40,822 nt of DNA from Methylobacteriaceae bacterium (GTDB taxonomy: Bacteria; Pseudomonadota; Alphaproteobacteria; Rhizobiales; Beijerinckiaceae): positions 1 through 40,822 of the forward strand of contig JAFAVH010000115.1 in NCBI GenBank assembly GCA_019242655.1, written 5' to 3'. Of this stretch, positions 1 to 40,822 are shown in pieces. The notes beneath the pieces were generated by a model. The model did not search any database. It had not been told where the DNA came from and saw nothing but the letters and a program-made list of their open reading frames with translations. Both the position numbers and the translations under genes were made by a program. The stretch's first letter is position 1; every line of letters begins with the position of its first letter.

Positions 1-2
1 AA

Positions 3-290
3 GATCTGGGCGAGGTCCTGGCTTTGCTTGATGGCTTCATCGGGCTCGATACGGGCACGACGCATTTTGCCGGGCGGGTCGGCGTGCCGACGCTGGCGCT
101 GTTCGGCACGGCGCACGATCCGAGGGAATGGGGGCCGGTGGGCGACAAAAGCGCTTGGGCCGCGATGGACGCGCCGTGTCATCATTGCTCGATCTCCGAA
201 GCCCGCTTCTGCGCCCTCGATGTCGCGTGCATGAGCAGCCTTCGACCGGAACAGGTTTGGCCGCTCGTCGAGCAGCATTTGCTTCAATGA
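3..290 (+). CDS. Glycosyltransferase family 9 (heptosyltransferase-like), C-terminal fragment; the 5' end lies outside the window
   Basis: The frame is open from the window edge. It reads FIGLDTGTTHFAGRVGVPTLALFG (GT9 C-terminal donor-binding signature), then a four-Cys tail PCHHCSISEARFCALDVAC. Stop TGA at 288..290. Confidence 0.8.
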   Translation, partial: DLGEVLALLDGFIGLDTGTTHFAGRVGVPTLALFGTAHDPREWGPVGDKSAWAAMDAPCHHCSISEARFCALDVACMSSLRPEQVWPLVEQHLLQ

Positions 291-327
291 TGTTGGGTTC
301 ACGCAGCGCGCTGGAGGGCGCTCGTCC

Positions 328-2256
328 ATGAGTTCGCCTTCCGCGATAAACCTTTATTGGCTTCCGGAGCCTGACCACTGGGCGGAGGAGATCCGGAGCC
401 TGGAGCAGCGGGAAGCCGCTCCGGAGGCTTGGGAGGCGCTGGTTGCGCTGGCGAGGCAGCGGCTGAACTTTGTGCGTTTGGACCGTTTGGATTGTGCTGC
501 GCGGCGACTGTTCGGTGAAAGGCCGCCGCAGCTTTCCACGCGACCAGTCCGGCTCGCTGTGCTGGGTTCGTCGACCACTGCGCAGCTATCTCCAGCGATC
601 CGCGTGGCGGCTCTCCGACGTGACCTCTGGGTCGAGACTTTCGAGCCCGAATATGGGCAGTATCGACAAGCGCTCGCGGATCCTTCCTCGCCGCTCCATC
701 GCTTCCACCCGACCGCTGTTCTGTTCGCGCTTGATGCCTATGAGATGACGCGAATGGCCGATCCGCGGCTGAATGCCGCCGAGGCCATCGCGTCGGTAGA
801 GGCGACTCTCGATGATTGTGAGGCGCTGTGGGGACGGGCGCGCGATGCGTTCGGCTGTCAGATCATCCACCAGACTATCCTGCCGGTGTTCCCAACCCTG
901 CTCGGGATGAACGAACATCGTCTCCCGGGCGCGCCTGCCGCAATGCTCTCGCAGCTCAATGCTCGTCTGCGCGAGCGCGCGGCCAAGCATGGCGTCGATC
1001 TGCTGGCGGCGGACGCGCGTGCGGCGAAGGACGGCTTCGATGCCTGGCACGATCGCGTTCTCTGGCACCGGGCAAAGCAGGAGGTCGGGCCGCGCGCCGC
1101 GCCGCTCTATGGCGAACTTGTCGCGCGCTTGCTTGCCGCCGCCCAGGGACGGAGCGCCAAGTGCCTGGTGCTCGATCTCGACAATACGCTGTGGGGCGGC
1201 GTGATCGGCGATGACGGTCTCGAAGGCATCGTCATCGGACAGGGAAGCGCGCTCGGCGAGGCATTCGCTGGCTTCCAGGCATATTGCGGCGCCCTTTCGA
1301 CGCGCGGGATCATCCTTGCCGCCTGTTCGAAGAACGACGAAGGGAATGCGCTCGCGGCATTCGAGCGACACCCGGATATGGTGTTGAAGCGCGATCAGCT
1401 CTCCGCTTTCGTCGCCAATTGGAACGACAAGGCCGCCAATCTGCGCGAGATCGCCGGGACGCTGAACATCGGCCTCGACGCGCTCGTCTTCGCGGATGAC
1501 AATCCCTTCGAGCGCAATCTCATACGGCGCGAGCTCCCGATGGTCTCCGTGCCAGAACTTCCGGAGGATCCCGCCTTCTTCGCCGCCTGCATCAGCGACG
1601 CCGGCTATTTCGAAGCACGCGACCTGAGCGAGGAAGACCGCGCGCGGGGCGAGCTCTACCGTGCAAATCATGCGCGTGATCGCGCCAGAGCGGACGTGAC
1701 GGACCTCGATGCTTATCTGCGCTCGCTTGAAATGAAGCTGTTGTGGCGCCCCTTCGATCGGATCGGCCTGCAGCGCATCGTTCAGCTCATCAACAAGACG
1801 AATCAATTCAATCTAACGACTCGCCGCTACAACGAGGACGAGGTGGCGGCGTTGATGGCCGATCCCGGCGTGTTCACGCTTCAGCTGAGGCTTATAGACC
1901 GTTTCGGCGACAATGGGATGATCGCGGTGGTTATCGGACGCAAGCTCGACAACGGACAGGCCGAGATCGATACCTGGTTGATGAGCTGCCGGGTGCTAGG
2001 GCGGCGCGTTGAGGAGGCGACGCTCGTCCTCGTCGAAGAGCAGGCTGCACGTCTAGGGGCAAGGCGCCTGATCGGCCGATATCGGCCTACCGGGAAGAAC
2101 GGCATGGTCGCCGAGCATTATCCGAAGCTGGGGTTTGCACCGATTAAGGCAGCTGATGGCCTTGGAGACGAGCTCTATGTTCGCGCCTTTGGCGCGCCCG
2201 GAGCCGGATTTCCGATTGAGCTTGTCGCGGAAGTAAGCATCGAAGCATTGGTCTGA
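328..2256 (+). CDS. FkbH-like HAD-superfamily (subfamily IIIC) phosphatase/acyl-loading enzyme
   Basis: 642-aa ORF. HAD motif I DLDNT at 1174..1188 lies within LVLDLDNTLWGGVIGDDGLEGI. Later CSKN and FADDNP motifs are present. The C-terminal NKTNQFNLTTRRY ... DRFGDNGMI ... WLMSCRVLGRRVE region is typical of FkbH-type proteins. Confidence 0.85.
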   Translation: MSSPSAINLYWLPEPDHWAEEIRSLEQREAAPEAWEALVALARQRLNFVRLDRLDCAARRLFGERPPQLSTRPVRLAVLGSSTTAQLSPAIRVAALRRDLWVETFEPEYGQYRQALADPSSPLHRFHPTAVLFALDAYEMTRMADPRLNAAEAIASVEATLDDCEALWGRARDAFGCQIIHQTILPVFPTLLGMNEHRLPGAPAAMLSQLNARLRERAAKHGVDLLAADARAAKDGFDAWHDRVLWHRAKQEVGPRAAPLYGELVARLLAAAQGRSAKCLVLDLDNTLWGGVIGDDGLEGIVIGQGSALGEAFAGFQAYCGALSTRGIILAACSKNDEGNALAAFERHPDMVLKRDQLSAFVANWNDKAANLREIAGTLNIGLDALVFADDNPFERNLIRRELPMVSVPELPEDPAFFAACISDAGYFEARDLSEEDRARGELYRANHARDRARADVTDLDAYLRSLEMKLLWRPFDRIGLQRIVQLINKTNQFNLTTRRYNEDEVAALMADPGVFTLQLRLIDRFGDNGMIAVVIGRKLDNGQAEIDTWLMSCRVLGRRVEEATLVLVEEQAARLGARRLIGRYRPTGKNGMVAEHYPKLGFAPIKAADGLGDELYVRAFGAPGAGFPIELVAEVSIEALV

Positions 2257-2302
2257 GCGATTGAGCGGGCGGAGCCCGTGCCGGTAGTCAGCGGAGGAGC
2301 TG

Positions 2303-3905
2303 TGGAGACGAGATGAGGCGCAAGCAGGTAAGGGTCGTCGGCAACTGCCAGGCTGCCGCCATGGCGAGCTTCTATCGCGAGTTCGTGGGCGCGCCGAATG
2401 GCGAAGAGGTCATAGCGATCGACGACCTCGGCCTTAATGCAGCGGCGCTGCGGCGCTCGGTGGAGGGCGCTGACCTGGTCATCGCGATGGAGCGCGACTT
2501 CAAACATGGGCTTACCAAGGAAGAGCTCGGCGGCAGCATCGAGGTCTATACCTTCCCGATGGTGATCGCTGGTTTCCTCTGGCCGTATGCCAACGAAGCG
2601 CATGTCCACAACGTGCCCGAGCGGCCGATCTCCGATGGACCCTACCCATCGCAGATGAGCGACAGCTTCCTCAACCGCATGATCAGGAACGGCGTCTCGC
2701 CCGAGGACGCGCTCGAGCGTTACCTGGAACTCGACATCGCCAAACATGCGAGTCTCGACAGGCTGCTGGAGATCTATCTCGATAAACAGCGCGAACGCGA
2801 CGCGGCCACGGACTTCAGCATCGCTCCCCTTATCGAGGCGAAGTTCACGAGCGAGCGCCTGTTCCTCACTGCCGAACATCCGGAGGGCTGGCTGTTCGGT
2901 ATCGTGGCCGAGCAGCTATTCCACTCGATGAATGTGCCCGAGAGCGTGATTCGTACCGGGCTTGAGACCTTGACTCGCTCACCATTCCCACCGACCGAGC
3001 TTCCGCTCCACCCCGGCGTTATCACGCATTTCAAGCTGCCCTTTGCCAGCGACACAACCCTCTATCCCATGAACGAGGAAGGTCGTTTCACCTTCAACGA
3101 ATATGTTCTGCGCTATATGCGCTATGACAATAACCCGGACCTTCGCACCGGGCTTTATATGGCTGGGCGCGAGGATCCGTCGCTGACGCTCGAGCGTCTG
3201 CGGACGGGGATCGAGAAATCCCCCAAATCTGTTGCCGGTCATCGCACCAAAGGTGACATGCTCTTCCGCATCGGCCGCGTCGACGAAGCCATAGAGGCGC
3301 TGGAGGAGGCGATCCGCCTCGAACCCGATCATGCCGCGCGCTATGCCGATCTTGCGCTCGTGCTGTCGCGCACTGGGCGCTCGGCGCGGGCGCAAGAACT
3401 CGCCAGCAAGGCCGCCGCCATGGAGCCAAAGCTGGGCTTCGCTCAGGTCGTGCTGGCCGAGGCGCTTCTCTATGGCGGGGATATCGCGGGTGCAGTCGCC
3501 TCTGCGCGCGAGGGCGTGCGGCTTGGACCAGGACGACCTCACGCATATCGCATCCTTGCCCTGGCGCTGCACGGCACCGGCCGGTCCATTGAGGCTGAAG
3601 GCTATATCCGCACCGCGATGCTGATCGAGCCCGAGGTCGCGGACCATCGCAACTTGCTTGCCGAAATCCTTGAAGGGCAGGAGCGCCGACAGGAGGCGCT
3701 GGACGCGCTCGAGGAGGGCCTTCTTACGGGGTGTCAGAACGACCAGACCTATTCGCTTCTGGGCAACTTCCTTATGCGCGCCGGCGTGCTGGATCTGGCC
3801 GAGCAGGCGTTCGCGGAGGGCGCCGAGCTTTACGGCCACTGTCGGCCCGATTTGCGGGACTGCATGATCCAGGTGCAGCAGATCCGAGCGGCGCCGAAGG
3901 AATGA
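2303..3905 (+). repeat. Dispersed direct repeat copy A (gene-sized duplication, partner at 14292..15894)
   Basis: Nucleotide similarity starts at TGGAGAC upstream of the ATG and runs to the stop. Long near-identical runs occur, e.g. CCGATCTCCGATGGACCCTACCCATCGCAGAT in both copies. Confidence 0.75.
2313..3905 (+). CDS. WcbI-like domain protein (putative polysaccharide-modifying/acetyltransferase family) fused to C-terminal TPR repeats, paralog 1
   Basis: 530-aa ORF with GGAG 5 nt upstream of the ATG. N-terminal motifs are VVGNCQ, FLWPY, GPYPSQ and DSFLNRMI. The C-terminal ~220 aa form TPR-like repeats (GDMLFRIGRVDEAIEALEEAIRLEPDHA...). The WcbI assignment is from memory of the family signature, not a search. 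Confidence 0.7.
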   Translation: MRRKQVRVVGNCQAAAMASFYREFVGAPNGEEVIAIDDLGLNAAALRRSVEGADLVIAMERDFKHGLTKEELGGSIEVYTFPMVIAGFLWPYANEAHVHNVPERPISDGPYPSQMSDSFLNRMIRNGVSPEDALERYLELDIAKHASLDRLLEIYLDKQRERDAATDFSIAPLIEAKFTSERLFLTAEHPEGWLFGIVAEQLFHSMNVPESVIRTGLETLTRSPFPPTELPLHPGVITHFKLPFASDTTLYPMNEEGRFTFNEYVLRYMRYDNNPDLRTGLYMAGREDPSLTLERLRTGIEKSPKSVAGHRTKGDMLFRIGRVDEAIEALEEAIRLEPDHAARYADLALVLSRTGRSARAQELASKAAAMEPKLGFAQVVLAEALLYGGDIAGAVASAREGVRLGPGRPHAYRILALALHGTGRSIEAEGYIRTAMLIEPEVADHRNLLAEILEGQERRQEALDALEEGLLTGCQNDQTYSLLGNFLMRAGVLDLAEQAFAEGAELYGHCRPDLRDCMIQVQQIRAAPKE

Positions 3906-3957
3906 GCCGCACCCCGGACAGCGTGCGGGCGGTGGCTCATCAGCGACTGGGTCGTCA

Positions 3958-5526
3958 TTGAATCTGCTCCGGCTGCTTCGCCGCCGTGAGACGACGGCCG
4001 GCGCCCCGCCGCCGGCGCCGGAGGGGCCCATGGTTGCGGTGGATCCCGCGCCGATCCTCGATTCATCGCAGAATTCGTCGCCGTGGCCCGAGCCTGCCGC
4101 GCCCCCGCGGCGTACGCTCCTATTGCTCGGTATCCCACACCCGGTCACCCACGCCGTGGTGCGCTACATCGAAGCTCTGCTCGGCGGCCTTCCGGCTGAA
4201 GCGGCTTACGACCTGGCCCTCGTCACCTCGGTAAAGACGTCGTGGCCTGCGGCCGACGTCACCATCTACTTGCGTCCCGAGGCGATCGATGGGCTAGCGT
4301 TGCCGGCATCGCGTTGGTTGCGGCCGCCAGCGGAGCAACGTCTCCAAACCGCGTTGCTCCGCAGGCTGGATGCCCGATGGGGCGATCAAGAGAGGCTATC
4401 GCTCGAAAGCGTGCTCAACGACGAGCACTGGCTGCCGGCGACGCTCGCACATCAGCTGAGCGTTGCATGGCCGCACGAGGCGCTCACGGCGGCGCGAGAG
4501 AGCTATCGCGCGCTACGCGAAGACGCCCGCGCCTACGGCGATCCGATCGGCTTCCTCAGCGGTGTCGACCCGGAGACCGCCCTCGCGGAGATCGTCGGTC
4601 AAGTGGGAAGAGACTACGCCGTCCTTGCAGGTGAAGAGGGCGCTGAAGCGCTGCTGCGGGGCTGGAAGCAGCTGGAGGCGACCGGCGCGGGGTTGAGCGG
4701 TCGTCGTGGCGTGCTCGGCCTCGTCACGCCGTCCGACGCGCGCACCTTGGTGCTGCGGTGGGAGCTGTCGGCTGGCGCCCCGAGGCCGCACGTCAGGATC
4801 GGGGGAATGGCTCCTCCTTGTGCTTGGCGCAGTGAGGGCGGCACCGCCGAGCTCGCGATCGCGTTGCCGAATGGTGGCAAGGGCGGTCCTCTGGCGATCG
4901 ATCTGCTTGCCGCACCACCAGAGGGTAGGTCGGATGTGCCGCTGTTGCTCGGGTTCCGCTTGCTTGCGGAGACGACCGCGCCGGCGGCGGTCACGGCGGA
5001 GCCCGATAGCGTGCCGCTGCTTCTCGGTGCCGGTTTCGATTGGCGATGTTCCGATGAGGAAGTGGCGACATGCGCCAACGCCGATGATCATTGGGCGCGG
5101 CTGTTCCGGCGCGGCGGGGCAATGCACCGCGTCGTGGTGATCGGCGCCGCGCCGCCGACGTTGCCGCGCAAGGGGCTATTCGCCGTCATGCCGCTGGACG
5201 AAGCCGGTTGGACCGCGTCGTTGCCAGAGGAGGGCATGCTTTGTCGCCCGCTGGGACCGGACGGACTGCCGCCCGATCTGTGCGAAGCCGAGATCGATCT
5301 TATCTACCTTCACAAGCTCCGCCGCCATCCCGCGCTGTCCTCGTTGCTCGGCTGGATCATGGACACGCTGCCGAGCCACGGAATTTTCGCGGGCCGAGAA
5401 GCCTCGCCGGAGGACGCCGACCATGTCGTCGCGGCTCTCGCGCGTGACGGTATTGAAGAAGGCCTAGTCGTGACGCTCGAGGGTGCGGCCTGGACGGCCA
5501 TTCCCCGCGGCTGCTGGATCGTCTGA
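3958..5526 (+). CDS. Hypothetical protein, no family recognised
   Basis: 522-aa ORF (TTG at 3958; alternative ATG at 4030). Its stop lies 1 nt before the next gene's ATG. Composition matches the neighbours. The C-terminal EIDLIYLHKL...SHGIFAG stretch is only vaguely methyltransferase-like. Confidence 0.6.
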   Translation: MNLLRLLRRRETTAGAPPPAPEGPMVAVDPAPILDSSQNSSPWPEPAAPPRRTLLLLGIPHPVTHAVVRYIEALLGGLPAEAAYDLALVTSVKTSWPAADVTIYLRPEAIDGLALPASRWLRPPAEQRLQTALLRRLDARWGDQERLSLESVLNDEHWLPATLAHQLSVAWPHEALTAARESYRALREDARAYGDPIGFLSGVDPETALAEIVGQVGRDYAVLAGEEGAEALLRGWKQLEATGAGLSGRRGVLGLVTPSDARTLVLRWELSAGAPRPHVRIGGMAPPCAWRSEGGTAELAIALPNGGKGGPLAIDLLAAPPEGRSDVPLLLGFRLLAETTAPAAVTAEPDSVPLLLGAGFDWRCSDEEVATCANADDHWARLFRRGGAMHRVVVIGAAPPTLPRKGLFAVMPLDEAGWTASLPEEGMLCRPLGPDGLPPDLCEAEIDLIYLHKLRRHPALSSLLGWIMDTLPSHGIFAGREASPEDADHVVAALARDGIEEGLVVTLEGAAWTAIPRGCWIV

Positions 5527-5527
5527 T

Positions 5528-6433
5528 ATGTGGGGCGTCATGTGCCGCATCGTCGGCGAGCGTGTCGAGACCAGCGTACCGGCGTGGCTGCTGAATGCCG
5601 GCGCGACTTACGCGATCATCCGCTTCATCACGGCTGTGGCGCAGCAGCTCATGGCCGATCCCGCGGCGCATGGCTTTACCGTCGCAAATGAATATACCTT
5701 GTTCGTGCAGAGCTGGGACCGTGCGACGACCGACGTCGCCTCTCTGGCGTTCGGCCGCAACGTGCTCGGCCACGAGGCCGTCGGACTGATCCCGGACGTC
5801 TACTACATCAATCACTTCGGCTACCGCGATGTTCGCCACTCGGCGGTCAGCTTGCCGATGTGGCGCGATCGGCGTAACGCCATCGCATGGCGCGGCTCGG
5901 TGACGGGAGGCGGCGATTTCTATTCACCCAGCGACATTCCGCGTGTGCAGCTCGCGCTGCGCTGCCGTGATATCGCCGTTGCCGACGTGGCGCTGTTCGG
6001 CGTCCACTCAACGATGGCGGGCATTTTTCCGCCCGAGCAGATCGAGGCGTTTATCACCGCCGAACGCCTGGAGGGCGATCGCTGGCACATGCCGCACTTC
6101 GGGACCTACAGATATGCCATCGACATCGACGGCCACGCGAACGCCTGGGCATTTCTCGAAAAGCTCATCCTCGGCTGCTGCGTGCTCAAGGTCGGCTCCC
6201 CCTACGAGCAATGGTTCTACGGCGATCTGCGGCCGTGGGTGCACTATGTTCCGGTGCGTGCCGATCTCTCCGATCTCGACGAGCGGATCGACTGGTGCCT
6301 GGTGCATCAGGACGAGTGCGAGTGGATCGCGCAGAACGGCGCGCGCTTTGCCGCGAGCTGCACCTATGAGCGCGAGGTGTGCCGTGCCTGCGGGCCGATG
6401 CTCGCCGCCGCATCCGTACGCCCTAGGCGTTGA
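5528..6433 (+). CDS. CAP10/KDEL-motif-type glycosyltransferase family 90 (LPS-modifying-protein-like)
   Basis: YRYAIDIDGHANAWAFLEKLILGCCVLKV...WFYGDLRPWVHYVPVRADLSDLDERIDWC matches the GT90/CAP10 core. ATG 5528 is chosen because it follows the upstream stop (5524..5526) by 1 nt. The longest ORF starts at 5483. Confidence 0.8.
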   Translation: MWGVMCRIVGERVETSVPAWLLNAGATYAIIRFITAVAQQLMADPAAHGFTVANEYTLFVQSWDRATTDVASLAFGRNVLGHEAVGLIPDVYYINHFGYRDVRHSAVSLPMWRDRRNAIAWRGSVTGGGDFYSPSDIPRVQLALRCRDIAVADVALFGVHSTMAGIFPPEQIEAFITAERLEGDRWHMPHFGTYRYAIDIDGHANAWAFLEKLILGCCVLKVGSPYEQWFYGDLRPWVHYVPVRADLSDLDERIDWCLVHQDECEWIAQNGARFAASCTYEREVCRACGPMLAAASVRPRR

Positions 6434-6519
6434 GAGCGACCGCTGTTGGACGCGCCCTTGAAGCTTGCTACAGGCTCGCGCCAGTTGCGCCGGATCGTGC
6501 CGGACGACGGAAAGGTGCC

Positions 6520-6762
6520 ATGGACGATCAGCAGATCCTCAACGAACTCACCGACATCTTCCGAGATCTGTTCGCGGACGACATGATCGTACTGACGCCA
6601 ACGACCACAGCCGCCGACATTCCTGGCTGGGACTCGATCAAGCACATCAGCCTGATCGTCGCGGTCGAGCAGCAGTTCGATATCAAGATGAAGACGTCGG
6701 AGATCGAGCGGCTTGCCAATGTCGAGGATTTGTTCGCCACCATTCGGGCGAAGCGCTCCTGA
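6520..6762 (+). CDS. Standalone acyl carrier protein
   Basis: 80-aa product from ATG 6520, with GGAAAGG upstream. The phosphopantetheine-site motif GWDSIKH has its Ser codon at 6634..6636. Size is typical of a four-helix ACP. The longest ORF (from 6430) adds an implausible Arg/Ala leader. Confidence 0.85.
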   Translation: MDDQQILNELTDIFRDLFADDMIVLTPTTTAADIPGWDSIKHISLIVAVEQQFDIKMKTSEIERLANVEDLFATIRAKRS

Positions 6763-6988
6763 TCTGCGTGCGCGTTCGCGAATCGGCAGGTGCGGCGCGA
6801 TCCTGGCAAGGAAGCGGATCCTCGCATACATTAAGGTCGTGGCGGTGTAGCCGCCCTATGTGAGGCGGGTGGAACAGCGGGATGATGAACGATCCGAAGA
6901 TGTTCGCGACGCTGAGTGTTCCTGATCCAGATTTCGCGTCCCCCCTGGTTGCCTTCGCGCGACCGCGATGTGCCGCGGCCCGGCGGGC

Positions 6989-7006
6989 ACGTGGCGCGCG
7001 CCACGT
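6989..7006. promoter_or_regulatory. Perfect 18-bp palindrome ACGTGGCGCGCGCCACGT, candidate operator upstream of TPR-GT9 paralog 1
   Basis: Its reverse complement equals itself, checked base by base. It lies 46 nt upstream of the start at 7052, in a 289-nt intergenic gap. Confidence 0.3.
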
Positions 7007-7051
7007 CGCGGAACCATGCCGGCGCATGATCCTGCGTAAGGCGGCTTCAGC

Positions 7052-9121
7052 TTGATCGGCTCCTCGCGTCGCGCATTTCGAGATGTGGTCGTTCGCGCCG
7101 ATGCCGCTCGCGACGAAGGGCGGTTCTTGGAGGCCGCCGTCCTCTACCGGGAGGCCAGCAGGCTGGTGCCGGGCCACGCTGGCGTGCGGGTTCAGCGCGG
7201 CAACATGCTCAAGGATTGGGGCGATCTAGCTGGCGCTGAAGCGAGCTACCTCGAAGCCAAGCGTCTTATCCCCAATGATCCTGATCTCGCGATGCAGCTT
7301 GGCCATCTCTACAAGATTGGCGGCCGTCTCAAGGAGGCAGTCGCCTCTTACGAGCGCGCAATCTTGCTTCAGCCCGGTTGGGAGGAGCCGGTTCGAGAGA
7401 TTGAGGGGCTGCGCAAGCATGGCTGGCGCGGCGTCCGTAGCGCGGCGGATCTGCACGAGTTCGTGCCGCCTGCTGCCGAGCCTGCAGCGGGCGACTATTC
7501 CGCGGCGCGATCAGCGGCGGAGGTGGCGCGCCTCATTCCGGCGCTGGCGCCGCGCCGCTACCAGGACATGTTGTTCCGGCACCATGACCACATTGAGGTG
7601 CGTAAGCTCGGCCGCCAGGAGGTGGGCTACTGGGGCAAGCGACGAACGCTGCGGGGCGTAGAGGCGCTCCACGGCTTTTGCATCTCTGAGGTCCCGATCG
7701 TCGAACTCGAAGTGCTGCTGAACGGAATTGCGATCCACCGCGCTCCGATGTCCGGCGGCTACGCACTCACGTTCGAGCAGGACAAGGAAAGGATCAAGAA
7801 GTACGTCTACAACGTTTGGATCGACTTCTCGCTCTTCGCTTACGGCCTTCATGTGATCGAGCTGCGCTTTCTCGACGCGGATGAGGAGACGCGCTCCTTC
7901 CACGACGACGTGGTGATAGCCGAGCCGGTTACCGAGGGCGAGTATCCGGAATCGGACGGTCTCGTTTCGGTTTCGCACGATGATCCGCGTTCTGTTGAGC
8001 AGCAAATCCGCGAGCGACCGAGCATGGTTCGCTCGGCGAAGCGCGCCTTGTTCCCGAACGGGGTCCGCAACGTGCTCGTCATGCGCACCGACCAGCTGGG
8101 TGACATGGTTGCGTCCATTCCCGCCGTGCAGCGCCTGCGCGAGCTCTTTCCCGACGCACGTCTCGTCGGCCTGATGACGCCGGCGAACGTCGAATTCGCG
8201 AACAGCCTGGGCTTGTTCGACGAGGTGATCGGCGTCGACTTTCCCGATGATCGCCTCGAACGCCGCCGCCTTATGTCACTTGACCAGCAGCAGGCGCTTC
8301 GGCAGCTCCTCAAACCTTATAAGTTCGATATTGCGGTCGATCTTGCGCGGGCAGGGGTCTCGCGCGATCTGTTGCTGCTGACCGGCGCACAGTTCAAATA
8401 TGGCGTCGGCGGCGAGGACTGGCCATGGCTGTCATCGCACTTCATCTTCAACACCCACGACCGATGGACCAACCACGACATGACGCCCCACAGCACGAAG
8501 GTGCTGGCGCTCGTGGAGGCTCTCGGCACGCTCATCGATACGCAGGCGCCGATCATCCGCAGGCAGGACCTGTCGCGCGATCGGCTCCGCGGCTACGGCG
8601 TGCTGCCGACTGATCGTTTCGCGGTGCTGCACATGGGCGCCCGCATCGGCTTCAGCCGCTGGCCATATCATGCCGATCTCGTGGAGATGATACTGGCCGA
8701 GACGGACCTCAAGGTCGTGATGATCTCGGAAGACGCGGAGGTGCGCAACCATCTGTCGGCTGAAATGCTCGCCAACTACCGCGTGCTGTTGCTCGACCGC
8801 CGTCTCCCGTTCGACGATTTTGACGCATTCCTCTCATTCGCCTCAGTGATGGTCGGGAACGACTCCGGCCCGAAGCATCTCGCATCTCTGCGCGGAACGC
8901 AGACCGTCACGATCTTCAGCGCGCGCATCAATTGGACCGAGTGGGGCCAGGAAAATGTCGGCGCTATCATCAGCCGGCGGATACCCTGCGCGGGTTGTGC
9001 GATCCTTCACGAGCCCGAGGATTGCGGCAAGGAATTCGCCTGCGTCATCGACATCAAGCCTCGCGAGGTGTTTGAGACGGTGCTCGGGCTGCTTCCATTG
9101 GCAGAGGAATTCAAACAGTGA
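7052..9121 (+). CDS. Three-domain TPR / beta-rich middle domain / GT9 heptosyltransferase-like protein, paralog 1
   Basis: 689 aa. N-terminal TPRs (AAVLYREASRLVPGHAGVRVQRGNMLKDWGDLAGAEASYLEAKRLIPNDPDLAMQLGHLY...). Middle block has RGVEALHGFCISE...KYVYNVWIDFS. GT9 core has VLVMRTDQLGDMVASIPAVQRLRELFPDARL and MVGNDSGPKHLASLRG. Four-Cys tail at 8987..9043. Confidence 0.85.
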   Translation: MIGSSRRAFRDVVVRADAARDEGRFLEAAVLYREASRLVPGHAGVRVQRGNMLKDWGDLAGAEASYLEAKRLIPNDPDLAMQLGHLYKIGGRLKEAVASYERAILLQPGWEEPVREIEGLRKHGWRGVRSAADLHEFVPPAAEPAAGDYSAARSAAEVARLIPALAPRRYQDMLFRHHDHIEVRKLGRQEVGYWGKRRTLRGVEALHGFCISEVPIVELEVLLNGIAIHRAPMSGGYALTFEQDKERIKKYVYNVWIDFSLFAYGLHVIELRFLDADEETRSFHDDVVIAEPVTEGEYPESDGLVSVSHDDPRSVEQQIRERPSMVRSAKRALFPNGVRNVLVMRTDQLGDMVASIPAVQRLRELFPDARLVGLMTPANVEFANSLGLFDEVIGVDFPDDRLERRRLMSLDQQQALRQLLKPYKFDIAVDLARAGVSRDLLLLTGAQFKYGVGGEDWPWLSSHFIFNTHDRWTNHDMTPHSTKVLALVEALGTLIDTQAPIIRRQDLSRDRLRGYGVLPTDRFAVLHMGARIGFSRWPYHADLVEMILAETDLKVVMISEDAEVRNHLSAEMLANYRVLLLDRRLPFDDFDAFLSFASVMVGNDSGPKHLASLRGTQTVTIFSARINWTEWGQENVGAIISRRIPCAGCAILHEPEDCGKEFACVIDIKPREVFETVLGLLPLAEEFKQ

Positions 9122-11178
9122 CGCTGGCCTCGTTCCTGCGAGGCCGGGGAGACCGCGCCAATCCGCTCAGAACACTGGGACGAGACATGCTTCGCCGCGC
9201 GGATCAGGCGCGAGATCGTGGCGCGCATGCCGAGGCGGCCATCCTCTACCGCGAGGGACTGCGCCTGCTGCCGCATCGCGCCGACATCCACGTTCAGTGC
9301 GGTAACATGCTAAAGGAATCGGGCGACTTCGGGGGGGCCGAGATCCACTATACCGCCGCCGCTCGTGGTCTGCCGGAGGATGCCGACTTGGCTCTCCAGT
9401 TCGGGCACCTCTACAAGAGCGCCGGTCGCCTGGATGACGCAGTCGATGCGTATGAGCGCGCGTTGCGGCTCAAGCCTGGCTGGGACGCTCCCGTGCAGGA
9501 GCTTGCAAAGCTCAAGGGTGCTGGGTGGATCGGCGGTCTCGCCGCCGACGCCGCTGCTCAGCCGATACTCCGGAAGGAGGCAAGTGCGTCGCGACTTCCG
9601 ATCGGCTTGGGCGCAAGGCCTCTTACCGAGCTGCTTCGCAATCATGCAGAGGAAATCGAATTCCGGCGCCTGGGTAGGAAGGAGCGGACTTATTGGGGCG
9701 TGTTGCCGGTGCTTCGGGGCGTCGAGGCGATCCGCGGCTTCTGCATTTCCGAGGAACCGATCCTCTCGATCGAACTGTACCTCAATGATGAGCTGATTTA
9801 TCGCGCACCGCCTGCCGCCAGCTTTCCGCTAGTCCTGGAACGTGAAAATCCACGGTTGCGCAAATATGTGTTCAACATTTGGATCGACGTGTCCGGCTTC
9901 GTGCGTGAGCGGCATGAGCTTGAATGCCGTGCTCGGCGGGCGAGGGGCGGCTCGATCTCACGCCGCGAGCAGCTCTGCATTGATGCAGTTCCCGAACGCT
10001 CGCTGCTTCCCGAAAGCGACGCGAGGCTGAAGGGGCGCGATCGGCGCATCCCGCTATCGCTCGACGCGCAGATCAATGCGCGTCCCAGCCAGATCAGACC
10101 GGCAGGGCAGCCGCTGCTGCGGGAGGGGCCGCGCTGCATCCTGGTGCAGCGTGCGGATCAACTCGGGGATCTCGTGGTGTCGGTGCCGGCGCTGCGCCGC
10201 CTCCGATCGATGTTCCCAGAGGCTCGTCTCGTGGGGCTCGTCTCAAGGGCAAACGCCGAGCTCGCCGGAAGCCTTGGCCTCTTCGATGCTGTCCTGACGA
10301 TCGACTTCCCGCTCGTCCTGCCCGAATCGCGGCGCGTGCTCTCGACCGAGGGGTTCACGTCGCTTCAGGCGCAGCTCAAAGGCTTCGTCTTCGATCTCGC
10401 GATCGACCTCAGCGAAGCAGAATCGTCACGATTGCTGTTGCCGCTGTCGAACGCTCCGGTTTTGGTCGGCTACCGCAGCGGGCAGCTGCCCGGCCTGGAC
10501 ATCGACATATCGGCGAACACCTACGACAAAGCGAACGATCATGAGATCGTGCCGCACGCCAAGAAGGCACTGGGTCTGATCCAATGGCTTGAGGTTGTGC
10601 TGTCCAACGAGCCGAACATCGCTCGGCGCGATGACCTTGATCAGGCCCGCCTCGCGGATTTCGGACTGGTGCCGGGCACCCGCTTTGTGGTTCTTCACGC
10701 GGGTGCGCGTGCCAGGTTCAGCCGGTGGCCGCATTATCTCGAGTTGGCACATATCTTAGTCGAGAAGACGGATCTCCACGTTGTGATGATGGCCGTCGCC
10801 GGCGAGGAGCCGCCGATTCCGGATGCGCTGGCGCGATCTGGTCGTTTCCAGATGATCAGCCGGTTGCTCGACTTCGATGATTTCGATGCGCTGCTCACCT
10901 TCTGCGCCATATTCGTTGGTGACGACTCCGGGCCGAAGCACCTCGCGTCGCTCCGCGGCGCCAAGGTCGTGAGCGTGCAAACCGCGCGAAACAACTGGAT
11001 GGAGTGGGGCCAGATGACGGCGGGAAGCATCATCACGCGTAGCGTGCCATGCGCCGGCTGCCTCATCCAGAATGACACCGATGCACAGGAATGCGGACGC
11101 GACATCGTCTGCCTCACCGGCATAGCCCCGCATGAGGTGTTCACGGCGATAGAGCGGCAATTGGCGCAAGGCTCTTAA
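9118..11178 (+). CDS. Three-domain TPR / beta-rich / GT9 heptosyltransferase-like protein, paralog 2
   Basis: 686 aa. The GTG start overlaps the upstream TGA (GTGA at 9118..9121). The architecture and motifs are colinear with paralog 1: RGVEAIRGFCISE, KYVFNIWIDVS, ILVQRADQLGDLVVSVPALRRLR, FVGDDSGPKHLASLRG, PCAGCLIQNDTDAQECGRDIVC. Confidence 0.85.
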   Translation: MTLASFLRGRGDRANPLRTLGRDMLRRADQARDRGAHAEAAILYREGLRLLPHRADIHVQCGNMLKESGDFGGAEIHYTAAARGLPEDADLALQFGHLYKSAGRLDDAVDAYERALRLKPGWDAPVQELAKLKGAGWIGGLAADAAAQPILRKEASASRLPIGLGARPLTELLRNHAEEIEFRRLGRKERTYWGVLPVLRGVEAIRGFCISEEPILSIELYLNDELIYRAPPAASFPLVLERENPRLRKYVFNIWIDVSGFVRERHELECRARRARGGSISRREQLCIDAVPERSLLPESDARLKGRDRRIPLSLDAQINARPSQIRPAGQPLLREGPRCILVQRADQLGDLVVSVPALRRLRSMFPEARLVGLVSRANAELAGSLGLFDAVLTIDFPLVLPESRRVLSTEGFTSLQAQLKGFVFDLAIDLSEAESSRLLLPLSNAPVLVGYRSGQLPGLDIDISANTYDKANDHEIVPHAKKALGLIQWLEVVLSNEPNIARRDDLDQARLADFGLVPGTRFVVLHAGARARFSRWPHYLELAHILVEKTDLHVVMMAVAGEEPPIPDALARSGRFQMISRLLDFDDFDALLTFCAIFVGDDSGPKHLASLRGAKVVSVQTARNNWMEWGQMTAGSIITRSVPCAGCLIQNDTDAQECGRDIVCLTGIAPHEVFTAIERQLAQGS

Positions 11179-12507
11179 ATGGTCCGCTCGCCCGAAAGCA
11201 AAGCCTTGGCGGATGCCGCGATCACGGGCTGGCGAAGCATGACCGACGCGAAGCCGCAACTGCTCCGCGCGCTGCTCCGCGCGGATCGCGCCGACTCGCG
11301 CCTCCAGGATCTGCTCGATTGTGCCGAGCTGGCCGCGGAACTGAACCTGCCCAAGCAAGCTGCGGCGCTTTATGGGCTCGTGATCCTGCAGCTTGGCACT
11401 AGGCGCGGTGTTGCCGTGATGACGGCAGTCAACGCCCGCCTGCGCCTCTGGACGGAGGCTGTGGTTCATCCTGTAGCGGCATCGCCATCGGCATTCCCGG
11501 CCGATATTGCGATCTCGCAGATCGTGGGTTTTGCCGGCTTGGGCATCGTCGCGCCGGCGATCCCGACCGACCTCGGCCAGCTACTGCCCGCCGCCGCCGT
11601 ACCGCCGCCTACCTTGCCGCCGCCGCTGTCGGCCAAGATCCCGCCAGTTGCTTCGCAAGCGGCTGATATCCTGCGGCTCATGCCGGAGGCTATGCTGGCC
11701 GGCTCGGGGTGGTCGCGCGACCTGCGGACGCTGACGCCCCGTCTCATACAGCTAGCCGTGCCGCCTCTGGCCGAGCGGATCAATGCCGATGCCGCGCAGC
11801 TGGTGGAGCTGCTTGTGCTGCGAAAGCTGCAGGAATTCGTCTCGATCAACAGCGACCTGCTCGCGGCCGAGGCAGACCGAGTGGATCCGTTCGAATGGGC
11901 TGCGGATCTCGATCCTGCGGCGTTGGGACCTTACTTCTCGCGCGCACGGCTGCTCTTTCGCACAGCGCGGGACGTCTTCTCGCTCTACGATGCCGCGAGC
12001 GCAGCAGGCGGGGGCGCCGCGGGCTTCGAGAGCTGGTGCCTCATTGCTTCCGCGCAGCTCCCGGACTCGATGCTGGAGGATCTGATCGACGAGCTTGGAG
12101 ATCGCGGTATGGCGACCGTCCTCACCCTGCTGTTAGCCCGCGCTGCGCGAGACGTCCGCGTCGAAAAGCCGCAAGGATTGGTGTGGAAGATCCGTGATGC
12201 AGCGATCGACCTCGGGGAGGGGGATCTTGCGATCCGGGCGCAGGCGCTCGTGGTCCGCTGGCGTTGGTACGATCCGAACGAACGCATCATCCTCGGCGAC
12301 ATTGCGGCGACGTTCAGTGCGCGTACCGCCGCCGGCGCGGCGTATGAAAGCGTCGGGCAGGTGGCGTCGGATCACCGTCAGGCTCGGGAACGGCTCGCGA
12401 TGCTCGCTGCCGGATCAATCAAGCCTGTGACGCACGGCTATGGCTCGTCTGCCGGGCGAGCGCAGATGCGACGGGCACGCGCCGCCGCACTCGCGAGGGG
12501 CGCCTAG
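11179..12507 (+). CDS. Hypothetical Ala/Leu-rich protein, no family recognised
   Basis: 442-aa ORF. Its ATG directly abuts the upstream TAA (TAAATG at 11176..11181). Probably helical repeats; no catalytic motif seen. Confidence 0.6.
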   Translation: MVRSPESKALADAAITGWRSMTDAKPQLLRALLRADRADSRLQDLLDCAELAAELNLPKQAAALYGLVILQLGTRRGVAVMTAVNARLRLWTEAVVHPVAASPSAFPADIAISQIVGFAGLGIVAPAIPTDLGQLLPAAAVPPPTLPPPLSAKIPPVASQAADILRLMPEAMLAGSGWSRDLRTLTPRLIQLAVPPLAERINADAAQLVELLVLRKLQEFVSINSDLLAAEADRVDPFEWAADLDPAALGPYFSRARLLFRTARDVFSLYDAASAAGGGAAGFESWCLIASAQLPDSMLEDLIDELGDRGMATVLTLLLARAARDVRVEKPQGLVWKIRDAAIDLGEGDLAIRAQALVVRWRWYDPNERIILGDIAATFSARTAAGAAYESVGQVASDHRQARERLAMLAAGSIKPVTHGYGSSAGRAQMRRARAAALARGA

Positions 12508-12553
12508 CTAGATGTTTGATCCCGGGTTTTGATGGTGCATCATTCACGCCTGA

Positions 12554-13086
12554 GTGGAAGGATGCGCTGAGATCGCGGAACGCCAACTGGTCGATCCGCC
12601 CTCAGGCGCCGCGGTTCTGGCTTACGATCCGCAACGGAAGGTGGCGATGCTCATCTCGGAAATGCGGCCGCCCGTCATGATGGCTCGCCGGCACGATCTT
12701 CTCGAACTCTTCGCTGGCGCGGTTGATGATGGTCGCTCGCCCGGCGAGTGCGCCCTTTCCGAGGCGATGGAAGAGGCCGGTCTGCGTCTAAGCGAACTCC
12801 TACCGGTGGGGGAAGTCTGGATGTCACCTGCCTTCTCAACGGAGCGCGTCAGCCTGTTCCTGGCCGCTTATTCGAGGGAGGATCGGGTCGCGGCCGGCGC
12901 CGGTCTCGATGAAGAACAGGAGCACATCCGCACAAGGGAGATCAGCCTTGCCGAGCTGGCGAGCATGCACGCGCGTACCGATTGCGGGACGCGAAGACGC
13001 TGATCCTCGTGCAGACGCTCATGTTGATGCACCCGGAGCTGTTCGCCGCCGCCGCGCCGCCATCCGACCGCGAGAAGGTTACTTAA
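12554..13086 (+). pseudogene. Nudix hydrolase (ADP-sugar pyrophosphatase-like) interrupted by a frameshift near 12970..12985
   Basis: A degenerate Nudix box GAVDDGRSPGECALSEAMEEAGL lies at 12716..12784. The ORF stops at 13003. The conserved family C-terminus RLRDAKTLILVQTLMLMHPELF continues in another frame from 12979 to TAA 13084..13086. Confidence 0.6.
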
Positions 13087-13993
13087 GTAGATCGGCGTAG
13101 ATGTTACCTAAAACGGCGTCTCTATCTGCTCCAGGCCTTCGGTCGGGGATCGCATGCGGCGAAACGCTGCCGCCCTTGCCATTGAACACGACTTCGCGAT
13201 GACCGACCAGTTCCGCAATTTCCTTGAGGCTGGCGTGGCTGAACAGCCCCATATGGCCCCAGCGAAGCTCTCCTGTGTATACTCCCATCGCGCCGCGGCT
13301 AAAGTCAGAGTTAAATTTCATTGCATGCAGCAGGCTAGGCGTGTTGACCCTATGCCAACAACCCGGCTTAAGCATCCGCCGTGTTTCGGCTAAATACTGG
13401 ATCTGCACAATCTGAGGTGTGTGCTCGATGAGATCTTCATCAAAGATAAAGTCAATGCAGTCATCGGGCACGTCGACACGGTTCCCCATATAGGGAAAAT
13501 TGAAATACCATTCCGGGTGTTGGAGTGCAAAGTCAGGTGCGTTCCGGTCGATGTCAACGTTAAGGAATCCGGGGATCGGTACCTGACCAGCGCCGAAATA
13601 CACTCTGACCGGCTGGCCAGCTGCGCGCAACTCCTCCACCCGCGCGGCGAAACGCTCCATCTCCCGGTCAGGCGTCTGGGCTGTCGCATCAAGCTGCGGA
13701 AGGTCCGTTGGCGAAATCAGCTTAAAGCTCTCCCAAGCGCCGGCGGACGGGCGGTTCACTGGCGCGCTGATGCGATCGAGTTCGGCGCAGAGGAAGAGGT
13801 TATCCTTTTGGAAGGTTAGGAGACCGTCGCGCGTTCCGACGCGGTAGCCTGTTAACGGTCCTTGCGTCAGCACTTCGCCCTCTGACGCGGAATCGAGCTC
13901 GATCGCGTCACCCAAGTCGGCCCACCGCTCTAGCTGCTCAATGCGACCATCTCTCTGAGCCAGCACCGTTCCATGAACACTCAACAGAAGCAT
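13079..13993 (-). CDS. Class I SAM-dependent methyltransferase with a ~120-aa N-terminal non-catalytic domain
   Basis: 304 aa. The C-terminal half has VYFGAGQVPIPGFLNVDI ... CIDFIFDEDLIEHTP ... MLKPGCWHRVNTP (Methyltransf_11/23-like). The N-terminal part contains LFLCAELDRISAPVNRPSAGAWESFKLI. Confidence 0.75.
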   Translation of the reverse strand: MLLLSVHGTVLAQRDGRIEQLERWADLGDAIELDSASEGEVLTQGPLTGYRVGTRDGLLTFQKDNLFLCAELDRISAPVNRPSAGAWESFKLISPTDLPQLDATAQTPDREMERFAARVEELRAAGQPVRVYFGAGQVPIPGFLNVDIDRNAPDFALQHPEWYFNFPYMGNRVDVPDDCIDFIFDEDLIEHTPQIVQIQYLAETRRMLKPGCWHRVNTPSLLHAMKFNSDFSRGAMGVYTGELRWGHMGLFSHASLKEIAELVGHREVVFNGKGGSVSPHAIPDRRPGADRDAVLGNIYADLLK

Positions 13994-14291
13994 TCCCTCG
14001 ATCCCCTACTCGGATTGTTACTGCGCCTTGATCAGCGGCGACAATGGCGCTCGCCGACTACAGCATCCGCGTACCGTCCCCGAAGAGCCTATCTGCGCGC
14101 GCTGGCTCGCGCAATGTCGGCCGCCGTACGCCGGGGGAGCGTAGGCTGGCTCCCCGGCGGATCAAAGCCACTGATGCCGTGAACAAGAGATTGCTTTATA
14201 TCGCTATATATCGAGCGGCCGGTAAGCGGGTTTTCCGCGGCGAGCGCCGGTGTGAGCAATAGCTGGAAGGCGCGGCTGAGCCATGCGCCCT

Positions 14292-15894
14292 TGGAGACAA
14301 GATGGGGCGCAAGCAGGTACGGTTCGTCGGCAACTGCCAAGCGAATGCAATGGCCGGCCTATACCGGGAGTTCGTGGGCGCGCCGAATGGCGAGGAGGTC
14401 ATAGCGATCGACGATCTCGGGCTGGACGCGGCCGCGCTCCTCCGGTCGATCGAGGGTGCTGACATGGTCGTAGCCATGGAGCGCGACTTCAAGCACGGGC
14501 TTACTCAATTAGAGCTCCGCACGAGCGTCAAAATTCATGTTTTCCCGATGGTGATCGCTGGTTTTCTCTGGCCGCACGCCAACGAGTCGCATGTTCATAA
14601 CTTGCCTGAGCGACCGATCTCCGATGGACCCTACCCATCGCAGATTGGGGACAGCTTCCTCAACCGCATGATCAGGAGTGACGTGTCGCCGGAAGAGGCG
14701 CTCCAGCGCTACCTGGAACTCGACATCGCCAAATATGCGAGCCTGGACAGGTTGGTGGAGATCTACCTGGACAAGCAGCGCGAACGCGACGTGGCTACAG
14801 GCTTCAGCATCGCGCCACTCGTGGAGGGAAGGTTCAGGACAGAGCGGCTGTTCCTCACCGCGGAGCATCCAGATGGGTGGCTTTTTGGCGTCGTAGCCCG
14901 GCAGCTCTTCGAGAGGATGGGCGTGCCCGGAAGCGTCATCGAGACCGCGTTGGAGACGCTCACCCGGTCGCCCTTCCCGCCGACGGAGCTCCCGCTCCAC
15001 CCAGGCGTCATCGCGCACTTCGGACTGCCGTATGCGGACGAGGCCACCCGCTATCCGATGAACGAGGAAGGGCGCTTCACCTTCAGCGAATATGTGCTGC
15101 GCTACATGCGTTACGAGAACAACCCAGAGCTTCGCGCGGCACTCTACATGGCGACCCGCGAGGACTCATCGCTGGTGCTGGAGAAACTATACTCGGCGCT
15201 TGAGACGTCGCCGCTATCGGTCGCCGCCCACCGCACCAAGGGCGACATGCTCTTCCGACTGGGACGCGTCGGCGAGGCAATCGAGGCCTTGCAGGAGGCG
15301 ATTCGGATCGCCCCCGATCATGCACAGAGCTATGCCGATTTGGCGCTCATGCTCTCCCGCAGCGGCCAATCAGCGCGCGCCTGCGAAGTCGCGGAGCAGG
15401 CGATCGCCGTTGATCCGAAACTCGGCGGCGCCCACAGCGTGCTGGCGGAGGCGCGCATCTACAGCGGCGATTTGCCCGGCGCGCTGATGCCCGCACGTGA
15501 GGGCGTCCGGCTCTCACCGGGGCGGGCGCATGGCTACCGCATGTTTGCGATGGCACTGCACGGGACCGGCCAGTCTGTGGAGGCCGAGGGTGTGATCCGC
15601 ACCGCGATGCTGATCGAGCCAGAGGTTGCCGACCATCGCAACCTGCTCGCGGAAATACTGGAAGCTCAGCAACGACGCGAAGAAGCTCTCGACGCGCTGG
15701 AGGAAGGGATCGCTGCCGGCTGGAAGAACGATCAAACCTATTCGCTGCTCGGTAATTTCTTGCTTTGGGCGGGCGCTCTGGACCGGGCCGAGCAGGCGTT
15801 TGCGGAAGGGGCCGAGCTTTATGATCATTACAGGCCCGATTTGCGTGACTGCATGATCCAGGTGCAGCAGATAAGGGCGGCTGCACATGGATGA
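14292..15894 (+). repeat. Dispersed direct repeat copy B (partner at 2303..3905)
   Basis: See copy A. Both copies are in the same orientation, about 12 kb apart. Confidence 0.75.
14302..15894 (+). CDS. WcbI-like domain / TPR protein, paralog 2
   Basis: 530 aa, gap-free and colinear with 2313..3905. 50 of the first 60 residues are identical by direct comparison. The same GGAGAC-N3-ATG ribosome-binding context is present. Confidence 0.7.
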   Translation: MGRKQVRFVGNCQANAMAGLYREFVGAPNGEEVIAIDDLGLDAAALLRSIEGADMVVAMERDFKHGLTQLELRTSVKIHVFPMVIAGFLWPHANESHVHNLPERPISDGPYPSQIGDSFLNRMIRSDVSPEEALQRYLELDIAKYASLDRLVEIYLDKQRERDVATGFSIAPLVEGRFRTERLFLTAEHPDGWLFGVVARQLFERMGVPGSVIETALETLTRSPFPPTELPLHPGVIAHFGLPYADEATRYPMNEEGRFTFSEYVLRYMRYENNPELRAALYMATREDSSLVLEKLYSALETSPLSVAAHRTKGDMLFRLGRVGEAIEALQEAIRIAPDHAQSYADLALMLSRSGQSARACEVAEQAIAVDPKLGGAHSVLAEARIYSGDLPGALMPAREGVRLSPGRAHGYRMFAMALHGTGQSVEAEGVIRTAMLIEPEVADHRNLLAEILEAQQRREEALDALEEGIAAGWKNDQTYSLLGNFLLWAGALDRAEQAFAEGAELYDHYRPDLRDCMIQVQQIRAAAHG

Positions 15895-15984
15895 GGCGAA
15901 GGCCGAAGCGTTCACAAAAACATCATCACATCCACCAGTGCCCACATGTCGATGCTGTTGGCCGTAACGCGACGGGTAATCTCC

Positions 15985-17214
15985 TCAACGCGCGGCTCGA
16001 TACTCGAAGGCTTTGCCGCCTTCCCGACAAGCCGATAAGCGCGCAGCGTAGAAGAAACCGTTGCCGCTAGGCGGCGTCAGATCGAAAACCAAAAAGCCGC
16101 GGTCGAGCAGCGGCTGGATCAGCTCCGTTTGGTCCTTGCCAGGTAAGACGCGGTGCCACTCCACCATTAGCGCGTCAATTTCCTGCAGGAGGTCGTCGCG
16201 GCTCAGTGACTTGAACAGTGGGAATTCAGCGCCCTCGCAGTCGACTTTGACGACTACCCGGAGCCCGCGCGCTCGCGCTGAAGTCACGATCGGCCGCAGG
16301 ACGGCAGCGGCTTCGCGCAGTTCAAGGCGGGTCGGGATACCGCCCGCCACGTCCTGGGTTGATTGGCCACCCGAGTCCCCGCGGGTGTCGGCGACTCGGA
16401 ATATGGCGCTCTCGTCCGCGTCCGATAGTCCGACCATCGTTGGCTTAATCTTCGCTGCCAAATTTGGGTTCAGGCGGAGATTCGCCAGCCCGCGCGTGAA
16501 CGTCTCCTCAAAAGGCTCAAAGCTGTGGACCTCCGTCACGAACGGTTTGGCAGCGAAAAGGAGGGACGCGAGGCCGACATTCATGCCGACGTCTATGACG
16601 CAGGTGTCGTGTGGGCTAAGGAAATTGTAGGCGCTCTTCGTGAACAGCTCGTCGACGAAGTTCACATCGTCGTAGCAGTTCGCGTTAAAGGTAACGCCGG
16701 AAAACGTAATGGTCATGCCATCTGTTGAGCGGCGCAGCGTGGCGCCAGCGTCGTAGAAGGCTTTAAGCAGCGGCCGTCGATGCCGCAGCAGATCGGTGGT
16801 TCGAACGCTGCCCCGGCTCGCCTCGGTTGATGCGTCTTCCGCGAGTCGGCTCACGCTCGGAGCATCGTAGACACGTAGCGGTACCGACCCGGCGACGTGG
16901 ACCCGATATTCAAGGGCAGCGGAGTCGCTAATCTCGAAAGGCAGCTCTATCTCGGCGACGCCGCTTTGGAACTGCGAAGCGAACACGAAATCGTATGCCA
17001 GCAAGCGCTGACCGAATTCGGCAGCCACATCGACGAGCGCAAGAGCGGTGTCGTCGCCCAACGCATCGGCCTCAAGCCGGAATGTGACCTTGTACCTTCC
17101 AGAGGGGAGCGATTCGTAGGGGCCGTAGACCGCGTGACCTCTGGACCCCTGCTGCGTCCTGATCACCTTTCCGCGCGCGGTCTCCGCAGTCTCGCCCAAA
17201 CTCGCGTTGAACAT
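15985..17214 (-). CDS. FkbM-family methyltransferase with a ~170-aa N-terminal beta-rich domain
   Basis: 409 aa, with GGAGAG upstream of ATG 17214. The C-terminal half has CVIDVGMNVGLASLLFAAKPFVTEVHSFEPFEETF ... VVKVDCEGAEFPLF (Methyltransf_21/FkbM pattern). Confidence 0.8.
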   Translation of the reverse strand: MFNASLGETAETARGKVIRTQQGSRGHAVYGPYESLPSGRYKVTFRLEADALGDDTALALVDVAAEFGQRLLAYDFVFASQFQSGVAEIELPFEISDSAALEYRVHVAGSVPLRVYDAPSVSRLAEDASTEASRGSVRTTDLLRHRRPLLKAFYDAGATLRRSTDGMTITFSGVTFNANCYDDVNFVDELFTKSAYNFLSPHDTCVIDVGMNVGLASLLFAAKPFVTEVHSFEPFEETFTRGLANLRLNPNLAAKIKPTMVGLSDADESAIFRVADTRGDSGGQSTQDVAGGIPTRLELREAAAVLRPIVTSARARGLRVVVKVDCEGAEFPLFKSLSRDDLLQEIDALMVEWHRVLPGKDQTELIQPLLDRGFLVFDLTPPSGNGFFYAARLSACREGGKAFEYRAAR

Positions 17215-17787
17215 CGTTATCTCTCCGGTGGCGGAAGGAGCACGTGCCGGAGATAAACGTCAAGCAGAGTCGGAGCGTGTGCTGAGCTATCTGCAGGTGG
17301 CTCTCGCAAGCGCGCGACGGTTTCGCGACAACCCAGTTTATCCCGATACCGTGCATCATGGCGGAAGGTGCTCGGGCAGCCCGATATCAATTGGATTGCG
17401 GACACATCGGGAAAGTGGACGCTATACGGAGCTTAAGCGATGCGCGAGGCAGAGCTTGAGCTGCGTGAGGCAGGCGCCGCGAGGCGATAAGGTCGCCCCG
17501 ACCATCTCTGATCGAGGCGCAGGCGTTGGCATCCCGAAGGACCAGCATGGCTCGTGCGAAGCTTCTATCCCGGCGAGTGGTTGCTGGCGGTTAATCGGTC
17601 ACTGATCAAGCTGAGGAATTTCGCCGCGCCACCGGGCGCGTAGTCGGACAGTGGAGCGCTCTTATCCTTGCGAGGGCGCACCGCGGTACTCTCGACGCAT
17701 AGATAAGTGGGCGATCAAAGCATCGATTACCGATGTCACATTTCCCTGCCTTAAGGGAACATTAACGACGCGGTTGGAGCAGGGGTC

Positions 17788-18582
17788 ATGCCAGAGCGGC
17801 TAATGGAACTGGCGATGCGACATGGCGGCCCCCCGCAGGGATCAGCACAGATTTACGCCTTGTCATTGTGGAAGTGCATGACAAATGGCTACCTGGCTAA
17901 GTCTTTAAGCCGCGACGAAGCGGTGTCATGTTTTCTTAGGAACTATGAGTTCCTGGTCAAGAAGGTATCGTGTGAGGGAGTGCTGAAGTTATGCTCGGAT
18001 GATTATGTTCTGTGGGATAATCGAAGATACCACGTTACTGCCAAGATGGAGCATGGCATTCTGGATGAGAGCGAGAATACGCTTCACTTCAAAGAAGGAT
18101 GGCGGGCTATTTACGGAACATCTTTTAGCTTTGTGCCTGGCCATATATTCGGCTCAGACGAGCCTGACGTTATCCTGATCTCTCGCATGCAGGGCAGGGC
18201 GGGTGAAGGAGAAAAGTACTTAGAGGCTACAAAGTCTTGCGGCGACATCACGCCACAGTTCGTGACCTACAATGTACTTTTGGGTCTAGCCAAGACACTA
18301 CGCATACACAGTATTATTGGCGTGGCGGCTCAAAACCAAGTCTATTATAAGGAAGCGCTATCTGATATTTTTATACCGACTTACGATTAATTTTTCCTGT
18401 CACTACTTGGTAAGATCCCACGAGATGGCTTCTTCTGTATATCGACAGCTAATTACCACAGGCCGCTATCTGCAATCGTAAGCTGGCACAGAAGGCGGGC
18501 GAAGAAAAAACGGTTGATGAAAGAGGGGATCATTGAATCCGCGTCAGAGAGATGGCTGCAGTTCTGTGCCAGTGTGGCCTGA
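17788..18582 (+). pseudogene. VirK/YbjX (DUF535)-like gene with an in-frame TAA at 18388..18390, in AT-rich DNA
   Basis: The 200-aa ORF shows ISRMQGRAGEGEKYLEATKSCGDITPQ...LLGLAKTLRIHSIIGVAAQNQ. After the TAA the same frame continues FFLSLLGKIPRDGFFCIS...HRRRAKKKRLMKEGI, as in the family C-terminus. One sampled line (18001..18060) has 26 G+C of 60. Confidence 0.45.
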
Positions 18583-19360
18583 GTCAGCCTCGCGAAACCG
18601 GATCGCCGGACATGGGGCTAATGATAACTACGAGCTGCACCAGCTCTTGCTGAACGCGATTAGCCAATCACCGGGCCGAGCAGCCGCCAGTGGCCAGATA
18701 CATGATCGTCGGCATGTACCACCAGATGAAGGGCGTCAGCGTGAGCTTGTAGGCCAAGCGGCGCGACAGGGTCGGGCTGAGCAAGGACTGCCGGTTCTTC
18801 ACGCGGCGAGGCTAGGACCCCCGTCCGAGGACTCAACGATGCAGTTTGCGCAACGGCAGTCCCAAATGCGATAGGTCGAGGCGAATCGTCTCCGGAAAGG
18901 CGACAGTGCTGCGGCAGCAGCGGAGCCTAGCCATGCACGAGGAGATTGGTCGCCTGTATTTCTAGTCTCGCGCTCGATCTTCGCGCGAATATGCCCGCCT
19001 CTATGGCGACAGTCCGATCGGACTCCTCCATTTCAGGTTTGCAGAGGAATACGATAAAAAGGCCGCAGGTTTGGGTGTTTCGCTGTCGCGCGACGCCGAG
19101 CCTGTTGAATTCGTACCCGGCTGCACATCCGCTCGGCTCTGAGGTCGCTGCGATGGCAGAGTCACTCGTTCCGCTAAACCTCGGTGATCAGGCCGAACCC
19201 AGCACGCGCGGAACCGGCGAGAACATCTGCCCAAAATGCGAAGTGGCGACTTGGACGGTCCCGAATGCGAGTTCTGCGGCGGGACAGGCAAGATAGTTCG
19301 AGGCATAAGCGGCGGCTATATTGCCTCCATTGCCAAAGTATCATGCGCGCATCCTTTTGA

Positions 19361-19857
19361 TCACCGCTCGACCTTGATTTTAAACGCTGACGCCTTCCCC
19401 CGCGCCGCGGCCGCCCGACGATTCAGTGCCTTCGCAATCGTCTCGGCGTCCGAGCCCGTTTCACCCATCTGCGGAAGCAGGGTCAGCTCATCGCGTGACG
19501 AAGCGCGGGTGCCGACATCGCGCATTATCGAGCCAGCCTCAGTCCGAGCTTCACCACCCGCCTTTCAAGGCCGCTTCAGTGCGACCCTGAGCACGTGCGA
19601 TTTCGGTCAGGCTGACACCACTCGTCACGAACCTCCGCAGTTGCTCCTCATCCGCTTCGCTCCAGCGCCGAGCGGGTTTGTTCGAGCTCACCCTCACCTC
19701 GCCACGTTCATCTTCAGCTTTTGAACCTTGCCTCGATACCAGCGATCGTGCGCCCGAGCTCGACCGCTATCTGCTCGATAGATGCCCTCGCGCGCGCCAT
19801 CCTTCGCAGCGTCGCCACGTGTTCGTCGTTCCAGGCTTCGCCGCGGCGGTGAGGCAT
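19361..19857 (-). other. Three tandem Myb/SANT-like helix-turn-helix units, each in a different frame (mini-ORFs 19714..19857, 19551..19697, 19361..19525)
   Basis: The units read AWNDEHVATLRRMARARASIEQIAVELGRTIAGIEARF, RWSEADEEQLRRFVTSGVSLTEIARAQGRTEAALKG and SRDELTLLPQMGETGSDAETIAKALNRRAAAARGK. They fit the pattern W-x3-E-x2-L ... IA-x2-LGRT. Confidence 0.35.
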
Positions 19858-19879
19858 GGCGTTGATGAGACAAGAAATC

Positions 19880-20194
19880 CTCGGCATCGGCCATGTCGTT
19901 CTTCTGTCGCTTCACGTAGGGCTTTACGCAGGCCGGCGCGATCAGCTTCACCTCGTGACCGAGCCGCCCGATCTCGCGCGCCCAGTGCGCGCCGCCGCAT
20001 GCCTCCATCGCCACCGTGCAGCGGGGCAGTTCCGCGAAGAAGCTGAGAAGCTGCTCACGCCGTAGCTTCTTGCGCACAACGACTGCCCCATCGCGATCCG
20101 CGCCATGCACCTGGGATACGTGCTTCGCCGAATCCAGCCCGACTGTGATAATCTGTTCCACGGACGCCTCCTGGGTGGTCTGCAACACCACCAC
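19880..20194 (-). mobile_element. IS110-family transposase, 5' fragment only (about the first 105 codons)
   Basis: ITVGLDSAKHVSQVHGADRDGAVVVRKKLRREQLLSFFAELPRCTVAMEACGGAHWAREIGRLGHEVKLIAPACVKPYVKRQKNDMADAE is the DEDD N-terminal domain of IS110 transposases. Similarity ends after DAE, and the rest of the ORF is an out-of-frame read of the next element. Confidence 0.75.
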
Positions 20195-20202
20195 TCTGGC
20201 AC

Positions 20203-20478
20203 ATGGATGCCGTCGGGGGCGTCCAACCCATCAACCTGTCGGCTCACAAGGGCGCCGCGGTACGTGAGGTGATCGAAGCGGTCGGCGCAAGGCTGCTCTT
20301 CCTCCCGCCCTACAGCCCCGACTTCAACCCGATCGAGATCAAGCTCAAAGCGCACCTCCAAAAAGCCGCCGAGCGCACAATCCACGGCCTCAGGATCGCC
20401 ATCGGACGCATCATCGACCTCTACTCGCCCGAGGAATGCGCCAACTAATTCGCCACCGCCGGCTACGATGCAACGTGA
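20203..20478 (+). mobile_element. IS630-family (DDE_3) transposase, 3' fragment with an in-frame TAA at 20446..20448
   Basis: NLSAHKGAAVREVIEAVGARLLFLPPYSPDFNPIEIKLKAHLQKAAERT...SPEECAN*FATAGYDAT. The PPYSPDFNPIE motif and C-terminus are those of IS630 transposases. The N-terminal two-thirds are absent. Confidence 0.75.
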
Positions 20479-20490
20479 TCAGAAACGGCT

Positions 20491-22488
20491 CTAGCCGGCG
20501 CTGCTCTCGCACAAGAGACGAAGGACGGCACCGCCGACCTCCGCCGGGGTGATGAAGCGCATGCAGGCGAAATTCTGACCGCAATCCTCAAACCGGGTCA
20601 GCGCACAGCCCGCGCACGGGATTCGGCGACTGACGATGAGGCCGTCCCCTTCCTGGCCCCATTCGTTCCAGTTCAGCCGGGGCATGTGCACGCTCACCAC
20701 GCGCGCGCCACGTAACGTGGCGACCTGCTTGGGCCCGGAGTCGTTCCCGACGAAGGCATCGCAGAAGGAGAGCAGCGCGTCAAACGCGTCGAACGGGAGT
20801 CGGCCAACCGCATACTTCAAGCGGTCCACGCCGAGGATCTCCGCAGGCACATCGATATCCTCTTCGCTTTCGCTGAGGATGACGATGGTATGGCTAGTCT
20901 CGCGCAGCAGCCACGCGGCCAGCGCGCCGTAACCGTGCCAGCGGTTGAAGCCAAGCCGCGAACCGGCGTGGAGCACGATGTACCGCTCACCCGCAGCGAT
21001 TCCGAACCGCTGCAGCAGGCTGCGCTCGAGATCGGTCCGCGCAACCACCTGCAGCGGGTTGCTGGTCATCGCGCCCAGCCGCTCGATCAGCGCTACGAGC
21101 TTGCCGGAAAGCGGCGTGTTTTCGAGCTCGTTGGCAGGATCGTGGGAGCGGGTCTCGAGTCCGGCATCGAGCCACGGCGTCTCGCGCTCATTGAACCCAT
21201 AGAGGAAGCGGGCGCCGGACAGCCGCAGGAGCGCGCGCGAATCGGCCGTGTCGATAAGGTCGATCGCGAGGTCGAATCGGAAGCGCGCGAGGGTTCCCTG
21301 CAGTGCGCGCTGTTCCGAGGCTGACATCGTACGACGAGCGAGCGCCGGGTCCTCCGGCAGGCGGATCGTGAGGATCTCGTCGAATAGCCGGAGTGTCGCG
21401 GCGAGTTCGGCATTGGCCGCGCTCAGCAGGCCGACGATGCGCGCCTGCGGGAAGAGGGCGCGGAGCCGTCGCAGGGCCGGGACGGATATGACCAGATCGC
21501 CGAGCTGATCGAAGCGCTGCACGAGAATAGAGTCCATCGGGCCGCCAACCACCGAACGGTCCGCCCGACGGATCATGCTGGCGCGCGCGTTAATCGACGC
21601 CTCGACTTCGCCTCGGCCTGGATCGACCACCGCGTCGGAGCTGGGGCACTCGGCCTCGGTTAATGGTTCCCCGATCCACACCATTTCCGTCAGCGCGCGC
21701 GCGATCCTGCCGCCGTGCTCACGGTATCGCAGTTCGAGCGGGCGCCGTCCGCGCGGCGCCGTCGCGAAGTCGTGCCAGATGTTGAAGACGAACTTGGAAG
21801 GCGCTTGCCCGGACGGCGGCGATGACGGCTGGAGATGCACGGATCGCAACAGCTGGCCGTCGAGCAGCAGCTGTACCTCGACCAATGGCGCTGCGCTCAC
21901 GCAATAGCCGCGGATCGCCTCAACGCCGCGCAACACCCTTCGCCCCCACAGGCCGGACACGCGCCTGGCGCCGAGCCGGAAGAGCTGGACATGCTCCCCC
22001 GGACGGGCGGCTGCCGCGACATCGATCGGAAGAAGTTCCGGGAGCGGCACGTCGCCTTCCACGGCATCATCGTTCGCATCGCCTCGGTCGCGAAGCGAAG
22101 ACAGCTCTTTCAGTGCTTCCGGCCAGCCCGGCTGCAGCTCGAGGGCGCGGCCGTAGAACCGCTGCGCCTCATGCACCCGCCCGATCAGCTTGTTGAAATG
22201 ACCAAGCTGGAGTGCGAGATCGGCGTCGTTCGGCGCGCGTTGGAGCGCGGCTAGATAATAGCGCTCGGCACCCGAATAGTCGCCGCTTTCCTTGTGCATG
22301 TGCGCGCATTGAACGATCACGCGCACCCGATCGGGCGTGAAGCGGAGCGCCTCGGCGTAGAGCGCTGCCGCCACCGCGAAGCGGCCATGGTCTCGTGCCG
22401 CGTCTGCCTTGCGCGAAAGCCGTCGCGACATCGCCAGATTACCGTGCCGAGGGAGGCGATCGATAAGCGTGCGCAAGGGGCTCGGCAT
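20491..22488 (-). CDS. Three-domain TPR / beta-rich / GT9 heptosyltransferase-like protein, paralog 3
   Basis: The longest ORF starts at a TTG at 22590 (699 aa). ATG 22488 is preferred because MPSPLRTLIDRLP...RKADAARDHGRF aligns in length and in the PLRTL motif with paralog 2. Motifs: RGVEAIRGYCVS, KFVFNIWHDF, ILVQRFDQLGDLVISVPALRRLR, FVGNDSGPKQVATLRG, PCAGCALTRFEDCGQNFAC. Confidence 0.85.
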   Translation of the reverse strand: MPSPLRTLIDRLPRHGNLAMSRRLSRKADAARDHGRFAVAAALYAEALRFTPDRVRVIVQCAHMHKESGDYSGAERYYLAALQRAPNDADLALQLGHFNKLIGRVHEAQRFYGRALELQPGWPEALKELSSLRDRGDANDDAVEGDVPLPELLPIDVAAAARPGEHVQLFRLGARRVSGLWGRRVLRGVEAIRGYCVSAAPLVEVQLLLDGQLLRSVHLQPSSPPSGQAPSKFVFNIWHDFATAPRGRRPLELRYREHGGRIARALTEMVWIGEPLTEAECPSSDAVVDPGRGEVEASINARASMIRRADRSVVGGPMDSILVQRFDQLGDLVISVPALRRLRALFPQARIVGLLSAANAELAATLRLFDEILTIRLPEDPALARRTMSASEQRALQGTLARFRFDLAIDLIDTADSRALLRLSGARFLYGFNERETPWLDAGLETRSHDPANELENTPLSGKLVALIERLGAMTSNPLQVVARTDLERSLLQRFGIAAGERYIVLHAGSRLGFNRWHGYGALAAWLLRETSHTIVILSESEEDIDVPAEILGVDRLKYAVGRLPFDAFDALLSFCDAFVGNDSGPKQVATLRGARVVSVHMPRLNWNEWGQEGDGLIVSRRIPCAGCALTRFEDCGQNFACMRFITPAEVGGAVLRLLCESSAG

Positions 22489-22648
22489 TGGCCTAGGGCG
22501 TAGTTGCCGCGCCTGAGGAGAGGAAGACAAATCATGTTGGGCAATCGGTGTCATCGCGCGAGCGGTAGTCGGGGCATCGAGTTGCTGCAATCATAGGCTG
22601 CAAACCCGCGCAGCCGCATCCTTGCGTTGCAATTCGTCGGGCGATCGC

Positions 22649-22664
22649 ACATGGCCGGCCATGT
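22649..22664. promoter_or_regulatory. Perfect 16-bp palindrome ACATGGCCGGCCATGT in the divergent promoter region between TPR-GT9 paralog 3 and hldD
   Basis: Self-complementarity was checked base by base. It is flanked by TTGCAAT at 22627..22633 and 22668..22674. Its half-site resembles the palindrome at 6989..7006 (ACRTGGC...GCCAYGT). Confidence 0.3.
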
Positions 22665-22778
22665 CGTTTGCAATGCGCTATCGCGTCGAGGTCGAGCATC
22701 GCTGCTCTTCGGCTCCACGTCATTCGAGCTCAGGTTGAAATGTGCCTCCAAACTTCAGGCGGATAGGCATTTAGCCGC

Positions 22779-23762
22779 ATGATCCTCGTCACCGGCGCAG
22801 CCGGCTTCATCGGCTCCAACATCGTCGCCTCGCTGAACGAGCGCGGGCGGACTGACATCGCGGTGTGCGATCGCTTCGACGACGCCAATAAGTGGCTCAA
22901 CCTCGCCAAAAGCCTCTTCGTCGATGTCGTGCCGCCCGATGCGCTAGCGGCCTGGCTCGCGAGCGGTCCCAAGCTCAGCGCTGTGGTCCACATGGGGGCC
23001 ATTTCGGCCACGACGGCGAGCGATGGCGACGCAGTCATGGAGACGAATTTCCGCCTTTCGCTACGATTGCTCGATCACTGCACCGCGCACGACGTGCCTT
23101 TCCTCTATGCGTCTTCCGCGGCGGTTTACGGGGACGGCGATTGCGGGTTTGCCGACGATATCACGCCAGCGGCGATCGAGAAGCTGCGCCCGTTGAACCT
23201 CTATGGCTGGAGCAAGCGGCAGTTCGACTATGTGGTGGCCGATCGAGTCGCCCGCGGCGCGAAGCTGCCGCCTGCCTGTGTCGGCTTCCGCTTCTTCAAC
23301 GTGTTCGGCCCCAATGAATATCATAAGGGCGAGATGCAGAGCATCGTTGCCAAGATCGCGGGACCGATCGGCCGCGGCGAGCGGATCACGCTCTTCAAGA
23401 GCCATCGCGAAGGGATCGGCGATGGCGATCAGCGGCGCGATTTCGTCTACGTAAAGGACGCGGTGGACGCGGTGCTGAGCTTTCTCGGGCGGGAGCGGAT
23501 CGCGGGCATCTTCAACATCGGCACAGGAAGTGCGAGAAGCTTCCGGGAGCTTGCCGAGGCGGTCTTCAATGCCTATCAGCGGCCGAGCGCGATCGACTTC
23601 GTCGACACACCGCTGTCGATTCGCGACAAATATCAGTATTTCACGGAAGCGTCGCTCGATCGTCTTCGCCAAGCCGGATGCACGACCGCCTTCCGGCCGT
23701 TGGAGGTTAGCGTCGCGGACTATGTCGGAAGTTATCTTCGGAGCGGCGATCCCTATCGCTGA
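22779..23762 (+). CDS. hldD: ADP-L-glycero-D-manno-heptose 6-epimerase
   Basis: 327 aa. MILVTGAAGFIGSNIV Rossmann start, SSAAVYG, LNLYGWSK (YxxxK), FRFFNVFGPNEYHKG, RDFVYVKD; length and order are typical of HldD/RfaD. Confidence 0.9.
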   Translation: MILVTGAAGFIGSNIVASLNERGRTDIAVCDRFDDANKWLNLAKSLFVDVVPPDALAAWLASGPKLSAVVHMGAISATTASDGDAVMETNFRLSLRLLDHCTAHDVPFLYASSAAVYGDGDCGFADDITPAAIEKLRPLNLYGWSKRQFDYVVADRVARGAKLPPACVGFRFFNVFGPNEYHKGEMQSIVAKIAGPIGRGERITLFKSHREGIGDGDQRRDFVYVKDAVDAVLSFLGRERIAGIFNIGTGSARSFRELAEAVFNAYQRPSAIDFVDTPLSIRDKYQYFTEASLDRLRQAGCTTAFRPLEVSVADYVGSYLRSGDPYR

Positions 23763-24231
23763 GTTCGGCCTCGATGCCATCGCCGGCGTTGTCGCGCGGG
23801 GTCACGGCGTGGCGTCGGGCACGGCGCGCGATCGGCGCTTTCCAAACGGGACGATCCGGCTGCAACTACCCTTCTTCGAAGGCGCGATAGCGAACTTCCA
23901 GGCCTATCTTGGTGGATCGCCTTTTGCCGGCACGATCAACATCGCCGTCGACACGGAGGCGGTCGTGATCATGCGCCCTGAGTTCCGGCTGCCGGAGGTG
24001 CGCTGGACCGACGTCTTCGGGCCCGAGACTTTCTACCTTTCAGCGGCCCAGCTCGTGCACGGCGATGGGCGTTATCCGGTGTTCCTCTACATGCCTGATC
24101 CGGCAAGCAAACCCGATCATCACCAGCCGCGGCAGGTCGTTGAACTGCTTGCGCGCCGCTTGCCCGAGGTCAGCTATGGCAACCGTGTGACGCTACTGTT
24201 TCGGCCCGACGCGATTGCGTTCACGCCATGA
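23722..24231 (+). CDS. Small protein resembling the archaeal CTP-dependent riboflavin kinase (DUF120) beta-barrel fold
   Basis: 169 aa from ATG 23722, overlapping the hldD 3' end by 41 nt. GVVARGHGVASG ... LGGSPFAGTINIAVD ... VVELLARRLPEVSYGNRVTLLF parallels the G-V-SG-G-G ... G-P-GTLN-L ... pattern of RibK/DUF120. The assignment is tentative. Confidence 0.45.
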   Translation: MSEVIFGAAIPIAEFGLDAIAGVVARGHGVASGTARDRRFPNGTIRLQLPFFEGAIANFQAYLGGSPFAGTINIAVDTEAVVIMRPEFRLPEVRWTDVFGPETFYLSAAQLVHGDGRYPVFLYMPDPASKPDHHQPRQVVELLARRLPEVSYGNRVTLLFRPDAIAFTP

Positions 24232-26101
24232 GCCTGCGCATCTCGTTGAACACTTCCTCGACCCCGATCAACCGGATGCAAGCGAAGTCCCGGCCGCATT
24301 CCTCGCCGTTTCGCCCAATTCCACAGCCCGCGCACGGCACGCGCCGGCTGATGATCGATCCGGTTTGCTCTTGCCCCCATTCGTTCCAGCCAAGCCGCGC
24401 CATATGGATGCTGACGACCGGCGTGCCGCGCAGTGCGGCGAGATGCTTTGGACCGGAGTCATTACCGACGAAGATGCGCGCCCGGGACAGAAGAGCATCG
24501 AAATCGTCGAATGCGAGTCGCTCCGGAAGCCTGATCAGCCGTTTCGACGGCCGTTCCTGCTGAATGGGATCCTCACCCATCAGGACGACCTGGAGCGCGG
24601 TCCGCTCAATCAGCACCTGTGCCAGCGAAGCGTAGTGCGGCCAGCGGCTGTAAGCCAGCCGCGCGCCGTTATGCAGGACTGCATATTCGGCCGATGCTTC
24701 GATGCCAAAACGTTCGAGCCGCTGCCCACCGAGCCCCCGGCGCGGCAGTATCTCGGCCGCGCCATACTGAGCTGCGATGAGACCGTTGACAAGCGCGAGC
24801 ATCTTGCGCGACGGCGGGATGGTCTCGCGATAGTTCACCGGATCGTGCGCGTTGATATCAAGGCCGGCGGAGAGCCAGGGCGTGTCGCGGTCGCGAAAGC
24901 CATAAAGAAAGGGCGCGCCTGAGAGCTGCAACAGCGGCCGGGAGCCCGCGCCTTCGCCGAGATCTATGGCAATGTCGAAGCGATAACGGTGCAATGTCGC
25001 CGTGAGCGACGCCTGTGCTTCGACGGTCATCGTCCGACGTTCGTCGTGGCCATTGTCCGCGAACGCGCAGGTCACCACCTCGTCGACGAAGTCGAGCGTC
25101 CAGGCGAGCTCGGTATTCGCGTCGCTGACGAGCAGCACGATGCGCGCGTCGGGAAAGCCTGAACGCAGGCGGCGAAGCGCTGGGATCGAGCAGACAAGAT
25201 CGCCGAGCTGATCTGCGCGCTGCACGAGAATGGTGCGCGGCTGCGCAAGCAACGAACGCCGCGCCGATCGGATGACGCTGGTCCGCCCGTTGATCGCCGC
25301 CTCCAGACCGCCGGTGTCCGCTTGCGCCGGCGACACGAGGGCATCCGAGTCCGGGTGATCGGCGGCGGGCGGCGGGGCAATGGTCAGGACGGTGCGATAG
25401 GAGCGGGAGCGCCGACCCTGCTCCGCGAAGCGTAGCTCGATATCCTTGCTGCCGGGCGTCAGCCCCGACACGTCGCACCAGATATTGAATACGTATTTCG
25501 TTCTTGCCGATGCCGGCAGAGGCAGCGCCTGGAGCGGTTCGCGATGGAAAACGACGCCATCGATCAGGACGAGCAGCTCGGCCGCGCTCCCACTGCCGAT
25601 CGCGAAACCATGAATCGCCTCAACTCCGCTGAGGACGCGGGCGAATCCGCTCGCCGTGCGCGCTCGCTTCGCGCCAAGCCGGCGGACATGGACGCCGAAG
25701 CCCGGTTCGCTGGGCTTGCCACTCGCGGCGAGAAGCTCGGGTACAAGGGAAACCGATCCCTCGGCGCATGAATTCGGCTCAGCAGCGGCCCGGAAGCTTC
25801 GAACCTGGCGGGTCAGCTCGGGATTGGTCGGAGCAAGCCGGAGCGCTTGCTGGTAGAGCCGCTCGGCCCCGGCGTCATTCCCCAGCTCGCTATGCATATG
25901 CGCAAAATGGGCCAGGATGCGCGGATCGGCGGGCGCAAGTCGCGTCGCCTCTTCATAAAGGACGCTCGCCGCCTCGAACCGCTGCGCATCGCGTGCGCGG
26001 TTTGCTCGCAGCATCAGCCGATGTGCCATGCCACCTCGCGACAGGCTGGGAAGATAGGACAGCGCGATCCGAACCATCGTCGAGGGCGAGGCTATGGCCA
26101 T
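24221..26101 (-). CDS. Three-domain TPR / beta-rich / GT9 heptosyltransferase-like protein, paralog 4
   Basis: 626 aa. TPRs (AASVLYEEATRLAPADPRILAHFAHMHSELGNDAGAERLYQQALRLAPTNPEL). Also SGVEAIHGFAIGS, KYVFNIWCDVS, ILVQRADQLGDLVCSIPALRRLR, FVGNDSGPKHLAALRG, PCAGCGIGRNGEECGRDFAC. Confidence 0.85.
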   Translation of the reverse strand: MAIASPSTMVRIALSYLPSLSRGGMAHRLMLRANRARDAQRFEAASVLYEEATRLAPADPRILAHFAHMHSELGNDAGAERLYQQALRLAPTNPELTRQVRSFRAAAEPNSCAEGSVSLVPELLAASGKPSEPGFGVHVRRLGAKRARTASGFARVLSGVEAIHGFAIGSGSAAELLVLIDGVVFHREPLQALPLPASARTKYVFNIWCDVSGLTPGSKDIELRFAEQGRRSRSYRTVLTIAPPPAADHPDSDALVSPAQADTGGLEAAINGRTSVIRSARRSLLAQPRTILVQRADQLGDLVCSIPALRRLRSGFPDARIVLLVSDANTELAWTLDFVDEVVTCAFADNGHDERRTMTVEAQASLTATLHRYRFDIAIDLGEGAGSRPLLQLSGAPFLYGFRDRDTPWLSAGLDINAHDPVNYRETIPPSRKMLALVNGLIAAQYGAAEILPRRGLGGQRLERFGIEASAEYAVLHNGARLAYSRWPHYASLAQVLIERTALQVVLMGEDPIQQERPSKRLIRLPERLAFDDFDALLSRARIFVGNDSGPKHLAALRGTPVVSIHMARLGWNEWGQEQTGSIISRRVPCAGCGIGRNGEECGRDFACIRLIGVEEVFNEMRRLMA

Positions 26102-26157
26102 GTCCGCTCCTGATCGGGGCGGCGCCGCCGCTGCAACAGGCCCATCAGCGGCGTCGC

Positions 26158-27615
26158 TCAGCGCCCGCTGGATGTCGCGACCAGCCGGCTCGTCGAATGG
26201 CCGGCGCTGAGATCGGCGAGCACGACACGACCACCCCGCGCCTGTACGACGTCGGCACCCGCGACCTGCTCGATCGTATAATCGGCGCCTTTGATCAGCA
26301 CGTCCGGCTTGAGCGCCTCGATCAGCTCGCGTGGCGTGTCCTCATCGAAGATTACGACCGCTGCGACACCCTTCAAGGCACCCATCACGATCGCACGCGA
26401 CTGCTCGTCCTGGACGGGACGCGTTTCGCCCTTCAGTCGCTGTACTGACGCATCCGAATTGAGCGCCACGATTAGCCGATCGCACGCGCTCGCCGCCTGC
26501 TGCAGTAGCGAAACATGGCCGGGGTGCAGCAGGTCGAAGCAGCCGTTCGCGAATCCCACCGTTAGCCGTTCGCGCGCCCAGGCCCATCGCAGCGCGACCA
26601 TCGCATCAGGGCTCAGGAGCCGGCCATCTTCGACCCCAGAGGAGACATTCTCAGCTTGGATCGAGCCGGAAAGTTCATCGCAGCTGACGCTCGCCGTTCC
26701 GAGCTTCGAAACGACTATGCCCGCCGCATGATTCGCGAGCCGCATGCACTCGAGCATAGGGAGATTGGCGGCGAGGGCCGCGGCGAGCACGGCGACAACA
26801 GTATCGCCGGCGCCGGAGACGTCAAAAACATTCTGCGCGGCCGTGGCAAGATGGGTGGGGCCACCATCGGTTGGGAAAAAGGACAGGCCCTTTTCCGAGC
26901 GGGTGAGGAGGATGTGGGCGCCCGAAACCTTCTGAGCGCGCGCTGCCGCGGCCGCCGCTTCCTCGTCCGTCTCGCAAGGCAGGCCGGTTGCATCTGACAA
27001 TTCCTTGCGGTTGGGAGTGAGGATCGAGGCGCCGTGGTAGGCGGCGAGGTCCAGGCGCTTCGGATCGACAATGACCTTCTTCGACGAGGATCGCGCGTGG
27101 TCGATCACCGCACGCAGCACGCTGTCGGTACAGACGCCCTTGCCATAATCAGATATAACAACGGCATGGGCATCATCGATCGCCCCCCGGGCCGCTGCGA
27201 TCAACCGTCCCTCGAGGTCGGTCCCTAGCGGCAGCATGTCCTCATGATCGACCCGCACGATTTGTTGATGCGCTCCGATTATCCGCAGCTTGCGGGTCGT
27301 ACGGCGATCGTCGGTCTCTATGATCCGGGAGCAGTCGACTTCCCCCAAGCCGCAGATCGCATCGATCAACTCAGCGCGGACCGAGTCGCGCCCGGCAAGC
27401 CCCACGAGGTTCACACCGACATGCAAGCTCGCCAGGTTAGCCGCGACGTTGGCGGCGCCTCCGGGAACGGAATGCTCGTTCACGACGCGCATCACGGGAA
27501 CGGGCGCCTCGGGCGAGATGCGGCTGACCTCGCCCATCATGTAGCAATCGAGCATGACGTCGCCGATCACCGCAATGCGGCTCGACTGAAGCAGTTCGAC
27601 GGGTGGGTGGATCAC
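26158..27615 (-). CDS. hldE: Bifunctional D-glycero-beta-D-manno-heptose-7-phosphate kinase / heptose-1-phosphate adenylyltransferase
   Basis: 485 aa. The N-terminal ribokinase-like domain has VIGDVMLDCY ... GGAANVAANL ... VFDVSGAGDTV. The C-terminal cytidylyltransferase-like domain has GFANGCFDLLHPGHVSLL ... VIFDEDTP. The GTG start overlaps the upstream stop (GTGA at 27612..27615). Confidence 0.92.
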   Translation of the reverse strand: MIHPPVELLQSSRIAVIGDVMLDCYMMGEVSRISPEAPVPVMRVVNEHSVPGGAANVAANLASLHVGVNLVGLAGRDSVRAELIDAICGLGEVDCSRIIETDDRRTTRKLRIIGAHQQIVRVDHEDMLPLGTDLEGRLIAAARGAIDDAHAVVISDYGKGVCTDSVLRAVIDHARSSSKKVIVDPKRLDLAAYHGASILTPNRKELSDATGLPCETDEEAAAAAARAQKVSGAHILLTRSEKGLSFFPTDGGPTHLATAAQNVFDVSGAGDTVVAVLAAALAANLPMLECMRLANHAAGIVVSKLGTASVSCDELSGSIQAENVSSGVEDGRLLSPDAMVALRWAWARERLTVGFANGCFDLLHPGHVSLLQQAASACDRLIVALNSDASVQRLKGETRPVQDEQSRAIVMGALKGVAAVVIFDEDTPRELIEALKPDVLIKGADYTIEQVAGADVVQARGGRVVLADLSAGHSTSRLVATSSGR

Positions 27616-28802
27616 GATTTGATACCTATTTCGAGCTGATCCCGCGCACCGATCGCTTCGCTGGGCTCGCGAGAAGCAAGTTCGGTAGCAGCGACGAACA
27701 AATGGTAGAGCGTGCTCGCCGGAACATAGTCGACGAGTGGCCGGCGCTTGTCGTCAAGGTGGTCGATCCAGCCTCCGGCGAACGGGTGTCCGACGAAATT
27801 CTCGAGAAGAGTTCCTGCCATCGCTTCTGCCAGTTCGCGTGAGCCCGGAGCGCCGGCGCGCTCCTGAGCGACGGCAGCCTTGATCGCTTCGGTATGCGGC
27901 CAGACCCTGTGCGAGGACTTGATGATGACGCGATCGGTGTTGAGCTCGTCATGGATTAGGCCGTGGTCGGAGATCCCGCAATCCCGCGCGGTCGCGTGTA
28001 GGCGCCCGGCGCGCAGCGTCGTGTCCGCTTGGCAAAGGCGATCATATTCGGAGAGGAGCCAGCACCATTCGAAATGATGCCCCGGCTCGAACACATGCGC
28101 ACGCTTGACATCGGGGTGAAACGTCCAAGCTTCGTCGAAATGCTCGATAAGGTACTCGTCTCGCACCAAGCGGCGATCCAGCAGCTCGACTAGCTGGCTG
28201 GCGCGCTCGCGATAGCCGCGCCCCGGCGCAGCCGCTTCGAGGGCAAGATATGCCTCGAGAAAATGCATGAGCGGGTTCTGGCGCTTGGTGCGCACGGTAA
28301 TCGGTGCCGCATCGTAGAGACCGCCGTGGGTCACATCGGTGAGCTCGCTATCGATGAAGCCGATGATCCGTTCCGCGAGCACCAGCAGCGCGGCATCGCC
28401 GGTCAGTTGATACACCCACGCTATCGCTAGCAGCACGAATGCGTGGGTATAGGCGTCGCGGTCCGTCGATAGCGGTCGTCCTGCGCCATCCACCGAGAAG
28501 ATGAAGGAGGAGGTCCTGCCGTTGCTCGAGCCGTAGGTCCTCAGCAACGACTCCAGGGCTCTCGAGGCGAGCTCCGCACCTGGCTCGAACCAGCCGAGCT
28601 TCGCCGCATGCGCGTACACGTAGATCTGGCGGGACTGCACCATCGCGCGCTGGGGCACGTCCAAGGGCCGACCCGCGAAGTCTAGACGCTCATGAAAGCG
28701 ATGGCGCACTGTATCGAACCCACCGCTTGCCCAAAATGGCAGCGCCTCATTGATCACCCATTCTAGATAGACTCGTGCTCGGCCTGCGAGAGCGCCTCTC
28801 AC
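27612..28802 (-). CDS. AGE-superfamily (N-acylglucosamine 2-epimerase / aldose-ketose isomerase-like) enzyme
   Basis: Motifs: LPFWASGGFD ... RFHERLD, RAMVQSRQIYVYAHA, DAYTHAFVLLAIAW, NPLMHFLEAYLAL, EPGHHFEWCWLL, RVWPHTEAIKA, ASTLYHL. GTG 28802 overlaps the gmhB stop (GTGA at 28799..28802). The longest ORF runs to 28862. Confidence 0.8.
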   Translation of the reverse strand: MRGALAGRARVYLEWVINEALPFWASGGFDTVRHRFHERLDFAGRPLDVPQRAMVQSRQIYVYAHAAKLGWFEPGAELASRALESLLRTYGSSNGRTSSFIFSVDGAGRPLSTDRDAYTHAFVLLAIAWVYQLTGDAALLVLAERIIGFIDSELTDVTHGGLYDAAPITVRTKRQNPLMHFLEAYLALEAAAPGRGYRERASQLVELLDRRLVRDEYLIEHFDEAWTFHPDVKRAHVFEPGHHFEWCWLLSEYDRLCQADTTLRAGRLHATARDCGISDHGLIHDELNTDRVIIKSSHRVWPHTEAIKAAVAQERAGAPGSRELAEAMAGTLLENFVGHPFAGGWIDHLDDKRRPLVDYVPASTLYHLFVAATELASREPSEAIGARDQLEIGIKS

Positions 28803-29407
28803 CCTATCTCTCCGAAGGCATGTTCGGCCAGCATGCTTCTGACGCTCGCCGCGAGATCGCACGCGTTCGTCTCCACCAGCAGAGCTGGAACGCCCGCGGC
28901 CGCGGCGGCATCGAGGTCGCTCTGCCGGTCGCCGATCATGAAGCTTCCTTCTCGGCGGATAGGGAGATCGCGCATCGCCTGCATGAGCATGCCGGAACCC
29001 GGCTTGCGGGTATCATGCTCTATCGCGAAGGCCGGAATCGTGCCGTCCGGATGATAGGGGCAATAGTAGAATCGATCGATGCGAGCGCCCTGCTCGCTAA
29101 GCGTTCGCAGCATCTGGTCATGAAAGCGTTCCACATCCTCGACCCCGTAATGGCCGCGCGCGATGCCCGACTGGTTCGTGACGACGATCACGAAGTAGCC
29201 AGCGGCATTGAGGAGGCGAACGGCCTCGACGGCGGTGGGGGTGAACCGCAAGTCTTCCGGCCGGTGGGTGAAGCCCATGTCCACGTTGAGCACGCCGTCG
29301 CGATCGAGGAACGCGGCGGCACGCGCGTCCTGTTCGGCATACCGGGCGACCGCCGCCCGATTGGCCGAAGGAAGGCCACGGTGCCGCGCGCCAAGTTCAG
29401 GCGGCAT
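28799..29407 (-). CDS. gmhB: D-glycero-beta-D-manno-heptose-1,7-bisphosphate 7-phosphatase
   Basis: AAFLDRDGVLN (HAD motif I), VIVVTNQSGIARGHY, CPYHPDG, RKPGSGML, FMIGDRQSDLDAA. The start overlaps the kpsE stop by 11 nt. Confidence 0.88.
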   Translation of the reverse strand: MPPELGARHRGLPSANRAAVARYAEQDARAAAFLDRDGVLNVDMGFTHRPEDLRFTPTAVEAVRLLNAAGYFVIVVTNQSGIARGHYGVEDVERFHDQMLRTLSEQGARIDRFYYCPYHPDGTIPAFAIEHDTRKPGSGMLMQAMRDLPIRREGSFMIGDRQSDLDAAAAAGVPALLVETNACDLAASVRSMLAEHAFGEIG

Positions 29408-30575
29408 GCTCGCGCACGCCTGCGACGATCAGCCAGCCAATCGAGTAAGCGAGCAGGAGCGCGATCAGCAGCGTGATCAGGATGCGACCGCGCTCTGGAT
29501 AAAGCGACTGAACCGGCATGTTGGGCTCCACCACCCGGACGAGATAGAGCTGCTGCCGAAGCGCCTGCTCGCGCGCGCGCTCGAGGTTGCTCGCCGCGGC
29601 GTCATAGCGCTTGCTGAGGAACTGCTGCCGCAGCTGGAGCCCTTCATAGCTTCCGATATCGGCCGCGATCGCTTGATTCCCGCCAGTCAACCGTCCGAAC
29701 TGCGCCGCGACCTGTGCGGACAAGGCATCGACGCGGGACTGGAGCGCCTTGAACTGCGGGCTGTTGTGATTGATCATCTGGCCCATCGACGCGAGCTGCG
29801 CGCGCGCCGCCGAGAGTTGCGCCGTGAGCGTCGAAACTAGAGTGATCTGGGCCTGTCCCGACGCCGCTGGATCGATGTCGCGACGATTTTGCCGGAAGTT
29901 GGTCAGCTGGATCTGCGACTGAGCGAGCGCTGCTTCGGCATCGGCCAGCTGCCGGCGCGACATGCCGATAGCATCCTCGTAGCTGCGCCGGTTGAGGACG
30001 TTCACCCGCTCTTCACCCAGCTGCAGCAGCCGGCTTATAAGAAGAAAAGCGTCATCCGGCCTGAACGCGCGCACCGTTACGGTGGCGATGCCGCTGTCGG
30101 CATCAATGGCGACCTGCACATGCCGGCGATAATATTTGAGGAGCTGCTCAGGCGTCGGATCGGACGACCACAGCCTGCTGAACGGGTCAATGCCGGGAAG
30201 GGTGAAGCGCTCGATGAGCCGATCCTTTGCTCTGAGCGTCGCGACGGCGTCATGCGATGTTAGGTAGTCGGCAACGCTCATCGCGTCATTCTGGCTGCCA
30301 GACATGCCGGCCATCGCACCCAATGCAGCCGGTATGCCGGGCGTGCCTGGTTTGGCGCTGTCAACCGAGTGGACCAGAAAATGCGCCTCGGAGACGTACT
30401 GGTCCGATGCGAACACATAGAGATAGGTGGCCGTGATCAGAAGCGGCAAAGCGACGACCAGCAGGAAGAGGCGGCGGCGCCATGCCCATTGCTGGATCCG
30501 CTCGCGATAGGTGCGGCGCGGCTCCTGATAAGACGGGTCCACCGGAGTCATAATGCCGTGCATGTTCATGCTCAA
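29397..30575 (-). CDS. kpsE: Capsule polysaccharide export inner-membrane protein (PCP-3, KpsE/CtrB/RkpR-like)
   Basis: 392 aa. N-terminal TM (LFLLVVALPLLITATYLYVFASDQYVSEAHFLV), a long coiled periplasmic region, and a C-terminal TM (ILITLLIALLLAYSIGWLIV). Confidence 0.85.
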   Translation of the reverse strand: MSMNMHGIMTPVDPSYQEPRRTYRERIQQWAWRRRLFLLVVALPLLITATYLYVFASDQYVSEAHFLVHSVDSAKPGTPGIPAALGAMAGMSGSQNDAMSVADYLTSHDAVATLRAKDRLIERFTLPGIDPFSRLWSSDPTPEQLLKYYRRHVQVAIDADSGIATVTVRAFRPDDAFLLISRLLQLGEERVNVLNRRSYEDAIGMSRRQLADAEAALAQSQIQLTNFRQNRRDIDPAASGQAQITLVSTLTAQLSAARAQLASMGQMINHNSPQFKALQSRVDALSAQVAAQFGRLTGGNQAIAADIGSYEGLQLRQQFLSKRYDAAASNLERAREQALRQQLYLVRVVEPNMPVQSLYPERGRILITLLIALLLAYSIGWLIVAGVREHAA

Positions 30576-30609
30576 TCTCGACTTCTGAAGGGCGCCGGAA
30601 CGCGCGACA

Positions 30610-31425
30610 TTATCCCAGATGCAGCTTGTGACGAAGTGTCCGCACGCAAACGAGCCCGGTCCAGGTTAGGATGGCGCACGCTGCCACGAGATATTCGCCG
30701 TAGAAATAATCCAGTTTAGCCGCGCTGAACTGACCGTAGCGGGCAAGCTCAAAGATGCTTGTAATAGGCAGGTAGCTCAGCCAGTCACGATAGGGATGCG
30801 GCAGCCAGGCGAGCGGGATGAACGCGCCCGACAGACCCACCATGAAATAGGAGTAGGGGTGGACGAGGCGCCCGATGGTCCGGTTCTCGTACGAGATCGC
30901 TGTGATAACGAGCGAATGACCGAAGGAATACCAGAACATGAGGCCCCATGCGGCCAACAGCGCCAACGGCCTCACCGGCGGATTGGCGAGCCTGAGGCAG
31001 ATGATCAGCGTCATCAGGATGACGAAGGTCAAGAAGACGCCGGCAAACTCCAGAAGCGCCCGCGCGATCGTAATATCGAGGATGGTGACCTGCCGGTGAT
31101 AGAGTAGCGGCGCGTTCGCTTCGAGGCTCCCCTCCGATCGGTTGACGATACCGCGGAAGAGGATGAACACGGTATATCCGAGGACGGCGAACGGCAGCGC
31201 CTTCATGTCGCCGCCATGACCGGCGTGCGACGAGGCGGAGTGAAGCAGTCCGATCACCGTGGCAAGCATCATCGGTTCGCCGACCAGCCATAGATAGCCC
31301 ACATTCTCGCGGCCGTAGCGCGTGTGGAGCTCGCGCAGGATAAGTGCTCCGATAACGCGGCTTTGGATCGCAAGAGCATCGAAGAAGCTGCCGCGCGCCG
31401 ATTGCGGGAATGGGACGCTACTCAT
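30610..31425 (-). CDS. kpsM: Capsule polysaccharide ABC-2 transporter permease (KpsM-like)
   Basis: 271 aa. LILRELHTRYGRENVGYLWLVGEPMM start and six predicted TM segments, the ABC-2 permease pattern. The start overlaps the upstream GT gene stop by 8 nt. Confidence 0.88.
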   Translation of the reverse strand: MSSVPFPQSARGSFFDALAIQSRVIGALILRELHTRYGRENVGYLWLVGEPMMLATVIGLLHSASSHAGHGGDMKALPFAVLGYTVFILFRGIVNRSEGSLEANAPLLYHRQVTILDITIARALLEFAGVFLTFVILMTLIICLRLANPPVRPLALLAAWGLMFWYSFGHSLVITAISYENRTIGRLVHPYSYFMVGLSGAFIPLAWLPHPYRDWLSYLPITSIFELARYGQFSAAKLDYFYGEYLVAACAILTWTGLVCVRTLRHKLHLG

Positions 31426-32635
31426 TCACAGCCCTATGCAACATGTTGAGCACGATGGCGAGATGCTCAGGCCAGGTCGGCGCGCGCCACGCGGCGCTGC
31501 GTTGTCGCTGCGCCGCGGCGAGAGCGGAACCCGGCGACGCAAGATCTTGGATGGCGGCCTGCCAGCCAAGCCCGTCGAGCGGATCGAGATAGAGAGGGAC
31601 ATCGCCGCCCGCCTCGCGCAGCGCCGGCAGATCGCTGCAGAGCACCGGCACCCCCGCCGCCAACGCCTCTGCAACCGGCATACCGAAGCCTTCGGCAAAG
31701 GACGGCAGCAGCAGCCCGGCAGCGCCCGCAAGCAGCGACTGCGTCGCGCGATCGCCCAACCGCCCCTTCTCCTCGACGTAGCCGGCGAGCGTCGGGCATC
31801 TTTCAAGCATGTCGATGACCTGCTCGTTCTCCCAACCGCGCCGGCCGACGAGTATGAGCTTCGGCACGTTCTCCGGGCGCTGCCGTTCGGCTAGCCGGCG
31901 CCACAGGTTCAGCAGGAGAAGATGGTTCTTCCGTGGCTCGATCGTGCCGATGCACAGGAAGTAGGGCGGCTGCATTGAGACAGCGGCGGTCGCATCGCGG
32001 AGGCCGCTCATGGTGCCGAGCCGCGCCACGTCGATGAGCGGCAATCGATTGGAACGAGCCAACCAGGGCTGCAGCGACGCCAGGGTTGCCTGAGAATTCG
32101 CGATGATTCCGCTGGCCTGTTGAGTAATCGTGAGGATCCGCTCGCGATGCAGCCGAGCGCCGTTAGGGCGCGCATATTCCGGATATTCGAGCGGGATGAG
32201 GTCGTGGACCAGGCAGACGAAGCGCGCTCGCTCGCGCCGCAAGATATCGGCGACTAGGTTGGGCTGCGTGAGATTGTTAGGCGATGCCTGAAGATAGACC
32301 CGCCGCGCGCCGCTCGCCGGCGGCTTGGGGAAGCGCAAGCTAGGCGAGAGCCGAAGCCACCAATACGCGGCGAACCGACGCGATCTGCCGTCGCCGCCGC
32401 CTGCCTGGTCCCAGCGCTCCTCGGTCGCGGCGAGGAAGGCGAGCACCGCGTCTCTGCGCAATCGGCCGTAGACGCCGCTCGGGTGGACGGCGGCGAACGC
32501 CACCCGCCGCTCCGGCAGAAGCTCGAGAAGGCCGCGGGCATAGGCCATCTCAACGCGATCCACACCCGTCGGCGTCGAGTGCAGCAGTCGCGACAGCAAC
32601 CGCGAAAGATCGAGGACAACCTCAGCTTCCTTCAT
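31418..32635 (-). CDS. Glycosyltransferase, GT-B fold (Glycos_transf_1 / CAZy GT4-like)
   Basis: 405 aa. FFLCIGTIEPRKNHLLLL ... ILVGRRGW ... LLLPSFAEGFGMPVAEALAAGVPVLCSDLPALREAGG (EX7E region). Confidence 0.85.
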   Translation of the reverse strand: MKEAEVVLDLSRLLSRLLHSTPTGVDRVEMAYARGLLELLPERRVAFAAVHPSGVYGRLRRDAVLAFLAATEERWDQAGGGDGRSRRFAAYWWLRLSPSLRFPKPPASGARRVYLQASPNNLTQPNLVADILRRERARFVCLVHDLIPLEYPEYARPNGARLHRERILTITQQASGIIANSQATLASLQPWLARSNRLPLIDVARLGTMSGLRDATAAVSMQPPYFLCIGTIEPRKNHLLLLNLWRRLAERQRPENVPKLILVGRRGWENEQVIDMLERCPTLAGYVEEKGRLGDRATQSLLAGAAGLLLPSFAEGFGMPVAEALAAGVPVLCSDLPALREAGGDVPLYLDPLDGLGWQAAIQDLASPGSALAAAQRQRSAAWRAPTWPEHLAIVLNMLHRAVNE

Positions 32636-32946
32636 GAACCGCTTTCTGTTGGCGCGTGTACGGCGTCCGCCTCAGTGGGGGATGACGGGAGCTCCTCGTG
32701 CCGGCTTAAAGGGCAATCCAAGCTGCGCAAGGGATGGCAGCGGCGCACCCCTACCGCGGAGCTGCGTCGGATGGCGTGTGACGGCGGTTCGCGCTCGATT
32801 TTAGATGCTTGTCGAGCAGCAGCAGGCGCTCTCAGCACGATTAGACCGTTCTCCCTGGGTAGCATGTGAGACTTGCCATGGGCGGCCATTAGCGCGCTGT
32901 TGCAGGCACAGGCGATTGTTGCAGCGCTGCAGTCGACCGACTTGGC

Positions 32947-33270
32947 TCAGGGTTCCGCGGACAGGTCGGGAGCCGATTGCTTTGAGGGAGGCGGAGGCTT
33001 CAGCGGGTGAACGCCTGGCTTCTGGTATCCCGCTTCATTTCCTGGCAGCACGTCGCCGCCGCTATCGTCCTGCGCGCCGCAGCAATCCTGCGCCATCTGC
33101 GCGTTCGAAGCGGCAGCATCCGCTTTTTCGACCTGCTCGAGCTTGGCCTGCGTCTCGGCCAGTTCCGCCTGAAGAACCCGGACTTGCCGCTGCAGATTGG
33201 CGTCGGGGCGGCTGCATGCCGACACGAGCAGCGCGGCGACTGCAAAGATGATCGAATACGGCCGGCTCAT
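32947..33270 (-). CDS. Small lipoprotein with a coiled-coil segment and Pro-rich tail
   Basis: 107 aa from ATG 33270. Signal peptide plus lipobox MSRPYSIIFAVAALLVSAC, then LQRQVRVLQAELAETQAKLEQVEKA, then KPPPPSKQSAP. It is the last third of a 381-aa ORF whose upstream part is antisense to the WcbI-like gene. Confidence 0.6.
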   Translation of the reverse strand: MSRPYSIIFAVAALLVSACSRPDANLQRQVRVLQAELAETQAKLEQVEKADAAASNAQMAQDCCGAQDDSGGDVLPGNEAGYQKPGVHPLKPPPPSKQSAPDLSAEP

Positions 33271-33396
33271 GATTGGCGCATAGCAGCGCCCCGAGGAAGG
33301 AGTAAGCCGCCGTGGCCTGGCGGCGACCTGATTGTTGCCGTGCACCGCGTAAGAGTGGATAGATGCCGCCGTCGCATTCCGGAGGATGGACAAGCG

Positions 33397-34467
33397 TTGA
33401 AGATCGCCTTCGTGGGCAACTGCCAGGCTCACTCGCTCTGGTTCATCTATGACCGCTACTTCGGTTCGCGGCTTGGTCAGGCGACCGTGTTCGTGGACGG
33501 GTGGAAACGGGATTCGCTGGCCGAGAGCAACCGCGCTCTGGCGGAAGCCGACATCGTGATCGCTCAGCTGTTCACCGGCCCGATGGGCGCGGAACTGGAC
33601 CGGCCACGAGCCGGAGCCAAAGTCATAAGGTTTCCGGACGTCCGCGGCAGCTTTCTTTGGCCTTATGGAAACGAGCCACGTCCGGACAATCCCGTCACGC
33701 CGTTCATGACGAGCGGTCCCTATGACCCGGAAGTCGGAGACCGCTTTCTCAACCGAATGATTCGCGACGGTGTCGCTCCCGAAGAGGCGCTCGATCGCTA
33801 CCTCGCGCATGACGTGGTGCGCGAAACCAATCTGTCGCGCCTGTTCGAGATCATGGTAGATCAGCAGCGCGTCCGAGACGCCGCGACGGGAATGACGACT
33901 GCCGATTTCATTCTCGAACGCTTGCAGTGCGAGCGCCTCTTCCGAACGCAAGGTCACCTCGAGAAAACCTTGTTCGATCACCTCGCCAGGCAAGTCTACG
34001 CTAGGATGGACATCGCGCTCGATGAGATTGACGCAGCGCTTGCGCGAGAGCTTCATCATCCTTTCACGCCATTCCATGACGCGCCAATCCATCCCGCGGT
34101 GACTGCTTATTTCAGACTCAATTACCTAGGCTCCAAGCCGCGCTTCTACCATTTGCATGAAGGTAGGTTCACGTTCGAAGAATACGTGCTGCGCTATATG
34201 CGCAACCAATGGTGTCCGGACCTTCACCAGGCGTGCGCGCGGCTCGACCACCCGGATCATGAGCAAACGCTCGCACTGTTCGACCGGGCTTTTCAGTTGG
34301 TGACGGACTGCGGACATGGCTACGAAAAGAAGGCCCACCTTCTATGGACCCTCGGCCGTTTTCACGAGGCGGTGGAGGCGATGGAGCATGCGCTCGCACG
34401 GGAGCCCGGCTATGGTTACTACGAGGCAGTCCTGGAGCATCACCGCCGCTGGGCCGAGAACGGCTAG
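33397..34467 (+). CDS. WcbI-like domain protein, paralog 3 (short, at most one or two TPR-like helices)
   Basis: TTG 33397 is preceded by GGAGGA (33381..33386). MKIAFVGNCQAHSL, FLWPYGNEP, GPYDPEVGDRFLNRMIRDGVAPEEALDRYL and EGRFTFEEYVLRYMR are colinear with the two 530-aa paralogs. The longest ORF (from 33007) overlaps the lipoprotein gene. Confidence 0.65.
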   Translation: MKIAFVGNCQAHSLWFIYDRYFGSRLGQATVFVDGWKRDSLAESNRALAEADIVIAQLFTGPMGAELDRPRAGAKVIRFPDVRGSFLWPYGNEPRPDNPVTPFMTSGPYDPEVGDRFLNRMIRDGVAPEEALDRYLAHDVVRETNLSRLFEIMVDQQRVRDAATGMTTADFILERLQCERLFRTQGHLEKTLFDHLARQVYARMDIALDEIDAALARELHHPFTPFHDAPIHPAVTAYFRLNYLGSKPRFYHLHEGRFTFEEYVLRYMRNQWCPDLHQACARLDHPDHEQTLALFDRAFQLVTDCGHGYEKKAHLLWTLGRFHEAVEAMEHALAREPGYGYYEAVLEHHRRWAENG

Positions 34468-34485
34468 TGGAACGATTGGTCCTTA

Positions 34486-34507
34486 AGCGACTTGGCGGCT
34501 AGTCGCT
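34486..34507. terminator. Hairpin between convergent genes (7-bp stem AGCGACT/AGTCGCT, 8-nt loop)
   Basis: It lies in the 86-nt gap between the stops at 34467 (+) and 34554 (-). There is no U-tract, so only weak support as an intrinsic terminator. Confidence 0.3.
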
Positions 34508-34553
34508 CGTGTACCAGATCGATCGATTGACGAGACGTCTGAACTCCGCCGCT

Positions 34554-40822
<6,269 letters not shown>

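Follow-up and report, generated by a model that had tools for sequence, protein, structure and literature searches.

TPR–Ig-like–GT9 fusion proteins of an ABC-transporter-type capsule locus: probable heptosyltransferases for a surface polysaccharide

WaaF and WaaC (PDB 1PSW and 2H1H) are GT9 enzymes of the LPS core with a GT-B fold, and their PDB entries comprise 326–348 aa. In the protein-modifying BAHT enzymes TibC and Aah (PDB 4RAP), a GT9-related domain follows a beta domain and the C-lobe carries a four-cysteine knuckle, the iron finger of TibC (PMC4358343); tibC directly abuts tibA in ETEC H10407. In kps-type loci, TPRs are fused to the TagF-like, GT4 or SGNH catalytic domains of Cps3D and Cps7D (TagF-like polymerases), TviD and VexE. 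The TPRs of such ABC-transporter-system capsule enzymes serve dimerisation, inter-enzyme contacts and membrane association (PMC11666461, PMC8760489); they mediate dimerisation in Cps3D (PMC11666461), and the TviD–TviE interaction provides a TPR precedent in a cytoplasmic capsule enzyme (PMC8760489). Finally, OGT (GT41) and FlmG consist of N-terminal TPRs followed by a GT-B domain, and FlmG is able to glycosylate flagellins. The TPR–Ig–GT9 fusion described here is a variant on the GT9 heptosyltransferase theme, with a layout that is new beside WaaF and WaaC.

The window, i.e., the whole 40.8-kb stretch of DNA that was analysed, contains four paralogous genes for such fusions (Table 1). The proteins are 40–44% identical to each other over 624–696 aligned columns (tblastn, E 1e-115 to 1e-174), which is far above chance. 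Their alignment is colinear, with paralogue 4 lacking about 34 residues, i.e., one TPR. The ORFs, Pfam, the alignment and tblastn thus all agree with the sequence-only reading, which had described four full copies of one colinear architecture. It had also placed the start of paralogue 3 at 22488; this ATG and the TTG at 22590 are equally possible starts. Paralogue 2 has a GTG start that shares bases with the TGA of paralogue 1, and GAGG is located 9–14 nt upstream. The GTGA at 9118–9121 from which translational coupling had been deduced is therefore present, but judging from the sequence the coupling itself is only plausible, since paralogue 2 begins at ATG 9187 in an automatic annotation of this contig. 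Orthologues of paralogue 1 are 55–62% identical to it, compared with 40–44% for its own paralogues, while for paralogues 2–4 the margin of orthologue over paralogue is merely a few points; the four appear to be old duplicates. No transmembrane segment was predicted in any of them (maximum Kyte-Doolittle 19-residue average at most 1.65).

Table 1. Coordinates of the GT9 genes, the domains of paralogue 1 and neighbouring genes in the window.
Feature	Position	Strand	Size or residues	Evidence and remarks
Distant GT9 gene, C-terminal part	3..290	+	95 codons	Gene cut by window edge
Paralogue 1	7052..9121	+	689 aa	ORF; Pfam TPR and Glyco_transf_9
Paralogue 1, TPR module	7052-7426		1-125	Pfam, AF2
Paralogue 1, disordered tether	7427-7585		126-178	AF2
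Paralogue 1, Ig-like beta-sandwich	7586-7921		179-290	AF2
Paralogue 1, conserved linker	7922-8065		291-338	AF2
Paralogue 1, GT9 GT-B domain	8066-9118		339-689	Pfam, AF2, Foldseek
Paralogue 1, Cys4 knuckle	8984..9043	+	Cys646, 649, 658, 664	PCAGC-x8-C-x5-C
Paralogue 2	9118..11178	+	686 aa from GTG 9118	Other candidate start ATG 9187
Conserved neighbour	11179..12507	+	442 aa	Start abuts paralogue 2 stop
Paralogue 3	20491..22590	-	699 aa from furthest TTG 22590	Later candidate starts 22554, 22488
hldD, ADP-glycero-manno-heptose 6-epimerase	22779..23762	+		TIGR02197 372.8 bits (cut-off 274.6)
Paralogue 4	24221..26101	-	626 aa	Last gene of GT4-kpsM-kpsE-gmhB-AGE-hldE run
hldE	26158..27615	-		NCBIfam NF008454 469 bits (cut-off 521); rfaE_dom_I and rfaE_dom_II above cut-offs
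AGE-family (GlcNAc 2-epimerase-like) enzyme	27612..28862	-		PF07221 E 7e-56; between hldE and gmhB
gmhB-like heptose-1,7-bisphosphate phosphatase	28799..29407	-		NF006506 153.7 bits (cut-off 178); TIGR00213 141.4 (149.6)
kpsE-like	29397-30575	-		TIGR01010 E 4e-75, 253 bits, below cut-off 437.5
kpsM-like ABC-2 permease	30610-31425	-		PF01061 match

A 3' fragment had been counted with the family. It is instead the tail of a distant GT9 gene that crosses the window edge. Its 95 residues are encoded at 3–287. The fragment has the C-x2-C-x8-C-x5-C motif and shows 27% identity with the paralogues; the closest relative of full length, L057:8091-9329, is a GT9 protein of 412 aa with neither TPR nor Ig domain. 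The truncation at the edge, the identity value and the TPR-less relative indicate that it is neither a decayed copy nor an established three-domain member.

Absence of TPRs or of a GT9 domain would have spoken against the proposed architecture; domain searches detect both in all four paralogues. Pfam TPR families match residues ~15–130, and in the AlphaFold2 (AF2) model of paralogue 1 (mean pLDDT 88.4) the TPR module comprises seven helices (residues 1–122), followed by a tether of ~45 residues with pLDDT below 50 at residues 129–148 and 170–175. Such a short module on a disordered tether has the look of a docking module and offers no OGT-like substrate tunnel; according to the model, the TPR part is unable to build an uninterrupted superhelix that threads the substrate, as OGT does. 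As a consequence, the resemblance to OGT proposed from the sequence holds for the layout, with TPRs near the OGT consensus (E 1e-24), but not for the enzyme: the catalytic family is GT9 and not GT41, for which Pfam and NCBIfam searches gave no match in the paralogues, no TPR superhelix continues into the active site, and the genomic context is that of a polysaccharide and not of a protein. The 3.5 repeats, tethered and unpacked from the catalytic domain in the model, also differ from the 9–14 or more helices of the Cps3D/TviD type. The conserved middle block of ~150 aa proved to be a real domain, since it was predicted to fold well as an Ig-like beta-sandwich (residues 180–290, pLDDT mostly >90). 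Among known folds it is matched best by generic Ig/E-set domains. In TibC, the N-terminal domain is a flattened beta-barrel packed on the catalytic domain. Of the motifs described for this block, LRGVEA[IL][HR]G[FY] is present except in paralogue 4, which has LSGVEA, and K[YF]V[YF]N[IV]W.D was found in the paralogues.

For the catalytic domain, Glyco_transf_9 (PF01075) scored 37.9–61.4 bits in all four paralogues (Pfam cut-off 22), and NCBIfam heptosyltransferase I/II/III models align to residues ~340–680. In Foldseek, the GT9 domain of the paralogue 1 model matches 1PSW (E 4e-13), 3TOV and 2H1H, and hhalign aligned it with WaaF over the full length (317 columns, probability 96%, E 2e-9). It is a canonical two-lobe GT-B fold, nearest to WaaF. 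The contrast drawn earlier with the single-domain WaaC and WaaF is borne out: the paralogues are twice as long, with TPRs, an Ig-like domain and a Cys4 knuckle in addition. Assignment as WaaC, WaaF or WaaQ equivalogs was rejected, with best NCBIfam scores of 24–55 bits against cut-offs of 134.6–185.3. The motifs DQLGD[ML]V and G[ND]DSGPK[HQ][LV]A.LRG were found in the paralogues, and QLGD and DSGPK are intact in all four, in line with the complete catalytic domain noted before. In a 44-sequence alignment D351 and D604-S605-G606 are invariant and align to the G-D and D-T-G of WaaC; the Gly-Asp motif of the N-lobe, at the position of WaaC Asp13, is thus conserved together with the C-lobe D-S-G-P-K, and ADP-heptose is the presumed donor, as for WaaF/WaaC. 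The catalytic motifs were found in >104 of the 110 family ORFs. Pseudo-enzymes are frequent in multi-copy families, and paralogue 3 has K-Q-V-A in place of K-H-L-A after the DSGP motif, which could mean that some paralogues are catalytically dead scaffolds kept for complex assembly. We regard this as very improbable, as all four copies retain Gly-Asp, H-x-G-x-R, D-S-G-P-K and the Cys4 residues without change.

The Cys4 knuckle, overlooked by the sequence-only reading, sits in the C-lobe, following its last strand and preceding the C-terminal helix. It is invariant in the 44-sequence alignment and present in 107 of the 110 family ORFs. All four cysteines align with Cys339/342/358/370 of the TibC iron finger (PMC4358343), and E. 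coli WaaC/F/Q/U lack them in the alignment. This match favours protein heptosylation; the knuckle and a beta domain ahead of GT9 recall the BAHT enzymes (Foldseek E 1e-9) and count against a role in capsule synthesis.

The paralogues could accordingly be protein O-heptosyltransferases, in which the TPRs recruit a protein, as in OGT or FlmG, and the GT9 domain heptosylates its Ser/Thr residues by TibC/Aah-like chemistry. The TPR plus GT-B layout agrees with this, as does the presence of XcOGT and OGT among the Foldseek matches, and FlmG shows that a TPR–GT-B enzyme can act on proteins. On the other hand, TibC aligned over the C-lobe only (hhalign probability 7.5%), as opposed to the full-length alignment with WaaF; its N-lobe is a reduced four-stranded sheet, whereas that of the paralogues is canonical. 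The knuckle of the paralogues (C-x2-C-x8-C-x5-C) is shorter than that of TibC (C-x2-C-x15-C-x11-C), and TibC has no TPRs. Autotransporter domains were absent from all large ORFs of the window, as were flagellin or other obvious substrate genes, and the one related locus that was annotated, L012, yielded no protein-substrate gene either; an autotransporter gene such as the one next to tibC is thus missing beside the paralogues. Moreover, the short tethered TPR module, the recurrent operonic association with capsule export and the presence of four diverged paralogues in one locus, which suit several glycosidic linkages better than a single protein target, all argue against this explanation, and we consider it quite unlikely.

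The genes around the paralogues point to another product. According to domain models, hldE encodes a bifunctional heptose-7-P kinase/heptose-1-P adenylyltransferase. The top NCBIfam matches of the gmhB-like product are GmhB models, just under their cut-offs, while HAD-IIIA and histidinol-phosphatase-domain models pass. The AGE gene and gmhA are mutually exclusive across related loci. The minus-strand run GT4-kpsM-kpsE-gmhB-AGE-hldE-paralogue 4 is tight, with overlapping stops and starts, and hldD adjoins it. With its KpsM-type permease and KpsE-type polysaccharide co-polymerase, the island belongs to the ABC-transporter-type capsule loci; the genes for the KpsT ATPase, the outer-membrane exporter KpsD and the Kdo-linker transferases KpsC and KpsS were not among the ORFs scanned in the window, and they may be located beyond it. 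Since a capsule-export cluster that also supplies the ADP-heptose donor makes a heptose-rich surface polysaccharide likelier than protein decoration, we consider it probable that the paralogues are cytoplasmic ADP-heptose-dependent GT9 transferases that jointly build a capsular or surface polysaccharide rich in heptose for Kps-type ABC export. As soluble enzymes they would draw on ADP-heptose made by the hldE, gmhB-like and hldD products, and the polymer would leave through the Kps-type pathway. Each paralogue probably transfers heptose to a distinct acceptor or in a distinct linkage, and the Ig-like sandwich and the putative metal-binding knuckle may pack against the catalytic domain, with a role in structure or oligomerisation. 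In the literature searched, we found no description of a heptose-containing capsule from these taxa.

The two roles offered earlier for the TPRs, scaffolding and protein heptosylation, did not fare equally. The scaffold fits the evidence better because of the operonic context with kpsM/kpsE and ADP-heptose synthesis and the documented TPR complexes of capsule enzymes, while protein heptosylation is without contextual support. Through the tethered module the paralogues may dock with each other or with further components, for which the 442-aa neighbour, TPR-bearing WcbI-like modifying enzymes and the membrane export machinery are candidates. Three WcbI-like proteins with TPRs are indeed present in the window, as had been stated, but as partners they find no support in 42 other loci, where none lies within 10 kb of a family member. 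The 442-aa neighbour has no Pfam or PDB match; a homologue occurs in 16 of 42 related loci, and that of L012 gave a weak TPR_9 match (E 2e-4, under the Pfam cut-off).

The three-domain family occurs in Alphaproteobacteria, among them Sphingomonas and Acetobacteraceae; as a rule there are 1–4 copies, which often adjoin hldE/gmhB and kpsE/kpsM. Culturable carriers include Sphingomonas sp. ASY06-1R, S. prati and Gluconobacter cerinus NBRC 3267. The possibility that the fusion is an already characterised enzyme family was not borne out; the database label is just 'GT9 family protein', and the family is uncharacterised. On a Sphingomonas sp. ASY06-1R chromosome the matching order AOS-GT4-kpsM-kpsE-(gmhB)-AGE-hldE-three paralogues was seen. 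Neighbours were counted within 10 kb in 42 related loci that span 15 kb or more: 26 have ADP-heptose genes and 17 have kpsE/kpsM, while 12 have neither. In line with polysaccharide synthesis, the family also has fusion variants in which a GT4 domain stands upstream (GT4-Ig-GT9, P0126), an arrangement typical for multi-domain polysaccharide synthases. Many hosts are Sphingomonas. As these lack LPS, the name 'ADP-heptose:LPS heptosyltransferase' used in databases cannot fit the acceptor there, and together with the kps-type locus these hosts indicate an acceptor other than Kdo2-lipid A.

The usual lipid anchor of capsules is Kdo-lyso-phosphatidylglycerol. In the present locus the cluster lies between genes for a PKS and a class I/II aminotransferase, the latter being likewise adjacent in L001 and L012, and GT4 and GT90 transferase genes are also found in the window. 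The paralogues could extend a lipid-linked primer, such as a PKS/alpha-oxoamine-synthase-derived aminolipid, a glycosphingolipid or a capsule lipid anchor, by a few heptoses, in a role like that of the LPS inner core enzymes WaaF and WaaC, their nearest relatives in structure and sequence, with the bulk polymer built by GT4 and GT90. However, to keep a dedicated pathway for ADP-heptose, and as many as four heptosyltransferases in one locus, would be a heavy investment for a primer, and the PKS/aminotransferase pair is limited to 1–2 of the 42 related loci, so we judge this unlikely; its difference from assembly of a heptose-rich polysaccharide is one of degree only. A more far-reaching form of polysaccharide assembly, which we put forward tentatively, is that the paralogues are the first GT9 capsule polymerases, tethered by their TPRs, equipped with a metal finger and oligomeric like BAHT enzymes, which processively make a heptan-type capsule from ADP-heptose, possibly on a PKS/alpha-oxoamine-synthase aminolipid in place of the usual anchor. 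If true, GT9 heptan polymerases would serve Alphaproteobacteria, including the LPS-less Sphingomonas.

The four proteins under study (paralogues 1-4) are encoded by long open reading frames, are colinear and share 40-44% identity with one another (tblastn, E 1e-115 to 1e-174). TPR profiles matched within the first ~130 residues of all four, paralogue 4 having one TPR fewer than the others, and Glyco_transf_9 was matched in each with 38-61 bits (curated cut-off 22). The sequence-only reading had described four full TPR, middle-block and GT9 copies and left both domain assignments to be checked; the copies were confirmed, both domains were found in every protein, and the quoted motifs are present with small deviations. 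The GTGA overlap at 9118-9121, taken as translational coupling of paralogues 1 and 2, is a real stop/start overlap with a GAGG 9-14 nt upstream, but the automatic gene call of the same metagenomic contig places the start of paralogue 2 at the ATG at 9187. A 3' fragment had also been counted as a fifth family copy. This left-edge piece, however, consists of the final 95 codons of a gene running off the window edge, shares only 27% identity with the paralogues, and has as its nearest full-length relative in the fetched loci a 412-aa GT9 protein without TPR or Ig domain. A decayed fifth copy is thereby ruled out.

Features of the island and domains of the paralogue 1 model
Feature	Position	Strand	Remarks
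Left-edge GT9 piece	3-287		
FkbH-like gene	328-2256	+	Opposite end of island from PKS
WcbI-like proteins	2313-3905, 14302-15894, 33007-34467	+	C-terminal TPR arrays clear in two, weak TPR_8 match in one
Paralogue 1	7052-9121	+	
Paralogue 2	9118-11178	+	
442-aa neighbour	11179-12507	+	
Methyltransferase-domain match	13079-13993	-	Weak
FkbM methyltransferase	15985-17214		
DUF535 gene	17788-18390		Several short ORFs with no family match follow, up to 20400
Paralogue 3	20491-22590	-	
Paralogue 4	24221-26101	-	
AGE-family gene	27612-28862	-	Between hldE and gmhB
GT4	32635-31418	-	First of the minus-strand run
PKS	34554-40470	-	DH-MT-ER-KR-ACP visible; N-terminus towards window end; adjoins alpha-oxoamine-synthase-like aminotransferase class I/II gene
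TPR module	Residues 1-122		Seven helices, 3.5 TPR (AlphaFold2)
Low-confidence segment	Residues 129-175		AlphaFold2
Beta-sandwich	Residues 180-290		AlphaFold2
Conserved linker	Residues 291-338		AlphaFold2
Two-lobe GT-B domain	Residues 340-689		AlphaFold2

The nearest homologues are 62% identical, and more than 370 homologue clusters, mostly from Sphingomonas, bear just the names 'glycosyltransferase family 9 protein' or 'ADP-heptose:LPS heptosyltransferase'. Scanning species-representative genomes yielded 64 family loci in Sphingomonas, Acetobacteraceae (Gluconobacter, Gluconacetobacter, Komagataeibacter, Acetobacter and Ameyamaea), Caulobacteraceae, other alphaproteobacterial MAGs and one Pararobbsia, with one to four copies within 22 kb. 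Orthologues of paralogue 1 elsewhere are 55-62% identical to it, against 40-44% for its companions in the window, while the best external matches of paralogues 2-4 (44-60%) lie just a few points above the next-best paralogue. Since external matches are closer than the in-window paralogues, the duplications look old on sequence identity, most clearly for paralogue 1.

The window is a capsule-type island. A minus-strand run, without gaps or with stops overlapping starts, consists in order of genes for GT4, a kpsM-like ABC-2 permease, a kpsE-like protein, a gmhB-like phosphatase, an enzyme of the GlcNAc 2-epimerase-like (AGE) family, hldE and paralogue 4; hldD is located between paralogue 3 and paralogue 4. 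The plus-strand run comprises FkbH-like, WcbI-TPR, an unknown gene, GT90, paralogues 1 and 2, a 442-aa unknown and NUDIX; two more WcbI-like genes, an FkbM methyltransferase, a class I/II aminotransferase and a large PKS complete the island. No kpsT, kpsD, kpsC or kpsS was found in the window. Over the 42 related loci of at least 15 kb, hldE/gmhB/hldD occur within 10 kb of the family genes in 26 and kpsE/kpsM in 17. The chromosome of Sphingomonas sp. ASY06-1R shows the same order, aminotransferase-GT4-kpsM-kpsE-(gmhB)-AGE-hldE, gmhB being located by tblastn, followed by three paralogues and next a homologue of the 442-aa neighbour. The reading best supported is that the paralogues are cytoplasmic ADP-heptose-dependent transferases, which would build a heptose-containing polysaccharide for export via a Kps-type system, probably with a separate linkage made by each of the old paralogues. 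A role limited to a heptose core on a lipid primer would differ from this only in degree.

The AGE-family gene also stands between hldE and gmhB in 18 of the 42 related loci. No gmhA was present in the window; with an approximate GmhA query it was detected in three related loci only (L054, L020 and L057), exactly those with hldE and without the AGE gene. Possible roles of the AGE-like enzyme are to stand in for GmhA or to form a C2-epimeric heptose. The PKS, aminotransferase and FkbH-like genes could provide an aminolipid anchor or a polysaccharide substituent; we take them to be reminiscent of wcbR/wcbT of Burkholderia, and the accessory gene set of the island presumably recalls the B. pseudomallei wcb capsule cluster. 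Besides FkbM, methyltransferase-domain matches in the island and in its Sphingomonas counterpart suggest O-methylated sugars. These matches are weak and fall in otherwise unassigned genes, those of the counterpart (L012) at 8335-10011 (-) and 17590-19074 (+). The region 17788-20400 may be an insertion or the junction of two gene blocks. The G+C content of the window, ~0.63 elsewhere, falls to 0.53 at 18-19 kb.

The AlphaFold2 model of paralogue 1, based on a 44-sequence alignment, has a mean pLDDT of 88.4. In Foldseek its catalytic part matched WaaF (1PSW, E 4e-13), a Veillonella GT9 (3TOV) and WaaC, with TibC ranked below WaaF (E 1e-9). In sequence searches of the PDB, TPR and OGT matches drowned out the rest when the query was the full protein or the 44-sequence profile, and the query had to be trimmed to GT9. 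As a tree with WaaC/F/Q and TibC at 15-20% identity and with few sequences would be unreliable, relatedness was gauged by profile-profile scores: the GT9 part matched WaaF with a probability of 96% (E 2e-9, 317 columns), WaaC with 73%, and TibC with 7.5%, confined to the C-lobe. A PDB search limited to the C-terminal 105 residues had no meaningful result. Residues ~340-680 align end to end with the NCBIfam heptosyltransferase I/II/III models with scores far under the equivalog cut-offs, so the paralogues are not WaaC/F/Q equivalogs. The Gly-Asp motif (at the position of WaaC Asp13) and the D-S-G-P-K motif are invariant in 44 family members, and with all catalytic positions conserved it is unlikely that the paralogues are dead scaffolds. 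A GT9 profile of the paralogues and the E. coli enzymes also weakly matched the chloroplast NDH subunit PnsB1 (7eu3_6, 9grx_1; E 5e-4).

A Cys4 motif, C-x2-C-x8-C-x5-C, follows the last strand and precedes the C-terminal helix; it is invariant in the 44-sequence alignment and present in 107 of 110 family ORFs. When aligned with WaaF, WaaC, WaaQ and WaaU from the K-12 genome and TibC from the ETEC H10407 genome, the four cysteines are absent from the E. coli Waa enzymes and coincide with TibC Cys339/342/358/370, an 'iron finger' required for TibC oligomerisation (PMC4358343). This knuckle, combined with a beta domain that precedes GT9, resembles the layout of the bacterial autotransporter heptosyltransferases (BAHT; TibC, Aah), and both features keep alive the alternative that the paralogues O-heptosylate proteins, although no substrate gene lies nearby and such a role does not fit the operon context. 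The N-lobe is canonical and WaaF-like, whereas that of TibC is reduced, and in N-lobe, overall relatedness and genomic pairing alike the paralogues fall outside BAHT. Through the shared knuckle, the LPS-type and the protein-modifying GT9 branches would be linked in evolution.

On every testable criterion, the paralogues are members of GT9, and their family is coherent, conserved and uncharacterised, without being a categorical surprise. To our knowledge, hardly any GT9 enzymes other than LPS inner-core and autotransporter heptosyltransferases have been described. The link of a conserved, multi-domain GT9 family with ADP-heptose synthesis and Kps-type export would widen the use of ADP-heptose to capsule assembly. 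As Sphingomonas has no LPS, the label 'LPS heptosyltransferase' is wrong for the acceptor in these hosts, and such blanket annotation in LPS-less bacteria would be corrected. Because ADP-heptose is an innate-immune agonist, its synthesis by Alphaproteobacteria associated with plants, lichens and insects may be relevant in other ways too. Literature searches on TPR with heptosyltransferase and capsule, Sphingomonas ADP-heptose, acetic-acid-bacteria heptose capsules and GT9 capsule polymerases did not retrieve the family; 'GT9' mentions in PMC13171606 actually concern GT99.

The proposed likeness to O-GlcNAc transferase holds for the TPR-plus-GT-B layout, through which the OGT-type Foldseek matches to the model arise. 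The paralogues are not GT41, however, and their TPR is too short and too loosely tethered for an OGT-like substrate tunnel. In the model the TPR module looks like a docking module. In mode of action, the closest analogues of the paralogues would be the TPR-bearing capsule enzymes encoded by kps-type loci; the difference lies in the GT9 catalytic family, which the literature searched had not linked to capsule assembly. In an ABC-transporter capsule system, the TPR domain of Cps3D builds the dimer and touches the neighbouring catalytic domain (PMC11666461), and TviD of the Vi system uses its TPR region for membrane association and TviE binding (PMC8760489). With this family, the TPR-mediated organisation of capsule machinery in the cytoplasm would gain a further example; no membrane segment is predicted in the paralogue proteins. 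A candidate docking partner is the 442-aa neighbour, which starts at the base after the paralogue 2 stop and whose homologue adjoins family genes in 16 of 42 loci. It has no Pfam or PDB match; its L012 homologue matched TPR_9 weakly (E 2e-4, under the Pfam cut-off). The TPRs ascribed earlier to the WcbI-like proteins are clear in two, but the third has only the weak match. A WcbI-TPR gene occurs within 10 kb of family members in none of the 42 other loci, which rules these proteins out as conserved TPR partners.

The middle domain, modelled alone with a pLDDT of 86.7, had no Pfam match at E up to 1. The fold comparison called for in the sequence-only reading returned a beta-sandwich with generic Ig/E-set matches only (CopC, RhoGDI, FnIII; best E 3e-4, TM 0.3-0.4), with no assignment to a carbohydrate-binding module or the TibC barrel. 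Searched against 1.84 billion representatives, its profile found only 316 proteins, most with the same architecture, some being variants of 950-1200 aa in which the N-terminus is longer or a GT4 domain lies upstream. Among four longer relatives from the representative protein library (P0126, P0163, P0134 and P0184; 950-1200 aa), one is GT4-Ig-GT9, and others carry an N-terminal extension of ~500-600 residues including TPRs. The profile also gave weak repeat matches in Big_7 Ig-domain proteins.

Follow-up and report, generated by a model that had tools for sequence, protein, structure and literature searches.

To our knowledge GmhA is regarded as the universal entry step to the bacterial heptoses, which are used for the inner core of LPS, for capsules, for S-layer glycans, and for heptose antibiotics, and ADP-heptose is also an innate-immune signal whose sensor is ALPK1. 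GmhA, for example that of E. coli (2I22) and P. aeruginosa (1X92), has a bound zinc ion and a SIS domain (alpha/beta, roughly 190 amino acids), whereas isomerases of the AGE fold rely on a pair of His residues and no metal. Clusters of the gmhA-hddA-gmhB-hddC or gmhA-hldE type, found in Burkholderia pseudomallei (wcb), Campylobacter jejuni, and Aneurinibacillus, make capsule or S-layer glycan and carry a SIS-type gmhA. Among AGE-fold enzymes, the sulfoquinovose isomerase YihS (7AG4, 2RGK) is an aldose-ketose isomerase that acts on a C6-anionic sugar and also forms the manno epimer, but it is inactive on glucose-6-phosphate (PMC8006165). The cellobiose 2-epimerase of Rhodothermus marinus (RmCE, 3WKF) and a glucose 2-epimerase (8H1L) have the same fold and unphosphorylated substrates. 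We describe here a heptose locus in which an AGE-superfamily gene occupies the place that gmhA has in the wcb-type clusters.

The window, by which we mean the whole stretch of 40,822 nucleotides that was analysed, is a metagenome contig, and the only sequencing runs that matched it were rock and root metagenomes with a low word share. The features that concern us are the following.

7052-9121 and 9118-11178, plus strand: two tandem TPR + GT9 paralogues (TIGR02193/02201-like matches; PF01075 and TPR)
20491-22590, minus strand: TPR + GT9 protein of 699 aa (PF01075, 37.9 bits, and TPR), a paralogue 50% identical to the product of 24221-26101
22779-23762, plus strand: HldD, ADP-glyceromanno-heptose 6-epimerase (TIGR02197, 372.8 bits, cutoff 274.6)
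24221-26101, minus strand: TPR + GT9 (heptosyltransferase-family) protein of 626 aa, directly downstream of hldE (PF01075, 61 bits, and TPR repeats)
26158-27615, minus strand: HldE, bifunctional heptose-7-P kinase/heptose-1-P adenylyltransferase (PfkB and CTP_transf_like; TIGR02198, 356.2 bits, cutoff 345; TIGR02199, 182.9 bits, cutoff 181.5)
27612-28802, minus strand: AGE-superfamily protein of 396 aa, proposed sedoheptulose-7-phosphate isomerase and GmhA analogue (PF07221)
28799-29407, minus strand: GmhB-like HAD-IIIA phosphatase, heptose 1,7-bisphosphate 7-phosphatase (NF006506, TIGR00213, TIGR01656)
29397-30575, minus strand: KpsE-like capsule ABC-export component, same operon
30610-31425, minus strand: KpsM-like capsule ABC-export component, same operon (the KpsE-like/KpsM-like pair was assigned from TIGR01010, 253 bits, NF050053, 98 bits, and PF01061)
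31418-32635, minus strand: GT4 glycosyltransferase, first gene of the co-directional string (PF13692/PF00534)
33007-34467, plus strand: WcbI-domain protein (PF18588, 63.7 bits)
34554-36062, minus strand: BioF/RkpG-like acyltransferase (TIGR00858, 341 bits)
35938-40470, minus strand: large PKS-like protein, from its translation

The AGE gene is thus part of a co-directional string, GT4-kpsM-kpsE-gmhB-AGE-hldE-GT9, and an ADP-heptose module of HldE, HldD, and GmhB lies beside it, with the GmhB-like protein scoring slightly under the cutoff of TIGR00213 (141.4 against 149.6 bits) and also slightly under that of NF006506 (153.7 bits) but above that of TIGR01656 (129.5 against 84). As in the wcb-type clusters, a full nucleotide-heptose pathway stands by transferases and Kps-type export genes, and a WcbI-domain protein is present too; the family takes its name from the Burkholderia heptose capsule cluster. 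What differs is that those clusters have a SIS-type gmhA, whereas in the window and related loci an AGE gene is found in its place. The acyltransferase and PKS-like pair resembles rkp-type capsule lipid-anchor genes, and in a Sphingomonas sp. these two genes likewise stand ahead of the cluster.

The preliminary description of this DNA had placed an AGE-family gene between gmhB and hldE with 4-nt overlaps on both sides, and the junctions read from the sequence bear this out. The AGE reading frame starts with GTG at 28802-28800 within the stop of gmhB (GTGA), and the GTG start of hldE at 27615 shares a second GTGA with the TGA stop of the AGE frame (27614-27612). Genes called independently on an ENA contig that overlaps the window likewise include this product at 396 aa. 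The same description had stated that the window has no gmhA; neither tblastn with E. coli GmhA nor a GmhA profile HMM, searched against all six translated frames of the 40.8 kb, gave a match there, so this stands as well. The GmhA HMM likewise had no match in any of 91 AGE-bearing loci, so that AGE and gmhA were together in none of them, and the same HMM detected two alphaproteobacterial GmhAs, used as positive controls, at 1e-58 and 1e-65. On our reading gmhA would be missing from the remainder of the genome also; in these organisms it may instead be unlinked to the AGE loci, and in E. coli gmhA is unlinked from hldE.

The only Pfam family matched by the AGE protein was PF07221 (190.5 bits, cutoff 23.4, profile positions 2-347 of 347), and no SIS domain was found. 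The AF2 model (pLDDT 94.8) is an (alpha/alpha)6 barrel of about 12 long helices, which in Foldseek matched 8H1L, 3WKF, 5X32, and 7AG4 with TM 0.78-0.86. The best PDB matches were RmCE and the glucose 2-epimerase (TM 0.85-0.86, profile E 1e-32). These two epimerases share the catalytic Arg, Glu, and two His of the window protein but are only 16-26% identical to it, lack its R52, R299, and K308, and occur in unrelated genomic contexts. Since the scores against the NCBIfam equivalogs for cellobiose 2-epimerase (47.7 against a cutoff of 800), D-mannose isomerase (44.8 against 600), and N-acylglucosamine 2-epimerase (37.2 against 600) are far under the cutoffs, the protein belongs to none of these three characterized AGE subfamilies. 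With its 396-aa barrel and no sequence similarity to GmhA, it is on sequence grounds a GmhA analogue at most and no member of the GmhA family.

In the alignments R58, H180, H242, and E245 of the AGE protein correspond to R66, H200, H259, and E262 of RmCE, and R58, H242, E245, and H367 correspond to R55, H248, E251, and H383 of YihS. All five residues (R58, H180, H242, E245, and H367) are invariant in 83 family members, and so are R52, Q59, E220, E239, R299, K308, and D347, in heptose-linked and mannose-linked members alike. In RmCE the positions of R52, R299, and K308 are G, H, and V, and we infer that these three are putative phosphate binders, the site itself being conjecture. YihS agrees in fold (TM about 0.8) and in the catalytic residues, but it is 18-21% identical to the window protein, its substrate is a sulfonate and its role catabolic, whereas the proposed substrate here is a phosphate and the role biosynthetic. 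Transfer of the YihS sulfonate pocket as the phosphate site was considered and is not supported, the equivalent positions being R58, D347, and S363; D347, which with S363 replaces Q362 and Q379 of YihS, is neither basic nor an amide.

The genomic company of the AGE gene was compared across about 100 related loci. Among the closest 24, which include the window and carry 45-58% identical homologues, hldE lies within 6 kb of AGE in 21, mostly immediately downstream, and gmhB is immediately upstream in nine, while manC is linked in none; many of the hldE-linked loci are orthologous and hence are not independent observations. These loci come from Sphingomonas, Methylocapsa, Methylocella, Lichenihabitans, and Gemmatimonadales. 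A second clade, an independent case of linkage, sits in GDP-heptose-type clusters in which the order is a GHMP kinase (HddA-like), a GDP-mannose-dehydratase-like protein (dmhA), AGE, and an NTP-transferase + HAD fusion (hddC/gmhB). In plasmids of isolates annotated by PGAP the order is shuffled: HAD-HldE-AGE in Gluconobacter, HldE-AGE-HAD with rfaD in Sulfitobacter, and HldE-HAD-AGE in Gemmobacter. Isolates with AGE beside hldE include Sphingomonas sp. ASY06-1R (NZ_CP197464.1), S. natans BIUV-7, S. gellani S6-262, S. zeicaulis DSM 100587, Methylocapsa acidiphila B2, M. aurea KYG, Gluconobacter sphaericus SJF2-1, Sulfitobacter sp. S223, Gemmobacter fulvus con5, and Rhizobium herbae DSM 26427. 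Because the association of gmhB, AGE, and hldE recurs across many unrelated genomes, the arrangement is not due to chance.

Gene fusions give a similar picture. GmhB::AGE fusions were found in four homologues (P0076, P0110, P0275, and P0355) and the reverse order, AGE::GmhB, in two (P0297 and P0393), the HAD parts being 36-59% identical to the window GmhB. An AGE::HldE fusion of 890 aa is encoded on a plasmid of Rhizobium sp. CC-CFT758; it was seen in a single genome, and in close relatives the two genes are separate and overlap by ATGA, so a one-base change or an error of sequencing could account for it. The neighbors of GmhA, namely hldE, gmhB, hldD, and GT9, are those of AGE, and the two genes are interchangeable in position: plasmid p1 of Sagittula has gmhA-hldE-GT9-HAD, whereas the Rhizobium CC-CFT758 plasmid has AGE::hldE-GT9-HAD. 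Plasmid p5 of Azospirillum brasilense has rfaD-hldE-SIS without AGE.

Based on these findings we propose, with a probability of roughly 70%, that the window gene codes for a sedoheptulose-7-phosphate isomerase of the AGE fold, which would replace GmhA non-orthologously. This had been one of the possibilities raised in the preliminary description, and it is the one favored by the travelling of AGE with hldE/gmhB/hldD or hddA/hddC/gmhB in many lineages, by the fusions, by the gmhA slot, and by the lack of gmhA in the 91 AGE-bearing loci. The conserved active site and the manno-forming chemistry implied for mannose-linked relatives speak for it as well, and YihS, with its C6-anionic substrate and manno epimer, offers a precedent within the fold. 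The enzyme would be a metal-independent aldose-ketose isomerase with a phosphosugar substrate and would turn sedoheptulose-7-phosphate into D-glycero-D-manno-heptose-7-phosphate by way of a cis-enediol, catalysis being by the His242/His367 pair with Arg58 and Glu245. The product would then pass to the HldE kinase domain, GmhB, the HldE adenylyltransferase domain, and HldD, so that the AGE protein would do the job of GmhA, at the same reaction and pathway place, with an unrelated fold. Substrate and product are both predicted from genomic comparison.

The family also has mannose-linked relatives, and these suggest that the enzyme could be an ordinary AGE-fold mannose-6-phosphate isomerase that converts fructose-6-P to mannose-6-P for mannose in the polymer or for general metabolism, with gmhA elsewhere in the genome. 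In S. meliloti 1021 (pSymB, CAC49061.1) and Mesorhizobium, AGE is joined to ManC where a cupin PMI domain usually stands; the window protein is 33-37% identical to these proteins, with homology over its full length, and all the invariant residues are common to them, including R52, R299, and K308. Other members adjoin phosphomannomutase, where a mannose-6-phosphate isomerase is expected, and many homologues have been labelled 'mannose-6-phosphate isomerase' by JGI. These fusions and neighbors imply isomerization of a ketose-phosphate to a manno-aldose-phosphate, which corresponds, for a hexose, to what GmhA does. The Pmi of R. meliloti was reportedly described by Schmidt et al. in 1992 (Gene 122:35) as a phosphomannose isomerase of 'new type'; presumably it is AGE-fold and ManC::AGE-like. 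A search for that protein through the S. meliloti pSymB AGE domain, by homologues and by exact-sequence look-up, returned ManC::AGE only. In a rough neighbor-joining distance tree, which is not usable for counting origins, heptose-linked and mannose-linked members are interleaved, and a residue comparison found no column separating 45 heptose-linked from 10 mannose-linked members. The substrate is therefore not assignable from sequence alone, and specificity for a C7 substrate has no support from the sequence; since the invariant residues are common to both groups, the window enzyme may also isomerize fructose-6-P to mannose-6-P.

Mannose supply as the role of the window gene is nevertheless improbable. 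The preliminary description had offered it as the conventional alternative, and as the apparent role of other family members it holds, but it does not suit this locus. The ManC::AGE family is fused or linked to manC and manB, whereas translational coupling ties the window gene to gmhB and hldE, with hldD also linked; a tblastn search of the DNA up to 3 kb from it gave no homologue of ManC or PMM, and family scans of the long ORFs found no manB or manC elsewhere in the window. Moreover, the fusion partners in the family are not ManC alone but GmhB-like proteins and once HldE, and the closest loci are almost all hldE-linked.

The preliminary description had also suggested a C2 epimer of the heptose. 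In such a case a canonical gmhA elsewhere would make the manno-heptose, and the AGE enzyme would convert D-glycero-D-manno-heptose-7-P or another heptose intermediate to the gluco epimer, giving the polymer an unusual heptose. C2 epimerization is indeed common among AGE-superfamily enzymes, 2-epimerases are the closest structural matches, and YihS yields both a ketose and a C2 epimer. Positive support for the suggestion did not emerge, however, and we consider it improbable: HldE and HldD score as standard equivalogs of the manno-heptose pathway, and in a cluster of similar order AGE occupies the position of gmhA. Often the AGE-hldE pair occurs without any other heptose gene (loci L002, L006, L011, and L013), which suits an enzyme that provides HldE with its substrate better than a modifying one. 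One type of protein accompanies both the ADP and the GDP routes, and the ManC fusions point to a manno product that is made and not removed. It is very unlikely that the substrate is an unphosphorylated sugar or oligosaccharide (for instance in salvage or remodelling of the polymer) as in classical AGE, cellobiose 2-epimerase, and mannose isomerase, with the linkage to heptose genes being co-regulation only, because, even though this is true of every biochemically characterized AGE-superfamily member in the PDB, the low equivalog scores and low identities to those enzymes, the family-specific invariant Arg and Lys residues, and fusion partners that all handle sugar phosphates (GmhB-like phosphatase, HldE, and ManC) argue against it.

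We looked in the literature for an AGE-family or N-acylglucosamine 2-epimerase protein acting as sedoheptulose-7-P isomerase or as a non-orthologous GmhA and found nothing relevant. Beyond the window, we think it probable from these comparisons that AGE-fold proteins form a widespread, unrecognized second class of sedoheptulose-7-phosphate isomerase, which would have arisen, perhaps several times, from phosphomannose-isomerase-like AGE-fold ancestors, would move between phyla as a module, with HldE for the ADP route or with HddA/HddC for the GDP route, and would enable heptose polymers in bacteria without gmhA, including LPS-less sphingomonads. If this is the case, these would be the first phosphosugar and heptose activities for the AGE superfamily, and several hundred database entries that now bear the name 'AGE family epimerase/isomerase' or 'mannose-6-phosphate isomerase' would be candidates for re-annotation. 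It would also mean that genome-based prediction has missed makers of heptose and ADP-heptose among Alphaproteobacteria, Gemmatimonadota, and many plasmid-borne capsule clusters, and that organisms with the AGE isomerase would be beyond the reach of GmhA-directed inhibitors.

On the minus strand of the window, seven genes form a tight co-directional string running from a GT4 glycosyltransferase gene to a TPR+GT9 gene, and hldD lies on the plus strand:

31418-32635, minus strand, GT4 glycosyltransferase
30610-31425, minus strand, KpsM
29397-30575, minus strand, KpsE
28799-29407, minus strand, GmhB-like HAD phosphatase
27612-28802, minus strand, AGE-family protein
26158-27615, minus strand, HldE
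24221-26101, minus strand, TPR+GT9 protein
22779-23762, plus strand, HldD

The preliminary description placed the AGE gene between gmhB and hldE, overlapping both, and the DNA bears this out: both junctions read GTGA, and the AGE gene starts with a GTG within the gmhB stop and ends with a TGA that overlaps the GTG start of hldE. An independent gene call gave the same 396-aa product. The window, a metagenome contig with a high GC content of about 63%, is also covered in part by ENA ERZ27313870 k141_205445. The further claim that the window is without gmhA held as well. Neither tblastn with E. coli GmhA (a query 100% identical to PDB 2I22) nor a profile from five solved GmhAs run on the six-frame translation found gmhA in the window. 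This negative is meaningful because the same profile picks up alphaproteobacterial GmhAs at 1e-58 and 1e-65. No GmhA-like gene was found in 91 AGE-bearing loci and the window, and AGE and gmhA were never seen in one locus among the loci examined.

We propose, with a probability of about 0.7, that the AGE gene codes for a sedoheptulose-7-phosphate isomerase which is a non-orthologous replacement of GmhA. The case rests mainly on comparative genomics. At E <= 1e-30 the family amounts to about 1,190 representative clusters in a library of 1.8 billion proteins, and 80 genome loci with 10-kb flanks, several metagenome loci and annotated plasmid regions were compared. The annotation of Ceratodon purpureus, a moss, includes a 56% identical homologue (P0038) as a hypothetical protein; its contig is chromosome-scale (16.6 Mb), and either horizontal transfer or a bacterial contaminant in the assembly could account for it. 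Of the 24 loci whose homologue is 45-58% identical, the window counted, 21 carry hldE no more than 6 kb from AGE, mostly directly downstream, and nine carry gmhB directly upstream of AGE; they belong, among others, to Sphingomonas, Methylocapsa, Methylocella, Lichenihabitans and Gemmatimonadales. Of the other three loci, two (L007 and L015) end at a contig edge and the third (L021), with about 2.7 kb of sequence downstream, has no hldE. In Methylocella sp., hldE similarity lies 3' of AGE near the contig end, broken into two pieces that are in different frames (L007 9464-9884, L008 3906-4326), and this hldE may be frameshifted or decaying. Since the flanking genes vary among the closest loci, the AGE-hldE pair is the conserved unit. 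Rhizobium and Pararhizobium have the order hldD ... AGE-hldE ... gmhB with an ATGA overlap of AGE and hldE, and PGAP-annotated isolate plasmids carry the trio in other orders, namely, HAD-HldE-AGE on the 44-kb Gluconobacter sphaericus pSJF2-c, which also has Kps-type export genes, HldE-AGE-HAD adjoining rfaD in Sulfitobacter, and HldE-HAD-AGE in Gemmobacter. A second clade, at about 40% identity, belongs to clusters that encode the other heptose route, in the order GHMP kinase (HddA-like), GDP-mannose-4,6-dehydratase-like, AGE, and NTP-transferase fused to a GmhB-like HAD.

AGE is also fused to a GmhB-like HAD that is 36-59% identical to the GmhB of the window, as HAD::AGE in P0076, P0110, P0275 and P0355 and as AGE::HAD in P0297 and P0393. 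Because both domain orders occur, there were at least two independent fusion events. In Rhizobium sp. CC-CFT758 an 890-aa AGE::PfkB::cytidylyltransferase protein joins AGE to HldE; we give this fusion less weight because it is in a single genome and close relatives have two separate genes. Two other homologues have N-terminal extensions: P0276 (665 aa), which may be genuine or an artefact of gene calling, has an ABC-transporter ATPase domain, possibly KpsT-like, before an AGE domain with 42% identity to the protein of the window, and P0271 (830 aa) has 434 Ala-rich residues without a Pfam match before one 52% identical. Where AGE is not a neighbour, gmhA can stand beside plasmid-borne hldE, as in gmhA-hldE-GT9-HAD-pyruvyl transferase of Sagittula sp. 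MA-2 p1, to be compared with pyruvyl transferase-AGE::hldE-GT9-HAD of Rhizobium CC-CFT758; Azospirillum brasilense p5 has rfaD-hldE-SIS. It is unlikely that the enzyme is instead a C2 epimerase making gluco-heptose. This chemistry is possible for the AGE fold, but it requires an unseen gmhA and leaves unaccounted for the stand-alone AGE-hldE pairs, the recruitment by both nucleotide routes, and the replacement of gmhA by AGE in a cluster of similar gene order.

Where heptose genes are absent nearby, members at 33-40% identity adjoin phosphomannomutase (Rhodopseudomonas palustris), adjoin ManC, or are the C-terminal part of a ManC fusion (domain order NTP-transferase, ManC beta-helix, AGE), for example in Mesorhizobium and on S. 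meliloti 1021 pSymB. The gene for the 767-aa pSymB protein, CAC49061.1, is directly 3' of the phosphomannomutase gene (L091 4267-8173, which is pSymB 718382-722288); an IS66 element lies downstream, and the pSymB record is without annotation in PLSDB. A cupin PMI domain is usual at that place in bifunctional GMP/PMI enzymes and the AGE domain stands in for it; PGAP and IMG label ManC::AGE 'mannose-1-phosphate guanylyltransferase/mannose-6-phosphate isomerase'. The R. meliloti Pmi, reportedly a 'new type' of PMI when described in 1992, presumably has the AGE fold as well. Since these relatives adjoin phosphomannomutase or ManC or are fused to ManC, the family looks, from sequence and context, like a phosphosugar aldose-ketose isomerase yielding a manno-configured aldose phosphate. 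With one more carbon, this is also the reaction that turns sedoheptulose-7-P into D-glycero-D-manno-heptose-7-P. Heptose-linked and mannose-linked members are intermixed in a rough NJ tree and no residue telling them apart was found in the alignment, and either specificity is subtle or both substrates may be accepted. That the window protein is a plain PMI supplying mannose agrees with the apparent role of these relatives but is improbable, as it leaves the coupling to gmhB and hldE and the GmhB and HldE fusions unaccounted for, and manB and manC are missing from the window.

The protein matches PF07221 across the full profile (190 bits) and scores far too low to reach the equivalog cutoffs of the cellobiose 2-epimerase, mannose isomerase and N-acylglucosamine 2-epimerase models. 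Its confident AlphaFold model (pLDDT 94.8) shows an (alpha/alpha)6 barrel. Glucose 2-epimerase, cellobiose 2-epimerase, mannose isomerase and the sulfoquinovose isomerase YihS match this model at TM 0.78-0.86 with a sequence identity of just 16-26%. The superfamily catalytic residues are all there and invariant in the family: R58, H180, H242 and E245 correspond to R66, H200, H259 and E262 of the Rhodothermus marinus cellobiose 2-epimerase (RmCE), and H367 to YihS H383. Also invariant in 83 members are R52, Q59, Q175, E220, E239, H243, W246, R299, K308, D347 and Y366. RmCE differs at R52, R299 and K308, where it carries G, H and V, and we infer that the additional basic residues of the family suit an anionic (phosphate) substrate. 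The sulfonate pocket of YihS is R55-Q362-Q379 (PMC8006165). Because R58-D347-S363 occupy these positions, the anion site would be no simple copy of it. A role on unphosphorylated sugars is the least probable reading, being at odds with the fusion partners, every one of which handles sugar phosphates.

Other genes of the window are as follows:

328-2256, plus strand, FkbH-domain protein
5483-6433, plus strand, GT90-like protein
7052-9121, plus strand, TPR+GT9 protein
9118-11178, plus strand, TPR+GT9 protein
15985-17214, minus strand, FkbM-family methyltransferase
17788-18390, DUF535 gene, between the two halves of the polysaccharide cluster
20203-20448, DDE_3 transposase remnant, between the two halves
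20491-22590, minus strand, TPR+GT9 protein
33007-34467, plus strand, WcbI-domain protein with C-terminal TPR
34554-40470, minus strand, large PKS-like protein and BioF/RkpG-like acyltransferase, head of the cluster

With the three listed here, the window has four TPR+GT9 paralogues (about 630-700 aa), built of N-terminal TPR repeats, a middle region without assignment and, at the C-terminus, a GT9 (heptosyltransferase-family) domain. Their probable role is that of polymerising heptosyltransferases, of a type not yet characterised. A Sphingomonas sp. locus (L004, GCA_003248515.1) has three similar genes after hldE and, at 1-4131, the same PKS-like/acyltransferase pair ahead of GT4-kpsM-kpsE-gmhB-AGE-hldE, a pair like that of the rkp-1 capsule region of Sinorhizobium. 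The FkbH, FkbM and GT90-like genes suggest glyceryl-type and methyl modifications or additional sugars on the polymer. The WcbI family is named from the heptose capsule locus of Burkholderia pseudomallei; a long antisense ORF over this gene (32947-34092, minus strand) is probably spurious. GC falls to 0.56-0.57 at 17000-20500, which may be an insertion scar or island boundary.

If the AGE protein is the isomerase proposed here, it would open the ketose and, as in YihS and the 2-epimerases, H242 and H367 would move a proton between C1 and C2 via a cis-enediol, assisted by R58 and E245. The released product, D-glycero-D-manno-heptose-7-P, would be phosphorylated at C1 by HldE, lose its 7-phosphate to GmhB, and be adenylylated by HldE and epimerised at C6 by HldD. 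Presumably, the four TPR+GT9 proteins would then assemble a polymer rich in heptose, and the Kps system would export it, presumably on an rkp-type lipid anchor. Public annotation of these proteins is 'AGE family epimerase/isomerase', and full-text literature searches brought up no account of an AGE-fold sedoheptulose-7-P isomerase or a GmhA analogue. The AGE family and the heptose pathway are both known; what appears to be new is their pairing, with a non-orthologous enzyme proposed for the first step.
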